Positions 1 through 64,000 of a DNA stretch of 64,000 nucleotides are shown here, in pieces. The translations under genes were made by a program, and so were the position numbers. The notes beneath the pieces are model-generated. The model was given only the letters and a program-made list of their open reading frames with translations. It made no database searches and had not been told where the DNA came from. Origin of the DNA: an uncultured Saprospiraceae bacterium (lineage in GTDB: Bacteria; Bacteroidota; Bacteroidia; Chitinophagales; Saprospiraceae). The stretch's first letter is position 1; each line of letters opens with the position of its first letter. The stretch lies in the NCBI GenBank assembly GCA_964471595.1, contig CAYYGN010000006.1, positions 26,494 through 90,493 of the forward strand, written 5' to 3'.

Positions 1-1785
1 GACGGAGGCTTCATCAAAACGGGCGGTTTTCCACAGGGCCAGCCCCCATTCCATCCATGCGCGCGAATAGGAAGGATCATGGCGGGTAGCCGCTTCAAAG
101 TGGTGGATGGCCCTTTCGTAATTGCGGAGGGCAAACCAGCCGAGGCCGGCATTGAAATGGGCGAGGGCAAAAGCCGGCTCCCGCTCGAGCGCGCGTTCGC
201 ATTCGCGGATGCCATCTTCCGGCCGGCCTGTGGCGACCAGCAGTCCGCCGAGATTGGCGCGGGCCAATGTCCAGGTAGGGCTGTAGGCCAGCGCCTTCCG
301 AAAGCAGTATTCGCTGTCGGCGAGCCGGTTTTCCCGGCGGGCCAGCAGGCCCGTTTCGTTCCAGGCGTAGGCCGCTGTCGAATCCGAATCCAGCACCATG
401 TATTGCCATTCGCGGGCCTGGCGCAACAGGGAGGTGTCTCCGGTCCGTTCGGCTTCCAGGCGCAAATGAAGGCCGCGGAAGTAGGCTTCGCGTCGCCGGA
501 TTTCGGGATACAGAAAATGGCTGTTGCCCAGCAGGGTGGCCGAGCGATGCAGGTACTCCGGGTAAAGGGCATATCGCTGGTCGTGCGACCAACGCCTTTG
601 CAATTCGGCGGGGCTGGCGGCGAGATAGTCGTTGATGGCGCGTTGGGATTCATCCTGAAGGGCGGCGGCCAGGTCCAGTCGCATGGCGAGCCGGAAAGGC
701 GCCATACGCTCATGGGTGTGGATGCGCTGGTAGATATCCCAGGCGGAGGCACCTTCGGGCTGAAGCAGATGACCCTTGTGCAGGGCCTCCTCAAACCGGA
801 GATAAAGTTCCATGATCATGGAATCCGAATCCATGACGGACGGGATGCCTTTCTGGCGGACAGGTGTGTCGGGTGATTGATTCTTCTCTTTTTCACGGAG
901 GGCTCTCAGGTCGGCGAGGGCATCGGGGTCCACCCGGCTCATGGTCAGACCTTTGTCGCCGGTCACCAGGGGGATCTGGCTTCGTGGCGACACAGCAGCA
1001 GGGACATGATCCTCCAGATAGCGCTGCAATTCGAGCAGGGACACTTTGAGGTCTTCGTTGCGGTCGGCGAGGCCGGTGAGTCCGTCGAGGAGGTACCAGG
1101 TGAAGACGCCGTGGCCGCCACCCCATTGGATGCCCTCATTGCTGGACTCAGTGGGCTGGCAGGAGAGGACCTTGACTTCGCTGGCGTATTGGTCCACAAG
1201 GGCTTTGGCCGTGGCCTGAGTGCCGGCGTATTCCGATCCGGCCAGCGCTCCGGCGCGGCAGGCATCGGTGATGACGATGACCTGGGCCTGGTTTTTGGTG
1301 CTGAGGGTCCGGATGATGCCCTGGAGGATATGGAGCGGGAATCCCCCGATCATGTAATTGTTGGCCGGCATGTCATAAGCCAGGAGGTAACCGTTGTTGC
1401 TGATGGTCTGGTTTTCCATGTCGCCATGCCCGGAGAAATATAGAATGGCCGCATCTCCCGGTTTAGTGTTTTCCAGGAGCCAGGTATAGGCGCCGCCCAT
1501 GCGGGCAAAGGTGGCATCGGCATTGGTGAGCACCCGGATGTTGTCGGGAGGTACTTTTCCTCCGGCAGGGGACAACAGCCATTCGGCAAATGCCTCGGCA
1601 TCGCGGTGGGAAAACTGAAGGCGGGGTATGCGGCTGTCCTGGTACTCGGATACGCCGATGATGACCGCCCGGGTTTGGCCGGTGGGTTGGACGGGACGGA
1701 TCTGGGCCGCAACCGGTTGTAAAGACCACAGGCCCAACAAGCCGAAATAAAATGGCAGAGCGACAATTTTAATATTGAACCGCAT
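1..1785 (-). CDS. Exported caspase-like (peptidase C14) protease with TPR repeats, paralog 1. The C-terminus runs off the left window edge.
   Basis: Hand translation of the minus strand from the ATG at 1785 gives MRFNIKIVALPFYFGLLGLWSLQPVAAQ (signal peptide). It continues ...RAVIIGVSEYQD...FSHRDAEAF...LYFSGHGD (catalytic His)...VITDACRAG (catalytic Cys)...LSCQP...GIQWGGGHGVFTWYLL...DRNEDLKVSLLEL, then TPR-like helices. The frame stays open to base 1 (595 codons). It is absent from the ORF track because there is no stop inside the window. It is clearly paralogous to 2632..4875 and 6236..8473. Confidence 0.8.
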   Translation of the reverse strand, partial: MRFNIKIVALPFYFGLLGLWSLQPVAAQIRPVQPTGQTRAVIIGVSEYQDSRIPRLQFSHRDAEAFAEWLLSPAGGKVPPDNIRVLTNADATFARMGGAYTWLLENTKPGDAAILYFSGHGDMENQTISNNGYLLAYDMPANNYMIGGFPLHILQGIIRTLSTKNQAQVIVITDACRAGALAGSEYAGTQATAKALVDQYASEVKVLSCQPTESSNEGIQWGGGHGVFTWYLLDGLTGLADRNEDLKVSLLELQRYLEDHVPAAVSPRSQIPLVTGDKGLTMSRVDPDALADLRALREKEKNQSPDTPVRQKGIPSVMDSDSMIMELYLRFEEALHKGHLLQPEGASAWDIYQRIHTHERMAPFRLAMRLDLAAALQDESQRAINDYLAASPAELQRRWSHDQRYALYPEYLHRSATLLGNSHFLYPEIRRREAYFRGLHLRLEAERTGDTSLLRQAREWQYMVLDSDSTAAYAWNETGLLARRENRLADSEYCFRKALAYSPTWTLARANLGGLLVATGRPEDGIRECERALEREPAFALAHFNAGLGWFALRNYERAIHHFEAATRHDPSYSRAWMEWGLALWKTARFDEASV

Positions 1786-1926
1786 GATCTTGTTTCCGAA
1801 TTCGACAGGTGCCACCGGGATATGGTAATGGCACAAGGTAATGATTCCGGTCAAAGACCATCACGGCCCTGTCGCGTATCGTGGCCTGGCCGTGAAACAT
1901 GTATATTATTCCAAAGCAATTCCCTG

Positions 1927-2622
1927 TTATTGGGTATTGCCTGTGGAAAGTATCGAATCTCTGAGCCTTTCCCTGAACTCGTGATGGGTACCGTCCATTA
2001 CGACGTCAATGGTTCTGCCGGGGTTGATGGTCGTTGTCAACACTGGGTCCTCTGATTGGAGGGCTTGAATACCTAGATACCCTGTGCAATCCTGAGTGGG
2101 ATCCAGCAGCAAGGAAATTTGGAAGGCACCGTTCGAATTGGTTTCTGTCCTGACGGTTGTGCGGCGCATGTCAAAAACTGTTCTCCCTGCCAGCGGATTC
2201 CGTGAAGCATCCACCAATCTTCCCGAGAACATTGCAGTATCTCCCTCCTGGCAGGTTTCTATGTGAAGTGTCTGCATATCATTGCCATAAATGGCGGCCA
2301 TAACTTCAGTCGGGGCGTCGTGGATTTGGACTTTAATCGTATCGCCAAGTTCGCTTAAAATGAATTGGATGCGCTCATTTTGCAGGATATCCAGCACGAG
2401 GGGATTCCCCTTTTTGATTTTCAAGTGGCCGTAAAAAAACGGATTGTCATCGACAAAGCGATTGACTTGAACATCCGAAAATTCGCCATCGCCCTGCAGA
2501 AACCAAAACTGGGTGCCGGCATAATATACCGTGGCAGGCTTGTCGGGTTCACTGACTTTTTCCTTGCAGGATGAAACAATGACCATCAAAGTCAGAAGCG
2601 AGATAAAAAGTGCGTTTTTCAT
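1927..2622 (-). CDS. Lipoprotein with a CarboxypepD_reg-like beta-sandwich segment (partner lipoprotein L1)
   Basis: The N-terminus MKNALFISLLTLMVIVSSC is a signal peptide plus lipobox Cys. The segment GRLVDASRNPLAGRTVFDMRRTTVRTETNSNGAFQISL fits the carboxypeptidase-regulatory-like pattern. The C-terminal motif is IDVVMDGT. It starts 9 nt downstream of the caspase-TPR gene 2632..4875. Confidence 0.6.
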   Translation of the reverse strand: MKNALFISLLTLMVIVSSCKEKVSEPDKPATVYYAGTQFWFLQGDGEFSDVQVNRFVDDNPFFYGHLKIKKGNPLVLDILQNERIQFILSELGDTIKVQIHDAPTEVMAAIYGNDMQTLHIETCQEGDTAMFSGRLVDASRNPLAGRTVFDMRRTTVRTETNSNGAFQISLLLDPTQDCTGYLGIQALQSEDPVLTTTINPGRTIDVVMDGTHHEFRERLRDSILSTGNTQ

Positions 2623-2631
2623 AAGTAAGAT

Positions 2632-4875
2632 TTATTTGTTTTCTAATTGAAATTGTTCGGCTTTTTCCCGAAATGCCGGCTTTTCGAACAGCCAGGAGCG
2701 GAGAGGTTCGCATTCGCACTCGGTCATTTTAACATTGATTGATTGTAGGGCTATTGTTAACTGGGCCATAGCTTCCTTCTCATTATTTTCAAAGGATGCT
2801 TTGCAGGCACGAAAATATGGAGCAAAATAGGCGTCCGGCGCCAGCGTTTCCAACAAAGTGCATTGTTCCTCCAAATCGGTCCAACTTCCGGTTTTAAAAT
2901 ACAAATCGGCCATTCTGTAGCGAAGAGAAACATGCCGGGGGTCCTTTTCTGCCGCCGTCAGGTAGGCGGCTTCAGCAGCATCGTAGAGCTCCTTCTGGAC
3001 AAATAGATACCCCAGCATGAAATAACCCGTAAATTGGTCGGGCTGCATGACCAGAGAGGTTTCGAAAGCGGTTTGGGCTTCGTCAAGGCGGCCGAGATTC
3101 TGAAGGCAGGCGCCGATGTTCAGCCAGGCCAGGTGGTCATCCGGTTGGGATTGCAGGGCCTGGTAATAAACGGCCATGGCCTCCTCCCATTGTTCCCTGA
3201 AGTAAAGCAGGCTTGCCTTGGCCTTTAGGGTGAAATTGTGGGTGGCATCAATGGCCAATGCCTGGTCAATAACCACGGACGCTTCATCAAAACGTTTGAA
3301 CTGCCGCGACAAATAATACCCCCACCACGCATGCGGCGCCAGCCACCCGGGGTCCATGTCCACCGCCTTGTGGTAATAAAATTGGGCGGAATCATATTCT
3401 ATGACCCGGAAGGCATAAATATCCATTAAAAAAAAGGCGGCAACGGCATTATCCGGTTCTTGGTCCAAAGAGGCTTGAAGGTGGTGGATGATGGGCTTGA
3501 TGGTGGCCCAATCCCGCTGGGTTCTGGCGGCATAATTCAAACGCAATCCCTGAAAGAGGTGGAGACGGGCCAGCAAGGTGCGAGTGCGGGGATCATGGGG
3601 GCCGAGCAATTCGGCGGCTCGTTCGAGGTAGGCGGGATATCCGGCAAATTGCTCTTTGAGCAAAGGGGCGGAGCGGGAAAGTTGCTGGATGTCTAGTTGC
3701 AGGTATTGATTCAGAGCATGCTGGGCGTCCATCTGGAGATGGGCGACAAGATCCCGCTGCAGATCGGCATGGATGGCGGCCAGGGAGGAGTCCTGCACCA
3801 GCAGATTGTAATAATGGTCGGCACAGTCGCCCGCAGGATGCAGCAGGCGTTTTTCCTCCAATGCGGTTCGGAAAGCCCTGTACAGGTCGAGCGTGACGGA
3901 ATCGGTGCCGGCCAGGAGCCGATCGTATTTGTTGGACCTCGGCAAGGCCGGCAGGATGGTCATGAGCTCCCTTCCTTTTTCGCGGTTCAACCGGGCGAGG
4001 GTAGGACCATGAATGCGGCCGATGATGCGGGTTTCGTCGCCCCGGACAAGCGGTACCTGTCGCACCGGCATCATGTCGCGGGACACCTCCTGTTTGACAT
4101 GGGCGGCCAATTCGTACAGGGAAATGAGTTCGTCCCCGTTCTGGTCGGCCAGCCCGAGAAGGCCCTCCAGCAGGTGCCAGGTAAAAGCGCCCTGCCCCCC
4201 TCCCCATTGCGGACCCTCGTGACTCAGTTCATGCGGCTGGCAGGACAGGATCTTGAGCTCGTGGGTGTACTGGCGGGCGAGGTCGTCGCCAAAGACACGG
4301 ATGCCGGCGTTGTCCTGGAGGCCGCCACTGCGGCAGGCGTCGGCGATGAAAAGGACCTCGCCTCCTTTTTCCACCGACATGGTGGTGATGGCCTCCTGCA
4401 GGGCGGAGAGGGCCAGGGCCCCCGACATGCTGTATTTGCGAACGACGGCGTCGGTGCACAGGAGATAGCCGGCGCGGGAGCCACCGGACTGTGCGTCGCC
4501 ATGCCCGGAAAAGAACAGGATGGCCCTCTCCCCGGGTCCTGTCTCCTCCTGGATCCAGTCGAGGGCAGCGACCACGTTGCCGTGAGTGGCATCGCCATTG
4601 AGCAGGAGGCGCAGGTGTTCGGCGGGGATTGCTCCTCCTGCCTCCGACAGGAGATAGGCCGCAAAAGCTTCTGCATCGCGATGGGCAAAGCGGAGATCTC
4701 CGAGGGTGGTATCCCGGTATTCGGAGATGCCGACGACGACGGCCCGGGTGACCGGAGGCGTGAAAGCGGGCCGGATCTGCGCCGCGAGGGACCCTGCCAT
4801 CATGACCAGTCCCGTCGCCATCAGGACGATCCGGCAGCCGATGAACGGCACGATGCGTCGGAGAGGGTGGGACAT
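2632..4875 (-). CDS. Exported caspase-like (peptidase C14) protease with C-terminal TPR repeats, paralog 2
   Basis: 747 aa ORF. Hydrophobic N-terminus ending ...SLAAQ. C14 motifs: RAVVVGISEYRD, FAHRDAEAF, FFSGHGD (His), FIADACRSGG (Cys), LSCQP..EGPQWGGGQGAFTWHLL. EF-hand-like loop DQNGDELISLYEL. The C-terminal half is TPR-like, e.g. AWLNIGACLQNLGRLDEAQTAFETSL and AEAAYLTAAEKDP. Confidence 0.85.
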   Translation of the reverse strand: MSHPLRRIVPFIGCRIVLMATGLVMMAGSLAAQIRPAFTPPVTRAVVVGISEYRDTTLGDLRFAHRDAEAFAAYLLSEAGGAIPAEHLRLLLNGDATHGNVVAALDWIQEETGPGERAILFFSGHGDAQSGGSRAGYLLCTDAVVRKYSMSGALALSALQEAITTMSVEKGGEVLFIADACRSGGLQDNAGIRVFGDDLARQYTHELKILSCQPHELSHEGPQWGGGQGAFTWHLLEGLLGLADQNGDELISLYELAAHVKQEVSRDMMPVRQVPLVRGDETRIIGRIHGPTLARLNREKGRELMTILPALPRSNKYDRLLAGTDSVTLDLYRAFRTALEEKRLLHPAGDCADHYYNLLVQDSSLAAIHADLQRDLVAHLQMDAQHALNQYLQLDIQQLSRSAPLLKEQFAGYPAYLERAAELLGPHDPRTRTLLARLHLFQGLRLNYAARTQRDWATIKPIIHHLQASLDQEPDNAVAAFFLMDIYAFRVIEYDSAQFYYHKAVDMDPGWLAPHAWWGYYLSRQFKRFDEASVVIDQALAIDATHNFTLKAKASLLYFREQWEEAMAVYYQALQSQPDDHLAWLNIGACLQNLGRLDEAQTAFETSLVMQPDQFTGYFMLGYLFVQKELYDAAEAAYLTAAEKDPRHVSLRYRMADLYFKTGSWTDLEEQCTLLETLAPDAYFAPYFRACKASFENNEKEAMAQLTIALQSINVKMTECECEPLRSWLFEKPAFREKAEQFQLENK

Positions 4876-4890
4876 GGCGGATTCAGGAAT

Positions 4891-5547
4891 TCAATCGAGC
4901 TTATTGTCCTTTTGACTGCCATCCAGAAATACGTCGAGTTCAATGTCACTGGGACTATTCGATGATAGCAGAATTCTTACGGTATACTCTCCTGGATTCC
5001 AAAAGCGCAAGTCCTTTGAACAATTATTTGAGGACGTGTCGTCAGGTATGTGTAATGAATAGGAATAAACGCTATCCCTAGAAGTTGTATCCCTGCGTTG
5101 GGCAGTCCCAAAATAACTGATCGTTACCGGACCATCGGTGTCTCTAGCCGTACCCCTTAATCTCTTTTGCATGTTATTGCAAGTAGTATTTGAAGACCTT
5201 TGTTGTAGCCTTGTAACCATTGAATCAATTCTACTATGACTATCCATGAATTTGATGGATACGGATGTGTGATTAGAGGCCTGGAAGGTTACTTTGTCAT
5301 CTTCGGCGATAGTTAGTTTTACAGTATCTCTTGATCTTTTAGATCCGGACCTCAATTGCATATTTTCTCTAGTGTGGTTAAATTCATAATTGGAATTATC
5401 TTGCGTGAGGGCAGATAAAACGATCGTTTTTGTGTTTAAAATTGCTGGAGACTCCGTCCCTGCATCGGGGGGTGTGGGCGTCTCTTTTTTCTTGCATTGA
5501 CTCATCAGAAGGATGGAAGCAAGCGCCAAGTAGATCGCATTTTTCAT
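4891..5547 (-). CDS. Lipoprotein, Ser/Thr/Asn-rich (partner lipoprotein L2)
   Basis: The N-terminus MKNAIYLALASILLMSQC is a signal peptide plus lipobox. The C-terminal motif LDVFLDGS is shared with L3. The DNA is visibly AT-richer than the flanking genes. The gene ends 15 nt upstream of the paralog 2 start. Confidence 0.55.
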   Translation of the reverse strand: MKNAIYLALASILLMSQCKKKETPTPPDAGTESPAILNTKTIVLSALTQDNSNYEFNHTRENMQLRSGSKRSRDTVKLTIAEDDKVTFQASNHTSVSIKFMDSHSRIDSMVTRLQQRSSNTTCNNMQKRLRGTARDTDGPVTISYFGTAQRRDTTSRDSVYSYSLHIPDDTSSNNCSKDLRFWNPGEYTVRILLSSNSPSDIELDVFLDGSQKDNKLD

Positions 5548-5582
5548 ATTGTCGGAATTTTTTGTTGGTGAGATATTTTGAT

Positions 5583-6224
5583 TTATTTAGGGTCAATCAT
5601 GTCCGTGCTGTCATCCAGAAACACATCGAAGAGCGTGTCCGTATCCCCGTTTTTGACGAGGGTCATCTGCATGCGGTAAGTCCTGGATGAGGTTTTGGTG
5701 ATGGGAGTAGCCTGGCTTTGATCGTGAAGTACAGCATAGGAACGGTTGAAGGCGCCAGAGTCATCGGTAAATGCCTGTCGGTCCTTGACCTCGATGACAC
5801 CGTTTTCAATGGGGGCTTCATTTTCGATGTACAATTTTCCTTCCAGCTTTCTCCCTCCATCATGGCACGTTTTATTCGGCCAAAGCAGGTGATCCAGACT
5901 GATGCGCAGGGTGTGGAGTTGGGTTAATCCGGCATTAATCCGGAAGCGTGTTTCCCGGTAATAATTTCCGGCATCCAGGGTGTACATCGTCCCTTCCTCC
6001 CAAAATACCGGCTCTGTCGTTATGATGCTGGGTTCATGGTCACCTGTTGCCAGCGTGGCATTGGATAATAGGTCACCACCCGGATTGGTCACCTCCAGTA
6101 CGATTTCTTTCCGGTACACCAGGGCTGTGTTTTGCCCGTCTCTTCCCGGCCAGGGAGCGAGGCAGCCGGACATCAGAAGGGTCAGAGGCGAGATGAACAT
6201 GAGTTTGCGCGCAAAGGAAGGCAT
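5583..6224 (-). CDS. Lipoprotein with a CarboxypepD_reg-like segment (partner lipoprotein L3)
   Basis: The N-terminus ...ISPLTLLMSGC is a lipobox. The segment GKLYIENEAPIENGVIEVKDRQAFTDDSGAFNRSY fits the carboxypeptidase-regulatory-like pattern. The C-terminal motif is FDVFLDDS. It starts 11 nt after the paralog 3 stop. Confidence 0.6.
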   Translation of the reverse strand: MPSFARKLMFISPLTLLMSGCLAPWPGRDGQNTALVYRKEIVLEVTNPGGDLLSNATLATGDHEPSIITTEPVFWEEGTMYTLDAGNYYRETRFRINAGLTQLHTLRISLDHLLWPNKTCHDGGRKLEGKLYIENEAPIENGVIEVKDRQAFTDDSGAFNRSYAVLHDQSQATPITKTSSRTYRMQMTLVKNGDTDTLFDVFLDDSTDMIDPK

Positions 6225-6235
6225 TGGCTTGTCTT

Positions 6236-8473
6236 TTATTTGAAGTGTTCGGATAGCAGGTTTTGAAATTCCTGCCGGGACAGGCAGGTCGCCAGGTTCT
6301 TTTTTTCATCCAGTATTTGCCGGTCGTTCAGTCCTGCGGCCATGGCCTGTTGCAAATGGGCGAGTGCCGGCTCCCACTGTTCCTGCAGAGCCGCCAAATA
6401 GAATTTGTAATACGAAATAAAATATCCACCCGGGGAGACCTGTTTTTCCATCTCCCACACCAGGGGTTGGGCCTGCACCCACTGTCCGGTTTCCAGATAA
6501 TAATCTATCAGATGAAGGTAGGGTTCAAGGCGTTTGGGGTCGATTTCCATGACCTTCCGGCAGTGGGGTTCCCCCTCATCCCAACGGCCCGATTTGACAT
6601 AGAGTTTGCAAAGGCCGAGGTGTGCCGGCACCTGCCGGTCCTTCATAGCCAGAGATTGCCGCAGAGCCTTCTCCGCTTCGACGGGATTTTGGAGGATGAT
6701 CCAGGCATAACCAATATTGGCGTGCAGGATGTAATCCTCCGGATCCAGGAGCAGGGCGTTTTGGTAGCCTTTGATGGCGGCGTGAAAATCGCGGATCCGG
6801 TAATGGTAATTGGCCATCGCCTTGGCGTGAAAGGCGTTACGGGAATCGCACTGATGCCCTGCGTCCAGCACCTGCCATGCCTCCTCCCGGTGGTCCGCTA
6901 CCTTGCTCAGGCATTCGCCGAAAAACGTATAGGGCATCACCCAATCCGGGTAGAGGCGGGTCACTGTTTGAAAATAATACCGGGCGGTGTCCACCATGAC
7001 CGGTTTTGTCCTTGAGCAGGCGGCTTCCATCAGATAAAAAAGAGCCAGTCGGTTTTCGGGATCGTGTGCCAGGACTTCCTGCAGGAGGGGCGCTATGGCG
7101 CCGTAGTGTTCCGGTCCTTTCTGCCCAAGGGATTCGAGATAGGCGAGGATGCCCCGGAAAAGATTTTTCCTGGTTTCCAATTCGCGGGTCAGTGCATGGC
7201 GGGCGCCCAGCACTTCCATCGCTTTGTCCAGGCGGGGAATGTAGAGCGCGTATTCGCGGATGCGCTCATCCCCGGGTTTGTTGAGCTCTTCTCCTTCCAC
7301 GAGGATCAATTGGCGCATCATCTGCTGGGCGTCTTCCTGGAGGGCGATCGCATATTCCCGGCGGAGGAAAGGGTGGATATCGGCCAGGGCACTTTCCTCC
7401 AGCAGCAACCGGAAATAATGGTCGGCGCAATCGTTGGCGGGTTCGGAGAAAGCTTTATCACGGAGGGCCTTGAAAAACAGCCGGTAATTGTCCAGGTGGG
7501 AGGAATCCACCCGGGCGATCAGGGCTTCCTCTTTCCGGCTTTTGGCATGGGTGGAGAGCAGAAGTTGTACCGGAGGCTTTTCGATCGTGCCCGCCAGAGA
7601 TGGGGAGGAGGGATCGATGAAGGCGATGGCCTGATCTTCTTCCTTGGCCGTGATGACGGGGTGCTGCCGGAGAGGGGCCAGGTCTTCATTGATGGCATCG
7701 TGCAGATAGCGCCTCAATTCGGAAGCCGTCACCACATCATCCTGGTTGTGGTCGGCCATGCCGGTCAAACCTTTGATGAGGTAGTGCGTGAATACGCCTT
7801 GTCCCCCGTTCCATTGGGGGCCTTCCTGGCTGAACTGATCGGGTTTGCAGGACAGGAGTTTGATCTCGTTGGTCGCCTGGCGCTGCAGGCCTTCACGGCC
7901 GAGGGCGCCTTCGTCGTCAATCCGCGCATCACCGAGTTTGCCGGCGCGACAGGCATCCAGGATGACGATAACCCGTGCTCCGATCTCGCTGGACAGGGTG
8001 GTGATCTCTTCCTGGAGATCCCGCAGCTTGATGGCGCCGCCCAGGGAGTAGGACTGGTCGGTGGCGTCATGGAGCAAAAGATACTCGGGCCGGGACACGG
8101 TTTTGCCCACATCGCCATGGCCGCTAAAGTAAAGGATGACCTGATCGCCCGCCCGGGATTGTTGGCGGAGCCAGTCCAGCATGGTGCGAAAACGCGCTTC
8201 GGTCGCATCGCCATTGGTCAGCAGTTGGATGTTTTCCGGTGCCACCTGTCCGAGGGCACCGGCCTCGAGCATCCGGACGAACAACGCCGCATCGCGATGG
8301 GCATACCGGAGATGGCCTACCCGGGGATCCTGATATTCGGAGATGCCGACGACGAGAGCCCGCGTCACTCCTTTTGGACGGATGGGCTGTACCTGTGCAT
8401 CCGCCCGGCAACAAGCGGCCAGCAGCCCTGTGAGGAGCAGATGCAGGATCTGTAAGGCAGGGCGCCGGGCCAT
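6236..8473 (-). CDS. Exported caspase-like (peptidase C14) protease with C-terminal TPR repeats, paralog 3
   Basis: The track ORF is 6236..8557. I place the start at the internal Met at 8473 (MARRPALQILHLLLTGLLAACCRADAQ, signal-like). Motifs: RALVVGISEYQD, YAHRDAALF, LYFSGHGD, VILDACRAGK, LSCKP..EGPQWNGGQGVFTHYLI. EF-hand-like loop DHNQDDVVTASEL. The C-terminal half is TPR-like. Confidence 0.85.
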   Translation of the reverse strand: MARRPALQILHLLLTGLLAACCRADAQVQPIRPKGVTRALVVGISEYQDPRVGHLRYAHRDAALFVRMLEAGALGQVAPENIQLLTNGDATEARFRTMLDWLRQQSRAGDQVILYFSGHGDVGKTVSRPEYLLLHDATDQSYSLGGAIKLRDLQEEITTLSSEIGARVIVILDACRAGKLGDARIDDEGALGREGLQRQATNEIKLLSCKPDQFSQEGPQWNGGQGVFTHYLIKGLTGMADHNQDDVVTASELRRYLHDAINEDLAPLRQHPVITAKEEDQAIAFIDPSSPSLAGTIEKPPVQLLLSTHAKSRKEEALIARVDSSHLDNYRLFFKALRDKAFSEPANDCADHYFRLLLEESALADIHPFLRREYAIALQEDAQQMMRQLILVEGEELNKPGDERIREYALYIPRLDKAMEVLGARHALTRELETRKNLFRGILAYLESLGQKGPEHYGAIAPLLQEVLAHDPENRLALFYLMEAACSRTKPVMVDTARYYFQTVTRLYPDWVMPYTFFGECLSKVADHREEAWQVLDAGHQCDSRNAFHAKAMANYHYRIRDFHAAIKGYQNALLLDPEDYILHANIGYAWIILQNPVEAEKALRQSLAMKDRQVPAHLGLCKLYVKSGRWDEGEPHCRKVMEIDPKRLEPYLHLIDYYLETGQWVQAQPLVWEMEKQVSPGGYFISYYKFYLAALQEQWEPALAHLQQAMAAGLNDRQILDEKKNLATCLSRQEFQNLLSEHFK

Positions 8474-8719
8474 GGCCGAGGTGTTTAGGCGAACCGAAAA
8501 TAGGGAATGGCGATCAATTCCCCGTGAAAATGTCACGAATGGCTCGCATTCGGCCATTTATTTGATATCAGAGACCAAGGTTACCCCTCAAACGATCGCC
8601 ACGGATATCCGGGTCAACAGGGCATGGCAGCCGGCAAAAACGGGCGCAGACAGGGAAATCCGGAAGCGGCATGTGTCGAGTCACTCAGCAGGAAAATGGA
8701 TTTTTTCGGGCACCGGGCA

Positions 8720-8751
8720 TTGACATATTCCCCGTCGGGGTATTATATTTG
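8720..8751 (+). promoter_or_regulatory. Candidate Bacteroidota sigma-A type promoter (-33 TTG / -7 TAnnTTTG) for the 8790 gene
   Basis: TTGACA lies at 8720-8725 and TATATTTG at 8744-8751, about 38 nt upstream of the ATG at 8790. It matches the published TTG/TAnnTTTG consensus for Bacteroidetes. This is sequence-only evidence. Confidence 0.3.
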
Positions 8752-8789
8752 ACTATACTATTTCTTTACCCTTCCTCAAAGCAACCCCC

Positions 8790-10178
8790 ATGCAAAATTT
8801 GACTACCGGAATTTCCCGTTTGCTGACGTTGGTTTTGGTGTGCGCCATCGGGTGGACAGCCCGCGCCCAATCCAATGATTGTCCTGTGCCCGTCATTGTC
8901 AATGAAATGATGCCGGCGCCGGTGGGTTTCGAGATCCTGGATCTCCAGAACAACGCCCTTCTCCTGGTGGACGAAGGCGGTCAGCCGTCGGCATGCAACC
9001 TTACGCCCGGCCAAACTTACAGGATGCGGGTTTTCCGAAGTGGCCATGACGCCACCGACGTCACGACCTATGACATTCTTAGTCTGGTGCGCCGGATGGC
9101 CGGTCATGGAGGCATGGAGGAACGCGACCGGCAGATGGCCGGCGATTTCAACGCTTCCGGAAGTGCCAGCATGGCGGATGCGTTGGCCATGCGTCATCAG
9201 ATCCTGCATCCACCGCTTGCCTTGCCCGAAGGCCTTCGCACCTGGTCCTTCGCCGATGCAGAAGTGGTGGAAAGTGGCAAATCCTTTCCGCAGAATGGCA
9301 CATTCACCTACAGCGGACCCGGCCAGGAAGTGCCTTTCTACGCCATCAAAAGGGGTCGCACGCGGCCATCTGCCTTCGACTACGACCAAATGGTCATTCA
9401 GGATACCTTGTTCTTCGAGGTCAGCGATTTCCCTGTTAGCAAGGGCGAAGTGTTCGAGGTTGGGCTTCGGGCCTCAGCCCTGCCTCCTTTGACAGGCTTG
9501 CAACTGGCCCTTGTTTCGCCAGGAGATGTCGTTCGTTTCCTTGATCCGGATCCCGGGCAACCCCTTCCGCCGCACGGCCATTTTGTCGGCGACCGCAGCA
9601 TCAACGGCGGCCGTTTGACTTTTTCCTGGATGTGGCCGAATGTGCTGTTGCCGGGAGGGCTCAGCCTGGCGGACGGGCAGGACATGTTGCGCGTTCGTTT
9701 CCGGGCCCGAAAGGACGGGATGGTCCACGATGCCTTTGCCACTGACCCCGCTTTCATGCGGGCGGAGGCGTATGACGACCAGGACAGGTTTTATCACCTT
9801 GCCCTGAAGTTTGTTCCCGCCCCCTATGAGGGGCCTGATTTCCCGCAGGAACAAGACGGAGAAACAACCGGGGAGGGGCAGTTTCTGCCCCCTGAGCAAG
9901 CCGCGAATACCCGTTATGACGGCGTGTCCGGCATACGGGTATGGCCGCATCCGGTCAACGAAGACACGCAGATCCGGTTTGAACTGGAGGAGGCAGGCCC
10001 GGTGGTGATTTTCCTTCGCGATTTGGCCGGACGTGTGGTTGGCGAGCGGCGATTGGCATCCGCAGGCAAAGGACCCCATCAGGTAGCCATTCCCGAGGCG
10101 GGAAGCTGGATGCCTGGGGTGTATACGATGGAACTCCGGTCACCGGGGGGTGTGCAGACCCTTTTGTTGGTCAGATGA
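8790..10178 (+). CDS. Secreted protein with a T9SS (Por) C-terminal sorting domain and possible dockerin-like and cohesin-like segments
   Basis: Signal peptide MQNLTTGISRLLTLVLVCAIGWTARAQ. The C-terminal ~80 aa (VWPHPVNEDTQIRFELEEAG...GVYTMELRSPGGVQTLLLVR) has the typical T9SS CTD pattern. GDFNASGSASMADALAMRHQIL resembles a dockerin EF-hand half-repeat. GEVFEVGLRASALPPLTGLQLAL is cohesin-like. Confidence 0.75.
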   Translation: MQNLTTGISRLLTLVLVCAIGWTARAQSNDCPVPVIVNEMMPAPVGFEILDLQNNALLLVDEGGQPSACNLTPGQTYRMRVFRSGHDATDVTTYDILSLVRRMAGHGGMEERDRQMAGDFNASGSASMADALAMRHQILHPPLALPEGLRTWSFADAEVVESGKSFPQNGTFTYSGPGQEVPFYAIKRGRTRPSAFDYDQMVIQDTLFFEVSDFPVSKGEVFEVGLRASALPPLTGLQLALVSPGDVVRFLDPDPGQPLPPHGHFVGDRSINGGRLTFSWMWPNVLLPGGLSLADGQDMLRVRFRARKDGMVHDAFATDPAFMRAEAYDDQDRFYHLALKFVPAPYEGPDFPQEQDGETTGEGQFLPPEQAANTRYDGVSGIRVWPHPVNEDTQIRFELEEAGPVVIFLRDLAGRVVGERRLASAGKGPHQVAIPEAGSWMPGVYTMELRSPGGVQTLLLVR

Positions 10179-10203
10179 TCCGAAGGGCGCCATCCGCGGC
10201 CTG

Positions 10204-10719
10204 TCAGCCGATGATGTGCCGTTTTTCCGATTCCGGATCATACAGGATATCGAAATCCGTCCCGTTCCAAATGGCCTCGGCAGCGGCGAGACGGGTCGTG
10301 TCACCCTGATTCCACGAGGTCCCGGGCAGGTCTTCGATCAGGTCTTCCAGCCATACCCATTCCCCGACCGGCAGGCCGGGCGGGATCAGATAAGCGGCAA
10401 AGGGAGAAGGGAAAGTGTAGGGATAGTACATCGTCCAGGGAATGACACAGACCCAGGCTTCAGGGTCCATGTGGCGTTCCAACCGGTAGTCGGCGATCAC
10501 TTCCACCCTGCCGGTCGATTTGTGTTGGTAAACACAGTATTTGGACCGGATCCCCGCTGCGGGGTTCACGGGTTTGACCAGCGGCCGGAAGCCTTCTTCG
10601 ATAGCCGCCCTGATGGCTTCTTCCGTTCGCGCGGTCCTGATCACCACCAGGTCTTCGCGTTGCTTTCTATCCGGCCACATACCCTGAAAATCGCATGGTG
10701 ATGGCGGGATGGTCGGCAT
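10204..10719 (-). CDS. Hypothetical protein (no family recognised)
   Basis: 171 aa ORF with ordinary protein composition. The opposite-strand ORF 10150..10701 is R/G/P-rich, typical of a shadow frame. An alternative start is MWPDRK at 10680. Confidence 0.45.
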   Translation of the reverse strand: MPTIPPSPCDFQGMWPDRKQREDLVVIRTARTEEAIRAAIEEGFRPLVKPVNPAAGIRSKYCVYQHKSTGRVEVIADYRLERHMDPEAWVCVIPWTMYYPYTFPSPFAAYLIPPGLPVGEWVWLEDLIEDLPGTSWNQGDTTRLAAAEAIWNGTDFDILYDPESEKRHIIG

Positions 10720-10951
10720 CTACCGCCAGACAGGTGTCCGGCTCTTCCCGGATGACAAGGCCGAGCGATGCCGCCTCCATGGCACGGGTATCCTTGACCG
10801 GGTGCCGGCACTGGTGGCATGCCATGACCCCGGGTCGGCTTTCATCGGCTTGCAGCGCTTCCAGACCGACCCCGTAGGGACAGTGAAGTTGCCGTCCGAT
10901 GTCATCGTTCGGCGCAAAGAGACGCCGGCGAAAGAGGTCCAGTTCGAGCAT
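10667..10951 (-). CDS. Hypothetical small protein with a four-Cys/His cluster (HCPYG...CHQCRH)
   Basis: 94 aa ORF whose 3' end overlaps the start of 10204..10719 in another frame, which suggests translational coupling. No family recognised. Confidence 0.35.
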   Translation of the reverse strand: MLELDLFRRRLFAPNDDIGRQLHCPYGVGLEALQADESRPGVMACHQCRHPVKDTRAMEAASLGLVIREEPDTCLAVDADHPAITMRFSGYVAG

Positions 10952-11014
10952 GGTACTAACTTATTCACTTCCCGGGGCACGAGGGTATAGCCCGTTACGA
11001 TCGGGAAAGTCCCG

Positions 11015-12301
11015 TCAACGGTCATTGACCTTTCGGGTCACCAGTATCTTGTCTATGCGGGGCCCGTCTTTGTCCACCACCTCGATCCGGTATTCGCCCA
11101 CTGTGACGAATTCGCCCACTTTGGGCAGGCCGTTGCGCAGGTGGATGACCCATCCGGCGACGGTCGTGAACGACATGGCGGGATCCAGCACGAAATCCAT
11201 GTCAAAATACTTCAGGAATTCCAATACGGGGTACTGCCCGTCCACCAGCCAACTGTTTTCATCGCGGGCCAGGATCTGGTATTCCTCCTGGTAGATCTCC
11301 GTGGCGGAGCCCACGAGGGCGTCGAGAAAATCGTCCATGGTGACGATGCCCTGGGTCGTGCCGTATTCGTCCACCACGATGGCGTAGTGGTTGCGTGTCA
11401 GTTTGAATTCTTCCAATACCCGGTAGGCGCTGGCGGTCTCGTTGACATAAAGGGGTTGGCGCAAAATGTCCTTGAGTTCCTTGGTCACCCACAGGTCGGG
11501 ATCGAACAGGTCTTTGATGAGTACCACCCCCGTGATACGGTCGATCTGGTGATCTTCGCACACCGGGTAGGCGGAATGTTTTTCTGCGTTGATTTTGGCG
11601 AAGACCGTCTGGCGGTCGTCCTTGAGGTCGAAAAAAACGAGGTCGCTGCGATGGGTGAGGAGGGAGTTGATCTTGCGGTCACCCAGTTCGAAGACCCGTT
11701 CCACCATGTTCTGTTCGACATCTCTGATCTCGCCACCGGCGGCGCTCTCGCGCACCAGAGATTTGATCTCTTCTTCCGTCACCTGGCTCTTCTGGATCCG
11801 ATGGATGCCGAATACGCGGAGCAGGGCATTATTGGACACGGAGAGCAACCAGACGAACGGGGTGGTGATGCGTGACATGGCGTTCATGAAGGGGGAGGTC
11901 GCGATGGCGATCGCCTCCGGAAAGGTCATCCCCAGTCGCTTGGGGAAAAGCTCTCCCAGAACGATGGACAGGTAGGTGATGGCGATGACGATCATGCCTA
12001 CGGCCAGTTGATGGGCAAACGGGCGCAATGCGGTCCAACCGGACAGCCATTCGACGAGGTCAACGGTAAGGGCCTCGCCGCTGTATACGCCGAGGAGGAT
12101 ACCGATGAGGGTAATGCCGATCTGGACGGTAGAGAGAAATCGGGTCGGGTCGTCGGAAAGGCGTATGGCGGTGCGGGCGCCGCCACTCCCCTTTTTAGCA
12201 GATTGTTCCAGACGGTACCGGCGGGCGGACACGAGGGCCAGCTCGGCCATCGAAAAGAGGCCGTTGAGCAGGATGAGACCCAGGATGATCAAAATTTCCA
12301 T
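11015..12301 (-). CDS. CNNM/DUF21-CBS-CorC_HlyC family transporter-associated protein (hemolysin C / CorC family)
   Basis: The N-terminus MEILIILGLILLNGLFSMAELALVSARR is the DUF21 signature. A CBS pair lies in the middle. The C-terminus (GEYRIEVVDKDGPRIDKILV) is the CorC_HlyC domain. Confidence 0.9.
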   Translation of the reverse strand: MEILIILGLILLNGLFSMAELALVSARRYRLEQSAKKGSGGARTAIRLSDDPTRFLSTVQIGITLIGILLGVYSGEALTVDLVEWLSGWTALRPFAHQLAVGMIVIAITYLSIVLGELFPKRLGMTFPEAIAIATSPFMNAMSRITTPFVWLLSVSNNALLRVFGIHRIQKSQVTEEEIKSLVRESAAGGEIRDVEQNMVERVFELGDRKINSLLTHRSDLVFFDLKDDRQTVFAKINAEKHSAYPVCEDHQIDRITGVVLIKDLFDPDLWVTKELKDILRQPLYVNETASAYRVLEEFKLTRNHYAIVVDEYGTTQGIVTMDDFLDALVGSATEIYQEEYQILARDENSWLVDGQYPVLEFLKYFDMDFVLDPAMSFTTVAGWVIHLRNGLPKVGEFVTVGEYRIEVVDKDGPRIDKILVTRKVNDR

Positions 12302-12349
12302 AGGGAAGGAGAGGGTTAAGGTAGCGCATATCCGTCATTCCGGAACGCC

Positions 12350-12379
12350 AAAAAAAATCCCCGCCACCAGGGACGGGGA
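12350..12379 (-). terminator. Rho-independent terminator downstream of the HtrA-like gene
   Basis: On the minus strand TCCCCG-tccctggtgg-CGGGGA is followed by a run of 8 T. On the plus strand this is the A-run at 12350-12357 and the hairpin at 12358-12379. Confidence 0.55.
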
Positions 12380-12421
12380 CCTCAAACGAAAAACCGACAA
12401 GAAACAACCCAACGCAGCGGT

Positions 12422-13621
12422 TTACCGCATGGTGACGGAAACGCGCTGGTATTTTCCTTCGCGAAAGACCTGGAGGCGCAAGACGTCACCCGGTCGCACC
12501 TGGCCGGCCTGTTCCTGGAGCTCGGGGAAGCTGCGGACCTTGTTGCCGTTGATTTCAACGATGACGTCAAACGGTTTCAGTCCGGCCAGTTCGGCGGGAC
12601 CGCCTTCTTCGACATATTCCACGACCAGGCCCTGGGAAAAAGGGAGACCGAGCTCGGTGGCCAGTTCGCCGTCCAGTTCGACGACGCTGAGGCCCATTTT
12701 GGCCCGTTGGGAATATCCGTAGGTGATGATGTCTTCGACGATGCGCTTCATCATGTTGACGGGGATGGCAAACGAGTATCCCGAATAATACCCGGTCGGG
12801 GTGGCGATGGCGGTATTGATGCCGAGCAGGCGGCCCTGCATGTCCACGAGGGCGCCTCCGCTGTTGCCGGGGTTGACGGCGGCGTCGGTCTGGATGAAGG
12901 CTTCAATGGCGTCACCGGCGCTGATCACGTCGATTTTGCGCCCTTTGGCGCTGATAATGCCGGCGGTGACGGTAGAGGAGAGGTTGAAGGGGTTGCCGAC
13001 GGCCAAAACCCATTCGCCGACGCGCGCAAGGTCGGAATCGGCGGGTTTCAGGGTAGGCAGGGCGCTGGCCTCGATCTTGAGGACGGCGATATCCGTTTTC
13101 GGGTCGGTGCCCACAATCTGGGCGCGAAATTTCCGGTTGTCGTGCAGGGTCACCTCGATGACATCGGCAAATTCGATCACATGGTTATTGGTGACGATAT
13201 AGCCTTCCGGATCGAAAATGACGCCGGATCCGGCCCCTTCCTTGCGGCGGAATCCCTGGCCGCTGTGCGGAAACCCGAAGAAGAAATCATCGCCGAAAAG
13301 GCTCCATGGATTCTGGCGCTGCCGTTGGTAGCGCTGCCGGGCCATCTGGTCGGATTCGGCGGCGCGGATGTGGACGACGGCCGGCATGGCGGCCGTGGCG
13401 GCAAGAACAAAGTCCTGGCTGGCCGCGTTACGGGCGGGAAGAGCGTTAACCCATTGACCATATACCGGGGATTCCGGCGGACCGGTTTCGGCAAAAAAAC
13501 GGGCGCCGGCAAGGGCGATCGCACCGCCGGCCAAGCCGGCAAACAGATAAGGAAACCAGCGGTTGGCAGCGTTTGTCATTGGCCCGGGTGTATGGAGTGA
13601 TGCTTCGATTTGGAACGCCAC
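12422..13621 (-). CDS. htrA: HtrA/DegP/DegQ-family trypsin-like serine protease with a PDZ domain
   Basis: Catalytic triad contexts TNNHV (His), DIAVLKI (Asp) and GNSGGALV (Ser). C-terminal PDZ (GLVVEYVEEGGPAELAGLKPFDVIVEING). An alternative start is MTNAANRW at 13579. Confidence 0.9.
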   Translation of the reverse strand: MAFQIEASLHTPGPMTNAANRWFPYLFAGLAGGAIALAGARFFAETGPPESPVYGQWVNALPARNAASQDFVLAATAAMPAVVHIRAAESDQMARQRYQRQRQNPWSLFGDDFFFGFPHSGQGFRRKEGAGSGVIFDPEGYIVTNNHVIEFADVIEVTLHDNRKFRAQIVGTDPKTDIAVLKIEASALPTLKPADSDLARVGEWVLAVGNPFNLSSTVTAGIISAKGRKIDVISAGDAIEAFIQTDAAVNPGNSGGALVDMQGRLLGINTAIATPTGYYSGYSFAIPVNMMKRIVEDIITYGYSQRAKMGLSVVELDGELATELGLPFSQGLVVEYVEEGGPAELAGLKPFDVIVEINGNKVRSFPELQEQAGQVRPGDVLRLQVFREGKYQRVSVTMR

Positions 13622-13673
13622 GAGAATTTTCTTCCGATGGGCGTCGTTCTTTTTAACAGGAAATTAACAGCGC

Positions 13674-14255
13674 ATGTCCCATCCCGCCCCGGAGGCGATT
13701 TTGACTCCGGAAAATGCCCTGGAGCGAAGCCTGCTCGCTCATCCCGAATTCCGCCAGGGCCTCTTTTGGGGCACACCCCGCACCGGCCATCCCGAAGGAC
13801 CGGTCCTCTACCATATCCGCGAAGTGTTGGACAACATTGACGCCATGGTCCTGCCTCCCGACGACCGCCGATTGCTGCGCTGGGTGGCCTATGCCCATGA
13901 CACCTTCAAATATCGCGAGGAAGCCCTGCGCCACCGTCAGGTCCGTATTCACCACGGCCAGATTGCCGCCATTTTTCTCAGCGGCTTTTCCGTACCCGAC
14001 TCACTCATTCAGCTCGTCCATTGGCATGACGAAGCCTACTATGCCTGGCGGATGCACCTCCGTGGGGAGGGTGCGGCAGCTACCGGTCGCCTGCACCGCC
14101 TTTACAACCGCCTGCGTCCGGTTTGGGATCTGTTCCTCTCGTTTTTTCAGGCCGACACGCTCACGGGCGACAAGAACCCCGAACCTCTCCGATGGCTGGC
14201 CGAGCAACGCGTGCATGCGGCCCATGTCCTCGAAGAAAACCGGCAAAACGCCTGA
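13674..14255 (+). CDS. Hypothetical protein, possibly HD-superfamily phosphohydrolase-like
   Basis: 193 aa. The H...HD pattern (GHPEGPVLYHIREVL ... VAYAHDTFKY) suggests an HD fold. The assignment is weak. The overlapping frame 13714..14289 looks less protein-like. Confidence 0.45.
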   Translation: MSHPAPEAILTPENALERSLLAHPEFRQGLFWGTPRTGHPEGPVLYHIREVLDNIDAMVLPPDDRRLLRWVAYAHDTFKYREEALRHRQVRIHHGQIAAIFLSGFSVPDSLIQLVHWHDEAYYAWRMHLRGEGAAATGRLHRLYNRLRPVWDLFLSFFQADTLTGDKNPEPLRWLAEQRVHAAHVLEENRQNA

Positions 14256-14292
14256 TCAACAACCCGCTCGGGAGCTTTGGGTACGGTAGGGC

Positions 14293-15903
14293 TCATTCCT
14301 CCCCGCCGGCCTCTGAAGGCAGCACCCCGTCCACCCGGATACGCTCCTCCCGGTTGGCCAGTTCCCAGGCGAGATGGAACACCAGGCGGGCCACTTTTTC
14401 CGTGCGGTCAAAATCAATCTTGTCCAGGGTGTCCGAAGGACGGTGATAATCCTCGTGCACCCCGCTGAAATAAAAAATGGCCGGGATCCCCTTGAGGACA
14501 AAATTGTAGTGATCGGAACGGTAGTAATACCGGTTGGGATCCGCTTCGTCATTATAGGTATAATCCAGCTCAAGCCCCGCGTGATCCCGGTTGACCTCCT
14601 CGCTGATGCGATGGAGGTCCGAACTCAGTTTGTCGGCGCCGATCACATAAATGTAGGCCGGGTTGTCCTTGTGTTTTTTGTCAGTGCGGCCCACCATGTC
14701 CACATTGATGTTGACCATGGTATTCTCCAGGGGGAATACCGGATTTTCGACATAAAATTTGGAGCCCAGCAAGCCTTTCTCCTCTCCGGTGACGAACAGG
14801 AAAAGTACGCTGCGTCGGGGCCCCATCCCTTTCTTCGCGGCCAGGGAAAGTGCCTGGGCCACCTCAAGCAGGCAGGCGGTCCCGGAGCCGTTGTCATCTG
14901 CTCCGAAAAAAATGTCGTCTCCCCGGCGGCCGAGGTGGTCGAAATGGGCAGTGAGGACCACGATTTCGTTTTTGAGAACGGGATCGGCACCTTCAACAAA
15001 TCCCAGGACGTTGTACCCGTAGGTGACTACATCGCGTCTTTTGGCGGTCAGTTCCCAATCAACGGGGCAGGACACGGGCGACGGCTTCCTGCCCTTGTTG
15101 ATCCGGTCGCGCTGACGGATGACTTCCTCATAAGCGGACCCCATCAGCGCACGGGCAGTCTGGGAGGAAAGGATGGCGAGGGAAGGCCAGTTGCCCTCCG
15201 GTGGTGTGCCGAGGGTGATGTTGGGGCCAACGGAAAATCGCCGGACCTGGTTGGCCAGCTTCTGGTAATCGGAGGCGATGAGGAAGACCGTTTTGACGCC
15301 CTTTTCCCGGGCGACTTCCATTTTTTTCATCCAGTTGCCGCTCCATTCGCCGGGCTCGGTCGTGCCGGTCAGCCGGTAGCGGCCTTTTTCGTTGACGGGT
15401 TCGCCGGCATAAATGAGGATGGCTTTGCCGCGGACATCCTCCCGGTAATCGGAATAGGCGGGATCATCAATGCCGTAACCGAGGAAAACGACGTCTTCTC
15501 CGGCGGTGACGGGGTTGGCGGCCCGCACGGATTTCATGCAGAGGAAATCCCAGAGGTGGCGATATTCCTGGGTGTCGATGCGCAGCCGGACATCTTCCCA
15601 ATCGGTGCGGGTGAACTGCACATCCTGAAACCAGGAGCCGTCCGGCCGGTGGGGCGGGATGCCGAAGCCGTGCAACTGGCCGGCGAGAAATTGGGCGGCC
15701 ATGTCGTTGCCGGGTGTGCCCGTCTCCCGTCCTTCAAGGGTTTCGCTGGCGAGGACAGAGAGGTACATCCTAAGGTCCTGGGCCGTGATGCTGGAAGCAA
15801 AATCCTCGCGGGTGTAGCGTTCGTTCTGGGCGTTCAGCCACCAAGGGAGGGCCGACAGCAGGGCGACGGCGCATAAAGCGTGGAAACGGTGATTCACGGG
15901 CAC
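14293..15903 (-). CDS. M28 family metallopeptidase with a PA domain
   Basis: Signal peptide. Zn-ligand contexts VLTAHFDHLG, ADDNGSGTACLLE and VTGEEKGLLGSKFY. Confidence 0.85.
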   Translation of the reverse strand: MPVNHRFHALCAVALLSALPWWLNAQNERYTREDFASSITAQDLRMYLSVLASETLEGRETGTPGNDMAAQFLAGQLHGFGIPPHRPDGSWFQDVQFTRTDWEDVRLRIDTQEYRHLWDFLCMKSVRAANPVTAGEDVVFLGYGIDDPAYSDYREDVRGKAILIYAGEPVNEKGRYRLTGTTEPGEWSGNWMKKMEVAREKGVKTVFLIASDYQKLANQVRRFSVGPNITLGTPPEGNWPSLAILSSQTARALMGSAYEEVIRQRDRINKGRKPSPVSCPVDWELTAKRRDVVTYGYNVLGFVEGADPVLKNEIVVLTAHFDHLGRRGDDIFFGADDNGSGTACLLEVAQALSLAAKKGMGPRRSVLFLFVTGEEKGLLGSKFYVENPVFPLENTMVNINVDMVGRTDKKHKDNPAYIYVIGADKLSSDLHRISEEVNRDHAGLELDYTYNDEADPNRYYYRSDHYNFVLKGIPAIFYFSGVHEDYHRPSDTLDKIDFDRTEKVARLVFHLAWELANREERIRVDGVLPSEAGGEE

Positions 15904-16325
15904 GGAATTTTGTCCACCCGGCGGGTATGACGCCCGCCATCGAAGGGGGTGGTCAGAAAGGTATTGACCATGGCGCGAGCCCGTCGCAGGGAGACAAATC
16001 GAGCGGGGATAGCGATGACGTTGGCATTGTTGTGGGCGCGGGCCAGGGCGGCGAGTTCGACGGTCCAGGTGAGGGCGGCCCGGATACCGGCGTGTTTGTT
16101 GGCCGCCATGGCCACGCCGTTGCCACTGCCGCAGATCACAATGCCCAGTTCGGCCTGACCACCGGCCACCAGCCGGGCCACGGCATGGGCAAAATCCGGA
16201 TAGTCCACCGAGTCGGGGCCGCGGGTCCCCTGGTCGAGGACGCGGTGGCCCTGCTGCTCCAGCATGCGGATGAGGGAGGACCGGTAGGTATATCCGGCGT
16301 GGTCACATCCGATGGCGATGGTCAT
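15894..16325 (-). CDS. rpiB: Ribose-5-phosphate isomerase B
   Basis: MTIAIGCDHAGY...DYPDFAHAVA...GIVICGSGNGVAMAANKHAGIRAAL...HNNANVIAIPARF is the classic RpiB/LacAB signature. Confidence 0.9.
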   Translation of the reverse strand: MTIAIGCDHAGYTYRSSLIRMLEQQGHRVLDQGTRGPDSVDYPDFAHAVARLVAGGQAELGIVICGSGNGVAMAANKHAGIRAALTWTVELAALARAHNNANVIAIPARFVSLRRARAMVNTFLTTPFDGGRHTRRVDKIPCP

Positions 16326-19300
16326 TGCGGCGGGGTTTTGGCGTAGGGGGCAAACATCTTTTCGAGCTGGGCGGCGAATTCCTCATCACCGGCATCCCGG
16401 GCCACCTTGATCAGGTCGTCCTTGGTGCGGTCGGTCAGGGCGAAGTCCTGTTCGAATCCGCTTTCCAGTTCCTTCACGCTGAGCGAGTAATAAAATTCGA
16501 GCCAGTCGCGGGTTTCTTCGGCCAGGACGGCGAGATGAGGCTTGGCCTTGTCATAGGCGTCGGCCTGGACATACACCATGATCATCGGGACGACCGAGTA
16601 GTCGAACCGGAAATTCATGTGGGGGAAAGCGCGGAAATAGATGTCCATCAGTTCGATGGCCTTTTCCTTGTTGCCCTGCCGCAGGAATTGGCGGGCGGCC
16701 CTCAGCATGGTATAGCGCTGGGACTGGATGCTGGGCATGTAGCTTTCGTCCACGAACAGGCGCATTTTGTCAAAATTGCCCCAGCGCCATTTGTCCCGGA
16801 CGTTTTCGAGCAGGAGATCGCTGTCCACCCGTCCGGCGCCGATGATGCCGAATCCCTGGTCACCCTGGGAAGGAACCGGTGATACCCGCAGTGCCAGACC
16901 TTCCAGGGACATGAAGGCCTGGAGGCCGAGCAGTTTTTCCTGTTGGCAGGTAACGGCAAAATAGATGGGCCGCTCGTGGATATTGGACACGATGATGTCG
17001 AGGACGGCCAGTTCGTCCTTGATGATGCTGTTTCCTTCCAGCCGGATGGGCAGCCGGTTGACGACCTGTCCGGTATCGGAAGGGGCGAGGACGCCGTTGG
17101 CCCGCATCCGCTCGATATCCAGGTTGAGGATCAGGTTGCGGGCGGGGACATAGGAATCCAGGCTGCGGCCGCTACCCAGAGGGAAGGGGTTGTCGGCCGC
17201 CATGAATTTCAGGGCTTCGATGGCGTCCATTTCCCGATTTTCGGCCTGCTGGGGGATGGGGAGCTGCACGCGCTTCATGCCGCGCAGGGCTTCCTGCGGG
17301 ATGGTCATTTTGACGGGGGGAGAGTCGTTGATTTTGCGGCGCAGATTGGAGATGTACCAGTCCACCGCGATGAGGCTGAGGTTGGCGACGCGGACGTCCC
17401 TGCGGATGCCCTCCACTTCCTGGGCATACCACAGCGGGTAGGTATCGTTGTCGCCGTAAGTGAAGATGATGGCATTGGGTGCGCAGGAATTGAGGAAATT
17501 GGCGGCGTAATCCCGGGAAGCCTTGTGATGGCGACGGCTGTGGTCGTCAAAGTTTTCAAACCCCATGATGACGGGGGCGGAGAGGACGACGAGCGTCGCC
17601 AGGGTTGCAGCGGGCGCCTGGCCCAATTTCACTTTTTCCAGGAACAGCCGGAACAGGGCCAGCACGCCGAGTCCTATCCAGATGGTGAAGGCGAACATCG
17701 AACCGGCGAGGACGTAATCGCGTTCGCGCGGCTCGCGGGGAGGCTGGTTGGAATAAAGGATGATGCCGATCCCGGTGACGAGAAACAGGACGAGGACGGC
17801 ATTGAACTCGCGTTTGGAACGCCGGGCCTGGAAGAACAGTCCGAGCAGGCCGAAGATCAGGGGCAGAAAGTAATAGGTATTCCGCGCCTGATTCTCCCGG
17901 ATCGATTTGGGCAGTTGAGACTGGTTGTACAGGTGCATGCTGTCGATGAAAGGAATGCCGCTGAGCCAGTGGCCGCTCCGCTTGTCCCAGGAGAAAATGC
18001 CCTGTTCGCCGTTCTGGCGGCCCACGAAATTCCACATGAAATACCGGATGTACATCCAGTTGATCTGGTAGTTGAAGAAGAACTTGATGTTGTCGGCGAA
18101 GGTGGGGGTGCCTTTTTTGTCACCCAGCCACTGCCGGTACAGGTCGCCCCGGGTGCCCTGGGTGTCGCTCATCCGCGGGAAAAGCATTTTGTCGCTGTCG
18201 CGGTACACATAGGTGATCTTCTGGTCAACGACCTCGTAGCCGTCGCCCACCCGGCCATAGCGGTCAGCCGTTTCGGTGCCGACGATGCGGGCATCGAAAT
18301 GGGGACCGCGGAAGAGGGGCCTTTCGCCGTATTGTTCGCGGTTGAGGTAGGGGACGAGGCGCATGGCGTCATCCGGTGCGTTCATGTTGATCGGCGGATT
18401 GGCCTTGGCCCGGATGACGACCATGCCGATGGTGGAATAACCCACCACGATGAGGCCGAGGGCAACAAATAGGTACTGCAGGTTTTGATTTCCCGTGCGA
18501 TGGGCGTGGCGCAGACCCAACCAAAGGATGGCTGCCACGAGCAGGACGAGGGGGATGAGGCCGGTGTGGAACGGCAGGCCCAACCCGTTGACCATGACGA
18601 GTTCAAACTTCGACCACAGCGTGGGCAGACCGGGTATGATCAGGCCCAGCATGACCCCGATGAAGAGGAATCCGGCGATGATGCCGATGAGGAGTCCCCG
18701 GGTGTTGGGGTTGGCCACCTTCTTGTAATAATAGAGGACGCCGAGGGCGGGAAAGGTCAGCAAGCTGAGCAGGTGGACGCCGACCGAAAGTGCGGCAGCA
18801 AAAAAGGCGAACATCAGCCAGCGGTCGCTTTCGGGGCGGTCGGGCAGGTTGTACCATTTTACCCCGGCCCAGAAGACGAGGGCGGTAAACATGGTGGACA
18901 TGGCATACACTTCGCCTTCGACGGCGCTGAACCAGATGGAGGTGGCGAATGCCGTCGAGAGTCCGGCGGTGAGGCCTGCACCGAGCAAAGCGTATTCCTG
19001 GGTCTGGGTGGGCTCTTCATTCCGGCCGGTGAGGGCCAGCTTGCCGAGGATCATGGTGGCCCAGCAGGTAAAGGTGGCGGCGAGGGCGGTACAGACGCCC
19101 GACATGAGGTTGACGGCAAAAGCGATGTTTTCCGGGTTGTCGCTGAACCATTCGGGGATCAGGGTGAACAGACGGCCCACCAATAGGAAGAAAGGCGCCC
19201 CGGGCGGGTGGACCACCTGAAGCTTGTAGGCGCCCAGAATGAATTCGCCGCAGTCCCAGAGACTTCCGGTCCGTTCGGCGGAAAAGAAGTACACCGTGAA

Positions 19301-19354
19301 TGCAACCGCAAATACAAGCCATCCGGTGAGGTTGGTCCAGCGTTGGAACGTCAT
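16322..19354 (-). CDS. DUF2723 / glycosyltransferase family 117-like large polytopic membrane protein
   Basis: The N-terminus ...YFFSAERTGSLWDCGEFILGAYKLQVVHPPGAPFFLL is the characteristic DUF2723 motif. There are many TM segments and a C-terminal TPR-like soluble part. Its stop overlaps the rpiB start (ATGA). Confidence 0.85.
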   Translation of the reverse strand: MTFQRWTNLTGWLVFAVAFTVYFFSAERTGSLWDCGEFILGAYKLQVVHPPGAPFFLLVGRLFTLIPEWFSDNPENIAFAVNLMSGVCTALAATFTCWATMILGKLALTGRNEEPTQTQEYALLGAGLTAGLSTAFATSIWFSAVEGEVYAMSTMFTALVFWAGVKWYNLPDRPESDRWLMFAFFAAALSVGVHLLSLLTFPALGVLYYYKKVANPNTRGLLIGIIAGFLFIGVMLGLIIPGLPTLWSKFELVMVNGLGLPFHTGLIPLVLLVAAILWLGLRHAHRTGNQNLQYLFVALGLIVVGYSTIGMVVIRAKANPPINMNAPDDAMRLVPYLNREQYGERPLFRGPHFDARIVGTETADRYGRVGDGYEVVDQKITYVYRDSDKMLFPRMSDTQGTRGDLYRQWLGDKKGTPTFADNIKFFFNYQINWMYIRYFMWNFVGRQNGEQGIFSWDKRSGHWLSGIPFIDSMHLYNQSQLPKSIRENQARNTYYFLPLIFGLLGLFFQARRSKREFNAVLVLFLVTGIGIILYSNQPPREPRERDYVLAGSMFAFTIWIGLGVLALFRLFLEKVKLGQAPAATLATLVVLSAPVIMGFENFDDHSRRHHKASRDYAANFLNSCAPNAIIFTYGDNDTYPLWYAQEVEGIRRDVRVANLSLIAVDWYISNLRRKINDSPPVKMTIPQEALRGMKRVQLPIPQQAENREMDAIEALKFMAADNPFPLGSGRSLDSYVPARNLILNLDIERMRANGVLAPSDTGQVVNRLPIRLEGNSIIKDELAVLDIIVSNIHERPIYFAVTCQQEKLLGLQAFMSLEGLALRVSPVPSQGDQGFGIIGAGRVDSDLLLENVRDKWRWGNFDKMRLFVDESYMPSIQSQRYTMLRAARQFLRQGNKEKAIELMDIYFRAFPHMNFRFDYSVVPMIMVYVQADAYDKAKPHLAVLAEETRDWLEFYYSLSVKELESGFEQDFALTDRTKDDLIKVARDAGDEEFAAQLEKMFAPYAKTPPQ

Positions 19355-19448
19355 ATCAGCAAGGTATCATGAAGCCGCTAAAGTAGGAAACATTGGCCGA
19401 AGCGGGAGTCCGGGGTGAAGGCCCTACTTTTGGGGAAACAACGCGCCT

Positions 19449-19598
19449 ATGTTCAAGCTTCTTGTGCTGGTCCTCCTCGGGTATATCGCCTGGCGGTTGT
19501 TCCGGATGAATCGCTCCCACCTGCCCCCCCGGGATTCCGGCCAGGATCAGCACCGGATCCGGAAGGAGTATACGGATTACGAAGAGGTAGATCGCTGA
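19449..19598 (+). CDS. Small (49 aa) predicted membrane protein, translationally coupled to the pseudouridine synthase
   Basis: Hand-translated as MFKLLVLVLLGYIAWRLFRMNRSHLPPRDSGQDQHRIRKEYTDYEEVDR*. It has one hydrophobic helix followed by a charged tail. Its TGA overlaps the downstream ATG (TGATG at 19596-19600). It is below the ORF-track size cutoff. Confidence 0.35.
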   Translation: MFKLLVLVLLGYIAWRLFRMNRSHLPPRDSGQDQHRIRKEYTDYEEVDR

Positions 19599-20290
19599 TG
19601 GAGGCGCCTTCTGATCTCGTCTCCCGGCTGGTCCTTTACCGCAGCAATGCCTTCTGGGTCTGCCACAAACCTGCGGGTATGCCATTGCAGCCCGACAAAA
19701 CGGGCGACCGCAGTCTGCTCGAATGGGCAGGCCAATATGCGCATCGACGCTTGTATCCCGTACATCGCCTCGACCGTCCGGTGAGCGGGCTCGTCATCCT
19801 GGCGCGGACCAAGACGGCCGCCGCCGCCCTCTCCGCGGCCTTCCAGGCCCAGGAAGTGGAAAAGATTTATCTGGCTGTCACGGCCAAAGCACCGGAGCCG
19901 GCTGAGGGTACACTGACCCATTTCCTCCGCTCCCTCGACCATCAGCACAAGGCCATTCTCACGGACGGCACGCACACCGACGACCGGCGGGCGGTGCTGC
20001 ATTACCGGACAGTGGCGGCCATAGATCGCTACTTCCTGCTGGAGGTACGTACGGAAGGCGGGCGGTTTCACCAGATCCGGGCTCAGCTCGCGGCCATCGG
20101 ATGTCCGATCAAGGGCGATGTCAAATACGGTGCCCGCCGTGGCAATCCCGACCGCAGCATTCATTTGCATGCCTGGAAGCTCCGCTTCGCCCACCCGATC
20201 AGCGGGGAGCCGATGGCCTTCGAGGCGCCCTTGCCGGACGATGTGGTGTGGCAAGCTCTGGGGGATGCACTCGCCCGTGGCGAGGCGTGA
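19598..20290 (+). CDS. RluA-family pseudouridine synthase
   Basis: The track ORF is 19415..20290. The conserved core begins at the Met at 19598 (MEAPSDLVSRLVLYRSNAFWVCHKPAGMP). The catalytic-Asp motif is HRLDRPVSGLVILART. The core includes KIYLAVT. Confidence 0.85.
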   Translation: MEAPSDLVSRLVLYRSNAFWVCHKPAGMPLQPDKTGDRSLLEWAGQYAHRRLYPVHRLDRPVSGLVILARTKTAAAALSAAFQAQEVEKIYLAVTAKAPEPAEGTLTHFLRSLDHQHKAILTDGTHTDDRRAVLHYRTVAAIDRYFLLEVRTEGGRFHQIRAQLAAIGCPIKGDVKYGARRGNPDRSIHLHAWKLRFAHPISGEPMAFEAPLPDDVVWQALGDALARGEA

Positions 20291-20310
20291 ATAGGGGCCT
20301 GGCCGGGCTT

Positions 20311-20697
20311 TCAGGCAGGGGTCGGCTTCCGTCGCATCTGCCGGATGGTGAGGACTGCCAGGATCATGAACGGCAGTGTGGAGGCGAGGATGCGAATATT
20401 TGCCTGCATCAGACCGATGGCCAGCATCAGCACCATCAGGAGGCCGATGCCGGCGATACCGGCATAAACCAGGGCGCGGGGCGGCCGGGGCCGGAGCAGG
20501 GAGAGCAGGAGGAGGATCTGACCGAGCAGGGGCAGAACGGTAAACGGATGCAGGGCTGAGGCCGGATCCCGGAAAAGCTGCCGGAAGAGCTCTGCTTCTG
20601 CCTGGAAGAGGAAAGTGTGGCTTCCCTGGCCCCATTCGAGATATCCGAAGAGGGAGGACAGGAGCAGGAGGAAGATAAGGAGGCGGAGTGAAGCCAT
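20311..20697 (-). CDS. Hypothetical integral membrane protein
   Basis: 128 aa with about 4 hydrophobic segments. No family recognised. Confidence 0.5.
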   Translation of the reverse strand: MASLRLLIFLLLLSSLFGYLEWGQGSHTFLFQAEAELFRQLFRDPASALHPFTVLPLLGQILLLLSLLRPRPPRALVYAGIAGIGLLMVLMLAIGLMQANIRILASTLPFMILAVLTIRQMRRKPTPA

Positions 20698-20798
20698 AAA
20701 CCTTTGGTTAGAAATTTTGCGCCTGATAAGGTATTGGCATCAAAGGTAAATATCAGAATGGCTTTGTTATTGTTCGTGTTGGCGGCGGAAGAAAGGCG

Positions 20799-22022
20799 TT
20801 ATTTGACAGGAAAATCCCTGGTAATCACTATTCTGAACATGTTGTTATTACTGTTGCGATCAATTCCTTTTTTACCCAGAATGACCAGGGCTTCAACTCT
20901 CAGGTCAATGATTTGCGCCAAATTCAGACCAATTTTGGGTCTTAAAAACCAATTGTGTCCTGATACCGATATGGAGTGTTCCAGGTAGTTGGTATCCAGA
21001 TCCCTGGTTTCTCCCAGGAAGCGATATCGTACTCCTCGGATTATTTCAGGTCTGACGCCAATTCCCAATCCTCCATAACCCAACATTTTATAATCCCTGA
21101 TGAATCTGAAATTCAAGCCGGCTTCACCATAGCCGATGGGGAATGCTTTTGTACTGAATCTGTTGAATCTATCCAGTGCCTCTTGAGAAATAGTTCCAAT
21201 ATAAGGTACCGAAGTTGTGTCGTTGATAAAGATTTTTCGGTTGGTCAGATCTATCGGATTCAGACGGTAATATGTAAATCCGCCTTCCATATATGACCCT
21301 ATCTGAATGGATTTTGATTTGATGAATCCAAATGTGAATTCCGTATAGCCATTCAGCAATGCCTGCCCTGCCTGTCGGATGGCTGCCTCGATCTGACCAC
21401 CCGTATTATCAGGTTGATTGTTACTGATGCTGTCGGATACCAAAAGATTCATATTGGATGAAAATCCCAGTCTCAAAGCGGTGTAAAGGCCCCAGTTGCC
21501 TCCAATGCGAAATCTCTGTTGACCTATCAGGTCCAGGTTGAAACCTGCCTGATTGAGCAGTGAGTTGCTTGTCAATTGCGTTTCATTTTGCGCAAGTGAA
21601 AGCTGTGCGCCAAAATCTATGAGGATACTCGGTTTGATCTTTCCAAAAGGAAATGTGTAAGTTGAACCTTCTTCAACCGGAGTTATGATTTTGGATTCTA
21701 TCCTTGATGCGTCAATATGAGGATAATTAGTTAATAAAGTTATTTTGCTTTTGTATTTTAAATTCATGGCATTGCAAAGATCACTAACGGATTTATGCAA
21801 GATGGGATGTACTTCCACCGCACCGTTATCAAAATTGATAAAGAATGTTTGATCTGAAATTACAATGGAAGAGATGCCTGTTGTGTCTATTTTGATGGAG
21901 AGGATGACGGAGTCCTTACCGTAATCTGATAGATAAGGGGGTGCCATATGAAGCGGTTGCCCATGTAGCGTGTGGATGATTGACGGCAACGAAATAAGGA
22001 TGAGAATACTGATTTTTTTCAT
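20799..22022 (-). CDS. Hypothetical secreted protein, possibly an outer-membrane beta-barrel, in an AT-rich island
   Basis: The start is trimmed to MKKISILILISLPSIIHTLHGQ (signal peptide) at 22022. The C-terminal two-thirds show alternating hydrophobic/polar strands with G/Y/F-rich turns. The DNA is strikingly AT-richer than its neighbours. Confidence 0.55.
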   Translation of the reverse strand: MKKISILILISLPSIIHTLHGQPLHMAPPYLSDYGKDSVILSIKIDTTGISSIVISDQTFFINFDNGAVEVHPILHKSVSDLCNAMNLKYKSKITLLTNYPHIDASRIESKIITPVEEGSTYTFPFGKIKPSILIDFGAQLSLAQNETQLTSNSLLNQAGFNLDLIGQQRFRIGGNWGLYTALRLGFSSNMNLLVSDSISNNQPDNTGGQIEAAIRQAGQALLNGYTEFTFGFIKSKSIQIGSYMEGGFTYYRLNPIDLTNRKIFINDTTSVPYIGTISQEALDRFNRFSTKAFPIGYGEAGLNFRFIRDYKMLGYGGLGIGVRPEIIRGVRYRFLGETRDLDTNYLEHSISVSGHNWFLRPKIGLNLAQIIDLRVEALVILGKKGIDRNSNNNMFRIVITRDFPVK

Positions 22023-22249
22023 GATGTATGTTGTTAATGGTTGTTTGTACAATTTGGTAATAATTGGATGTATTCCCCATCTGATTTCCGATGATAATTG
22101 CAATTAGTATCCTCACGGATCATCCATAATAATGAATAGCCCGTAGAAGGGACGACGCCAAATATTGGGTGGTATACTGATGCATTGACCGCGAGGGATC
22201 CGGTCAACATCATTGCATGCCTCCTTCTAAAAATCAGGTCTTCAGGACT

Positions 22250-23455
22250 TCACTCCTTCATGATTTGTTCTGCCTGCAAAAGGATACCCTTGTCATCGAA
22301 AAAAAGGAGGAAATATATTCCTGACGGCAATGAGGTTAGATTGAGTTGGGAAGTGTTTTCAGCTTCCATTTGGTACTGTCTCAGGATGTCATGGAGGCGG
22401 ACATGGACGGGGGCGGAAAACGCGATGTGTCCGCGGGTCGGATTGGGATATACACGGATCGGGACGGGAGTTGCAGACAGCCAGGATACCGCCGTGGCGC
22501 CACCGTTGTCCGTTTTGAGGATGAGGCCGTCATAGCCACAGGCGTAGCCGGTCCATTCGTCGGTGAAGTCCATGTCGTAGATCTGGCAAAACAGGTCACT
22601 GACCCCGCCGCCGGCATCGGTAAAGGTAGCGCCGCCATCGGTGGTCTTGTGCACCTGGCACCAGCCGGCGACATAGCCCGTGCGGGGATCGAGAAAATCG
22701 AGGGTATAATTCTGGAATTCGTTGTGATGGGTCCACTGGCCGCCTCCGTTGACCGATTTGCCGAGATAGCCGTCATACCAACCGGCCACATAAACGGTGT
22801 CGTTGTGGGGAAATACGGCCAGGTCCTCCAGGACGCTGAACATCTGGCCGGCAAAAGCGGAAACCGTATCGGTGATGAACCAGGACCATCCGCCGTCGGT
22901 GGTTTTGAGGACGTAGCCGCGTGTAGCGGCATAACCGGTGAGGCTATCGGAAAAATCGATGGCCGTGACATTCACATCCCAGAAGAGGGTCTCGAAAGCG
23001 GCGGGCTGCCAGGAGAGGCCTCCGTCCGTGGTGCGGGCGAGGTATCCGTTGGCCGAAAAATCCTGGCCGCCGATCCAGGCGTTCTGGTCGTCAAGGGCGT
23101 GGACGGCGTAGAGACGGATAAGGGAGGCCGTATCGGGCCCGGTACAGGACCAGGATTCCCCTCCGTCGGTCGTTCGGCAAATGGAGGAGGCGTCGCCTAC
23201 CACCCATCCTGTGGAGGGGGATACGAAATGGAGATCGTGCCAGTGGACGGAAAATCCAGTGGCGAGCGGCTGCCAGTGTTGGCCCCCGTCGGTGGTTCGG
23301 AGGAGGGTACCGTTTTCACCGGCGACGAAGCCCGTATCGGGGGCGGGAAAGCATATGGCGTTGAGCCGTTGATTGGTTCCGGACAGCAGGGTGGTCCACT
23401 GGGCCCGGAGGGTCGGGCTGAGGAGGAGGAGGAAGGGGAGGAGGAGGAATTTCAT
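22250..23455 (-). CDS. BNR/Asp-box repeat beta-propeller protein (Ycf48-like) with a T9SS C-terminal sorting domain
   Basis: Signal peptide MKFLLLPFLLLLSPTLRAQ. About 7 Asp-box repeats (TTDGGQHW, TTDGGESW, TTDGGLSW, TTDGGWSW, SVNGGGQW, TTDGGATF). The C-terminal VYPNPTRGHIAF...LPSGIYFLLFFD is a T9SS CTD. Confidence 0.8.
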   Translation of the reverse strand: MKFLLLPFLLLLSPTLRAQWTTLLSGTNQRLNAICFPAPDTGFVAGENGTLLRTTDGGQHWQPLATGFSVHWHDLHFVSPSTGWVVGDASSICRTTDGGESWSCTGPDTASLIRLYAVHALDDQNAWIGGQDFSANGYLARTTDGGLSWQPAAFETLFWDVNVTAIDFSDSLTGYAATRGYVLKTTDGGWSWFITDTVSAFAGQMFSVLEDLAVFPHNDTVYVAGWYDGYLGKSVNGGGQWTHHNEFQNYTLDFLDPRTGYVAGWCQVHKTTDGGATFTDAGGGVSDLFCQIYDMDFTDEWTGYACGYDGLILKTDNGGATAVSWLSATPVPIRVYPNPTRGHIAFSAPVHVRLHDILRQYQMEAENTSQLNLTSLPSGIYFLLFFDDKGILLQAEQIMKE

Positions 23456-23536
23456 GGCCGGGAATTTGCAGACAACCGATGAAAGGTAAAGATGCGGTAT
23501 TCCGGAGGTAACGGGACAGTGGGTGGGGAGGTCAAT

Positions 23537-24871
23537 TTACTTGAGATGAACGAGGGTGGCCGCTATCGCATCGCGGAGTTTGGGGGACACTTTTTGATCA
23601 TCGGCAAAGGATTTCCACTGGTGGACCGTATCATGGATCGCGTGTATGGTCTCTTCCGCTTTTTTGTAATTTATGAACTTGCCGACCGCCAACAAATCCC
23701 CGAAGGAAATGTGGTTTCTTTTTCCGTTGACGCTCAAGGCATGCTGGCTGACCCACTGGTGTTCCGGTTGATACGCGTGGCAAATGTCGTAGGCTGGTGC
23801 CAGTTCCCACTTGCCGCCTTTTTTCAGGCGGAAGGCGAAATTTTTGGTGTGGTCGTCACAGTTACGGGCCAATACATTAAAAACCATCCTGCGGAACATT
23901 TGCTCGGTATCGGGATAGGTTAATGGGAGTTGCCACATGGTTTGGAACAATTGCTCGTAACTGAAGCTGGTGACCATGTTGTAATCATAGTGCATTAAGG
24001 CACAAAAGGATTGGACATGGTGTTTGACTTGGTTTTGTTCCCGGTCGAATCGCCTGGTCATGAAATGGGCTCTGCCGTTTTCTTCCAGTAAACGGGACGG
24101 CATCATTTGTATGCCACAGGCCGTAGCCATCCGGTAATAAGCCATTTCCACGCGGCCATACCCTTTGCTGGCGCCCAACTGCACATCACTCACTCCGTCC
24201 AGCTTGATTATCCAATGTTCAAATCCCTGGGGAGCACGGGTTTGTCCTGAACGCACCTCTCCGGTTTTTTCGTTGAAGGCGATGACCGCTTTGGGCCTTG
24301 CTCCTCCTGAAGAAGTACCGGTCTTCAAAATGTCCAGGATCGCCTTTCCCTGAAGAGTTTTGAGGTTGGTAGTGAGCTTTGCTTTACCGGATAAAATCCG
24401 GTGCGCCATCTCAACGAGGCTGTCGATATCCAGAGATGTGGTCGTCTTCGATTCCCTGAGAATGGCCGGTGCGAATTCCAGGGCACCCATTCCCCGGGAG
24501 CCTGTAAAGCACAACATTTCCACCGGATTCATGCTGTCGGGAGGACGGCCTTGCAGGGCCAACCACTGGTTGATCAGGGTATTTCCGTATCGGTCGGGCA
24601 ATACGTCGGCCAACAGTCCCGGCAAGCCTTTGAAGGTATCGAGTTCGGGATCGGCTTTTTTACGGAGAGCGGGAAAGCGGAAAATTTGTTTGTCGGCATG
24701 CAGGGGCATTTGAAAGGGAGCCAGCTCCCATCCCAGCCGTTTGAAGGCGGGGTCGTACTCGAAGGAGGCCAGGCCGGTGGCCTCATCCCAGGACACAGCG
24801 CCGGCCAGTTCTCCCCAGATATGTACCCAAGCGGTCTGCATGTTTAAGGATTCGGACGGATGTTGAGGCAT
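23537..24871 (-). CDS. hipA: Type II toxin-antitoxin system HipA-family kinase toxin
   Basis: It has a HipA N-terminal coupling domain. GTSSGGARPKAVIAF is P-loop-like. The catalytic motif is ARNCDDHTKNFAF. The ATG overlaps the upstream HTH gene stop by 1 nt (TAATG). Confidence 0.9.
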   Translation of the reverse strand: MPQHPSESLNMQTAWVHIWGELAGAVSWDEATGLASFEYDPAFKRLGWELAPFQMPLHADKQIFRFPALRKKADPELDTFKGLPGLLADVLPDRYGNTLINQWLALQGRPPDSMNPVEMLCFTGSRGMGALEFAPAILRESKTTTSLDIDSLVEMAHRILSGKAKLTTNLKTLQGKAILDILKTGTSSGGARPKAVIAFNEKTGEVRSGQTRAPQGFEHWIIKLDGVSDVQLGASKGYGRVEMAYYRMATACGIQMMPSRLLEENGRAHFMTRRFDREQNQVKHHVQSFCALMHYDYNMVTSFSYEQLFQTMWQLPLTYPDTEQMFRRMVFNVLARNCDDHTKNFAFRLKKGGKWELAPAYDICHAYQPEHQWVSQHALSVNGKRNHISFGDLLAVGKFINYKKAEETIHAIHDTVHQWKSFADDQKVSPKLRDAIAATLVHLK

Positions 24872-25191
24872 TATCGGGAATGGCGGGCTCTTTTGCGGCG
24901 GGACCGCTCGGCTTTGGCCAGCGCCAGCGGGCTGATGGTCGGCGTGATGTCAAAGGCATCCATAACGTGCAGAAGGTCGAGCACCCGCAACACCTGGATG
25001 AGCGTGGCCAGGGTGACGGTTTCGCCTCTTTCGAGAAGACTCAGGGTAGATCGGCTGATGCCCGCATCATGAGACAATGTTTCCTGGGTGCGGTTTTGTT
25101 CCAGCCGGTGATGCCTGACAAACCGGCCTATTTGGGCGGAAATGGCTTTGTCGCTCATGGCCCGCCAATTGGTGAATGATTTATCATTCAT
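24871..25191 (-). CDS. hipB: XRE-family helix-turn-helix antitoxin (HipB-like)
   Basis: The track ORF is 24871..25482. The conserved HTH protein begins at MNDKSF (25191). The HTH is RLEQNRTQETLSHDAGISRSTLSLLERGE. It lies immediately upstream of hipA. Confidence 0.8.
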   Translation of the reverse strand: MNDKSFTNWRAMSDKAISAQIGRFVRHHRLEQNRTQETLSHDAGISRSTLSLLERGETVTLATLIQVLRVLDLLHVMDAFDITPTISPLALAKAERSRRKRARHSR

Positions 25192-25638
25192 AAAATAATA
25201 TTTTAGCCATTTATGACTTGTTTGCCATACAAATATAGGCATTTTTTGCCCGAAGTGCACTATCCGGCTTTCGGCGTAGGTTGGATGACCCATCCGGCTC
25301 ATTAGGACTTTTGTGGAAGCGTTTTCATGGGCCAGCGTGTAGGCCACGATGGTCGTTACGCGGTGTTCGGCCAAGGAATGGGTAATGGGTCCCCTGGCCA
25401 TTCCCGAGTCCAGTCGGCGATGGCGATAGGCGGGTTCAATCCTCCTGGACGCTGACCTGCAGGCTGAAGGACGGCGATGCATGCCCCGGGAGGGCGGAGC
25501 GCAAGCTCTCCGGGTCGCCGGGGATGAGTCTGAGACGGACGGTATCTATCATTTCCGGCATCATGAAAAGGGACCATCATCGAATGGCATCTGGTGCCGG
25601 TGGCAATGCATCATATCCGGGTTTTCCAAGAGAGGCAT

Positions 25639-26277
25639 TCATGTTTCCTTGTCGCCCGATTCGTTGGACATGGGTTGCAATTGGGGCAAATGAATGTGAA
25701 ACCTGATGGCGGCCCATCGTATGACAATGACGGTCAGGGCACCAATAATTTCCGTCATGCCAACGGGCAGTGAAAAATGCAAGCCCATAAAATACACGGC
25801 CCCTCCCGCCACACACGCCAGCGCGTAAATGTCCCTTCTGAAAATGAGCGGGACCTCATTCAACAATACATCCCTGGCAACGCCGCCCAGAGATCCCGTT
25901 ATGGTACCCATAACAATGCACACCCAGGGAGCGAGACCGGCATCCATGCTTTTGGTGATGCCCACCACCGTAAACAATCCCAATCCAATGGTGTCAAAAA
26001 CGAGCAGTGCTTTACCCTGATGGACAAGTTTTTCTTTGAACCCCAAGGTGGTAAGGAGCGCAAAGCCTGTCGTTAGGAAGTATTTGGCATCGGACATCCA
26101 GAAGGGTGGTACCCCCAGGAGCAAATCCCTCATGGTGCCTCCACCGATTGCAGTCACCAGGCCAATGATGTAGGCGCCAAACCAGTCGATTTGCCGGCGG
26201 GAGGCAGACCTTATGCCGCTGACGGCAAAGGCAAATGTTCCCAGAATGTCCAGCAGAAAGGTGAAGTTGGTCAGCAT
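25639..26277 (-). CDS. Trimeric intracellular cation channel (TRIC/UPF0126, YadS/YicG-like) family membrane protein
   Basis: It has two UPF0126 repeats with the glycine motifs AIGGGTMRDLLLG and SLGGVARDVLLNE. Confidence 0.85.
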   Translation of the reverse strand: MLTNFTFLLDILGTFAFAVSGIRSASRRQIDWFGAYIIGLVTAIGGGTMRDLLLGVPPFWMSDAKYFLTTGFALLTTLGFKEKLVHQGKALLVFDTIGLGLFTVVGITKSMDAGLAPWVCIVMGTITGSLGGVARDVLLNEVPLIFRRDIYALACVAGGAVYFMGLHFSLPVGMTEIIGALTVIVIRWAAIRFHIHLPQLQPMSNESGDKET

Positions 26278-26294
26278 GGCGCAAAGGGCAGGAT

Positions 26295-27182
26295 TTATCC
26301 AATAATCACGGAAGTCATGGTGAGCGATCCCGCCAGTGGTTTGTCGTTAAACAAGCGCACATCGTCCTTTTTTCCGGCGAGCGCCAGACTGTACAGTAAT
26401 GGCAGGTAATGTTCCGGTGTGGGGATGGCCAATTCGAAAGCCCTGCCATGCGAACCGTACTTGATCAGGGCATCGTGGTCGCCATTCAATATGAAATTGT
26501 TCATTTTTTCGCGGGCCTCCAGCGCCCAGTCAAATCCGTATCCGGGGGCATTCAGTTTGTCCCAGGCCAGCATCCTCAGGTTATGGACCATATTTCCGCT
26601 GCCGATGATCAATACGCCTTTTTCCCGGAGAGATTTTAATTCCTGTCCCAATTCGTAGTGGAACTGCGGTGTCCGGGTGTAATCCAGACTCATCTGGATG
26701 ACCGGTACATCCGCCTTCGGGTACAGGTGTTTGATGACGCTCCACGCGCCGTGATCAAGCCCCCAGCTATGGTCCAGCCCCACATCGGTCTGCGTGATGA
26801 GGGAGCGGGTGGTTTGCGCCAGTTCGGGACTCCCGGGTGCGGGATATTGGACCTCGAACAATTCCTTCGGAAATCCGCCAAAGTCATGAATGGTGGCCGG
26901 TTTTTCCATGGCGGTAACATGCGTGCCTCTTGTTTCCCAATGCGCCGAGACACACAGGATGGCATTGGGTTTGGGAATTTCACCGGCAATTTTTCGGAAT
27001 CCCTCGACGAATTCATTTTCTTCGATGGCATTCATGGGGCTGCCGTGTCCCAGAAAGAGGACCGGCATGGTGGGGGTGGGAGCCAGCGTATGGGTCAGTT
27101 GGCCGAGGTCTTGAAGTTTCATGACGATGGATGGTGTTATGGCGATAGTGGCCAGTGATTTCAGAAAAGATTTTCTGTGCAT
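26295..27182 (-). CDS. ygiD: Class III extradiol ring-cleavage dioxygenase (4,5-DOPA dioxygenase extradiol, YgiD-like), probably exported
   Basis: The start is trimmed to MHRKSFLKSLATIAITPS at 27182, because the longer track ORF would overlap the ATPase gene. Motifs: LFLGHGSPMNA, CVSAHWET, DHGAWSV. It begins 2 nt after the ATPase stop codon. Confidence 0.85.
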   Translation of the reverse strand: MHRKSFLKSLATIAITPSIVMKLQDLGQLTHTLAPTPTMPVLFLGHGSPMNAIEENEFVEGFRKIAGEIPKPNAILCVSAHWETRGTHVTAMEKPATIHDFGGFPKELFEVQYPAPGSPELAQTTRSLITQTDVGLDHSWGLDHGAWSVIKHLYPKADVPVIQMSLDYTRTPQFHYELGQELKSLREKGVLIIGSGNMVHNLRMLAWDKLNAPGYGFDWALEAREKMNNFILNGDHDALIKYGSHGRAFELAIPTPEHYLPLLYSLALAGKKDDVRLFNDKPLAGSLTMTSVIIG

Positions 27183-27184
27183 GG

Positions 27185-29197
27185 TCAGGCTTTGAGGAGT
27201 TTGGCATTGACGGCGACAATAATGGTGCTGAGGCTCATCAGAACGGCGCCTACGGCCGGACTGAGCAGGATGCCCCAGGGGTACAGGAGGCCCGCAGCTA
27301 CCGGGATGGCAATAATGTTGTAACCGGCGGCCCACCAGAGGTTTTGGATCATTTTCCGGTAAGTGGCTTTTCCAAAGAGCATCATGCCGGCAATATCTCC
27401 GGGCTCGGAGTTCACCAGGATAATGTCCGCCGTTTCCGCCGCTACATCCGTCCCTGATCCGACGGCGATGCCGATATCCGCCTGCGCCAGCGCGGGAGCA
27501 TCATTGACGCCGTCGCCGGTCATGGCGACAAATTCACCCTGGTCCTGCAGCTCCCTGATTTTTTCCTGTTTTTCATGCGGCAGCACATTGGCCAGGTATC
27601 CATCCATTTGCAGTTCGGCGCTGACATTTCTGGCCGTGTTTTCATTGTCACCGGTCAGCAGGAGATTTCTGATACCAGAATTTTTCAGCGTCCGGATGGC
27701 GTCCGCCGATCCCTCCCTGATGCGGTCCGCAAACACGAAATATCCTGCCGGTTTTTCTTCGATCAGGACATAGACAATCGTGCCTTCCGGAAGGGGATGC
27801 GGGATGTCGGGGTCTATATTGTTTTGCTTGAAATAATTGGGACCCACCACTTTGACATCCTTGCCATCCACGCGGCCTTCCAGTCCCAACCCCGGCAAAT
27901 ATCGGAAGCCTTCCGCCCTGGGAATGGGCAGTTGATCTTCTGCTGCTTTTTTCATGATGCCCGCCGCGATATAATGTTCCGAATGTTGTTCCAGTCCGGC
28001 CGCCAGTCTGAGCAGTTCCTTTCCGGTATAACGGGTATCCAGCACAACGGTATCCTGCCATGCATGTGCGCCTTCGGTCAGGGTGCCTGTTTTGTCGAAA
28101 ACAATGGTGGTGATCAAACGGGTATTTTCAAATGCCGTGCGGTTGCGGATCAGCAATCCTTTGCGTGCAGCGATGGATGTCGAAATGGAAACGACCAGCG
28201 GAACGGCCAGTCCCAATGCGTGTGGACAGGATATGACCATGACCGACACCATGCGTTCCAACGCAAATACAAAGGGATGTCCCAGGAGGATCCAAATGAA
28301 AAGCGTAATCATGCCCCCTCCCAGGGCGACAAACGTGAGGATCCTGGCGGCTCTGTCTGCAAAATTTTGGGTCCTGGATTTTACTTTTTGTGCTTCTTCC
28401 ACCATTGTGACCACTTTGTTGAGGTAACTGTCCTTTCCCGTGTGGGTGACTTGCAGCGTCAATACGCCATGGTGGTTGACGGCGCCACCGATGACTTTGC
28501 TGCCCGAGGTTTTTTTGACCGGCTTGCTTTCCCCCGTCAGCATGCTTTCATCCACATGGCTTTCGCCTTCCGTCACCACACCGTCCACCGGAATTTTTTC
28601 TCCGGGTTTGACCATGATCAAATCGCCGGGTTGGACGTGGCTGACCGGCATATCGTGGATGTGTCCATCCACCAGATGATGGGCCGTTGATGGCATCATT
28701 TTGACCAGCAATTCCAGGGAGCGCGAGGCGCCCATGACGGATTTCATTTCCAGGTAGTGGCCGATGAGCATGATGACGACCAGGGTAACCAACTCCCAGT
28801 AAAAATCCATGCCCGGCAAACCGGCGGTGATGGCCACACTATAGGCCCAGGCCACCGTGAGGGCAACACCGATCAGGGTCATCATCCCTATGGCGCTTGC
28901 CTTTATTTCACGGATCATTCCGGTCAAAAAGGGATGGCCGCCATAAAAGAAGACAAACGTGGACAGCAGCGCCAGCAGGTATTTGTCGCCGCGAAAGGAA
29001 AATTCAATCCCCGTCCATTGCTGGATCATTGGAGATAATGCCAGTACGGGCAGGGTTACGAGGGCGGAAACGATGAAACGCTTCCGGAAATCATCCAGGT
29101 GATGCCCCGCGTGTTTGTCGTGGCCGTGTTGCTCCGAATGTCCGGTGGAGTGGTGCTGATGGTCCATATGGGCAGACTGTTGGTTTGTGTATGCCAT
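27185..29197 (-). CDS. copB: P1B-type heavy-metal translocating ATPase, CopB-like (CPH motif, His-rich N-terminus)
   Basis: Motifs [17 protein letters not shown] (CPH in TM6), [17 protein letters not shown] and [10 protein letters not shown]. The N-terminus is His-rich ([23 protein letters not shown]). Confidence 0.9.
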
Positions 29198-29345
29198 TTG
29201 TCCGGGTGGGTTGGCGCCTGGCGCTCATGCCGGTATGATACAAATAGCGTTCTGGTAAGAAAGGTACGAAAGGCACACCTGTCCCGATGTTTGGTTCCTG
29301 AGGGTTGATGACGCGGTGAATCTTACGCAGTTGCAGAGGTCAGGG

Positions 29346-29379
29346 CAAAAGGGACGGCCGACCTGATGGTCTGCCGTCC
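29346..29379 (-). terminator. Candidate terminator downstream of the SDR gene
   Basis: On the minus strand GGACGGC-(13 nt)-GCCGTCC is followed by CTTTTG. The T-tract is short. Confidence 0.4.
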
Positions 29380-29428
29380 TTTGCGATGATGATGGCGTTT
29401 TTGGACCGATTACCAGCGATCCTCGGCT

Positions 29429-30211
29429 CTATGAATTGCCATACATGTTCGATTCGCCCCCATCTATGGCGATGGTCTGTCCGCTCACATAACCATTGTC
29501 TTCGCTGAGCAGGAAGGCCACCAATTTGGCCACTTCATGAGGTTGACCCAGGCGCCTGGTAGGGTTACGCCGGGCATATTCGGTTTCTGCCGCCTTGGGG
29601 TCGGTGGGATTTACCTGTTTGAATGCTTCAGCTACCATGGGTGTGAGGATGGCGCCAGGTGCGATGGCATTGGTCAGAATACCGTCCTGTCCGTATTCGA
29701 GGGCTGCATTCTTCGTCATGCCCGAGACGGCGTGTTTGCTGGCTACATAGGGCATTTGATGAAGGACACCGCGAATACCGCCTACGGAGGCTACGTTGAC
29801 GATGCGACCGTACTTTTGCTTCTGCATTACCGGGATCACATAGCGCATCCCGTAATACACACCCATGAGGTTGATGTCAATGACTTTTTTGAAAATGTTG
29901 ACATCGTACTCGGTGATGCTGGCTTGCCGGCCTTCGATGCCGGCATTGTTGTAGAGCCCGTCGATCCGCCCGAAAATCTTGACCGCTTCATCCACATAGT
30001 TTTTCACTTGTGCTTCCTGGGACACGTCGGCTACGAAAGTCGCGATTTTGGCATTGGGGAATTCCTTGCCCAATTGGGACCTGGCGTCAGCCAGACTCTT
30101 CTCATTGTAGTCCACAAGCAACAGGTGGGCCCCTGCTGATGCCAATTCTCTGGCGGCTGCCAGTCCGAGACCCATACCGGCTCCCGTAATGATAATGACT
30201 TTGTTTTTCAT
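29429..30211 (-). CDS. Short-chain dehydrogenase/reductase (SDR) family oxidoreductase
   Basis: Cofactor motif TGAGMGLG, then NNAG, then the catalytic motif YVASKHAV (YxxxK). Confidence 0.9.
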   Translation of the reverse strand: MKNKVIIITGAGMGLGLAAARELASAGAHLLLVDYNEKSLADARSQLGKEFPNAKIATFVADVSQEAQVKNYVDEAVKIFGRIDGLYNNAGIEGRQASITEYDVNIFKKVIDINLMGVYYGMRYVIPVMQKQKYGRIVNVASVGGIRGVLHQMPYVASKHAVSGMTKNAALEYGQDGILTNAIAPGAILTPMVAEAFKQVNPTDPKAAETEYARRNPTRRLGQPHEVAKLVAFLLSEDNGYVSGQTIAIDGGESNMYGNS

Positions 30212-30774
30212 GATTCGTGATTTTGGATTTGTTTCGAGAATTGGATTTCTCCGGAAATTTTCACTTCATCGCTCACCAGCACACCACCGGTTTCCAGGGC
30301 GGCGTTCCAGTTGAGGCCCCAGTCTTTGCGGTTGATGGTCGCCTCGATCGAAAATCCGGCCTTTTCATTTCCCCAGGGGTCCTTGCTGATGCCGCCATAT
30401 CCGATCTGAAGGTCCACCTCTTTGCGGATGCCCTTGATGGCCAGGATGCCATTGAGGACATATCCGTCCTTATGGGGGCGCAGCGCGTCACTTTCAAAGG
30501 TGATGACCGGGTGGTTGTCCACGTCAAAGAAATCGGCAGACTTCAGGTGGGCATCTCTTTGTTCATTGTTGGTGTGGATGGAGGAGGGGTCTAAACTGAC
30601 CCTGATCGGCGACCGGAACAGGTCGGCATCCGCCACGTCCACCTTGAAATTCCTGAATTCCCCTTTCACATGGGCAATCATCATGTGTCTTACCCTGAAG
30701 GAGAGTTCGCTGTGTGCAGGGTCCAGGACCCATGTTGTGGCGGCTTTGGGCGCCGCTGTGGCTGTTGTTTGCAT
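30208..30774 (-). CDS. YceI family (polyisoprenoid-binding-like) protein
   Basis: WVLDPAHSELSFRVRHMMIAHVKGEF...FDV...ITFES is a YceI-like pattern. Its stop overlaps the SDR start by 4 nt. Confidence 0.85.
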   Translation of the reverse strand: MQTTATAAPKAATTWVLDPAHSELSFRVRHMMIAHVKGEFRNFKVDVADADLFRSPIRVSLDPSSIHTNNEQRDAHLKSADFFDVDNHPVITFESDALRPHKDGYVLNGILAIKGIRKEVDLQIGYGGISKDPWGNEKAGFSIEATINRKDWGLNWNAALETGGVLVSDEVKISGEIQFSKQIQNHES

Positions 30775-30870
30775 TGTCGTTGAAAATTAGTGATGAATTC
30801 GTTTGACAATACAAAGGTGCGGTCATTGGCAGGGGGTGAGGTTACATAATTCGGACAATGAGTTGTAAAA

Positions 30871-31701
30871 TCAGGAAATCAGTCTTTGCATCTCTTCCCG
30901 GAACTCAGAGGGCGTTTGACCGGTGCGTTTTTTGAATACGTGGGCGAAGTATCCTTTTTCGTTGTAGCCCAGGTCGAAGCCGATTTCTGAAATCTGTTTG
31001 TCGGTGTATGTCAATTGGTTTTTGGCTTCAATCAGCTTGCGGGTTTCAATGATCTCTGTCACGGTTTGTTGGAGGATGTTTTTGCAGATCAGGTTGAGAT
31101 TGCGGGAGGACATGAACAGTTTCTCCGCGTAAAAATCAACGCCGACGGGCCGCTGGTAATTTTCTTCGAGAATTTTGAGAAAGCTGGTCAGGGTGGTATT
31201 TTGGTTGTTGACCCATCCGGATGAATCCGGGGTCACTTTGTTTCGCTCGGATTCCACCATAATGAACAAAGCGTTCAGCAGATGTTTCACCACTGCTAAA
31301 TCAGGATTTTCCTGTTGCATTTCGGCATTCATGATTTCACAGAGCGTGATCAGCCGGTCAAAGCAGGGGCCTTCCTGCATCTTGAGGGTCGCGTGGTCAT
31401 GGTAGTAGGCATACAGTTGGAAAGTAGTATCGGGGATAAATTCACTTTTGAATCGCAGCACCCACATGTCGCATTGACCCTTGAGGACCCTGGGGATGGC
31501 ACGGTGCACTTTCCCTTTGGTGACAAAACTGACCAGTGGGGCGTCCAGCGTGGTCGTTTTGAAGTCGATGAAATGCTCCAGCCGGCCATGTATCCCGATG
31601 ATCAGCTCTTCGTAGTCATGCTGATGAGGTTCATCCGGAGATGTACTGATCTGCCGGGCCTCCCCGGGACCGACTTTGAAAAGGTGGAAGAGGGCATTCA
31701 T
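30871..31701 (-). CDS. AraC family transcriptional regulator (cupin-like N-terminus)
   Basis: The C-terminal HTH is ISEIGFDLGYNEKGYFAHVFKKRTGQTPSEFR. The N-terminal ligand-domain-like region is HQHDYEELII. Confidence 0.85.
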   Translation of the reverse strand: MNALFHLFKVGPGEARQISTSPDEPHQHDYEELIIGIHGRLEHFIDFKTTTLDAPLVSFVTKGKVHRAIPRVLKGQCDMWVLRFKSEFIPDTTFQLYAYYHDHATLKMQEGPCFDRLITLCEIMNAEMQQENPDLAVVKHLLNALFIMVESERNKVTPDSSGWVNNQNTTLTSFLKILEENYQRPVGVDFYAEKLFMSSRNLNLICKNILQQTVTEIIETRKLIEAKNQLTYTDKQISEIGFDLGYNEKGYFAHVFKKRTGQTPSEFREEMQRLIS

Positions 31702-31762
31702 GGCATTCCGGAATCAGTCAGAGTGATTCGTCCAATGGGCATGCATGATGCGCCATGAACAC

Positions 31763-32062
31763 TCATCCCTTGGATAACACATATTTCCGGGGCGATGTTT
31801 TGGGGACTGGTGTGATGATGTGACGTGCTTCAAGGTCTAGTTTTACCCATTCCAGGTACCAGGTCAACGAGCCGTCAAACAAGACCTTGCGGTCATCCAG
31901 GACTTGTTGGATGGCACGGGTCATATCGGAAAAGGTCCCTTCCTTGTATTCGCACAGAAACCGGAGGATCTCCGATTTCAGCCATTCGTATTTGTCCGTG
32001 CTGATGCGGACGGCTTTCTTGGATCGGGGGTGAAGGAGTTGGATTTTCTGATCTTCCATCAA
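31763..32062 (-). CDS. Hypothetical small protein
   Basis: 99 aa ORF with normal composition. No family confidently recognised. Confidence 0.5.
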   Translation of the reverse strand: MMEDQKIQLLHPRSKKAVRISTDKYEWLKSEILRFLCEYKEGTFSDMTRAIQQVLDDRKVLFDGSLTWYLEWVKLDLEARHIITPVPKTSPRKYVLSKG

Positions 32063-32227
32063 TGGGTTATTGGATATAAGGATGACCCGGGGTCAACCCG
32101 GATCGCGGGGCCAGACCGCTGCGACCACCCCATCCTGCTCCCTGTCGAAAGGTGGGAAAGGTTTCCGCTTCATCTCGTGAGCGAAAGGGTAGCGCACGCA
32201 GGTGCCTGGCACCAAAAAAAGCCAGAT

Positions 32228-32704
32228 TTATTGGAGTTCCGACAGGATCAGTTTCTTTTGAGAGAATGTGTTTTTGATGGCTTTTTCCCGGACGGCGGGG
32301 TCGCTGTGGTGGATGAGGTCAAAGTAGGCAACAGGCACGACTTGCCATGACAAGCCATACTTGTCCTTACACCACCCGCAAGGGCCTTCCTCGCCGCCGT
32401 TGGCGGTCAACGCATCCCAATAATAGTCCACCTCCTCCTGGTCTTTGCAGTTGATGACCAAGGATATGGCTTCATTGAATTTGAATATGGGTCCCGCGGC
32501 GAGGATGGAAAATTCCACGCCGGCGAGTTCCATAACCGCGGTTTCAAAACTGTTGTTCTGGCCATGGCCATCTTCATCCGGCATGTTTTCAAAGGAGCGA
32601 TAGTCTTTCAATCGCCCATCCCTGAAAATGGACAGATAGTATTCCGCGACGGCTTTGGCATCCTTCTCCACCCACAGACAGGGTGTGATTTTTTGGGTGT
32701 GCAT
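32228..32704 (-). CDS. VOC / 3-demethylubiquinone-9 3-methyltransferase-domain (PhnB-like) protein
   Basis: KITPCLWVEKDAKAVAEYYLSIF...CGWCKDKYGLSWQV is typical of this family. Confidence 0.8.
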   Translation of the reverse strand: MHTQKITPCLWVEKDAKAVAEYYLSIFRDGRLKDYRSFENMPDEDGHGQNNSFETAVMELAGVEFSILAAGPIFKFNEAISLVINCKDQEEVDYYWDALTANGGEEGPCGWCKDKYGLSWQVVPVAYFDLIHHSDPAVREKAIKNTFSQKKLILSELQ

Positions 32705-32901
32705 GTTTCCTGAAATGGTTGAATGTGAATGGTGGGATTTTTGTGGGACAAGTTGTTGGTGTGGCCTGGATGATGGCCAAATGGGTTTTGGCTTTTCCGT
32801 TTAGGTGGGACTGACGGTTTGTTGGGATCAATATGGTCTATGGTTTATGGCATCCGCCCGTTAATGGCCATCCTGATCTGATGGCCGGTTCTGCCTTATG
32901 G

Positions 32902-33435
32902 TTACCTTTTTCGCCGGTAATGCAATTGGGTCAATCCTGTTTCATAGGACCGGGTGCGTACCAGTTTCAGCGTTTGCTCGGGTCTGCCATCCTTGAAAAG
33001 TCTCGTCCCGCCACCCACCAGGACGGGAATGACGGAGATGATGAATTCGTCTACCAGGTCATGCTGCAGGAGATCATGGATGATTTCGGCACCACCGTCG
33101 CAATAGATGGTTTTTCCATTTTCTGATTTCAATCGCCGTACCAATTCGCTCGGTCTCCCGTTGTAAAATGTGGTTTTCCCCGATTTGGGAAGTTCCGTCC
33201 TTGTGATGACGTAAACGTCCCGCTGACCGTTGTCGTAGTGGGATGCCCCGATTTCTCTCTGCACATAGTCGTATGTTTTTCTGCCGAGAATGATGGTGTC
33301 GACATTGGCCGTAAAATCGGCATAGCCATAGTCTTCACCCTCTTTTTCCACTAATTTCAGAAAGCCGAGATCGTCATCGGGTTTGGCGATGTAACCGTCC
33401 AGGCTTGTCGCAATGAAGAGGGCCAGTTCTCGCAT
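32902..33435 (-). CDS. Dihydrofolate reductase-like / RibD C-terminal domain family protein
   Basis: LALFIATSLDGYIAKPDDDLGFL...DTIILGRKTYD...IYCDGGAEIIHDLLQHDLVDEFIISVIPVLVGGG. Confidence 0.8.
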   Translation of the reverse strand: MRELALFIATSLDGYIAKPDDDLGFLKLVEKEGEDYGYADFTANVDTIILGRKTYDYVQREIGASHYDNGQRDVYVITRTELPKSGKTTFYNGRPSELVRRLKSENGKTIYCDGGAEIIHDLLQHDLVDEFIISVIPVLVGGGTRLFKDGRPEQTLKLVRTRSYETGLTQLHYRRKR

Positions 33436-33618
33436 GGTAGTATGTTGTGGTGTTTAGGTAAGCAGGCGCCGGCATCGATTTTGGGTATTGCGCAGGGGCA
33501 ACATTTCGCGTCAATACTGATGGCCTGAACGAAGGTAATGAAGAGCCACAAATCTGCCACATTCGCGTCACCCGCCTTGGTGACTGGTCAATGTCCCCGT
33601 TCGCTCTTGGGTGGTCCT

Positions 33619-34707
33619 TCATGGGATGAATTTGTCAAAGGCTTGGCCATTATACCTGAATACCCCGTTTTCGTGGGTGCCCAGCCACAGGTCTCCGTCA
33701 TTGTCTTTGTAAAGGCAATAAACGGTTATGTTTGCTTCTTTGATCTGAATCGGATAGTGGTGGATCTTTTCACCGTCATACTTCCACACACCGTTCATGT
33801 AGGTCGCTATCCACAAGTTGTCGTCGTTGTCTTTGATGATGGACAAAAATTCATTCAGATCACCATCCTTTTTTCCGTCCAGACAACCTATGCTTTTGAA
33901 CCGTTGGTAAAACGTTGGCTTGTCCGGGTGGAAATTCGTGGACGAGGGATGGCTGTAAACGGTGTAGCGATATGAAGTATTGAACCAAAAATCACCATTC
34001 CTGTCTTCTGCCATGGAACGCACCCCATTGGCAGGTCCTTCGTGTATTTCTGTCACATCCTGTTCTGAAATCCAGTCAAACGATTCGCCGTCAAAACGGC
34101 AAACACCCAGCGTTGACGTACCAAACCAGATGTTTTGCCGGCTGTCTTTGTAAATGCAATAAACAGCATAAGGATTCGCATAATGGGGGTGTTTTTGAAT
34201 GTAGTCTTCGCCGAGTCCGGATTTCGGGATTTTCAACTGGTGCAGATTCTTTCCATCCCAGCGGTATATGTATCCTGAATAGTCAGGACTCTTGAACCAA
34301 AGGTCATCCGGATGGGATAGCCATGAGCCATTCAAACGCATCGTTGCGGTCAAATTCAAAAAACCGTTTCCGTTGTATCGGCACAATCCCTGACTGGTAT
34401 TGATATAAATGTTTCCCTCAGCGTCTTCTTGTATTTCTTCCACCCTGTTGTCGGGTAATCCGTCTATGGTCGTAAAGTGTACGATGGACTTTCCGTCATA
34501 TTTGTACAGACCTTCCTGCCAACTGCCAAACCAGTAATTGTTTTTCTTGTCCTGGTAGATGACCATGATGTTGTTGCTCAATTCTTTGGTGGTATCACCT
34601 GTTGCCAGCGGTAGTTTTTCGGATTTGACGGATGGCGTACTGGGCTGCCCGTTGCACGATGTCAAAACCATAAGGATGCCAATGAGGATGATCCTGTGTA
34701 CATGCAT
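33619..34707 (-). CDS. Lipoprotein made of two-component-regulator propeller (Reg_prop) repeats
   Basis: The N-terminus MVLTSCNGQ carries a lipobox. It has repeated N(I/Y)WFG(T/S)...G(L/V)..(Y/F)DG motifs (NYWFGSWQEGLYKYDG, NIWFGTSTLGVCRFDG, DLWLGTHENGVFRYNG). Confidence 0.7.
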   Translation of the reverse strand: MHVHRIILIGILMVLTSCNGQPSTPSVKSEKLPLATGDTTKELSNNIMVIYQDKKNNYWFGSWQEGLYKYDGKSIVHFTTIDGLPDNRVEEIQEDAEGNIYINTSQGLCRYNGNGFLNLTATMRLNGSWLSHPDDLWFKSPDYSGYIYRWDGKNLHQLKIPKSGLGEDYIQKHPHYANPYAVYCIYKDSRQNIWFGTSTLGVCRFDGESFDWISEQDVTEIHEGPANGVRSMAEDRNGDFWFNTSYRYTVYSHPSSTNFHPDKPTFYQRFKSIGCLDGKKDGDLNEFLSIIKDNDDNLWIATYMNGVWKYDGEKIHHYPIQIKEANITVYCLYKDNDGDLWLGTHENGVFRYNGQAFDKFIP

Positions 34708-34902
34708 GGTTTGTCAATTTGAAGTTTACAGGATTGTCATGGTGTGGCCTGACGGTTCTCAGTTAGGCGCAAGCAGGGAATTGACCAACGAACTGTCTGC
34801 AATTATTATTAAGCTAAATTAAATATGATTAATTGTGTAGGTCTATTAGGTGGCATATTTTCATTGATCTGGTAATTTATTTTCTTCAGCTAATAGCATG
34901 GT

Positions 34903-35226
34903 TTATTTCCATTTTTCCTTGGGGGAGTGAGTGCTTTTCGATGTAAAAGACATTTTGTTTTCAAATAAGAATTTTCGTAATTTAGGAATGGTGCTTTTTC
35001 CCATCCCGTGGAGTGTCAATATTTCCTTTTCACTAAAGGTGGATAGTTTTTCCAAAGTTGTTATTCCTTCTCTTTCCAACGCCCTTCTGGCAGGTGCTCC
35101 AAGTAAGGATAAGAAATGGTCGTCGGGTTTCCGTTCTTCTTCACAAATTGGGCAAACCGGACAGTCAGAAATTTTGGAAAATTTGTGTCCATTTTTGCAT
35201 ATTCTCAATACTTCATTGGTCTCCAT
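34903..35226 (-). CDS. Small Zn-ribbon + RNA polymerase alpha-subunit C-terminal-domain-like (HhH) protein
   Basis: The Cys/His cluster CKNGH...CPVCPIC is followed by LGAPARRALEREGITTLEKLSTFSEKEILTLHGMGKSTIPKL. The second part is a helix-hairpin-helix resembling RpoA CTD. The gene is AT-rich. Confidence 0.65.
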   Translation of the reverse strand: METNEVLRICKNGHKFSKISDCPVCPICEEERKPDDHFLSLLGAPARRALEREGITTLEKLSTFSEKEILTLHGMGKSTIPKLRKFLFENKMSFTSKSTHSPKEKWK

Positions 35227-35336
35227 TTTCAGTTGAATTGTTTTTTCGAAGTGTCTTTTCTAAATATCCGAAAATGTGTTGGTGCTTTGGCGATGTGGCA
35301 GATAGACAGCCATCACCATCCACCCCTGTTAGTTCT

Positions 35337-35975
35337 TCAGACCCCCATAGGTGCCTTCAGTTTTTTCAACGAGACCTTGTCCAACTCCACCAGGACCCGG
35401 CATTGGAGGCCTTCCAGCGTCAAAATGATACGGGACCGGTTGTGGCGATCGGTGACCTGGCCCTGGTAGCCGGCCAACGGACCGGACATGATCTCCACCC
35501 GGTCACCGGGATGAAAGGCCTCCCGCACCAGCAGGACCGGCTTCTCCAAACCGGCCAGGATACGGATCAGTTGCACCTCACGCTCGCACAAACACACGGG
35601 ATCCCGTCCGAACGTCAGGTAGCGGTACACATTGGGCAGCCGGAACACCTCCTTGCGGCGGTCCTCGTCCACTTCCACAAACACATAGCGGTGAAACATG
35701 ACCATGTCCACCTTTTTCTTGCGGTCACACCAGATCCTGACTTGTCGCTGTACCGGCACATAGGCCGGTATGCCCAGCCGGGTCAACTGGGCTGCCACCT
35801 TCTTTTCCGTCCGGGGTCGTACCAAAAGGACATGCCAGGCTCTCTCCGTTTGCACCACGGGTTCCTGCCTGCCGGTGATGCGGGGAGCAGGCAACAGGAG
35901 GATGGGTTGGCCGGTCGGCATGGGAGCAAGGATTTTGTCCGGGAGCATGCCTCCTCCGAAGAGGTGGACCCACAC
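35337..35975 (-). CDS. UpxY-family (NusG-like) transcription antiterminator
   Basis: WHVLLVRPRTEKKVAAQLTRLGIPAYVPVQRQVRIWCDRKKKVDMVMFHRYVFVEV is an NGN domain. GDRVEIMSGPLAGYQGQV is a KOW motif. The true start is uncertain: Met at 35921, or a GTG just upstream of ...QTERAWHV. Confidence 0.85.
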   Translation of the reverse strand: MWVHLFGGGMLPDKILAPMPTGQPILLLPAPRITGRQEPVVQTERAWHVLLVRPRTEKKVAAQLTRLGIPAYVPVQRQVRIWCDRKKKVDMVMFHRYVFVEVDEDRRKEVFRLPNVYRYLTFGRDPVCLCEREVQLIRILAGLEKPVLLVREAFHPGDRVEIMSGPLAGYQGQVTDRHNRSRIILTLEGLQCRVLVELDKVSLKKLKAPMGV

Positions 35976-36074
35976 ACAGCGTGACGCATGATCCGTATGG
36001 GCCAGGGGAGGCGCTACGCCCGCCTAAAAATAGGGAAAATCAATAATTGTGGTGATGATGACCATCTATTTTAA

Positions 36075-36715
36075 GTCGAGTTGTACGGCGACCTTTTACG
36101 TCATGACGTTTACTAAGACTCCAGGGGTTGGTAAACGTGTAGGTAATTTTTTGGCTGGTGCCAGGCTCATTGGTTTCGCCCGTTCTGCGTCGAGCTGTAT
36201 GCCATTGAGGTCCGTCAGGGGTTGTTCCTTTTCGAGGTGGCAAAAAGGAACCAAAAACCACTTGTCGCCGTAAGGCTCGCGGTGCTCCAGCCGATGATGC
36301 TGATCTACTGGAGTTCCGTCATTGCGCATGGCGTAAGGCCGCCTCGAGGGCCAGCGCTGGTTTTCAGCGGGCGTGGTTTTCGGGGCCTGAGCAAGTGTGT
36401 TCTGCCTGGCAAAGGAGCATTCGCTCGTTCCGGCTCCCCGCTGAAAAAGGCGCACACTTGAAGGGTTGGCCCTCTCAGTGCCAGTGGCGAGCTGGACGGC
36501 GACGTTTTTTGTTCTGACATTATTCTTTTTCGTCTCGACCCTCAGACGATGAGTTGTATGCCCTTGAGGTCCGCCAGGATGGAAGGAGGAATATCCTGGG
36601 CTATGGCGAATTGGGGGCCCCAACCCCTCATTGGTTTCACCCGTTCGGTGTCGAGCTGTGCGGCGACGTTTTACATCATGACGATTACTAAGCCTCCAGG
36701 GATAGGTAAACGTGT
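36075..36715. repeat. Scrambled direct-repeat family in a long non-coding gap (five copies of a GTCGAGCTGT-type core plus longer shared blocks)
   Basis: Hand alignments follow. 36075-36140 vs 36650-36715: 58/66 identical. 36166-36198 vs 36627-36659: 30/33. 36189-36219 vs 36548-36578: 26/31. 36486-36508 vs 36650-36672: 20/23. All copies are in the same orientation with irregular spacing (about 60-115 nt units at both ends of the gap). Confidence 0.75.
36224..36251. other. Stable hairpin (9 bp stem) inside the repeat-containing gap
   Basis: GTTCCTTTT (36224-36232), loop 36233-36242, AAAAGGAAC (36243-36251). No flanking U-tract on either strand, so it is not called as a terminator. Confidence 0.5.
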
Positions 36716-36807
36716 TGATTGCCCGGATCAAGCCGGGATGGTGGCAGACCGTATTCCGACCTGGTAGCGCGGACTGAAAAGGTTGTGGTTGGCCGGAAGG
36801 CAAGTGA

Positions 36808-37950
36808 TCAATCCACTACCATGGCGGCGCGGTCGAGCGTCTGTTGCTCCATATCGGCGGGGAGTTCGCGGAAGTTGTACTGCTGGTCGCGGAGCCGGGG
36901 TTCAAAGCCCGCATCCCGGATGGCCTGCTGGATCCCGTCGGCCGTAAACCGGAACGGAGCGCCGGCCGCGCTGACCACATTTTCCTCGATCATGATGCTG
37001 CCCCAATCATTGGCGCCGGCATGCAGGCACACCTGGGCCACCTGTTTGCCGACCGTCAGCCAGGACGCCTGGACATTCACGACGTTGGGGAGCATGATGC
37101 GGCTCATGGCGATCATGCGGACATACTCGTCACCCGTGCAGGTATTGCGGGCTCGTTTCAGACGGCGCAGGAGGGTGCCCTCGTCCTGGAAGGGCCAGGG
37201 GATAAAGGCCAGGAACCCTTTGGCATCGGCCGGTTTTTTGGCCTGCACCTCGCGGAGGCGGACGAAGTGCTCCATCCGCTCCAGGTTGGTCTCGATATGG
37301 CCAAACATCATGGTGGCTGAGGTGGTCAGGCGGAGCTGGTGGGCCGCTTCCATGACGGCCAGCCACTCGTCGCCGCCGCATTTTCCTTTGGAGATCAGGC
37401 GGCGCACCCGGTCGTCGAGAATTTCGGCGCCGGCACCGGGCAGGCTGTCCAGGCCGGCGTCCATCAAGGCCCGGAGGACTTCCGTATGGGTGCTTTTCTC
37501 GAGTTTGGTGATGTGCGCGATCTCGGGCGGTCCGAGGGCATGGAGTTTCAGACGGGGATAGAGGCGCTTGAGTTCGCGGAATAGGTTGACGTAATAGTCA
37601 AGCCCCAGGTCGGGATGGTGACCGCCCTGAAGCAGGAGCTGCTCCCCGCCCAGGCGAAAAGTCTCCTCTATTTTCTGCTTGTAGTCCTCGATCGAAGTGA
37701 CATAGGATTCTTCATGACCGGGGCGGCGGTAGAAGTTGCAGAATTTGCAATTGGCCACACATACATTAGTGGTGTTGGCATTGCGGTCGATGATCCAGGT
37801 GACGGTCTGGCCGGGGACGTGGTGCTGGCGCAGAGCGTTGCCGACAATCATCAACTCGGCGGTCGGGGCCTGCTCGAACAAGAACACCCCTTCCCCGGCG
37901 GAGAGGAATTCGCGGCGGAGGGCGCGTTGCAGCAGGTCGTGAATTTCCAT
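36808..37950 (-). CDS. CofH/MqnC/MqnE-family radical SAM enzyme (futalosine-pathway type)
   Basis: The start is trimmed to MEIHDLLQRAL at 37950. The radical-SAM cluster motif is NVCVANCKFCNF. The protein is ~380 aa with the family-typical ...GANDWGSIMIEENVVSAAG near the C-terminus. Confidence 0.85.
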   Translation of the reverse strand: MEIHDLLQRALRREFLSAGEGVFLFEQAPTAELMIVGNALRQHHVPGQTVTWIIDRNANTTNVCVANCKFCNFYRRPGHEESYVTSIEDYKQKIEETFRLGGEQLLLQGGHHPDLGLDYYVNLFRELKRLYPRLKLHALGPPEIAHITKLEKSTHTEVLRALMDAGLDSLPGAGAEILDDRVRRLISKGKCGGDEWLAVMEAAHQLRLTTSATMMFGHIETNLERMEHFVRLREVQAKKPADAKGFLAFIPWPFQDEGTLLRRLKRARNTCTGDEYVRMIAMSRIMLPNVVNVQASWLTVGKQVAQVCLHAGANDWGSIMIEENVVSAAGAPFRFTADGIQQAIRDAGFEPRLRDQQYNFRELPADMEQQTLDRAAMVVD

Positions 37951-37985
37951 AGGAGGGTATAAAGATAAGGCGCCGTCCCGAGCGG

Positions 37986-38186
37986 TCAGAATTTGAGGAT
38001 GCCTTTGGCGAGGAGGTAAGGCAGGAGGATGTACAAAAAGCTGTCCCGGATCAGGTAATAGAGAAAGATCGCGATGACCACTTTCCACCCGGCGGCTTTC
38101 AGCATGGCCTTGAAGCCCTGTTCCTTGTAGATGACCAGGTACTTGCGGATCCAGCGGGGGGTGATGGCGTCGCGAAACTTACCCAC
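37986..38186 (-). CDS. Small hypothetical membrane protein
   Basis: 66 aa (MGKFRDAITPRWIRKYLVIYKEQGFKAMLKAAGWKVVIAIFLYYLIRDSFLYILLPYLLAKGILKF). It has a basic N-terminus then hydrophobic helices, and fits neatly between its neighbours on the same strand. Confidence 0.45.
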   Translation of the reverse strand: MGKFRDAITPRWIRKYLVIYKEQGFKAMLKAAGWKVVIAIFLYYLIRDSFLYILLPYLLAKGILKF

Positions 38187-38237
38187 GGTGCGTGATTGGA
38201 TTCTCCATAAGACAATTCGGCATCCGGATTGTTCGGC

Positions 38238-39326
38238 TTATTGTTGGGCTTTCGAGGCCAGCCAGAGGCTGACGGCAGTAAAGACGAGATTGGGAATCCA
38301 GACCCCGAGCAGGGGCGAAAGGCTTTGGTTCATGGCGAAGGTGGTGGAAAACCGGGAAAGGAAAATGTACACCGCCCCAATCCCGATCCCGATGGCGAGG
38401 TGGAGGCCGAGACCACCGCGCACCTTGCGGGAGGCAACGGCCACACCGATCAGGCTGAGGATGAGAATGGTAAAGGGGTCGGCCGTGCGGCGGTGCTTTT
38501 CGACCTCGTATTTGCGGGCATTGCCTGCACCCCGCACCTTGAGCTTGTCGATGTAACGGATCAGCTCGGGCGTGGTCATCATGTCTTTCTGGTCCACGTA
38601 TTCCACAAAATCGGAAGGGTGGATATTGAGCACCGTGTCGAGCTCCTTGCCCATACCGGAAATGAGCTGTTCGCCGAGGGAGTCGATTTGGCGGATTTCG
38701 TAATGGCGCAACCGCCAGGAGCCGGCGGCTTCCTGCCATTGGGCGGAGCGCGCTTTGAGCAGGCTGGTGAGCTGCTGCCCTTCATATCGCTCGAGCCGCA
38801 CGTCCACCATGGTCGAGTCGGCTTTCCGGTAAAAACTGATGTAGATCTTCTCGCCCGGCCGCAGGAACATGTGAATGTCATTGGAGCGGCCTTTCTCGTT
38901 GGTGGTCCAGATGTACTGATGTTCGAAATCGAGGCGGTGCTTGTTGGCGTTGGGAATGAAAAAATGGTTGCCGGCGAGATGACCGGCGGCAAAAACGGAG
39001 GCGCCGATCAGGTAGGGGCGGGCCAGGCGCCAAAAGCTCATCCCCGCATTGAACATGGAGATGATCTCCGAATTGTACGCCATGCGGGAGGTGAAAAATA
39101 TAACGGAAATCAGGGCGTAAATAGGCCATAGCAGGCCGTTGATGAAGGGGAGAAAATGGATGTAATAGGTGGAGAGGACCTCGCCGAAACCCAGCTTGTT
39201 GACGATGAATTTCTCGACCTTCTCGCTCAGGTCCACGGCGATGGATACGAGGGAAAAGATCAGCGCCGTGAACAGGTAGGTGGTGCTGTACTTGCGCAGG
39301 ATGTAGCGGTCGAGGGTCTTCAGCAT
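38238..39326 (-). CDS. LptF/LptG-family LPS export permease
   Basis: The start is trimmed to MLKTLDRYILRKYSTTYLF at 39326, the family-typical N-terminus. It has 6 TM segments with a large periplasmic loop. Confidence 0.85.
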   Translation of the reverse strand: MLKTLDRYILRKYSTTYLFTALIFSLVSIAVDLSEKVEKFIVNKLGFGEVLSTYYIHFLPFINGLLWPIYALISVIFFTSRMAYNSEIISMFNAGMSFWRLARPYLIGASVFAAGHLAGNHFFIPNANKHRLDFEHQYIWTTNEKGRSNDIHMFLRPGEKIYISFYRKADSTMVDVRLERYEGQQLTSLLKARSAQWQEAAGSWRLRHYEIRQIDSLGEQLISGMGKELDTVLNIHPSDFVEYVDQKDMMTTPELIRYIDKLKVRGAGNARKYEVEKHRRTADPFTILILSLIGVAVASRKVRGGLGLHLAIGIGIGAVYIFLSRFSTTFAMNQSLSPLLGVWIPNLVFTAVSLWLASKAQQ

Positions 39327-39327
39327 T

Positions 39328-40455
39328 TCACAGGTGTTGGCTGAGGGCGGGGACGAGGCGTTCTTTCCAGGCGGCGAACGATCCCTGCAGGATCCGCTCT
39401 CTGGCTTCCCTGACCAGCCAAAGGTAAAAACCGAGGTTGTGCTGGGAGGCGAGCATGGGCCCCAACATTTCACCGCTGTGGAAAAGATGCCGCAGGTAGG
39501 CCCGCGACGTGGTCCTGCTGACTTCTGTGGGACCTTCCGGGTCAATGGGGTTGAAGTCGCTCTCCCATTTCTTGTTGCGGATATGGATGATGCCTTCGCG
39601 GGTGAAGAGCAGTCCGTGGCGGGCATTGCGCGTGGGCATCACACAGTCGAACATGTCGATGCCGAGGGCGATGCCTTCGAGGATATTGGCCGGGGTACCA
39701 ACGCCCATGAGATAACGGGGCCGGTCGGCCGGAAGGAGGGGGCAGACCAGCGCGGTGATGCGATACATTTCTTCGGCCGGTTCGCCGACCGAAAGGCCTC
39801 CGATCGCGATGCCCGGGGTGTCCTGAGCGGCGAGGAAAGCGGCTGATTCGGTGCGCAGGTCGTCATAGGTGCCTCCCTGGATGATGGGAAACAGCATCTG
39901 CGGGTAGCCGTAGAGCGGTGGCCGGTTGTCGAAATGGTTTTTGCAGCGCTCCCACCACCGGTGGGTGAGTTCCATGCTTTTCCTGGCGTAGGCATGGTCG
40001 CACGGATAGGGCGGACACTCGTCAAAAGCCATGATAATGTCCCCGCCGATGCTGCGCTGGATATCCATGGCGCGTTCGGGGGTGAACAGATGCCTGGATC
40101 CGTCGATGTGCGACTGGAATATGACGCCTTCCTCGGTGATTTTGCGCGATTGGGCGAGACTGTACACCTGGTATCCCCCGCTGTCGGTGAGGATGGGGCG
40201 GTCCCAGCCCATGAAGCGATGCAGGCCCCCTGCCTGTTCGAGGATATCGGTGCCGGGTCGGAGATACAGGTGATAGGTATTGCCCAGGATGATGCGGGCG
40301 TCCACCACTTCGCGGAGTTGAGGCTGGGTGACGGCCTTGACGGTGCCGGCTGTACCCACAGGCATGAATATGGGGGTGGGGATGTCGCCGTGTCCGGTAG
40401 TGAGGATCCCGGCGCGGGCCGAGGAGCCCGGATCCGTGGCCTGGAGGGTAAACAT
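39328..40455 (-). CDS. tgt: tRNA-guanine(34) transglycosylase (queuine tRNA-ribosyltransferase)
   Basis: The start is trimmed to MFTLQATD at 40455. Motifs: TPIFMPVGT, LTDSGGYQV, FDCVMPTRNARHG, SRAYLRHL. The canonical zinc-site CxCxxC is absent (see findings). Confidence 0.9.
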   Translation of the reverse strand: MFTLQATDPGSSARAGILTTGHGDIPTPIFMPVGTAGTVKAVTQPQLREVVDARIILGNTYHLYLRPGTDILEQAGGLHRFMGWDRPILTDSGGYQVYSLAQSRKITEEGVIFQSHIDGSRHLFTPERAMDIQRSIGGDIIMAFDECPPYPCDHAYARKSMELTHRWWERCKNHFDNRPPLYGYPQMLFPIIQGGTYDDLRTESAAFLAAQDTPGIAIGGLSVGEPAEEMYRITALVCPLLPADRPRYLMGVGTPANILEGIALGIDMFDCVMPTRNARHGLLFTREGIIHIRNKKWESDFNPIDPEGPTEVSRTTSRAYLRHLFHSGEMLGPMLASQHNLGFYLWLVREARERILQGSFAAWKERLVPALSQHL

Positions 40456-40519
40456 GGGGGGCAAAGGTAGGGAGGATCGGAATGGCAGACGATCGGCGAT
40501 CGCCTCGGTGAGGGCCTGC

Positions 40520-41494
40520 CTACCCCGGTCGCCCCTTCCAGGTGGACGGTGCGGTCCCGTAATGGTCCTGCCATAGCCGGCGCAACTGGCGCCCGTCGGC
40601 AAAACCGCATTCGCCGGCCACGAAATCCAGGGTATGACCGGGATGGCGCATCAGGGTTTCCGCCCGTTCAAGCCTGACCCGCGTGCGGTACTCCTGAATG
40701 CTTATACCGGTATGGAGGCGGAAAAGCCGGGTGAGGTGGCGTTCCGACAGGTGAACCCTGGCGGCCAGGTCGGCCAGCGAACTTCTCTCTCCGGGATTCT
40801 GGAGAATGAGGTCCTGAACCTGGTGGATGGCGGGATGAATGTGGGTGCGAAAATCGAGGTACATACTGCCCTGCGACTGCCCGCCGGGCCTGCGCAGGTA
40901 CACCACCATTTCACGCGACACCTTGGCGGTCAGGACAGGTCCGTATAATTCCTCGACGATGTACAAGGCCAGATCGATGCCGGAAGTCATGCCTGCGCTG
41001 GTATAGAGATTGCCGTCCCGCACAAAAAGCTGGTCGTCCACCACCTTGACAAAGGGATAGCGCTCCCGCATGTAATCCAGGCATTTCCAGTGCGTGGTAC
41101 AGGTTCGGCCGTTGAGCAGGCGGGATTCCGCCAACACAAAGGCGCCGCTGCAGACGGAGCATATGCGGACCCCGGCCTGGAACTGCTCCCGGAGCCACCG
41201 GAAAAAATCCTCGTATCCCTGCTCGAACTGGCCTCCCCGGATGGCGCTGAATTCAATCCCGCACAGAAAGAGGTAATCCTCCTCCCCCAGCGAAAGATGC
41301 CGGTAAGAAGGCAGTGCCTCAAAAGCGAGCCCCTGCCGGGATGGGATGTTGCCCCCTGCCGCCAAGCCGGCATAACGGATGTCAAATCCCGCACCGAATT
41401 CATTGGCTTCATAAAATACCTGCACCGGACCGGCCAGGTCTATGAGATGCACGTTGGGCAGCACGGCAAAGGCGACCTGATAGCGTTTTTCCAT
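40520..41494 (-). CDS. GlxA-family transcriptional regulator (DJ-1/PfpI domain + AraC-type HTH)
   Basis: ICSVCSGAFVLAESRLLNGRTCTTHW is the DJ-1/PfpI nucleophile-elbow context. The C-terminus carries AraC HTH motifs. Confidence 0.85.
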   Translation of the reverse strand: MEKRYQVAFAVLPNVHLIDLAGPVQVFYEANEFGAGFDIRYAGLAAGGNIPSRQGLAFEALPSYRHLSLGEEDYLFLCGIEFSAIRGGQFEQGYEDFFRWLREQFQAGVRICSVCSGAFVLAESRLLNGRTCTTHWKCLDYMRERYPFVKVVDDQLFVRDGNLYTSAGMTSGIDLALYIVEELYGPVLTAKVSREMVVYLRRPGGQSQGSMYLDFRTHIHPAIHQVQDLILQNPGERSSLADLAARVHLSERHLTRLFRLHTGISIQEYRTRVRLERAETLMRHPGHTLDFVAGECGFADGRQLRRLWQDHYGTAPSTWKGRPG

Positions 41495-41604
41495 AACTCA
41501 TTCCTTAAATTTTTCTGACCGGATTTGTCCGATCAGTATGAATGAGACGGCCGGTCATAATGCTGTCGTCCATTTTCCATGCCATCTCTTCACTCCGGTT
41601 TGTG

Positions 41605-41620
41605 ATGGTAAAATTACCAT
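41605..41620. promoter_or_regulatory. Perfect palindrome ATGGTAA-AA-TTACCAT in a divergent intergenic region (candidate operator)
   Basis: 7-bp arms with a 2-bp spacer, read directly at 41605-41620. It lies between the GlxA-type regulator (minus) and the multicopper oxidase (plus). Confidence 0.3.
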
Positions 41621-41791
41621 TTATCCAATAAAATGTGCGGCATATTCCGGACCCATACCGGACATTTCCGGCCATAGATGTGTCTCTGGCGTCCATTCTC
41701 ATGTCATTTGGCTGAAAATGTCCGGTGATCGTCCTGTTTGCCCCTTGCCCTGCCCGCTACTTTTGCCTTCACAAAACATTATTGATCTGCC

Positions 41792-43444
41792 ATGAAACCA
41801 CTGATTCTTATTGTTGCTGCCGGTTGTTCTTTTGTCACCTCCCTCCCCGTGGAGATTCCGTCCGTGCATGAATGGCCGGCCCGGCTGGAAGAAGTCGCGG
41901 TGGAAATGGTTCATGCCATCTTCCTCGTACCCGAAGGCCCTGAGGCGGGGCAGACCGACTGCCGGTTCATGCCTTTGGTCCTTCCCTCCGGCCCATTATG
42001 CGGAGTTGAACCCCCGGCCTGCCAGGCCGCTGACCACCGGGACACCATGGCCCTTGCCTCTGATTCCATCACCTCAACCATTTTTCCTATGTCCAAAACA
42101 ACCCTTATTCATCTGACGGCCGGCGAGTTTGACTGGCCGATAGCTCCCGGGCGCTGTATCCGTGCGTGGGGATTCAATGGTTCCGTACCGGGGCCGGTCA
42201 TCGAAGCCCGTCAGGGGGATACCCTGCGGATCCTGTTCACCAACCGGCTTCCTGAACCGACGGTAGTGCATTGGCACGGGCTGCGCATTCCGGCGGCCAT
42301 GGACGGGACGGAGGCGGTCCAACCTGTGGTGCCGCCCGGCGGTACCTGGGAATATGTCTTGCCCCTGCCGGATGCGGGCACCTTTTGGTATCACGCCCAT
42401 GCCAACGAAACGGTCCAGATGGAGCGGGGCATGTACGGCAGCATTGTAGTGAGGGGAAAGGAGGATCCCGTTCTGGACGGTGACCGGGTCCTGATGTTCG
42501 ACGATATGCACCTCGACCGCAAAGGGAATTTCCGGAAGCCATCCTGGTTTTTGCCCCGTTGGATGGAACGCCATAATGGTCGCGAAGGGAGTGAACTCCT
42601 GATCAACGGGCATACCGACACCCGTCTGGAAATGCGGGCAGGCACGGCCGAGCGGTGGCGGTTGGTCAACGCCGCCTCCGCCCGGTATGTAAGATTTTAC
42701 CTCGGGGGAACCCCTTTTCGTGTTATGGCGGCCGATGGGCGCCTGCTGGAAAGACCGGTGACCATGACCGAATTGTTGCTCACACCAGGGGAACGGGCAG
42801 ATATCGTTGTCGGGCCGTTGACGGAGGGCCGGGTCATCCCGGTCGAGTCCCTCCCATACGATCGGGGAGTCGGCCGTCCCCGTCAAACCCGGTGGGGCAC
42901 ATTGACGGTAAAAGGCAGCAACGCGCAGCCTGCCCTGTTACCCGACCGGCTGGCCTGGATTCCCGTTTTGGCGGACCCGGATGCCCGACCCACCCGGCAA
43001 ATCGTCCTGCATGGGCGGCGCAACTGGAAGGATGGCGTCGATTTTACCATCAACGGTGAGATGCACCTGGAAGACAGGCCCGTGCGGGTCGGATCCGTTG
43101 AGGTTTGGGAAATCCACAACCCGAGCATGATGGACCACCCCTTCCACCTGCACGGATTCTTTTTTCAGGTCCTTTCCGTCAACGGGCAACCACCGGCATA
43201 CCGCAGCTGGAAGGACACGGTCAACGTGCCCCGGGGTGCCACCGTACGGATTGCCTGGCAGGTCGATGATCGTCCGGGCAGATGGATGTATCACTGCCAT
43301 ATTCTGGAGCATCATGCAGCGGGCATGATGGCTCATTTCGAGGTAATTCCGGCCAACGGGGACGATGCCGGATCCGGTAAATCGGCCGGATACCGGCAAA
43401 CCCGCAAAGGGCATTCGCCTTCTGCCACCTGCCAGAACCGATAA
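41792..43444 (+). CDS. Multicopper oxidase family protein
   Basis: Four copper-binding motifs: HWHGLRIP, WYHAH, HPFHLHG, HCHILEHHAAGMM. The N-terminal ~100 aa is uncertain: either a lipoprotein-like LILIVAAGC start at 41792 or an alternative Met (MSKTTLIHL) at 42089. Confidence 0.8.
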   Translation: MKPLILIVAAGCSFVTSLPVEIPSVHEWPARLEEVAVEMVHAIFLVPEGPEAGQTDCRFMPLVLPSGPLCGVEPPACQAADHRDTMALASDSITSTIFPMSKTTLIHLTAGEFDWPIAPGRCIRAWGFNGSVPGPVIEARQGDTLRILFTNRLPEPTVVHWHGLRIPAAMDGTEAVQPVVPPGGTWEYVLPLPDAGTFWYHAHANETVQMERGMYGSIVVRGKEDPVLDGDRVLMFDDMHLDRKGNFRKPSWFLPRWMERHNGREGSELLINGHTDTRLEMRAGTAERWRLVNAASARYVRFYLGGTPFRVMAADGRLLERPVTMTELLLTPGERADIVVGPLTEGRVIPVESLPYDRGVGRPRQTRWGTLTVKGSNAQPALLPDRLAWIPVLADPDARPTRQIVLHGRRNWKDGVDFTINGEMHLEDRPVRVGSVEVWEIHNPSMMDHPFHLHGFFFQVLSVNGQPPAYRSWKDTVNVPRGATVRIAWQVDDRPGRWMYHCHILEHHAAGMMAHFEVIPANGDDAGSGKSAGYRQTRKGHSPSATCQNR

Positions 43445-43486
43445 GACGACGCCGTGTGATTCCTGCGGGGCGGCGGAAACGTTTGC

Positions 43487-43957
43487 TCAGAGCTTCATGT
43501 CCTCAACGGTCTGCCGTACCAGGGTGGCATAGGCGCGGAGCGACACGGGAAGGGCGCTGGTATCGGGATCCAGTTCCCATCGGAGCCAGGTATTGTCCTC
43601 ATAAATGGCGAGATAGAGGGAACCCTGATCCACACAACCCGGACAGCCCAGTTTGACGCCCGGTTGATCCATGAGTTCCTGCGGGAATTGATCCCGCAAT
43701 GCCTGGGCCTGGACGGCTTTGTCTCCGGAGAGGGGTGTGCTGAGGAAAACCGGGTTTTCCGTCATGCGGTCCATGGAATCCGCAAAGACGGCATTGTTCT
43801 TCAGCAGGAACAATTGGGTGCAGGTGGGGCCCATGCAGAAGTCATTGAAATAGCCGAATATGAACGACTGGCTTCCCTCGGGGACAAAGGATTCCTTGTC
43901 GTGGCATTGGAATGCCCACATAGGCAATAGGACAACTGCGAGCAGGAAACGCATCAT
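43487..43957 (-). CDS. Hypothetical secreted Cys-containing protein
   Basis: Signal peptide MMRFLLAVVLLPMWAFQC. 156 aa. No family recognised. Confidence 0.5.
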   Translation of the reverse strand: MMRFLLAVVLLPMWAFQCHDKESFVPEGSQSFIFGYFNDFCMGPTCTQLFLLKNNAVFADSMDRMTENPVFLSTPLSGDKAVQAQALRDQFPQELMDQPGVKLGCPGCVDQGSLYLAIYEDNTWLRWELDPDTSALPVSLRAYATLVRQTVEDMKL

Positions 43958-44059
43958 GGGAAGGTCGATTACAGTGATCAGTATTTACAAGGATAACGTC
44001 TGCAAAGCGGAGTTCGTGGGTGGCGTTCGGGATAAATCGTGTCCCCTTACCTTTGCGAC

Positions 44060-44878
44060 ATGCATCCTTTGCGTTCCCTGATCGAAGCGGCCTGGCTGGA
44101 CCGCGATCTGTTGACCGGGTCAGAGACCCGGTCGGCCATTGAATCGGTGATTGATGAGCTCGACCGCGGGGTTTTGCGGGTGGCCGAGCCGATGCCGGAT
44201 GGTCATTGGCAGGTCAACGAGTGGGTGAAAAAGGCGGTCATTCTCTATTTTCCGATCCGGCAAATGGAAGTCATAGAAGCTGATCCGTTCGTCTTTCACG
44301 ACAAAATACCGCTCAAGCGCAATTACGCCGAGATGGGCGTGCGGGTGGTCCCTCATGCCATTGCGCGGTACGGTGCGTTTCTGGAGAGGGGGGTCATCAT
44401 GATGCCCTCCTACGTCAACATCGGCGCCTGGGTTGGCGCGGGCACCATGGTGGATACCTGGGCTACGGTAGGCTCGTGTGCCCAGATCGGCCGAAACGTG
44501 CATCTGAGTGGCGGTGTGGGCATTGGAGGGGTGCTGGAGCCGGTGCAGGCGGCACCAGTCATCATCGAGGACGATTGCTTCATCGGCTCGAGATGCATCG
44601 TGGTGGAAGGGGTGCGGGTGGAAAAAGAGGCCGTGCTCGGCGCCAACGTGGTCCTCACCCAAAGCACCCATATCATCGACGTCACGGGTTCGGATCCCGT
44701 CACATACCGGGGCCGGGTGCCGGCGCGGTCGGTAGTGATCCCCGGTGCTTATACCAAATCCTTTCCGGCCGGCGACTACCAGGTCAATTGTGCCCTGATC
44801 ATCGGTCTGCGCAAGCCCAGCACGGACCTGAAAACATCGCTCAATGACGCGTTGAGGGATTACGGGGTGTCGGTGTAA
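44060..44878 (+). CDS. dapD: 2,3,4,5-tetrahydropyridine-2,6-dicarboxylate N-succinyltransferase
   Basis: MHPLRSLIEAAWLDRDLL...LRVAEPMPDGHWQVNEWVKKAVILYFPI is followed by left-handed beta-helix hexapeptide repeats (GAWVGAGTMVDTWATVGSCAQIGRNVHLSGGVGIGG). The start is taken at the second Met. Confidence 0.85.
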   Translation: MHPLRSLIEAAWLDRDLLTGSETRSAIESVIDELDRGVLRVAEPMPDGHWQVNEWVKKAVILYFPIRQMEVIEADPFVFHDKIPLKRNYAEMGVRVVPHAIARYGAFLERGVIMMPSYVNIGAWVGAGTMVDTWATVGSCAQIGRNVHLSGGVGIGGVLEPVQAAPVIIEDDCFIGSRCIVVEGVRVEKEAVLGANVVLTQSTHIIDVTGSDPVTYRGRVPARSVVIPGAYTKSFPAGDYQVNCALIIGLRKPSTDLKTSLNDALRDYGVSV

Positions 44879-44988
44879 GCGGACGCACAATGCGTGGTTC
44901 CATAGGGTGTTGGCGGGTTTTCTGTGGCCGAAGGCATGAAACTTGTATCTTTGCCCGTTCTTTTTTGGCGCTCACAAATCCTGGAACC

Positions 44989-46971
44989 ATGAACGGCTTT
45001 TCCATGAGACTCATATTGATGTTTTTTACCGGCCTAGGCCTGGTGTCCCCGCTGCGTGCCCAGCAGGATCCTGTCCTGTTTACGGTGGATGACCAACCGG
45101 TGTCGGTCAGCGAATTCGAATACATCTACACAAAAACCAATGGCCCCCGGGCCGATTTCAGCCTCCCCTCACTGAGTGAATATCTCGAACTGTATAAGAA
45201 GTTTAAGCTCAAAGTGCGCGAGGCGCGCGCCATGCAACTGGACACCCTTCCCTCGCTCAGGCAGGAGCTGGCCGGTTACCGCAAGCAACTGGCCAACAAT
45301 TACCTCATCGACAAGGAAGTGACCAACATGTTGTTGGACGAGGCCTACGAGCGGATGCAGAAGGATGTGCGATTCCGCCATATTCTGGTCAAGGCGGACC
45401 TGAACGCTGCGCCAGAGGATACGCTCAAGGCCCGCAAGAAAATCGAAGAAGCCCGCAAGGCGCTCGAGAGCAATCCCTGGGATCAGGTGGTCCGCGCTTA
45501 CAGCGAGGATGAGACCACAATGGCCCAGAATGGCGATCTCGGGTTTTTCACAGCCATATTTCCCAACGGTTTTTACCAGTTGGAATCGCTGGTTTACAAA
45601 ACGCCCGTCAATCAGGTGGCAGGTCCGGTCAGGACCAAACTCGGCTATCATCTCATTCAGGTGACGGACACGAGGCCGGCGCGCGGTGAAATGGAAGCGG
45701 CGCACATCCTGATCCGCAAGAATCCGGAGGCGGAACAGGACCCGTCACGTGCCCGCATCGACAGCATCTACGCCGCCCTGCAGGCAGGAGCAGATTTTGC
45801 CACTCTGGCGCGGGAGCTATCGGAAGACCGTATGTCTTCGGCCAAAGGCGGGAATATCGGTGTATTCGGGATTGGCCGGTATGAAAAGCCGTTCGAAGAC
45901 GCCGCTTTCGCCCTCGCTGCCGACGGAGATATCAGCCGCCCTATCGAAACCAGTGCGGGATGGCATGTCATTCGCCGCATTCGCGGGCCGGTGGCCGAAA
46001 CGCCCGAAATGGCCCGGCGTCGTCTCGAGCCCCGCGTCAAACGCGATGAGCGGTTTGAACTGGCGAGGGCCAGCATGATCGAGAAGATCAAGAAGCAAAT
46101 CGGCGTTGAGGAAAAGACGCAAGTCCTTGCGGCTTTCACGGCCTCGCAGAACGATACACTGTTCACATTCCTGTGGAAGCCGGTTCCAGGTGCTCTCACC
46201 GGCCAGACCCTGCTGACCATGGGCAAAGCGCGTTCCTATACCGTGGGCGATTTCGAGGCCTTCCTGCAAAAGAACGCAAGCAAACGCGTCAACTTCAAGC
46301 GGAGTGGCGATCTGGCGGGCGGCATCCAGGCCTTGTTCGACGAATTTGTCCGCGAGGAATGCGTGCGGTACGAAGAGGAAAGGCTGGAGGACAAATACCC
46401 GGAGTTTCGCGCGTTGATGCGGGAGTACGAGGAGGGAATTCTCTTGTTTGAAGCCACCAAGCGGAAGGTATGGGATCGAGCCGGTCAGGACACTACCGGA
46501 TTGGAGGCCTTCTTCCGCAGTGATGCCGCTCCCAAATACCAATGGGGCGAACGGGCGCGGGTGACCTATTATCAGGTGCAAGACACGGATCCCAAGTTAT
46601 TGGAATCCGTGCGCAAGCAGGCCGCTTCCCGTACGCCGGAGCAGGTGATGAAAAAATTCAACAAAGACGAAAAAGCCGTTGTGACCACACGGGAATTCCT
46701 GTACGAACACGGTAAGAATCCGGTGGTGGACGAGATGGTGTGGGCACCCGGTACGCTCTCCTTCAACGAGGTGGACAAGCGCAACCAGGGATGGGCCTTC
46801 TTCAAAATCGAAGAGATCCTGCCCCCGATGCCCAAAACCCTCGATGAGGCCCGCGGGTATGTGATCGCCGATTACCAGGACAAGCTGGAACGGGACTGGG
46901 TCAACGAACTCGCAGATAAGTACCGGATCAAGGTCAACCAACCTGCCTTCCAGCAGTTGATCAGAAAATAA
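44989..46971 (+). CDS. Peptidyl-prolyl cis-trans isomerase with two parvulin (PpiC) domains, SurA/PpiD-like
   Basis: Signal peptide MNGFSMRLILMFFTGLGLVSPLRAQ. The two parvulin domains are ...NGDLGFF...KLGYHLIQV and ...GGNIGVFG...SAGWHVIRR. Confidence 0.8.
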   Translation: MNGFSMRLILMFFTGLGLVSPLRAQQDPVLFTVDDQPVSVSEFEYIYTKTNGPRADFSLPSLSEYLELYKKFKLKVREARAMQLDTLPSLRQELAGYRKQLANNYLIDKEVTNMLLDEAYERMQKDVRFRHILVKADLNAAPEDTLKARKKIEEARKALESNPWDQVVRAYSEDETTMAQNGDLGFFTAIFPNGFYQLESLVYKTPVNQVAGPVRTKLGYHLIQVTDTRPARGEMEAAHILIRKNPEAEQDPSRARIDSIYAALQAGADFATLARELSEDRMSSAKGGNIGVFGIGRYEKPFEDAAFALAADGDISRPIETSAGWHVIRRIRGPVAETPEMARRRLEPRVKRDERFELARASMIEKIKKQIGVEEKTQVLAAFTASQNDTLFTFLWKPVPGALTGQTLLTMGKARSYTVGDFEAFLQKNASKRVNFKRSGDLAGGIQALFDEFVREECVRYEEERLEDKYPEFRALMREYEEGILLFEATKRKVWDRAGQDTTGLEAFFRSDAAPKYQWGERARVTYYQVQDTDPKLLESVRKQAASRTPEQVMKKFNKDEKAVVTTREFLYEHGKNPVVDEMVWAPGTLSFNEVDKRNQGWAFFKIEEILPPMPKTLDEARGYVIADYQDKLERDWVNELADKYRIKVNQPAFQQLIRK

Positions 46972-46977
46972 TCGGTC

Positions 46978-47832
46978 ATGATGGCAAAGGCTGCCTGGAT
47001 GTTGATCGGGGTCGTGCTGGCCATCGCCTGCGAGCGGACAGGGCTGGCGCCGGAACCGCAAGACGTTCTGTTGGCCGAAGTCTTCCAGAAGAAACTCTAT
47101 CTCGGGGATGTGCGCAACATGTTGCACGAGGATGCCAGTCCCCAGGACAGCACGCGTATCATCAACGCGTATGTGGCCCGATGGGTACGCGATCAACTGT
47201 TGCTGGCCAAGGCCGAGGAGAACATCCCCAAGGACCTCAATATCGACAAGCTGGTGGCCGATTACCGGGCCTCTCTCGTGTTGCATCTGTATGAAAGGCG
47301 CCTCATGGAAACCCAGCTGGACTCTGCTGTCAACGAGGCGGAATTGATCGCCTTTTACGAAGCCAACAAGGAGCAGTATCTCCTGGAAAAGCCCATTGCA
47401 CGGATCCTTTTCCTCAAGTTGCGGGCGGACAGTCCCAATCTCCGGCAGGCCCTGGGATGGTGGAATCAACCCTCCGATGACAACATGCGCAAGCTGCGTC
47501 ACTATGCCCGTCGCCATGCGGCGGAAGCCCTTTTGCAGGACACCGTTTGGATGCGGCTGGACGAGATCGTTCAACTGGTATCCCCGAAAGTCATCAACGA
47601 GTCAAGCCTGGAACCCGGCAAGGAGGTGCGTTATCAGGACGGGGATTACCATTACCTGCTCAAGGTGGAAGAAGCACGGTCCACCCTGGAAGTGGCCCCC
47701 ATGGCTTATATCCGCGATCAGGCCACGCGCGCCATCCTTCTCCAGCGGCAGGTGGCGCTCCTCGAATCGGTCAAAGACCGTCTGTTCGAAGCGGAGATCC
47801 GTAAAAACAATGTTAAAATCCATACCCAGTGA
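46978..47832 (+). CDS. Lipoprotein with a SurA-N-like chaperone architecture (no PPIase motif seen)
   Basis: The N-terminus ...GVVLAIAC carries a lipobox. The helical region is similar in style to SurA N-terminal domains. The assignment is weak. Confidence 0.55.
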   Translation: MMAKAAWMLIGVVLAIACERTGLAPEPQDVLLAEVFQKKLYLGDVRNMLHEDASPQDSTRIINAYVARWVRDQLLLAKAEENIPKDLNIDKLVADYRASLVLHLYERRLMETQLDSAVNEAELIAFYEANKEQYLLEKPIARILFLKLRADSPNLRQALGWWNQPSDDNMRKLRHYARRHAAEALLQDTVWMRLDEIVQLVSPKVINESSLEPGKEVRYQDGDYHYLLKVEEARSTLEVAPMAYIRDQATRAILLQRQVALLESVKDRLFEAEIRKNNVKIHTQ

Positions 47833-47866
47833 AGGCGGCGACGCCCGAACGTCCTACTTTGCCATC

Positions 47867-49255
47867 ATGAAGCCGACTTTCATCATTTTTTTGTGCGCCT
47901 TGGCGTGGACGGGAATGGCGACATCCGCTACCGCTCAGGAAACACGGGTGATCGACAAAATTGTCGGCGCCGTAGGGGGAGAGGTCATTCTCCTGTCCGA
48001 AATCGAGCAGCAGGCCGCCTATCTGCAATCGCAAAAGGGGGGGCTGCCTCCCAACGGGCGCTGCCTGATCATGGAAAACATGCTGGCCCAGAATCTGATG
48101 TTGCACCGGGCGCGCATGGATTCCGTCAATGTCACGGACGAGGAAGTGGAAACCATGATCGAGTCGCGGATGGACCGCATCCTCGCGATGATGAACAACG
48201 ATTACCAGCAGTTTGAGGATTATTACGGCCGCACCGTAGCCGAGATCCGGGCCGAAATGCGGGAACCCATGCGCAATCAGGCGCTGGTGGAGCGGATTCA
48301 GGCCCAGATCCTTACCTCCATCACCATCACGCCATCGGAGGTACGCGCCTTTTTCGAGCGGGTGCCCAAAGACAGCCTGCCCTATTTCAATTCGGAGGTC
48401 GAGATGGCAGAGATCCTCTATTACCCCAAAGTGAATGCCACCCAGAAGGAGTTGGCCTACGTGGAAATTTCCCGTTTGCGCAAGCTCATTACCGAAGGCG
48501 AGCAAAACTTTGCGGACGTGGCCTCCAGGTATTCCCACGACCAGGGTTCGGCGCGTGCCGGCGGCGACCTGGGGTGGCAGAAGCGCGGCACCTTCGTTCC
48601 GGAATTTGAAGCCGTAGCATACAACCTCGAACCGGGAGAAATTTCGGAGATCTTCGAATCGCCTTTTGGCTACCACTTCGTGCAGCTCCTGGAGCGCCGG
48701 GGCAGTTTGCTGCACACCCGGCATGTCCTGATCACGGCCCGCATCGAACAGTCCGATCTCGATCTCGCCGAGCATTTCCTCGACAGCCTCCGTCAGAAAA
48801 TGGAAACGGATACGTCCTTTACCTTCGAGACGGCACTCAAAGCCCACGGCGACAAAACCGCCCAGAGCTACAACAACGGCGGACGAATGCTCAATCCCCA
48901 GTCAGGCAATACCTTCTTTGAAATCAGCGACCTGGACCATCGAATCTTTTTTGTCATCGATACGCTCCAGGTCGGACAGATCAGCCGACCGGTCATGCAA
49001 CAGGACCCCATGGGTAAAACCCATTTCCGGTTGATCAAGCTCTTGTCCCGCAGCAAGCCGCACAAAGCCAGTCTGAAACAGGACTACGCCCGGATCCAGG
49101 AGGCGGCGTTGGCCGAAAAGAAATCCAAGCACCTGGATGAATGGGTGGCCCGCCACATCCGGAATACATACGTGGACATGGACGCCGATTACAGGGAATG
49201 TCCCAATCTGAAGGTGTGGGTCGAAGCCCTTTCCCGGTCCGGAACCGAGCCCTGA
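47867..49255 (+). CDS. surA: SurA-like periplasmic chaperone / parvulin PPIase
   Basis: The start is trimmed to MKPTFIIFLCALAWTGMATSATAQ at 47867, because the track ORF 47396.. overlaps the upstream gene. It has a SurA N-domain, then the parvulin domain GGDLGWQKRGTFVPEFE...PFGYHFVQL. Confidence 0.8.
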   Translation: MKPTFIIFLCALAWTGMATSATAQETRVIDKIVGAVGGEVILLSEIEQQAAYLQSQKGGLPPNGRCLIMENMLAQNLMLHRARMDSVNVTDEEVETMIESRMDRILAMMNNDYQQFEDYYGRTVAEIRAEMREPMRNQALVERIQAQILTSITITPSEVRAFFERVPKDSLPYFNSEVEMAEILYYPKVNATQKELAYVEISRLRKLITEGEQNFADVASRYSHDQGSARAGGDLGWQKRGTFVPEFEAVAYNLEPGEISEIFESPFGYHFVQLLERRGSLLHTRHVLITARIEQSDLDLAEHFLDSLRQKMETDTSFTFETALKAHGDKTAQSYNNGGRMLNPQSGNTFFEISDLDHRIFFVIDTLQVGQISRPVMQQDPMGKTHFRLIKLLSRSKPHKASLKQDYARIQEAALAEKKSKHLDEWVARHIRNTYVDMDADYRECPNLKVWVEALSRSGTEP

Positions 49256-49287
49256 TAAAGGCCTTCTGTGTCCTTTTCTGACCGGGG

Positions 49288-51318
49288 TCAACCCGGGAAC
49301 CGGCTTTTGAGGGCTTTTTTGAGGGCCTGGACTTCGTCCCGGTACCGGGCTGCTTCCATGAAATCGTAGTCTTTGGCCGCCGCTTTCATTTTGGCCTCGG
49401 CATCGGCGATCATGTGCTCGAGTTGATCGCGGGTGGCCTGATGAACCACGGGGTCAGCCGCCACGCTGGGTTCTTCGGGTTCGAGGTAAACGTTGTAATT
49501 CCGCCCTCGTATGTCGAGGATGGACCGCTGGGCCATGATCTCTTCCCGGCTCCGGAATACCGTGGCCGGTGTGATGCCGTGCGCTTCGTTGTAGGCCGTT
49601 TGGACGGCGCGTCGCCGGTTGGTCTCGTCGATGGTTTTTTGCATGGAATCCGTCACCTTGTCCGCATAGAAAATGACGAGGCCGTTGGCGTTTCTGGCGG
49701 CGCGTCCGGCCGTTTGGGTCAGGGAGCGGTCGTTGCGCAGGAATCCTTCCTTGTCCGCGTCCAGGATGGCGACGAGGCTGACTTCAGGCAGGTCCAGGCC
49801 TTCCCGGAGCAAATTGACCCCTACCAGTACGTCAAAACCGCCGAGGCGAAGGTCGCGGAGGATCTCCACCCGTTCCATGGTTTCGACTTCGGAATGGATG
49901 TAGCGGCAACGGATATCGAAGCGGGTGAGGTAGGTGGTCAGCTCTTCGGCCATCCGCTTGGTGAGGGTGGTCACAAGAGTGCGCTCGTTGCGCTCTACGC
50001 GCAAGCGGATTTCTTCCAGCAGATCGTCAATCTGATGGATGCTCGGACGCACTTCCACGGGAGGATCGAGCAGTCCGGTGGGGCGGATGAGCTGCTCGAC
50101 AAAAACACCGCCGGTTTGCTCCAGTTCGTAATCGCCGGGCGTGGCGCTGACGAAAATGACCTGGTTGATCAGGCCTTCGAATTCTTCGAAATTCAGCGGG
50201 CGGTTGTCGAGGGCGGAGGCAAGGCGGAATCCGTAATTGACGAGGTTGATTTTGCGGGCCCGGTCGCCGCCCCACATGCCCCGCACCTGGGGCAGGGTCA
50301 CATGGCTCTCGTCGATGATCATTAAATAATCTTCCGGAAAATAATCGAGGAGGCAAAAGGGTCTGGTGCCGGGTTCGCGGCCGTCAAAAAAGCGGCTGTA
50401 ATTCTCGACCCCGGAACAATAACCGAGCTCCCTGAGCATTTCGAGATCGAAAGTCACCCGCTCCCGGATGCGGTGGGCTTCGAGGTTTTTCCGCTCGCTC
50501 AGAAAATACTGTTCCTGGCTGTAGAGTTCGTCTTCGATCTGGCGGATGATGCTGTGGAGCCGGTCCTTGGGGGCGACATACAGGTTGGCTGGAAAAATGG
50601 CGGCGTGCTCCAGGGATTCGATGCGTTTGCCGGAACTGATCTCCAGGGTCTCGATCGACTCGATTTCATCGCCGAAAAACGTGATCCGGTAACCGTATTC
50701 GACATAGGGGAGATGAATGTCCACGGTGTCACCGCGCACCCGGAAAGTGGCGCGTTCCAGCGTGGTCTCGGTGCGGCTGTACAGGCTTTCCACCAGGCGA
50801 TACAAAAAGGCGTTGCGACTGAAGACCTGCCCCTTGTGAATACGGATGATCCCGCTTTTGTAGTCTTCGGGATTCCCCATGCCGTAAATGCATGAAACCG
50901 AAGCGACGATAATGATGTCGCGTCGCCCGGACAGCAGGGAGGAGGTGGCGCGGAGCCGGAGTTTGTCCACCTCTTCATTGATCTGAAGGTCTTTTTCGAT
51001 ATAGGTGTCCGAGGCGGAGATATAGGCCTCGGGTTGGTAGTAATCGTAATAAGAGACGAAGTATTCGACGGCGTTCTCGGGAAAGAATTCGCGAAATTCA
51101 CCGTAAAGCTGTGCCGTGAGGGTTTTGTTGTGGGTGAGGACGAGGGTCGGGCGATTGAGCCGGGCAATGACGTTGGCGGCCGTGAAGGTTTTGCCGGAAC
51201 CGGTGACGCCGAGCAGGACCTGGGACCTTTCCCCGGATTCGATCCCGTGGACGAGTTGTTCGATGGCCTGTGGCTGGTCGCCGGTAGGTTGGAAGCGGGA
51301 GACGAGTTGGAAGGCCAT
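49288..51318 (-). CDS. uvrB: Excinuclease ABC subunit B
   Basis: Walker A GVTGSGKTFT, helicase motifs (DESH) and a C-terminal UVR domain (DYDFMEAARYRDEVQALK). Confidence 0.95.
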   Translation of the reverse strand: MAFQLVSRFQPTGDQPQAIEQLVHGIESGERSQVLLGVTGSGKTFTAANVIARLNRPTLVLTHNKTLTAQLYGEFREFFPENAVEYFVSYYDYYQPEAYISASDTYIEKDLQINEEVDKLRLRATSSLLSGRRDIIIVASVSCIYGMGNPEDYKSGIIRIHKGQVFSRNAFLYRLVESLYSRTETTLERATFRVRGDTVDIHLPYVEYGYRITFFGDEIESIETLEISSGKRIESLEHAAIFPANLYVAPKDRLHSIIRQIEDELYSQEQYFLSERKNLEAHRIRERVTFDLEMLRELGYCSGVENYSRFFDGREPGTRPFCLLDYFPEDYLMIIDESHVTLPQVRGMWGGDRARKINLVNYGFRLASALDNRPLNFEEFEGLINQVIFVSATPGDYELEQTGGVFVEQLIRPTGLLDPPVEVRPSIHQIDDLLEEIRLRVERNERTLVTTLTKRMAEELTTYLTRFDIRCRYIHSEVETMERVEILRDLRLGGFDVLVGVNLLREGLDLPEVSLVAILDADKEGFLRNDRSLTQTAGRAARNANGLVIFYADKVTDSMQKTIDETNRRRAVQTAYNEAHGITPATVFRSREEIMAQRSILDIRGRNYNVYLEPEEPSVAADPVVHQATRDQLEHMIADAEAKMKAAAKDYDFMEAARYRDEVQALKKALKSRFPG

Positions 51319-51342
51319 CGGGCAAAGATAAGGCCGGGCGGG

Positions 51343-53004
51343 TCAGAAAATGAAGTAGATGAAAGGCTGCAACTCGGCAGTAAGGACCTGATAGACCAAC
51401 AGGACCGCGCCGGCAGCGGCAGCGGCTTGGGCGGCAAGAGGGGCGCGGGCAAACGTCACCCGAAGGCCGGATTTCCAGCGGGCCGGCAACCAGTGAATGA
51501 CATAACCGGTCACCATGATCGCGAAGACGGTGTAGTAACCGGTGATCACTTCCGGGATGAGGTCGGCACGAAAAGCATACACGATGCGGGACAGCATCAG
51601 GGAGGCCATTTCCAGACTTTCGCCCCGAAACCAGGTGCGGGTGAAGGTGATGAAAGTCAGCGTGAGGAGGATGGCGGCAGAACGGTACAACCAGGTTTCT
51701 TTACCGGCGAGGAGGCCCCATCGTTTGGCGTATTTGTACACCACCAGGCCCATTCCGTTGAGGGCGCCCCAAATGACCATGTTCCAGCTCGCCCCGTGCC
51801 AAAGACCTCCGATGGTCATGGTCAGCATCAGGTTGATATTGGTGTGCACGTGGTGCCGGACACGCGGTAAAAAGCGCATCAACAGCCAAAGGCCCCCCAG
51901 GGTGGATGCGATAATACCGGCGGTGGTCCACGACCGGTCAAACAGGAGAATGAACAAAGCGATCAGACCCACCATCACCCAGGAGAACAGGGACCCGTGC
52001 CGGTTGCCTCCCATCGGGATGTACAGGTAGTCTTTCAGCCAGGTAGAAAGGGAGATATGCCAGCGTTTCCAGAATTCCCCCACATTGCGCGCTTTGTAAG
52101 GCGAATTGAAATTGACGGGGAGGGTAAAGCCGAGCAGGGCGGCCACGCCGATGGCGATATCCGTATAGCCGGAAAAATCCGCATAGACCTGCAGCGAATA
52201 GCCGAACAGGGCCATCAGGTTTTCAAACCCGCTGAAGGAGCCCGGTTGTGCGAAGACCCGGTCAATAAAATTGACGGCCAGATAATCGGCGAGAAAAATC
52301 TTTTTGATCAGGCCGTTGAGGATCCAGAATACAGCGATGCCGAAGGCAGCGCGGGTCAGATGGTAAGGCCGCGACAACTGGGGGACAAACTCGGAGGCGC
52401 GCACGATGGGACCTGCCACCAGTTGCGGAAAAAAGGAAACATAAAATCCGAAATCCGTCAAATTTCGGACGGGCTCGATCTGCCGGCGGTAAACATCAAT
52501 GGCATAGCTCATAGTCTGAAAAGTGAAAAAAGAAATCCCCACCGGCAGGAGAATTTTTTCAGCGCGGAAGGACGTTCCGAAAAATCCGTTGCTCCAATGG
52601 GCGAGATGGTTGTACACGGTATATTCGGTGCCGAGCAGGGCGTTGAAAGTATCGGTAAAAAAATACGCGTATTTGAAATAGACCAAGACACCCACGTTGA
52701 GGAAAATGCTCAATGCCAGCCAGGACTTGCGGGCGGTGGTGCCAGAAGTTTTGGCCATGGCCAGGCCGATCCAGTAATCGGTGAAAGTGGAAAAAAGGAG
52801 CAATCCGACAAACAAACCGCTCGTCTTGTAATAAAAAAAGAGACTGACGACAAAGAGATAGGCGTTGCGCCAGCGTTGACGCGGATACACCACGCTGTAT
52901 CCGATCAGGACGACGGCGAAGAAAAGCCAGAAAAAGGTCTGGGTAAAAAGGAGAGGCTGGTCACTCCGGTAAAAGAGGCTTTCCCACCATGAGGCTACAT
53001 TCAT
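51343..53004 (-). CDS. MBOAT-family O-acyltransferase (AlgI/PatA/DltB-like)
   Basis: The start is trimmed to MNVASWWESLF at 53004. The signature is FWKRWHISLSTWLKDYLYIPMGGNR, with the conserved His context GGLWHGASW. Confidence 0.9.
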   Translation of the reverse strand: MNVASWWESLFYRSDQPLLFTQTFFWLFFAVVLIGYSVVYPRQRWRNAYLFVVSLFFYYKTSGLFVGLLLFSTFTDYWIGLAMAKTSGTTARKSWLALSIFLNVGVLVYFKYAYFFTDTFNALLGTEYTVYNHLAHWSNGFFGTSFRAEKILLPVGISFFTFQTMSYAIDVYRRQIEPVRNLTDFGFYVSFFPQLVAGPIVRASEFVPQLSRPYHLTRAAFGIAVFWILNGLIKKIFLADYLAVNFIDRVFAQPGSFSGFENLMALFGYSLQVYADFSGYTDIAIGVAALLGFTLPVNFNSPYKARNVGEFWKRWHISLSTWLKDYLYIPMGGNRHGSLFSWVMVGLIALFILLFDRSWTTAGIIASTLGGLWLLMRFLPRVRHHVHTNINLMLTMTIGGLWHGASWNMVIWGALNGMGLVVYKYAKRWGLLAGKETWLYRSAAILLTLTFITFTRTWFRGESLEMASLMLSRIVYAFRADLIPEVITGYYTVFAIMVTGYVIHWLPARWKSGLRVTFARAPLAAQAAAAAGAVLLVYQVLTAELQPFIYFIF

Positions 53005-54266
53005 TTTGCCGTCATTTGGGAGATGGAACAATGGGCGCCTTCCTGCAGGATGGCCTGGGCCAGCATTTGACCGAGCAGGGCATAACCGGCCGGTGTGAAA
53101 TGAATGCGGTCTTTTTTGGCCAATCCCTCCTTCTGCCATGCGGTGATGGAATTGATGCCTCCCATGAGGGCAAACTGATCCCAGACGGCTGCTTCATGGC
53201 ACGCAGCCAGAGCGTACACCGCTTCCACGGCTTTGCGCACGTTTTGGTTGACGTGTCTTCGTTTGTACCAGGTGTCATTATTGGTAATGAGCAATATGGC
53301 GACGCCGGGATTGACGCGCCGGCAGAGACGGATCAGGGCGTCATACCGGTTGGCAAATCCTGCGGCATCAAATCGCCCGTTGGGGGCGTATGCGTCGTTG
53401 ACGCCTATGCCCAGTATGACCAGATCGGGGCATATCATTTCCATCTGACCTTCCAGAAGGGCGCATCCCAGGAAGGTGCGCAGACTGGCGCCATTGGCAC
53501 CGGCGGCATGATAAACGGCTCCGGGTCCAAGGTTCATGAACTGGATGCCCAACAGGACGAATTGCCAGGTACTGTCTTCCGGCCTGGAAGGCAGCAGGAC
53601 AAAGTCGAGCTCCTCCTGCGGGGCATCAAACGCCCATTCGATCCATCCTGCGGACGTGTCTACGGATATCCGGGACGGACAATCCCGGCCAAACGGCTCG
53701 GGGTGCATATTGCTGCCTGCGGCATCGTAATACACGCGCACCGTCTGGAAAGATGCATTTTTTCCATCGGGAAACCGGTGAGAAATACGGGCCGAGGCCA
53801 TGGGTTCACGGGTTACGGCGCGCAGAGCACTCAGGCCATATACCCCCTCCCCCGGCATCCGGACGGCGCGGGTGCCCTCCCATTGGCCCGTCCAGGAGGT
53901 GCGCAGGAAGCCGGGGTTGTTGGTGCCGGCAAGGGCATAGGGGAAAAAGAAACCGGGTTGTACCTCCTGTCCATCGGGAAGTCCCGTAGCCAGACCCTTG
54001 CGGATGGACTGGCTAAAACTGCCTCCCTGCACATGCGAACCTCCCAGGTGGAGGATTTGGATCTGCCCGGATTCGCCGGCCTTCAGTCCGGCCCACTTTT
54101 GGTACAAGCGATCCCACGAAGAGGATGGTACGGGAAACTGGAGCTCCTGGCAAAGCGGCTCGATGAAGGGCAGGCGGGTGACGAGGCTGTCCGCCAGAAA
54201 ATCCTGAGCCCCGCTACGGCCGGGGATCATCAGGAGGATTGCTGCCCACGCTAATGGCCGCATCAT
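53001..54266 (-). CDS. SGNH/GDSL-family hydrolase/acyltransferase-like protein (secreted)
   Basis: The start is trimmed to MMRPLAWAAILLMIPGRSGAQ at 54266. SGNH blocks: ILHLGGSH (I), ILGIGVNDA (III), DRIHFTPAGY (V). It has 4-nt overlaps with both neighbours. Confidence 0.7.
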   Translation of the reverse strand: MMRPLAWAAILLMIPGRSGAQDFLADSLVTRLPFIEPLCQELQFPVPSSSWDRLYQKWAGLKAGESGQIQILHLGGSHVQGGSFSQSIRKGLATGLPDGQEVQPGFFFPYALAGTNNPGFLRTSWTGQWEGTRAVRMPGEGVYGLSALRAVTREPMASARISHRFPDGKNASFQTVRVYYDAAGSNMHPEPFGRDCPSRISVDTSAGWIEWAFDAPQEELDFVLLPSRPEDSTWQFVLLGIQFMNLGPGAVYHAAGANGASLRTFLGCALLEGQMEMICPDLVILGIGVNDAYAPNGRFDAAGFANRYDALIRLCRRVNPGVAILLITNNDTWYKRRHVNQNVRKAVEAVYALAACHEAAVWDQFALMGGINSITAWQKEGLAKKDRIHFTPAGYALLGQMLAQAILQEGAHCSISQMTAK

Positions 54267-55723
54267 TGGTTGGGTGGCATTTGACCCGGTATCCCGGCCT
54301 CCCGGAAGGCTTCCAGGATCCAGTCGGCCACCTTGCGGGCGCCGGCGGGTGTAAAATGGACATGGTCGGCGGCGGCCAGGGGCGGATCGGCCGTCACCCA
54401 TCCCGGCATGCTGTTGCGTCCGCCCATGGCCTCATACAGGTCATAATAGGCAGCCCCCTGACTGAAGGCGGCGGCTTTCATGACATCCCGTACCACCGGG
54501 AGCAGTGGGTAGGTGACGTATTGGAGGTCCTGCTTGACCGACATGTCCGAAGGGCCGATCACCAGATAGGCGGCTTCGGGAAATTGCCGTTTGAGGTGGC
54601 GAATCTGGGCCGAGAAAAAGCGCCCGTATTCTTCGGCCGCCGCGGTGTCGGTCAGGTAGGGCATGATATTGCCGCCAAACTGAAGGATGATCAGAGCCAC
54701 ATCGTCTTCACCACATTGTTGGCGCATGACCGACAGGTCCATTTTGCCGAACTCGGTCCCCGAGCTGCCCCGCATAGGGATGTTGTCCACGAATATCCCA
54801 TGTTCCGACTCCAGGGAGATGCCGTAAAAATCGGGACTGACACGCCCTTCCAGAGTGACGCGTATCCCTTCCGGCCAACCGGAGGCCGACGACCAGGAGG
54901 GCGACAGCATGCCTTCACCGGGCAGCCAGATACCTTCGTCCCTGAGGTGATCACCCGCCCAAATCTCGTAGCGCAATGTATCGGTCCTGGGCCCAATGGC
55001 CAGGCGGGCCTGTCTCCAGGAAAGGCCACCCCTGCCAGGGACCAGCGAGAACGAAGCCGAAGAGGCAAATGCCGGATCTGTGGCAAGGGTGTCTGTTTTG
55101 CCGTCCTCACTCATGGGTCCGGACTGGGACGTGAACCGGGCAAAGGCACCCAGTAATCCGTACCGGTTATGGCCTTTGGACCTGGGGGTGCCAAAAACGG
55201 TATAACGCCACCATTGACCTTCTGCGGATTGCCTGACTTCCGGAGTGGGAATCGCCTCAACCACCGGCACCCATCCGGGACCGGTGCCGCCAAACAGTTC
55301 TTGCCATTGCCGGTTGAGCCATCCGCTGATGCGATGTCCCTCAATCTGACTGTCGCCGAAATGAAGAACGCGCACCCTGCCGGTCCGGCAACGGTTGGGC
55401 AGATCCCGCAGTAAACCGGCCCATACGGTCCCATCGTCTTCCGGAAACTGGATTTTCCGCATCCTCTCCCGGAATGCCGCTTCTTCGATGGCGGCCAGGG
55501 AATCAGCGCGGGCATCCTGATCCTTCCGGGCGTAGATATCGAAAAAGGCATCCATAGCCACATCCTGACCCCGGGCCTGATCCGACCAAAAGGCCTTCCA
55601 GGTCGGGAATTTGACGGTGATGCCGCCCACACGCCACCCGCCCTCGGGTACCAGACCCATCATCAGAGCGGTAAGACCGAATACCAGAATCAGGAACAGC
55701 AGGGTGCGCAGTGGAGTGACCAT
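54263..55723 (-). CDS. SGNH/GDSL-family hydrolase/acyltransferase-like protein (N-terminal membrane anchor)
   Basis: TM anchor MVTPLRTLLFLILVFGLTALMMGLV. SGNH blocks: VLHFGDSQIEG (I), ILQFGGN (III), ADHVHFTPAG (V). Confidence 0.7.
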   Translation of the reverse strand: MVTPLRTLLFLILVFGLTALMMGLVPEGGWRVGGITVKFPTWKAFWSDQARGQDVAMDAFFDIYARKDQDARADSLAAIEEAAFRERMRKIQFPEDDGTVWAGLLRDLPNRCRTGRVRVLHFGDSQIEGHRISGWLNRQWQELFGGTGPGWVPVVEAIPTPEVRQSAEGQWWRYTVFGTPRSKGHNRYGLLGAFARFTSQSGPMSEDGKTDTLATDPAFASSASFSLVPGRGGLSWRQARLAIGPRTDTLRYEIWAGDHLRDEGIWLPGEGMLSPSWSSASGWPEGIRVTLEGRVSPDFYGISLESEHGIFVDNIPMRGSSGTEFGKMDLSVMRQQCGEDDVALIILQFGGNIMPYLTDTAAAEEYGRFFSAQIRHLKRQFPEAAYLVIGPSDMSVKQDLQYVTYPLLPVVRDVMKAAAFSQGAAYYDLYEAMGGRNSMPGWVTADPPLAAADHVHFTPAGARKVADWILEAFREAGIPGQMPPNQ

Positions 55724-55776
55724 AGGCCGGAGACCGCGGCAAAGATAGCCAGCCAGAGGAATGCTGCAAGGACGGG

Positions 55777-57102
55777 TCAGTCGGCGCCTTCAAGCAGGTA
55801 GGCAACCGCGCCTTCCATCCGCATCCCTCGGGATCCTTTGATCAGAAGGGTATGACCGGAAAGATCCTGCGTGCGGAGCCAACCGGCAGCGGAGGCGCTG
55901 TCGGCAAAACAGGGCCATTCGGCCGGGTGATCGGTCGCCGCGAAAAGCGGCCCGACCAGCACGGCAGGTATGCCGGCCGTCCTGAGCATATCAATGACTT
56001 CCTGGTGTTGGAGGGCGGCTTCATGGCCGAGTTCGAGCATGTCTCCCAGCACCGCAAGCCGGAGCGGGCTGTCCAGGGCAGCAAGACTCCGAATGGCCGC
56101 TGCCATACTGCCCGGATTGGCATTGTAAGCATCGAGAATGAGTGTGGTTGAACCCACTTGCCGGCGCTGGCTCCGGTTGTTGACCGGGGCATAGGCGCTC
56201 AAGGCTTCGGCCAGTCGCTGACCTTCAATCCCGAAGTATAACCCGACAGCCAGTGCATAGAGGATGTTGCGTGCATTGTGGATGCCGAATAGGGGTGAGG
56301 TCAGGGTACAGGTCTTGCCTTCGCCGTCCACAAAGGCCAGTTCAATGGCCGGATCCGTCCGCTTCAATTGGACAACGCCGGCCGCAGGTCGGTCACCAGA
56401 CCGGATGGGAACGACCTGCGGGTAGTCCCCCACCATTTTCGGCAGGGGATCTTCGTCGGCGAGATAAAAGATCGTCTTTCCTCCGGCTTTCAGATAGTCG
56501 TACAATTCCCCTTTGCCCCGCCGGACACCCTCCGCCCCTCCGAAACCTTCGAGATGAGCGAGTCCGATATTGGTGATGAGGCCGTAATCCGGCTCGGCGA
56601 TCGCGCATAATCCGGCGATCTCCCCGCAGGCGCTGGCTCCCAGTTCACAGACGGCAAACTCCGTCCGTGCCGGTATACTCAGCAACGTCAGCGGCACACC
56701 GATGTGATTATTGAGATTCCCGGGAGTGGCCCAGGTGCGATACTTGCAGGAGAGGGCGTGGAAGAGAAGTTCCTTGGTCGTTGTTTTGCCGTTGGAACCC
56801 GTGAGCGCCAACACCGGCAATCCCAGATGGCGGCGGTGATGACGGGCCAGGTCCTGGAGGGCCGTCAATACATCAGGTACCCAAAGGCATCCTTCCACAT
56901 TCTGCAGGGCCGGATCGTCCACGACGGCATGGGTGGCTCCTTGGGCCAAAGCGTCGCGTGCAAAGGCGTTGCCGTCGGTCTGCCCGCGCAACGCGAAAAA
57001 CATGTCCCCTTGTTCGCACAGACGGCTGTCAATGCGTACGGTCCGGCATCGGAGGTAATGCGCGTGCAGCAACCTGGTTTCCACGCGGCAAAGTAAATCC
57101 AT
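55777..57102 (-). CDS. murF: UDP-N-acetylmuramoyl-tripeptide--D-alanyl-D-alanine ligase
   Basis: Mur ligase P-loop LTGSNGKTTTKE, with family-typical N- and C-domains. 441 aa. Confidence 0.9.
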   Translation of the reverse strand: MDLLCRVETRLLHAHYLRCRTVRIDSRLCEQGDMFFALRGQTDGNAFARDALAQGATHAVVDDPALQNVEGCLWVPDVLTALQDLARHHRRHLGLPVLALTGSNGKTTTKELLFHALSCKYRTWATPGNLNNHIGVPLTLLSIPARTEFAVCELGASACGEIAGLCAIAEPDYGLITNIGLAHLEGFGGAEGVRRGKGELYDYLKAGGKTIFYLADEDPLPKMVGDYPQVVPIRSGDRPAAGVVQLKRTDPAIELAFVDGEGKTCTLTSPLFGIHNARNILYALAVGLYFGIEGQRLAEALSAYAPVNNRSQRRQVGSTTLILDAYNANPGSMAAAIRSLAALDSPLRLAVLGDMLELGHEAALQHQEVIDMLRTAGIPAVLVGPLFAATDHPAEWPCFADSASAAGWLRTQDLSGHTLLIKGSRGMRMEGAVAYLLEGAD

Positions 57103-57165
57103 TCCCCCTAAAATGACTTTAGGGCACGTCCATAAACCTCTGAAAGGTCCCGGGTAAACCCAGAC

Positions 57166-57222
57166 ATTGAGCGGGAATGAATTCTTCCAATGAAGAATTC
57201 GGTTCTTTCATTCACGCTCAAT
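57166..57222. repeat. Long imperfect inverted repeat / hairpin in the murF-upstream intergenic region
   Basis: ATTGAGCGGGAATGA (57166-57180) pairs with TCATTCACGCTCAAT (57208-57222), 14/15 complementary. An inner stem is GAATTCTTC (57179-57187) / GAAGAATTC (57192-57200). Confidence 0.6.
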
Positions 57223-57601
57223 CGGGCGTACCATGCAGACAAGCAACGCCTTGTCGGTACGCTTCGCGCAAAAAATGCTAATGCCTTTTTTGGGCTAAAA
57301 GGAACCAAGCCAGACGAGGCGTCGGGACCGGATGTTGACATAGCTTCTGCGGTGGCGCATGGAGCAAAGCCCGCCTATACTGACGCTATAGCGGGTTAAC
57401 CGGAGCTACGCAATCTTGGATCCGGGCATGTCCCGGAGAGACATCGTCGGGACTGAGCGACAACGAAGTATGGCGAAGGTCGCTTATGCAAAGACCATCG
57501 ATGATGGGCTTTTAGCTCTTAAACGGGGTTGATGGAAATGCGCTTTAACGGAATTTTAAGCTTCAAACCTTGGAGGGCAGGACAGAGGTACCTACCTTTG
57601 T

Positions 57602-58105
57602 ATGTTGTTCCTTATGAACCTGTTCCGATCAATCACCGCTTCTTTGATGGCCCTGACCCTACTGGTCAGTACCACCGGTCTGTCGGTACATGCCGTGTAT
57701 TGTCTCTGCAAGGGGGAATTGTCCTATTCCCTCGTTCATCTTGAAGTGGGCGAAATGGCTTGTGCCATGTCCTCCGAAGAGACTGAACCCTGTTGCGGGT
57801 CCAGTGAGGGATGCGGTTTGGACAGCCGGGCGGCGGGTTGTTGCCGGGATGCCGGCGAAGACCATGATTGTCGTTCGGAAGAAACCATCTATGCACGGCT
57901 CGCTGCCGTGTTTGTCACCCCGTTGGACCAACAGGACGATTCGGCGTCCGACCGGGGGGATTTGGTAGCCGGAACATGGCCTGCGCAGGAGAGCCACCTC
58001 TACATTTCCGGCCTTTTGCTAAACCGGGACGAAGGACCGCCTTTGCGGGGAGGTCCTTGGTCGCCATGCCCGGCTTACCTGGCCTTCCGTCAATTCCGCT
58101 GTTAG
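57602..58105 (+). CDS. Small Cys-rich membrane-anchored protein (resembles the Bacteroidota 'HYC_CC_PP' type found upstream of TonB receptors)
   Basis: An N-terminal TM helix is followed by ...LSVHAVYCLCKGE, EPCCGSSEGCG, AAGCCRD and a later GPP. The family name is recalled from memory and was not searched. The gene lies 42 nt upstream of the TonB-dependent receptor ORF on the same strand. Confidence 0.5.
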   Translation: MLFLMNLFRSITASLMALTLLVSTTGLSVHAVYCLCKGELSYSLVHLEVGEMACAMSSEETEPCCGSSEGCGLDSRAAGCCRDAGEDHDCRSEETIYARLAAVFVTPLDQQDDSASDRGDLVAGTWPAQESHLYISGLLLNRDEGPPLRGGPWSPCPAYLAFRQFRC

Positions 58106-58180
58106 TCTTCGTTCGTTGACCTTTCAGGACAAGCCACCCGATGGCGGGTGGTTCCATTTTTATTCCACAACGAACGAATC

Positions 58181-60403
58181 ATGCGCAACTTATTTCTGTT
58201 TTTGGCTTTTTTCCTGCCTTCCCTGACGCTGTCGGCCCAGGACCGCATGCTGGAAGGCTATGTATTCAACGAAGATGATGAGCCTTTGGTCGGGGCGGTC
58301 GTTTACTGGCGGGGATCCACCCTGTCGGCCATTGCAGACAACGATGGATTTTTCTCGTTGGCCAGACCCGATACCTTGGCCGTATTGATGATCCAGTACG
58401 TGGGTTACGACCCGGCGGAAGTGGAGGTGACTCCGGAGGAGGAGGACATTCTGATCACGTTGTCGGGAGTGGCCGTGCTGGAAGCCGTCGAGGTCACAGG
58501 CGAGCAAAAGGGCAATTATGTGTCCACCATTACTACCCGCAACATCGAGCAGATCACCAGCAAAGAGCTCAAGAAAGCGGCTTGTTGCAACCTGGCAGAG
58601 AGCTTTGAAACCAATGCTACGGTGGATGTAGGTCACACCAATGCCGTGACCGGCACCTCCGAAATCCAGATGCTCGGTCTGAGAGGCATTTACAGCCAAC
58701 TCCTGGTCGAGAACAGACCGACCATGAACGGACTGGCCCAGCCGTTTGCCCTGGAATACATCCCGGGCACCTGGATCGAGGGCATCCAGATTTCCAAAGG
58801 AGCGAGCTCGGTCGCCAACGGTCCGCAGAGCATGACCGGACAAATCAATGTCGAGTTGGTCAAGCCGGCGACGGACGTACCTGTATTCATCAATCTCTTC
58901 GGCAACCATTTGGGCCGGGCGGAGGCCAATGTGCATCTCAACCGGAAATGGTCCGGCGGTTGGAGCACGGGCCTCTTGCTGCACGGAAGCGGCATTGGTG
59001 CAGAATGGGATCAGAATGATGACGGGTTTCGGGATCTGCCGCTCAAGAACCAGTTGAACGCGATGTTCCGCTTGTTCTACGACAAGCCGGGAATGGACGG
59101 GCAGTTGAACATCCATGCCATCCGGCACCGGCAGGAGGGAGGACAACTGGCCCGTCTGGACAACCCGTGGAGAATCCGGCAGGACAATGACCGGCTGGAA
59201 GTGTTCGGCAAGACCGGGTTTGTGTTCCCCACGCAACACTTTCAGAGTGTGGGATTCATATACAACGCATATGGTCATCGCTACAGCGGAATGTATGGCG
59301 AGAGGCCGCATTCCGGCGACCAGGTCGGAGGTTACCTCAACCTGTTGTACAATGTTCAGGGTAAAAATCCCGTGCACAATTTCACCACGGGACTGAGTGC
59401 CAATTACGACCGGATTCGGGAGGATCTTTTCGGTGTTAATTTTGATCGGAAAGATTACGTCCATGGCGCCTTTGTGCAGTATGGATATGGCAGTACCGAC
59501 GATCTTTCCAAGCGCCGTTTTTCACTGCGGGATTTTGCCGGACTGATTGTCGGGTTGCGCGCTGATTATCACCAGAAATACGGGCTTTACCTGACACCGA
59601 GGATCAATGCGCGCCTGAATCTTGATGCGGCCACCGTCATTCGTTTGTCGGCAGGACGCGGATGGCGGAATCCCAACTTCCCACCCGACTGGCAGGGCAT
59701 GCTCTTCAGTAACCGGACGCTCCAGGTCCTGGATGATGTCAAACCCGAGGACGCCTGGGTATACGGCCTGAATTTTACCAAGAACATCTTTGTCGGAGAG
59801 CGATCCATCAGTCTGGTGGCCGATTTTTTCCATACGCGTTTTGTCAATCAGATCGTGATGGACATGGAGAGCGACCATACCCGAATATTGTTGTACAACC
59901 TGGACGGGCGCTCCTACAGCAACAGTGGATTGCTAATGGCCATCATGGAGGTGGCCAAAGGGCTGGAAGTCAAATTGGCCTGGAAGTACAACGAGGTGCG
60001 CACCACCTATTTTGATGAGACGCTGCAATTGCCGATGGTGCCCCAACACAGGGCTCTGGTTACCGTCGATTATGTCACGCCCGACAAGGCATGGCGGTTC
60101 AACCTGACGGCCCAGGGGGTAGGTTCCATGCGGATGCCCAGTCATCAGGGAATTCCGGCGGAAGTGTTGGAGGGTTCACCGGAAGTGACGCCGGAATACG
60201 TGTTGTTCAACGGCCAGGTCAGTTGGACCCGGGACCGGCTCGAACTGTACCTGGGGGGTGAAAACCTGGGGAATTACACCCAGGAGAAACCCATCCTGGA
60301 TGCCGCCAATCCGCAAAGCCCGCATTTTGATGCCAACCGTGTGTTTGCCCCCATCATTGGGACACGGATATACGGTGGGCTGAGATTTCAACTCGGCCAA
60401 TGA
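58181..60403 (+). CDS. TonB-dependent receptor with an N-terminal CarboxypepD_reg-like domain
   Basis: The start is at MRNLFLFLAFFLPSLTLSAQ. The CarboxypepD_reg pattern is LEGYVFNEDDEPLVGAVVYW..ADNDGFFSL. A plug follows (ITSKELKKAACCNLAESFETNA...EIQMLGLRG...ISKG). The barrel ends in the C-terminal aromatic motif ...GGLRFQLGQ. Confidence 0.9.
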   Translation: MRNLFLFLAFFLPSLTLSAQDRMLEGYVFNEDDEPLVGAVVYWRGSTLSAIADNDGFFSLARPDTLAVLMIQYVGYDPAEVEVTPEEEDILITLSGVAVLEAVEVTGEQKGNYVSTITTRNIEQITSKELKKAACCNLAESFETNATVDVGHTNAVTGTSEIQMLGLRGIYSQLLVENRPTMNGLAQPFALEYIPGTWIEGIQISKGASSVANGPQSMTGQINVELVKPATDVPVFINLFGNHLGRAEANVHLNRKWSGGWSTGLLLHGSGIGAEWDQNDDGFRDLPLKNQLNAMFRLFYDKPGMDGQLNIHAIRHRQEGGQLARLDNPWRIRQDNDRLEVFGKTGFVFPTQHFQSVGFIYNAYGHRYSGMYGERPHSGDQVGGYLNLLYNVQGKNPVHNFTTGLSANYDRIREDLFGVNFDRKDYVHGAFVQYGYGSTDDLSKRRFSLRDFAGLIVGLRADYHQKYGLYLTPRINARLNLDAATVIRLSAGRGWRNPNFPPDWQGMLFSNRTLQVLDDVKPEDAWVYGLNFTKNIFVGERSISLVADFFHTRFVNQIVMDMESDHTRILLYNLDGRSYSNSGLLMAIMEVAKGLEVKLAWKYNEVRTTYFDETLQLPMVPQHRALVTVDYVTPDKAWRFNLTAQGVGSMRMPSHQGIPAEVLEGSPEVTPEYVLFNGQVSWTRDRLELYLGGENLGNYTQEKPILDAANPQSPHFDANRVFAPIIGTRIYGGLRFQLGQ

Positions 60404-60419
60404 GGCCTGTTGACAAAGC

Positions 60420-60452
60420 AAAAAAAGGCCCTCCTTTCGGGGGGCCTTTTTT
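60420..60452. terminator. Bidirectional rho-independent terminator between the convergent TonB-receptor and mscL genes
   Basis: A7 (60420-60426), GGCCCTCC (60427-34), TTTC loop, GGGGGGCC (60439-46), T6 (60447-52). The 8-bp GC stem has one G-U pair, with a U-tract on both strands. Confidence 0.7.
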
Positions 60453-60466
60453 GTGGTTTGAAGGAA

Positions 60467-60874
60467 TTATTTTTTCAACAAATCCCGGATCTGGGTGAGC
60501 AAATCTTCGGTGCTGGGACCAGCCGGAGCCGCCGGAGCTACCTCTTTTTTCTTTTGGGTCTTTTCATAAGCTTTCATGACCATGAAAATGGCAAAAGCGA
60601 TGATCAGAAAGTCGATGATGGATTGGAGAAAGGCGCCGTAATTGAGGGTGACGGCCGGGGCAATAATGGCGCCATCGGTGCCCATTTCGGCCGCTTTGAG
60701 CGTTAAGGCGAGGTCACTGAAATTGACCCCGCCCAGCAGGAGGCCCAACGGGGGCAGGATGACATCGTTGGTAAAGGATGAAACAACGGCACCAAAAGCG
60801 CCGGCAACGATGACGGCCGTGGCGAGTTCGAGGACATTGCCCCGGAGGATGAAGGACTTGAATTCATTCCACAT
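60467..60874 (-). CDS. mscL: Large-conductance mechanosensitive channel
   Basis: The start is trimmed to [31 protein letters not shown] at 60874, the canonical MscL N-terminus. Confidence 0.9.
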
Positions 60875-60957
60875 GATCTGACGATTAGGGGGTTTTGAGT
60901 TGTCAAATATAGACAATGGGGAATAATGTGACCTCCGGGTGCTCACGTCCCGTGCCG

Positions 60958-60991
60958 AAAAAAAAACAGGCGACCGGTACCGGTCGCCTGT
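60958..60991 (-). terminator. Rho-independent terminator downstream of aconitase
   Basis: On the minus strand ACAGGCGACCGG-TA-CCGGTCGCCTGT (a perfect 12-bp stem) is followed by T9. Confidence 0.7.
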
Positions 60992-61012
60992 TGGGATGAG
61001 TCACTGTACAGG

Positions 61013-63295
61013 TCACATCTGGCCGAGGTCCTGGCGGATTTTGTTGAGCGCCGATCCCGCGCGAAGCCAGGAGATCTGGGCCTCGTTGTAGGTGTGATGC
61101 AGGGCGATCTCTTCGGACGTACCATCGGCGTGGCGAAGCACCATGGTAAGCGGATGGCCGGGTTGCATGGTTTCCAACCCCCGGATGTCGATCAGGTCAT
61201 CCTGGCGGATGCGGTCGTAATCCTGGGGTAGGGCAAAGGTAAGGGCGAGAAGTCCCTGCTTTTTGAGGTTGGTTTCGTGGATCCGGGCAAAGGATTTGAC
61301 GACGACGGCCTTCACGCCCAGAAAGCGGGGTTGCATGGCGGCGTGTTCCCGACTGGATCCTTCACCGTAGTTCTCTTCCCCGAATACGACGGTGCCGATT
61401 CCTGCCGCCTTGTATTTGCGGGCCGAATCAGGTACCGGCAGGAATTCGGCCATAGAGGCATCCTGGACAAAATTGGCTACCCGGTTGGTTTCATCGTTGA
61501 AAGCGTTGATGGCGCCGATGAAGGAATTGTTGGCAATATTGTCGAGATGGCCGCGGAATTTAAGCCAGGGACCTGCCATTGAGATGTGATCGGTGGTGCA
61601 CTTTCCTTTGGCCTTGATCAGGATCCGCATGTTCTCGAGTTGCGAAGCCGTGATGGGGGTAAAGGGTTCGAGGAGTTGCAGGCGAATGGAATCACGGGCC
61701 ACCTTGACCTCAATGCCGCTTCCTTTGGGAGCAGGTGGCTGGAATCCGGCGTCTTCCACGGAAAATCCTTTTGGAGGCAATTCGACGCCGGATGGCGGAT
61801 CGAGTTTCACCGTTTGCCCGTCTTCATTGACCAGGGTATCGGTGAGGGGATTAAAGGTCAGATCTCCGGCAATGGCCATGGCGGTGACAATTTCCGGCGA
61901 GGCGACAAAGGAACGCGTCTGCGGATTGCCATCGTTGCGCTTGGAAAAATTCCGGTTGAAGGAAGTGATGATGGAGTTGGCGCGATCGGGATCATCAGTG
62001 TGGCGGGCCCACTGTCCGATGCAGGGTCCGCAGGCATTGGCCAGAACGACACCGCCTATTTTTTCAAAGGCATCGAGTTGGCCGTCGCGCTCGACGGTAA
62101 ACCGGATCTGCTCCGAACCGGGGGTGACCGTAAATTCGGATTTGACTTTCAGTTTTTTGGCCACGGCCTGGCGGGCTACCGAAGCGGCGCGGTCCAGATC
62201 CTCGTAGGACGAGTTGGTACAGGAGCCAATGAGGCCGACCTCGAGTTTTTGGGGATAGCTGTTTTCACGGACCGCTGCGGCAAACCGGCTGATGGGCCAG
62301 GCCAGGTCCGGAGTGTACGGGCCATTGATGTGCGGCTCGAGTGTGGAAAGATCGATCTCGATGACCTGGTCAAAATATTTTTCCGGTTGGGCATAGCAAT
62401 CGGCATCTCCGGTGAGATGTTCCCGGATGCCGTCGGCCAGTTCGGCAACCGCTTCCCGGCCGGTGGCCCGCAGGTAGCGGCTCATGGAGGCGTCGTACCC
62501 GAAGGTGGAGGTCGTCGCTCCGATTTCGGCCCCCATGTTGCAGATGGTTCCTTTGCCCGTACAGGACATGGACTCGGCGCCGGGTCCGAAATACTCCACG
62601 ATGGCCCCTGTTCCGCCTTTGACGGTGAGGATGCCGGCCACTTTGAGAATGACATCTTTGGGGGAGGTCCAGCCATTCAGGCGACCGGTCAGTTTGACGC
62701 CGATCAATTTGGGCATTTTCAATTCCCAGGCCATTCCCGTCATGACATCCACGGCATCGGCGCCGCCTACGCCGATGGCGATCATGCCCAGGCCTCCGGC
62801 ATTGGGGGTATGACTGTCGGTACCGATCATCATCCCTCCTGGAAAAGCGTAATTCTCCAGCACGATCTGGTGGATGATGCCTGCGCCCGGTTTCCAGAAG
62901 CCGATGCCGTATTTGTTGGAAACGGAGGCGAGAAAGTCGAAGACCTCGGCATTGGCGTCCAGACTGCGGGCCAGATCCTTTTGGGCGCCGTTTTCAGCCA
63001 GGATCAGGTGATCGCAATGCACGGTACTGGGTACAGCGGTCTTTTCCCGACCGCACATCATGAACTGGAGCAGGGCCATCTGTGCGGTGGCGTCCTGCAT
63101 CGCGACCCGGTCAGGGGCGAAGAAAACATAATCCTTTCCGCGCGCATAGGCATGAAGGGGAGAGTCCTCATGCAAATGGGCGTACAGAATTTTTTCGGTG
63201 AGTGTCAACGGTCGTCCAAGCCTTTCACGGGCGGCAGCCACCCTTTGGGGAAGGGCCTCGTACGTGGCGCGGATCATATCCAGATCAAATACCAT
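61013..63295 (-). CDS. acnA: Aconitate hydratase (monomeric, ~760 aa type)
   Basis: [25 protein letters not shown] and the Fe-S ligand contexts CTNSSYEDL and [10 protein letters not shown]. Confidence 0.95.
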
Positions 63296-63416
63296 GGCGG
63301 GTCATTTTGAGGGGGCAAAGGTACGGCTTTTCCGGCCAAAAAGTCGCGGCAAGTCCGGGAATAACCGTGGGTTGAACTGTTTCGCAGTTGCTATCTTTGA
63401 CCAAATCCCCAAGGTC

Positions 63417-64000
63417 ATGAGGCGCAAATTTCCCACCGTGTTCCGCTCCCTGTTTTTGGCATTTATCTGCCTGATCGCCATGACAGGAACCGTCGCACAG
63501 GCCCAGACGCCGACAGATACCATCTGGGTCATCGAGACCACCGACGGGAATACCTACACGGGCGAGATCCTTGAACTGGGGAGTACCCATCTGCGCATCC
63601 GCACAGGCATCGGGGAACTGTCGCTCCTGCGGGCGTCGGTCAAGTCCATGAAACGCCTGGATAGCGGCATGTTGAAAAATGGGGAATACTGGCCGGAAAA
63701 TCCTCACGCCAGCCGCCATTTCTGGGGGCCCAGCGGCTATGGATTGCGGAAAGGCGAGGGATATTATAAAATACCTGGATCCTCTTCAACCAGGCCAGCT
63801 ATGCCTTTTCGGATCATTTCACCATCGGCGCCGGACTCATTCCTCTGTTCTTCTTCGGCGTCTCGTCAGGCATACCGGTTTGGGTGACACCCAAATTCAG
63901 CTTTGCCTACCCCAACGGCAAGGGCAGTGTCGGGGCCGGGACCATCCTTGGCGGCCTGATTGGGGAGGATACGGAAGGCATCGGGATCCTGTACGGGGTG
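63417..64000 (+). pseudogene. Hypothetical exported/membrane protein with an apparent -1 frameshift in an A-run. It continues past the right edge.
   Basis: The start is MRRKFPTVFRSLFLAFICLIAMTGTVAQAQ (63417). The reading frame gives ...GLRKGEGYYK then low-quality sequence. Shifting one base at A4 (63768-63771) gives NTWILFNQASYAFSDHFTIGAGLIPLFFFG...ILGGLIGEDTEGIGILYGV, which is open to the window end. Confidence 0.5.

Follow-up and report, generated by a model that had tools for sequence, protein, structure and literature searches.

The question raised by this locus is why an uncultured Saprospiraceae bacterium should carry three exported caspase-like proteases in tandem, interleaved with small lipoproteins, and what the two kinds of protein might do together. 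The locus lies at the start of a 64,000-nucleotide stretch of contig CAYYGN010000006.1, hereafter referred to as the window. Our comparisons suggest that protease and partner form a cognate, rapidly diversifying pair in the cell envelope. The lipoproteins belong to a previously unnamed family, and sharply bounded divergent blocks separate otherwise near-identical strains; both are new. The array is laid out as follows:

8474..8789, no strand assigned: upstream intergenic region of C14-1, 316 nt, divergent
6236..8473, minus strand: C14-1, 745 aa; exported caspase-homolog protease with signal peptide, Peptidase_C14 domain, helical linker and TPRs
5583..6224, minus strand: lipoA, 213 aa; member of the new lipoprotein family, lipobox LMSG/C
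4891..5547, minus strand: lipoB, 218 aa; member of the new lipoprotein family, LMSQ/C
2632..4875, minus strand: C14-2, 747 aa; exported caspase-homolog protease
1927..2622, minus strand: lipoC, 231 aa; member of the new lipoprotein family, lipobox VSS/C
1..1785, minus strand: C14-3, third paralog, truncated by the window edge and without a downstream lipoprotein

For the C14-1 reading frame, position 8557 is also possible as a start; the Met at 8473 was chosen, which yields a signal peptide and is the called start on a public contig. C14-3 is 775 aa at full length on an identical public contig (L001), where a convergent gene comes directly after it, so the array ends at C14-3. The three small lipoprotein genes lie between the paralogs exactly as the first-pass annotation had placed them, with gaps of 11, 35, 15, 9 and 141 nt in order along the array, and no intrinsic terminators were predicted in these gaps. 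The region 8474..8789 is likely to be the promoter region of the array, and a promoter scan of it returned generic sigma-70-like matches only. The array is flanked by housekeeping genes (HtrA, CorC and an M28 peptidase).

Open reading frames, Pfam searches and N-terminal features bore out the proposed architecture of three minus-strand paralogs with a signal peptide, a Peptidase_C14 domain and TPRs. The N-terminal domains are indeed C14, scoring 59-64 bits against a Pfam cut-off of 21.4 bits (E = 3.8e-17 for C14-1, 5.6e-16 for C14-2 and 3e-17 for C14-3), and the C-terminal parts match multiple Pfam TPR families (TPR_19/2/1 in C14-1, many families in C14-2). Identity among the three paralogs is 31-35% over their full length, which indicates an old duplication and dismisses chance resemblance. 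Each N-terminus has a basic n-region, a hydrophobic core and a small-residue/Gln junction (AA/Q, DA/Q), and a signal peptide with such a junction occurs in 107 of 130 full-length relatives. No type IX secretion system (T9SS) C-terminal domain (CTD) was found in any of the six array proteins in Pfam and NCBIfam searches.

The catalytic His/Cys dyad, reported as intact from the motifs FSGHGD and DACR[AS]G, is present in the C14 proteins of the array and, together with the Asp two residues ahead of the Cys, is invariant in 130/130 relatives. In C14-2 numbering these residues are His125, Cys181 and Asp179; a further acidic residue, Asp67, is kept in 129/130. Asp179, within the DxC motif, aligns with Asp211 of Trypanosoma brucei MCA2, which we take to be an acidic S1-pocket residue in the TbMCA2 structure. 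Orthocaspases cleave after basic residues and have two conserved pocket Asp residues (PMC6426788). From this alignment, the C14-TPR proteases are probably specific for Arg/Lys.

On profile and pairwise evidence, lipoA, lipoB and lipoC are members of one small, fast-evolving family without a Pfam or NCBIfam model. LipoA and lipoC were recovered as members by profile search, and lipoB aligns with lipoA over its full length at 23% identity (E = 0.004). LipoA had no match in Pfam or NCBIfam, and lipoC had a sub-threshold Pfam match to CarboxypepD_reg. The family numbers approximately 18 full-length clusters among 1.84 billion representatives. All three proteins have a signal peptide that closes on Cys (LMSGC, LMSQC, VSSC). 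The lipobox is canonical in lipoA and lipoC; the residue at -1 is an unusual Gln in lipoB and is non-canonical (Q, N or K) in about half of the family as well, so lipidation is not certain. A Cys pair is conserved in the mature part of most members, and a variable tail follows a strongly conserved C-terminal motif, [IL]DV[FY]LDD[ST]. Each member is predicted to fold as two tandem beta-sandwich domains, as in the AF2 model of lipoB (pLDDT 87). The structures nearest to this model, CnaB, pilin and SusC-NTE domains, serve as stalks or in binding; no known protease inhibitor was among these resemblances, and inspection of the family alignment by eye showed no conserved basic bait loop.

C14-TPR relatives number at least 514, nearly all from Saprospiraceae/Lewinellaceae, and usually occur in tandem arrays. 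Across 75 related loci, the lipoprotein family was found only beside C14-TPR genes, usually 4-73 nt downstream of one. All six non-seed profile matches in the scored gene set adjoined C14-TPR genes (hypergeometric P = 3e-5), which speaks against the concern that the lipoproteins are unrelated neighbors. The first-pass annotation had further read the array as one operon of repeated protease-partner modules. The spacing and the lack of predicted terminators are compatible with co-transcription, but the pairing is exceptional: a lipoprotein accompanies 13 of 130 C14-TPR genes (~10%; 15 of 75 loci), and in most arrays protease gene abuts protease gene. With so few partnered, a lipoprotein is no general requirement of C14-TPR proteases. 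Partnered proteases fall in more than one clade and are, with one exception, the shortest of the family (733-773 aa; family median ~840). The same 3+3 array is present in five further independent allele sets, and the lipoprotein reading frames are intact in all six sets and in all lineages.

Comparison of these alleles revealed divergent, sharply bounded blocks between strains whose flanks are 98-100% identical in nucleotide sequence. Lipoprotein genes fall within the blocks, and so do the C14-1 and C14-2 TPR halves in some alleles:

7214..8473, minus strand: constant half of C14-1 (aa 1-420: signal peptide, catalytic domain, linker), 98-100% nucleotide identity to L077 and L081
6236..7213, minus strand: variable TPR half of C14-1 (aa 421-745), 80% amino acid identity to L077, dS 0.43
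2632..3612, minus strand: variable TPR half of C14-2 (aa 421-747), 64% amino acid identity to L077, dS 1.53
4750..7250, no strand assigned: divergent block 1 versus L077 (C14-1 TPR half, lipoA, lipoB and C14-2 signal-peptide codons)
1930..3600, no strand assigned: divergent block 2 versus L077 (C14-2 TPR half and lipoC), with its downstream edge at the lipoC stop codon

In sliding windows against L077, nucleotide identity is 0.39-0.92 within block 1 and 0.56-0.78 within block 2, and 0.98-1.00 beyond either. Values of dS are 0.14-2.8 in the blocks, and the catalytic halves, C14-3 and the flanks have values of 0.01-0.06. Thus dS against L077 is 0.01 in the catalytic domain of C14-1 and 0.03 in the catalytic half of C14-2. 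The constant half of C14-1 has dS of 0.01-0.05 and amino acid identity of 0.96-1.00 against L077 and L081, the exception being a small patch of signal-peptide codons that varies versus L081; its TPR half ranges from 0.78 to 0.99 across alleles. C14-3 is uniformly 98-100% identical in nucleotide sequence. The lipoproteins vary most: lipoA alleles share 55-77% amino acid identity in otherwise near-identical strains, lipoC shares 66% with its L077 allele (dS 1.55), and lipoB, the most variable gene of the locus, has at least three allele classes that are 33-39% identical to one another. The same order of conservation (catalytic half, then TPR half, then lipoprotein) is found in other lineages. 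Lipoprotein dN/dS is 0.18-0.49 in most comparisons and therefore indicates genes under constraint; for lipoB versus L081 it is 0.99.

Across four alleles, lipoC and the C14-2 TPR half diverge in parallel (TPR/lipoC amino acid identities of 0.64/0.67, 0.83/0.80, 0.65/0.63 and 0.99/1.00). This co-variation is not strict, since L081 varies in the lipoA/lipoB segment and its C14-1 TPR half is 99% identical, and it could in part reflect linkage within recombination tracts. Where a TPR half and the downstream lipoprotein(s) fall in one block, as in some alleles, the pattern is one of apparent cassette exchange. The divergent blocks formed no part of the first-pass annotation.

Our preferred reading, to which we give a probability of about 0.5, is that of an envelope Arg/Lys protease with a TPR half onto which a cognate lipoprotein regulator docks. 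The large genes would encode Sec-exported caspase homologs (MEROPS C14, orthocaspase/metacaspase-like) kept in the periplasm or at the outer membrane. Their N-terminal half, comprising catalytic domain and linker, would be a constant enzymatic module and their TPR half a docking module. The small downstream genes would encode membrane-anchored lipoproteins, with two Ig-like beta-sandwich domains each, as cognate binding partners of the TPR half. TPR half and downstream lipoprotein(s) would be swapped between strains by recombination, and old allele classes would be maintained. Most likely, the lipoprotein would act as a dedicated tether or inhibitor that sets the place and time of envelope or cell-surface proteolysis, a role that may be likened to that of potempins, which neutralize operon-linked KLIKK peptidases in Tannerella.

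It is possible, though we consider it doubtful, that the lipoproteins are instead adaptors that recruit a soluble protease to the membrane and/or present substrates to it, their hypervariability arising from surface exposure to phages or competitors. Tandem Ig-like beta-sandwiches are typical stalk or binding modules, and a partner that is optional is more in keeping with an accessory adaptor than with an obligatory inhibitor. Partnered proteases are short, as if the lipoprotein replaced extra repeats found elsewhere, and in L081 the lipoproteins vary without TPR change. NlpI serves Prc and LbcA serves CtpA in this manner, and SusE/F-type beta-sandwich lipoproteins capture nutrients in Bacteroidota. 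However, the residues from the lipoprotein Cys onward (CKEK, CKKK, CLAP) only partly match the acidic surface-export motif of Bacteroidota, which leaves a surface export signal not established, and a surface complex would be hard to assemble with proteases that lack a T9SS CTD. The computational evidence fits adaptor and inhibitor alike. That the lipoproteins are dedicated substrates, processed, activated or released by the upstream protease as in protease-effector pairs such as a caspase-like protease with a bacterial gasdermin, is unlikely. Tight gene linkage and a possible processing site in the variable tail would fit, but the tails have no conserved Arg/Lys despite the basic P1 predicted from the S1 pocket, several contain no basic residue at all, the predicted fold is a plain tandem beta-sandwich, and no similarity to gasdermins or any effector was found with Pfam or PADLOC.

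Plain paralog expansion beside functionally unrelated small genes, with variability reflecting decay or dispensability, is very unlikely: the absence of lipoproteins from most arrays, the lipoB dN/dS versus L081 and the low GC content of lipoB (41.6% versus 58% in neighboring C14 genes) are outweighed in our judgment by exclusive occurrence beside C14-TPR genes, intact frames, constraint in most comparisons, and conserved motifs and fold. Least probable by far are cytoplasmic cell-death or anti-phage defense effectors of the caspase plus repeat-sensor type, an analogy drawn in the first-pass annotation. A generic caspase-domain match in PADLOC (E = 1e-11 to 1e-15) covers ~160 of 453 model positions, with the partner genes of that model unmatched, and the best NCBIfam match, an EACC1-type caspase model, scores 67-81 bits, far under its 140-bit cut-off. 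Bacterial gasdermin operons and EACC1/CATRA systems do likewise join a C14/CHAT-fold protease to repeat domains; they are cytoplasmic with NTPase, sensor or effector partners, whereas all six proteins here carry export signals and the neighborhood contains no NTPase, EACC1, gasdermin or nuclease gene. Given these export signals, sub-cut-off scores, missing partner genes and housekeeping flanks, the cell-death/defense reading is largely refuted.

Several known systems resemble the regulated protease that we favor. The trios Prc-NlpI, CtpA-LbcA and BepA direct proteolysis at the envelope by coupling a protease in the periplasm to a lipid anchor and a TPR surface for docking. The lipoprotein itself bears the TPRs in NlpI and LbcA, and an M48 protease bears them in BepA; the proteases belong to S41 or M48 rather than C14, and, unlike the present array, the trios are single-copy housekeeping systems, neither expanded nor polymorphic. 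In the polymorphic toxin-immunity cassettes CdiA-CT/CdiI (CDI) and Rhs, as in the array, the N-terminal part is constant, the C-terminal part varies and a small gene directly downstream varies with it; long-lived allele classes and recombinational exchange between strains, apparent in the array, are further common features. Here, in contrast, it is the enzyme that stays constant and a repeat scaffold, not a toxin domain, that varies, and there is no dedicated secretion system, delivery domain or orphan cassette.

Arrays of exported peptidases that each have a small outer-membrane lipoprotein were already known in the same phylum. The nearest precedent is KLIKK/potempin of Tannerella forsythia, in which each peptidase shares a transcript with a small lipoprotein and is bound by it on the outer membrane in a specific, stable complex (Ksiazek et al. 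2022, PMC9890683). A potempin gene precedes that of its peptidase, whereas the lipoproteins here lie downstream; potempins are single beta-barrels of 98-132 aa (OB or 8-stranded), compared with predicted ~190-aa tandem beta-sandwiches here; and KLIKK peptidases carry a T9SS C-terminal domain and are of serine or metallo type, compared with cysteine C14 enzymes with TPRs and no CTD. Potempins inhibit; inhibition by the present lipoproteins is suggested by analogy.

Of the undescribed module proposed in the first-pass annotation, the lipoprotein family stands as new, and the protease part is of a known kind, since a 2012 study had already described exported caspase-TPR proteins as well as multi-caspase operons in Bacteroidetes (PMC3501461). 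Caspase homologs have been catalogued by Asplund-Samuelsson et al. 2012 (PMC3501461) and Klemencic et al. 2019 (PMC6426788), who found TPRs among the commonest fusion partners in bacteria and judged N-terminal helices to be signal peptides. Orthocaspases and metacaspase-like C14 proteins share with the array proteases a p20-type C14 domain, the His/Cys dyad and an acidic pocket. These two surveys give no function, partner protein or population variation for the exported TPR class and missed both the lipoprotein family and the block-wise polymorphism. The record expansion of caspase homologs, 28 genes, was reported in Haliscomenobacter hydrossis, of the same order as the present genome (PMC3501461).

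The lipoproteins encoded among the caspase-like proteases of this window form a new partner family that is linked exclusively to genes for Peptidase_C14 plus TPR proteins (C14-TPR), and they take part in a strain-level cassette polymorphism that spares the catalytic module. The first-pass annotation had proposed an undescribed envelope proteolytic system; what is new here is the partner family, its linkage and its polymorphism, but not the protease class and its expansion, which were published in 2012 (PMC3501461). The array was called by ORF listing and direct translation and consists of the following genes, with L001 being a public contig identical to the window at the array:

8473 to 6236, minus strand: C14-1, exported C14-TPR protein, 745 aa
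6224 to 5583, minus strand: lipoA, lipoprotein, 213 aa
5547 to 4891, minus strand: lipoB, lipoprotein, 218 aa
4875 to 2632, minus strand: C14-2, exported C14-TPR protein, 747 aa
2622 to 1927, minus strand: lipoC, lipoprotein, 231 aa
1785 to <1, minus strand: C14-3, exported C14-TPR protein, cut by the window edge (775 aa on L001)

The six genes are co-oriented with intergenic gaps of 11, 35, 15, 9 and 141 nt, exactly as first annotated. The array ends at C14-3, since a convergent gene lies next, 3' of C14-3, on L001. A scan for promoters and terminators did no better than on shuffled sequence and yielded no operon boundary. Repeats in positions 1-9000 were limited to paralog-derived similarity, and recombination sites, inverted-repeat switches and DGR-like template repeats were not found there.

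All three paralogs match Peptidase_C14 (PF00656) at 59-64 bits in a Pfam search, above the curated cut-off of 21.4 bits, over positions 3-202 (C14-1) or 3-223 (C14-2 and C14-3) of the 233-position model, and TPR families match their C-terminal parts. They are 31-35% identical to each other end to end and have FSGHGD and DACR[AS]G in common, which bears out the paralogy and the intact His/Cys dyad read in the first pass. The wider family was sampled by fetching 75 loci with 130 full-length members, with FSGHGD and DAC[RH]xG motifs present. His125, Cys181 and Asp179 are invariant in 130/130 of these relatives, and Asp67, placed in the S1 pocket solely by its position in the motif, is conserved in 129/130. 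In 107/130, a small-residue/Gln junction comes after a hydrophobic signal sequence, which fits the 'Q-rule' of Bacteroidetes signal peptidase I substrates. Searches with Pfam and NCBIfam found no T9SS C-terminal domain or Por_Secre_tail in any of the six array proteins. From these sequence features, the proteases are probably periplasmic or outer-membrane-associated. When profiles were run against the PDB, TPR proteins dominated the results for the full-length alignment, and the catalytic domain by itself matched metacaspases only weakly (TbMCA2 at E 0.16). In the TbMCA2 match, Asp179 is aligned with Asp211, and orthocaspases, which reportedly cleave after basic residues, keep two pocket Asp residues (PMC6426788); on this basis, Arg/Lys cleavage specificity is predicted for the C14-TPR proteases.

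The C14-TPR proteases are a large, lineage-specific family. Hundreds of relatives, labelled 'caspase family protein' or 'TPR protein', came up in a protein search, from MAGs of Saprospiraceae and Lewinellaceae, and species-representative genomes contain at least 514 related coding stretches, often at several loci per genome. Tandem arrays of 2-5 C14-TPR genes are the rule in the 75 loci, with genes that mostly abut. An earlier survey counted more caspase homologs in Haliscomenobacter hydrossis (28) than in any other prokaryote, placed TPR among the commonest fusions, regarded N-terminal helices as probable signal peptides and already reported multi-caspase operons in Bacteroidetes (Asplund-Samuelsson et al. 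2012, PMC3501461). The large proteins of the window are ordinary members of this catalogued class, the exported TPR-fused C14 caspase homologs of Saprospirales.

A second, much more divergent class of ~630-670 aa recurs inside or beside the arrays of other genomes, with none in the window. Its members have a weak C14-like N-domain and TPRs, score E 1e-27 to 1e-35 against the family profile and match Pfam C14 at only 1.7e-5 or not at all; they may be pseudo-proteases. Those recorded are:

L004, 5324-7342
L005, 5600-7525
L036, 3633-5564
L037, 5973-7850
L050, 3803-5710
L059, 824-2767

Other caspase-fold proteins also recur beside the C14-TPR arrays of other Saprospiraceae (L013 1462-3528 and 4634-7768, with relatives in 7-10 loci). 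The recurrent types are a C14 plus DUF4384 protein of ~680 aa and a ~1000-aa protein with signal peptide, TPR_10/12 and CHAT, which points to larger caspase-fold gene neighbourhoods in this family of bacteria.

The lipoproteins matched no Pfam or NCBIfam family, lipoC giving only a sub-threshold CarboxypepD_reg match. The similarity of lipoA to lipoB is weak but colinear (23% identity, E 0.004), and ORFs of 190-250 aa between the tandem C14-TPR genes of other loci are weakly similar to one another and start with a signal peptide that ends in Cys. A profile built from these inter-C14 ORFs was run against about 2,700 ORFs from all loci and, at convergence, had added seven further members, all of which directly adjoin a co-oriented C14-TPR gene, usually following it after 4-73 nt. 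Within the scored gene set, where non-seed genes of 150-300 aa were considered, 6/6 profile matches lie beside C14-TPR genes, against a background of 33/175 (hypergeometric P = 3e-5). The reading that the first-pass annotation had itself set against its proposal, that the lipoproteins are unrelated neighbours, is refuted by this linkage, as the profile matches are all beside C14-TPR genes. The pairing it had suggested is thus specific to these genes, but is a minority trait: a lipoprotein lies directly downstream of 13/130 C14-TPR genes, at 15/75 loci. All but one of the partnered proteases have 733-773 aa, at the short end of the family; since they do not form a single clade, the idea that they are a subfamily of their own was dropped. 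Searched exhaustively with HMMER, 1.84 billion representative proteins yielded only about 18 full-length family clusters, the remaining matches being generic beta-sandwich repeats in giant proteins, and a word-indexed protein search with the profile found 9 proteins. Our search of the literature on Saprospiraceae and caspases, and on peptidase C14 and lipoproteins, found no description of this pairing. At L079, the gene between two C14-TPR genes (12243-12995) encodes a Cys-rich protein of 250 aa that has a hydrophobic segment near its N-terminus; it is unmatched by the lipoprotein profile and may represent a partner type that is unrelated or has diverged very far.

Hallmarks of the family are an L-x-G strand, a T-x-x-G-x-Y motif and a C-terminal [IL]DV[FY]LDD[ST] motif followed by a variable tail. 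Most members have a Cys pair, which is consistent with an oxidising compartment. The lipobox Cys is conserved in about 19/21 members. The lipoboxes of lipoA (LMSG|C) and lipoC (VSS|C) are canonical, and those of lipoB (MSQ|C) and roughly half the family have Q, N or K at position -1. Whether the xQC-type members, lipoB included, are lipidated is uncertain, and no clear Bacteroidota surface-export motif could be made out behind the lipobox Cys. After processing, the lipoproteins would be about 190-210 aa long. An AF2 model of lipoB from a 21-sequence alignment (pLDDT 87, pTM 0.82) has two tandem beta-sandwiches; that of lipoA, from an 11-sequence alignment, reached pLDDT 53 and was discarded. 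Foldseek matched the lipoB model in the PDB only to generic Ig-like, CnaB, pilin and SusC-NTE structures with low TM-scores, and inhibitor, gasdermin, effector and enzyme folds were absent from these matches. As modelled, the fold would be a binding or stalk architecture.

The 3+3 array occurs in a shared chromosomal context (M28 peptidase, HtrA, CorC, T9SS-CTD protein) in the independent assemblies L077/L078, L081-L084, L085-L087 and L088/L089, and in the Saprospiraceae MAG L002. Between the window and the near-identical strain L077, nucleotide identity is 98-100% in the flanks, over roughly the first 400 codons of both C14-1 and C14-2 and throughout C14-3, whereas two sharply bounded blocks are only 39-92% identical:

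~7250-4750: block 1, C14-1 TPR half, lipoA, lipoB and the signal-peptide codons of C14-2
~3600-1930: block 2, C14-2 TPR half and lipoC, ending at the lipoC stop codon

Other strains are different mosaics; L081, for example, differs only in 3' lipoA and 5' lipoB sequence. In the divergent blocks dS is 0.14-2.8, with dN/dS of 0.16-0.49 (0.99 for lipoB versus L081), as compared with a dS of 0.01-0.06 in the constant parts, where dN/dS is not applicable. Judging from this contrast, the blocks are old alleles moved by recombination and not products of local hypermutation, and the high dS likewise excludes a DGR origin. They are not assembly chimeras either, since each allele set recurs in 2-4 independent samples. 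There are at least three allele classes of lipoB, 33-39% identical to each other, and lipoA alleles are 55-77% identical. Identities of the C14-2 TPR half and lipoC track each other across four alleles, and unrelated lineages show the same order of conservation, which falls from the catalytic half through the TPR half to the lipoprotein. Co-variation of TPR half and lipoprotein is not strict, as L081 demonstrates, and may in part be hitch-hiking within recombination tracts. In lipoB, GC content and GC3 are both 41.6%, whereas the C14 genes on either side have 58% (GC3 about 69%) and the window as a whole has 56%; GC is likewise low in lipoC (48%) and lipoA (52%), which suggests imported or compositionally unconstrained alleles.

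Two smaller features were seen in the same alignments. A variable patch at 8251-8500, over the C14-1 signal-peptide codons, has 93% nucleotide and 85% amino acid identity to L081 (dS 0.36) amid 98-100% identity. The 141-nt gap before C14-3 (1786-1926) is 100% conserved between strains, though it abuts the highly divergent lipoC block, and includes an imperfect hairpin, CACGGCC...GGCCGTG; it may be a separate C14-3 promoter or a regulatory element.

Directly established, then, are the C14 protease, which is exported and whose catalytic residues are intact and strongly conserved, its C-terminal TPR half and the dedicated tandem-beta-sandwich lipoproteins encoded downstream, along with blocks that diverge between strains and take in the lipoproteins and, for some alleles, the TPR halves as well. 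We propose that the TPR half would dock the cognate lipoprotein, which, once docked, would tether and/or inhibit the protease at the envelope. By analogy, the closest working principles may be those of KLIKK/potempin pairs, of envelope protease-TPR-lipoprotein trios such as Prc-NlpI, CtpA-LbcA and BepA, and, in variation pattern only, of polymorphic toxin-immunity cassettes. Each Tannerella KLIKK peptidase is neutralised by an operon-linked outer-membrane lipoprotein, the potempin, as established experimentally (PMC9890683). The lipoprotein gene is likewise adjacent to and co-oriented with the peptidase gene here (gaps of 9-35 nt), but lies downstream of it and not upstream as in Tannerella. 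KLIKK peptidases carry a T9SS C-terminal domain ending in KLIKK that C14-TPR proteins do not have, and potempins are OB-folds or 8-stranded beta-barrels of 98-132 aa, not two beta-sandwich domains. In polymorphic toxins the variable C-terminal part is a toxin domain, whereas here it consists of TPRs throughout, and it is the enzymatic domain that stays constant.

A regulatory role (inhibitor or tether) is favoured, by analogy, because neutralisation by a lipoprotein is an established Bacteroidota design and because a binding interface that is specific and under pressure to diversify would be expected to produce long-lived, co-located alleles. A rival, in which the lipoprotein is a pure adaptor or substrate-capture partner, draws support from the partner being optional and from its stalk-like fold. 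The lipoprotein might instead be a substrate processed by the protease, but the lipoproteins have no conserved basic site. The analogy to cytoplasmic defence or cell death drawn in the first pass is largely refuted by the export signals and by the database results: the C14-TPR proteins score 67-81 bits against NF047832 (EACC1-associated caspase), below its 140-bit cut-off, no EACC1 partner is encoded among the flanking genes, and PADLOC gave only a partial, generic caspase match (about 160/453 model positions) and none for the lipoproteins. Neither NCBIfam nor PADLOC assigned the array to a system, and Pfam and PADLOC found no gasdermin homolog among the small neighbours; in place of a gasdermin partner, the modelled lipoproteins would be two beta-sandwiches (nearest CnaB and pilin) behind signal peptides. 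As the defining features of EACC1-type, gasdermin-linked and PADLOC systems were looked for and found absent, membership in them was rejected.

An extension of the regulator reading that we consider unlikely is a polymorphic envelope recognition system, in which a constant protease and exchangeable 'TPR half + lipoprotein' cassettes would be kept by balancing selection, the cognate lipoprotein marking or protecting self and the protease hitting non-cognate cells or invaders. If true, this would be strain-level self/non-self discrimination or inter-strain competition built on exported caspases in filamentous Saprospiraceae, and a new use of caspase-like proteases; we know of no bacterial caspase homolog with such a role.

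To our knowledge, almost none of the numerous bacterial caspase homologs has a known partner or substrate, and exported ones have been neglected in favour of cytoplasmic cell-death systems. This locus makes the matter concretely testable, in that a partner family is genetically dedicated to the protease. The natural allelic series in near-identical strains (at least three lipoB classes, several TPR-half variants) predicts interface residues, and C14-3, unpartnered and invariant, is an internal control. A cognate protease-inhibitor or protease-tether pair would extend the potempin principle to clan CD cysteine proteases and help explain the dozens of such genes in Saprospiraceae. The basic architecture is known and we infer its function; the polymorphism is surprising, and the partner question is directly testable.

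Several further observations concern the surroundings. No tRNA, tmRNA or Rfam family was detected at gathering threshold across the whole 64-kb window, which has a lower-GC stretch (48-51%) at about 30-36 kb. In L002, ~1.7 kb past the end of the orthologous array, a BepA-like protein of 557 aa with a weak M48 peptidase match and TPRs is encoded (15166-16839, minus strand). Divergently from the window's array, a 462-aa secreted protein is encoded at 8790-10178 (plus strand), with a weak T9SS C-terminal sorting tail as its sole recognised domain; it is syntenic and 99% conserved in L077 and L081, and 84% conserved in the more distant L002.

Follow-up and report, generated by a model that had tools for sequence, protein, structure and literature searches.

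A repeat-filled gap between mqnC and a upxY-family gene of a Saprospiraceae bacterium, read as a degenerate array of a non-coding unit

The DNA considered here is a stretch of 64,000 nucleotides from an uncultured Saprospiraceae bacterium, the whole of which I call the window. Within it an array of repeats sits between two minus-strand genes. The gene upstream of the array is the radical-SAM gene mqnC (36808 to 37950, its true ATG at 37950), encoding cyclic dehypoxanthinyl futalosine synthase, as judged by TIGR03699 (427.8 bits) and the Pfam domains CofH_C and Radical_SAM. The other gene (35337 to 35948) encodes an antiterminator, a UpxY-family NusG paralogue of 203 amino acids (NF033644, 114.5 bits with a cut-off of 100; Pfam NusG and KOW). 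An earlier reading, made from the sequence only, had the gap begin at 35976. That boundary is not fixed: gene callers put the start of UpxY at 35948 or at 35921, the latter giving 194 amino acids, both variants are present in the protein collection, and the domain match begins only at residue 47 of a 212-aa open reading frame. The genes downstream of upxY specify an HhH protein, a Reg_prop protein and RibD_C, and they do not form a polysaccharide operon. The idea that the gap encodes RiPP precursor peptides beside a radical-SAM enzyme was considered and rejected, the enzyme being MqnC of the futalosine pathway.

The gap was first described as holding four pairs of direct repeats with a common core, in permuted order, and in this the sequence-only reading was right. 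All four pairs are found where it placed them (self-BLAST E-values from 5e-20 to 3e-4). The longest pair consists of X1, at the UpxY-proximal end (36075 to 36140), and X2, at the mqnC-proximal end (36650 to 36715), which agree at 58 of 66 positions (E=5e-20). X1 contains a 12-nt palindrome, ACGTCATGACGT (36098 to 36109), which is lost in X2. A shorter block of the same kind, X3 (36484 to 36521), matches X2 at 22 of 25 positions (E=3e-4). Y1 (36166 to 36198) and Y2 (36627 to 36659), each taken with its core, are identical at 30 of 33 positions (E=1e-8 by self-BLAST), and Z1 (36189 to 36219) and Z2 (36548 to 36578), likewise with their cores, at 26 of 31, with a BLAST core of 25 out of 28 (E=7e-6). 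The spacing is 359 bp between Z1 and Z2 and 575 bp between X1 and X2. The order is Z1-Y1-X1 at one end and X2-Y2 at the other.

A core resembling GTCGAGCTGT is present in all of the blocks; on the minus strand, X2 ends in the form ACAGCTCGAC. There is also a sixth copy, an inverted copy of the X core (36264 to 36280), which pairs with part of X3 (36487 to 36503) across 206 nt, although the two arms match at 14 of 17 positions, near chance level by self-BLAST. A 25-nt core pattern has two matches in the window and none in 100 shuffles. Neither a pattern scan nor self-BLAST found further copies of the repeats elsewhere in the 64 kb, and TRF makes no tandem-repeat call in the window, the array being too decayed for it.

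It is a second sequence that gives the blocks their relationship to one another. The sole other homologue found, L091, is a 564-bp metagenome contig (ENA ERZ27258551, k141_551123), 79.5% identical to the window over 429 nt. It runs into a second unit, joined head to tail to the first, with a period of 385 bp and 82% identity between the two: copies of one unit following one another, as in a tandem array. Z2, with which the best-preserved unit of the window opens on the minus strand, aligns to the beginning of the L091 unit; Z1, with which a second, rearranged unit of the window opens, aligns to the beginning of the second unit of L091. In sequence this second L091 unit falls between two stretches of the window, 'a' and 'Y', and so ties the blocks into one family. 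X3 is near-invariant in a three-way alignment (A1), its X version kept in both L091 units, and the inverted core copy is conserved in L091 at every position.

The unit is not uniformly conserved. Its most conserved part (36344 to 36572, 229 nt) is 92% identical to L091 and includes a 46-nt identical block (36344 to 36389) and an 11-bp inverted repeat (36361 to 36371 and 36437 to 36447). Its hypervariable part (36281 to 36343) belongs to an adjoining stretch of 84 nt (36260 to 36343) with 68% identity, both percentages being uncalibrated figures from two lineages only. Within the hypervariable part, a hairpin (36285 to 36313) shows one compensatory change from C-G to A-U. Another hairpin (36224 to 36251) has an invariant stem of 9 to 11 bp and a loop that varies among the window, L091 and strain L090. 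The conserved core beside a variable stretch, the invariant stem and the compensatory change, as compared from sequence, hint at constraint.

Such features would suit a structured small RNA, tandem copies of one, or a cis-acting RNA made by transcription reading through from mqnC into upxY. Read-through is possible, since a scan of the minus strand found no intrinsic terminator after mqnC, nor any terminator-like site. Folding energy also speaks for RNA, with a z-score of about -3 relative to shuffles, but the two strands fold equally well (-3.0 and -3.1), so that neither is favored, and this is what one would expect from inverted repeats at the level of DNA. The TAnnTTTG promoter box is missing from both strands of the array, no terminator-like end was found, the covariation comes from two to three sequences, and closely related strains do without the element. 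Rfam 15 gives nothing but noise in the window and in L091, at most 21 bits against gathering scores of 40 to 91, and ARAGORN finds no tRNA in the region. A family of small RNAs, one of the possibilities first raised for the gap, thus has some conserved stems in its favor, and against it the want of any Rfam match or promoter motif. I regard an RNA of any of these kinds as unlikely, though worth keeping in mind.

Then there is the question of protein. It had been suggested that the gap is a decayed tandem coding repeat on the minus strand, interrupted by stops. The tandem part of that suggestion is borne out by L091 and its 385-bp period, and stops do interrupt the frame that was translated. 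A different minus-strand frame, though, is open for 236 codons (36096 to 36803), a length reached by just 0.3% of dinucleotide shuffles. On the plus strand, frames of 74 amino acids (P1, 36049 to 36273) and 72 amino acids (P2, 36549 to 36767) cross all of the repeat blocks in frame and free of stops, and there is one ATGA start/stop overlap among the plus-strand frames. Against all this, mismatches between the window and L091 fall on the three codon positions 22, 21 and 19 times, with no excess at the third. GC at the third position of the long frame is 0.55, compared with 0.65 to 0.79 in neighboring genes, the three positions are nearly alike (0.60/0.52/0.55), and the codon-usage log-likelihood is negative. 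In L091 the frame is broken by a 26-nt insertion, and the start codon of P2 is missing. Searches of 5.8 billion and of 1.84 billion proteins produced as their sole match the spurious open reading frame of L091, neither P1 nor P2 is in the protein collection, and Pfam and NCBIfam offer no match at E<=0.1 and a single 12.8-bit chance match at E<=1. The minus-strand frame is not credible as a gene.

The 72-aa peptide does draw three matches when HMMER is run against the 1.84 billion representatives (E=1e-5 to 1e-18), but these were rejected as spurious open reading frames over near-identical tandem DNA (satellite) repeats. Their scores are inflated by 4 to 12 identical units, a single unit being worth about 25 bits, and the one match checked at the level of DNA, L122, showed no DNA similarity to the array. 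One of the three lies on a 7.2-Mb chromosome, where a 660-aa product is spread over a gene range of 16 kb; I take this for a gene model of the eukaryotic kind, with splicing. Translation of the repeats does give strings like KVAAQL, as in the N-terminus of UpxY, and fragments of a upxY paralogue were considered as their source; a tblastn of UpxY against the gap stayed at chance level (best E=0.39, with the single 832-bp sequence as subject), and the idea was rejected. An intact open reading frame in relatives had been named as the mark of a pseudogene; the relatives do have intact genes at this position, five of them, and these are unrelated to the sequence of the gap. The notion of a pseudogene, or of coding sequence generally, is largely refuted, and decayed protein-coding sequence on either strand I consider very improbable.

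The array was also suggested to be part of the leader of UpxY, perhaps a site for recruitment of the protein. The likeness to known systems is evident enough. In the 5' leaders of capsule operons of Bacteroides that are led by upxY, UpxY prevents premature termination of transcription (PMC7819879, citing Chatzidaki-Livanis et al. 2009). The array resembles these leaders in its position before a UpxY-family gene of the same strand and in its many hairpins. There the resemblance ends: the genes that follow are not a polysaccharide operon, the scan for terminators turned up no such site on the minus strand, and upxY orthologues in sister strains do without an array. L081-L084, L089 and L115 have UpxY proteins that belong to one 90%-identity cluster with that of the window, yet their genes have a different upstream region, free of the array. 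Moreover, the only promoter-like box lies between the array and upxY. This is TATTTTTA (36025 to 36032, minus strand), a near-match to the -7 box of the Bacteroidota type, situated outside the array within 89 nt common to relatives. The motif TAnnTTTG is found at many gene starts in the window, and on these grounds TATTTTTA is the probable promoter of upxY. With orthologous genes that lack the array and a likely promoter downstream of it, the leader proposal is not supported.

What do relatives have in place of the array? All of the repeats fall within a lineage-specific segment of 758 bp (36036 to 36793): homology to L081-L084 and L089 stops at 36794 and restarts at 36035. Close relatives have five genes here instead, clustered in 3.7 kb of the opposite strand and encoding a response regulator, a histidine kinase, a BOF protein, a PepSY-like protein and a second BOF protein. 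The segment shows no similarity to that cluster, either by tblastn or by blastn with a word size of 7, and the possibility that it is a remnant of the five genes was rejected on that account. Gene order around the array agrees with that in the relatives. The two flanks differ in their divergence from them (95.6% and 86% identical), which places the array on a recombination boundary. The array is a presence/absence polymorphism, in which sister lineages carry the two-component-system/BOF/PepSY genes instead.

In the sequences searched beyond this locus it is scarcely to be found. Within 1.17 Mb of Saprospiraceae and other Bacteroidota loci, the only occurrences are the same segment in contigs of the same lineage and L091. 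Viral contigs (searched with four patterns), plasmids and phages have no match. When metagenomes (JGI) were scanned for the extended core, 23 loci came up, each matching the 23-nt pattern alone, and these were set aside as chance. Neither synteny nor similarity was seen at eighty genome loci anchored on MqnC, which are too distant to be informative.

One might wonder whether the array exists as assembled, or whether a chimeric or collapsed join within it is an artefact of assembly. No Logan contig spans 36241 to 36266: L118 stops at 36241, and L087, L088, L090 and L123 all begin at 36266. The unequal divergence of the flanks would also fit a false join. Nonetheless, both halves turn up again, 98.8-100% identical, in Logan assemblies made independently from the data of four or more sequencing studies, and in three sample sets the halves occur together, either within the same runs or across sister runs submitted together (sister runs being recognized by their adjacent accessions). 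Relatives share the gene order, and on each side of the break the repeat blocks are contained in single contigs. It is hardly believable that the array is an artefact. The break itself appears to mark a stretch of 34 nt (36237 to 36270; the length assumes k=31) that probably has two or more sequence contexts among the populations sequenced, and the window has no second copy of it. The real copy number and arrangement of the array may therefore differ from those assembled.

That all Logan assemblies break beside the inverted core, implying a second context, lends some interest to the view that the array acts as DNA. The extended cores of 18 to 25 nt, five direct and one inverted, could be sites for a regulator or a recombinase, and the promoter of upxY might be controlled by their copy number or by inversion, that is, by phase variation. 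The core recurs at irregular spacing, its inverted copy, 206 nt from X3, is fully conserved in L091, and the probable upxY promoter directly follows the array. In Bacteroides fragilis, capsule loci are preceded by promoter segments that lie between inverted repeats and can be inverted (the Mpi system), and a segment of about 206 bp between short inverted repeats, upstream of upxY, looks similar. Unlike those segments, however, this one has arms that match at only 14 of 17 positions, near chance level, and contains no promoter motif, and the repeats of the array are mostly direct. The roughly 60 large open reading frames of the window that were scanned (about 107 amino acids or more) yielded no domain of a recombinase or transposase. 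Nor is there evidence of both orientations: L118 is continuous through the X3 arm, and a mixed orientation is not seen there. Control of upxY through DNA sites of this sort seems to me improbable. Other DNA elements were dropped: a DGR template and variable repeat, the differences between X1 and X2 not being specific to adenine, and retrons, integron attC sites and iterons, there being no RT, integrase or Rep domain in the scanned open reading frames and the spacing of the cores being irregular.

The same inverted repeat can be viewed as the ends of a dispersed element like a MITE or REP, repeatedly inserted, in which case the 240 bp from 36264 to 36503 would be bounded by terminal inverted repeats of 17 nt. 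Like a MITE, the array is small, non-coding and patchily distributed among close relatives; in the window as in L091, the imperfect inverted repeat encloses a body of 206 nt that is conserved; these two lineages have the element while closer relatives lack it at this locus, and the second context presumed for 36237 to 36270 might be another insertion. Unlike a MITE, it has no target-site duplication visible in the sequence, and no dispersed copies were found in the 64-kb window or in the 1.17 Mb of Saprospiraceae and other Bacteroidota loci. The units of L091, moreover, stand head to tail and not as independent insertions. I find this quite improbable.

I propose that what fills the gap is a degenerate array, lying at a variable junction of the chromosome, whose unit of about 360-385 bp is non-coding and rich in hairpins, and I would put the probability of this at roughly 0.55. 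Read on the minus strand, each unit would comprise sub-repeats of two kinds, both ending in the core ACAGCTCGAC. One would be a Z-core followed by a Y-like stretch; the other would be an X-core followed by a body of about 270 nt, containing the conserved part, the hypervariable part, the inverted core copy and the hairpin. A single unit (36578 to 36220) would then survive almost whole in the window, with a rearranged unit, Z1-Y1-X1 (36219 to 36075), on one side of it and a fragment, X2-Y2 (36715 to 36627), on the other. Two things could account for the permuted block order. Sub-repeats would recur within units as well as between them, and the shared core may have been the site of gene conversion or of unequal recombination that joined X to Y, as at the X2-core-Y2 junction. 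The same process may have refreshed some of the blocks, those that are 88-91% identical. I infer both that recombination at the core did the scrambling and that the array is nearly neutral.

Such an array has its closest likeness in degenerate intergenic tandem or mosaic repeats, of the minisatellite-like or BIME type. These too are non-coding and rich in inverted repeats, with sub-repeats in varying order, lie between convergent or co-oriented genes and are prone to recombination and to changes in copy number; the head-to-tail arrangement in L091 is of a piece with this. The array differs from them in that its unit is long (about 360-385 bp) and its units are only 82-91% alike; apparently it is also local and of low copy number, not dispersed through the genome, with no REP-like consensus and no RAYT-type transposase seen.

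A bolder view is that the Saprospiraceae have in this unit a structured non-coding element not yet described, either an RNA or a scaffold for recombination of DNA, which propagates in tandem, varies in copy number within populations and tunes the genes led by UpxY. Its signatures would be the 229-nt conserved core, the conserved stems and the systematic break at 36241 to 36266. I give this rather slim odds. I read the array as a non-coding relic, repetitive and of low copy number, neither the remnant of a gene nor the leader of UpxY, whose effect on its neighbors is modulatory at most: a local curiosity.

If the degenerate-array reading holds, the array provides no new mechanism and serves mainly as the marker of a hotspot of recombination and indels, where in one Saprospiraceae lineage repetitive non-coding DNA has taken the place of a two-component-system/BOF/PepSY module. 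It would be of use in strain typing and in understanding flexible genome junctions beside genes for NusG paralogues. Its importance would grow if the unit turns out to be transcribed or variable in copy number: a specialized antiterminator, in a poorly studied branch of its phylum, would then have a new non-coding element directly upstream.

The sequence-only reading had described a family of direct repeats in the gap between a radical-SAM gene (mqnC) and the gene of a NusG paralogue (upxY), and self-BLAST finds them exactly where it had put them. Blocks X1 (36075-36140) and X2 (36650-36715) agree at 58 of 66 positions (E=5e-20), Y1 (36166-36198) and Y2 (36627-36659) at 30 of 33, and Z1 (36189-36219) and Z2 (36548-36578) at 26 of 31, while X3, a short copy of X, lies at 36484-36521. 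Read on the minus strand, every block terminates in a ACAGCTCGAC-like core, of which a sixth copy, inverted, is found at 36264-36280. A 25-nt pattern for the core matches the window twice and 100 shuffles not at all, and neither this pattern nor self-BLAST turns up further repeat copies elsewhere in the 64 kb.

In this uncultured Saprospiraceae bacterium the array has only minus-strand genes as its neighbours. The gene for MqnC (36808-37950; TIGR03699, 427.8 bits, plus CofH_C) truly starts at ATG 37950 and encodes 380 aa, its longest ORF (36808-38088) being over-extended. The same is true of the longest ORF for upxY (35337-35975), whose protein belongs to the UpxY family (NF033644, 114.5 bits, cut-off 100): it starts not at 35975 but at 35948 or 35921, giving 203 or 194 aa, and public annotations hold both variants.

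Then there is the evidence of the relatives. The 90%-identity clusters of the window's MqnC, UpxY and LptF/G include proteins from many other assemblies, and in six contigs that have no array (L081-L084, L089 and L115) the interval from mqnC to upxY is occupied by five genes on the opposite strand, divergent from upxY (L081:7290-10682): a response regulator (225 aa), a histidine kinase (421 aa), a BOF protein (128 aa), a PepSY-like protein (141 aa) and another BOF protein (123 aa). The window's lineage lacks this module wholly at 36036-36793. DNA homology to the relatives runs, at 95.6%, up to 36794, 14 nt beyond the mqnC stop, and restarts at 36035 at 86% (86-89% for the upxY-side flank; compared over 33600-39700); all the repeats fall within the non-homologous 758 bp. 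Because the two flanks differ in this way, the array would mark a recombination boundary. Neither tblastn nor blastn with a word size of 7 detects similarity between the 758 bp and the relatives' 3.7-kb cluster. Relatives, then, do carry genes where an intact counterpart of a pseudogene had been looked for, but the gap is no remnant of them; to judge by these alignments, it is an alternative and unrelated filling of the same junction.

It is hard to believe that the array is an artefact of assembly. Its mqnC-side half recurs in Logan contigs L085 and L086 (100% identical) and L118-L121 (99.3-99.5%, L118 extending as far as 36241), and its upxY-side half in L087 and L088 (100%), L090 (98.8%) and L123. 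These contigs are drawn from several studies, and the array is taken to be real because its two halves turn up together, in single runs or in runs whose accessions are adjacent. Still, no Logan contig crosses 36241-36266, and four of them, from four runs (L087, L088, L090 and L123), begin precisely at 36266. A 26-nt overlap with k=31 would imply that a 34-nt exact repeat (36237-36270) exists in two or more contexts; any second match to it in the window is of 13 nt at most. The assembly may fall short of the array's true length, or 36237-36270 may be repeated somewhere else.

The array's 235-aa minus-strand ORF, used as a query, found just one protein, from L091, a 564-bp ENA metagenome contig. 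The DNA of L091 matches window 36572-36170 with 79.5% identity and then begins the same sequence again: the contig is a head-to-tail repeat with a period of 385 bp and units 82% identical to each other. Its identity to the window is uneven, 92% over 36344-36572 (within which a 46-nt block is identical), 68% over 36260-36343 and 81% over 36170-36259. The inverted copy of the core is kept at 100%, a hairpin at 36224-36251 keeps its stem and varies in its loop, and another at 36285-36313 shows one compensatory change, C-G to A-U. The second unit of L091 falls between the stretch that follows Z2 in the window and the Y blocks, so the separate blocks all belong to one unit family.

Read on the minus strand, the array therefore consists of a fragment, X2-core-Y2, then of a unit that is almost whole, with Z2, X3, the conserved body, the variable part, the inverted core and the hairpin, and lastly of a rearranged unit, Z1-core-Y1-X1. 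The core-Y junction of the fragment repeats that of Z1-core-Y1 (core plus Y 30/33 identical), with X replacing Z upstream. X2-core-Y2 is what one would expect if recombination had taken place at the 10-nt core in common.

Might the units be a decayed tandem coding repeat, as had been suggested? Tandem they are, as L091 demonstrates. A frame of the minus strand runs without a stop for 236 codons, a length reached by only 0.3% of dinucleotide shuffles, and plus-strand ORFs of 74 and 72 aa are open across every repeat block. Against coding, mismatches between window and L091 are spread evenly over codon positions (22/21/19), as is GC (0.60/0.52/0.55, with GC3 of 0.65-0.79 in neighbouring genes); the codon log-likelihood is negative; and in L091 the long minus-strand frame is broken by a 26-nt insertion and the start codon of the 72-aa ORF is absent. 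The array ORFs have no genuine relative in word-index searches of 5.8 billion proteins or an exhaustive HMMER search of 1.84 billion representatives, and no Pfam or NCBIfam family matches them at E<=0.1. Three HMMER matches to the 72-aa peptide (P0028-P0030; E down to 1e-18), one on an apparently eukaryotic chromosome, were rejected as spurious ORFs over near-identical satellite-like repeats, their significance inflated because scores sum over identical units. The evidence against coding outweighs that in favour, and a coding past is highly improbable.

A structured or small RNA is unlikely. On either strand the folding beats that of shuffles by about 3 standard deviations, an excess for which DNA-level inverted repeats would account no less than RNA, and covariation among two or three sequences is anecdotal. 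Rfam gave noise-level matches only, for window and L091 alike, and within the array there is no tRNA, tmRNA or promoter box, nor a terminator-like site on the minus strand. An array for binding or recombination at the DNA level is very unlikely. A low-copy MITE-like element is about as improbable: nhmmer, run with the array and L091 as queries on 1.17 Mb of fetched loci, recovered nothing but L091 and, from contigs of the window's own lineage, the same segment; a pattern scan of JGI metagenomes gave chance matches only; viral contigs, plasmids and phages gave none; and the window's large ORFs contain no recombinase or transposase domain.

UpxY proteins prevent premature termination in 5' leaders preceding upxY (PMC7819879), and the array had been offered as such a leader element. 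Two observations speak against this. One is that the array is absent beside orthologous upxY in sister strains. The other concerns the Bacteroidota -7 motif TAnnTTTG, which has 20 sites in the window and closely precedes many genes, 10-110 nt 5' of their start codons and on the correct strand, for example at 41758 before a multicopper oxidase gene and at 57593 before a gene starting at 57602; it is a useful local promoter marker. Its sole near-match within 35900-36850 is TATTTTTA (36025-36032, minus strand), in the 89 nt common to the window and the array-less relatives, so the array most likely lies upstream of the upxY promoter.

What lies 3' of upxY is not a polysaccharide operon: a 107-aa protein with Zn-ribbon and helix-hairpin-helix (NF005841, 132.9 bits), in a low-GC patch (34700-35300, 28-44% GC) directly downstream, then a Reg_prop protein and RibD_C. 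L081-type relatives carry a different, 124-aa ORF on the opposite strand at the equivalent of this patch, which would make it a second variable spot. Genes at about 20.8-35.2 kb have a GC3 of 0.38-0.67 (one 0.72), against mostly about 0.67-0.80 elsewhere in the window. At 23537-25482 a HipA-like kinase (444 aa) and then an HTH_3 protein (203 aa) form a HipBA-type toxin-antitoxin pair of unusual order, and two large paralogous caspase-domain (Peptidase_C14/CHAT) plus TPR proteins (2632-4875 and 6236-8557) enclose two small ORFs that match no family.

The array can be assigned to no described family and is in kind an ordinary intergenic repeat relic. Conservation of core and stems, a frame open over 236 codons and the systematic break of the assemblies lend something beyond that a slight probability. 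The reading I favour, at somewhat better than even odds (about 0.55), is that of a lineage-specific, degenerate, non-coding tandem array, its sub-repeats reshuffled by recombination, at a recombination and indel hotspot where sister lineages have a two-component-system module.
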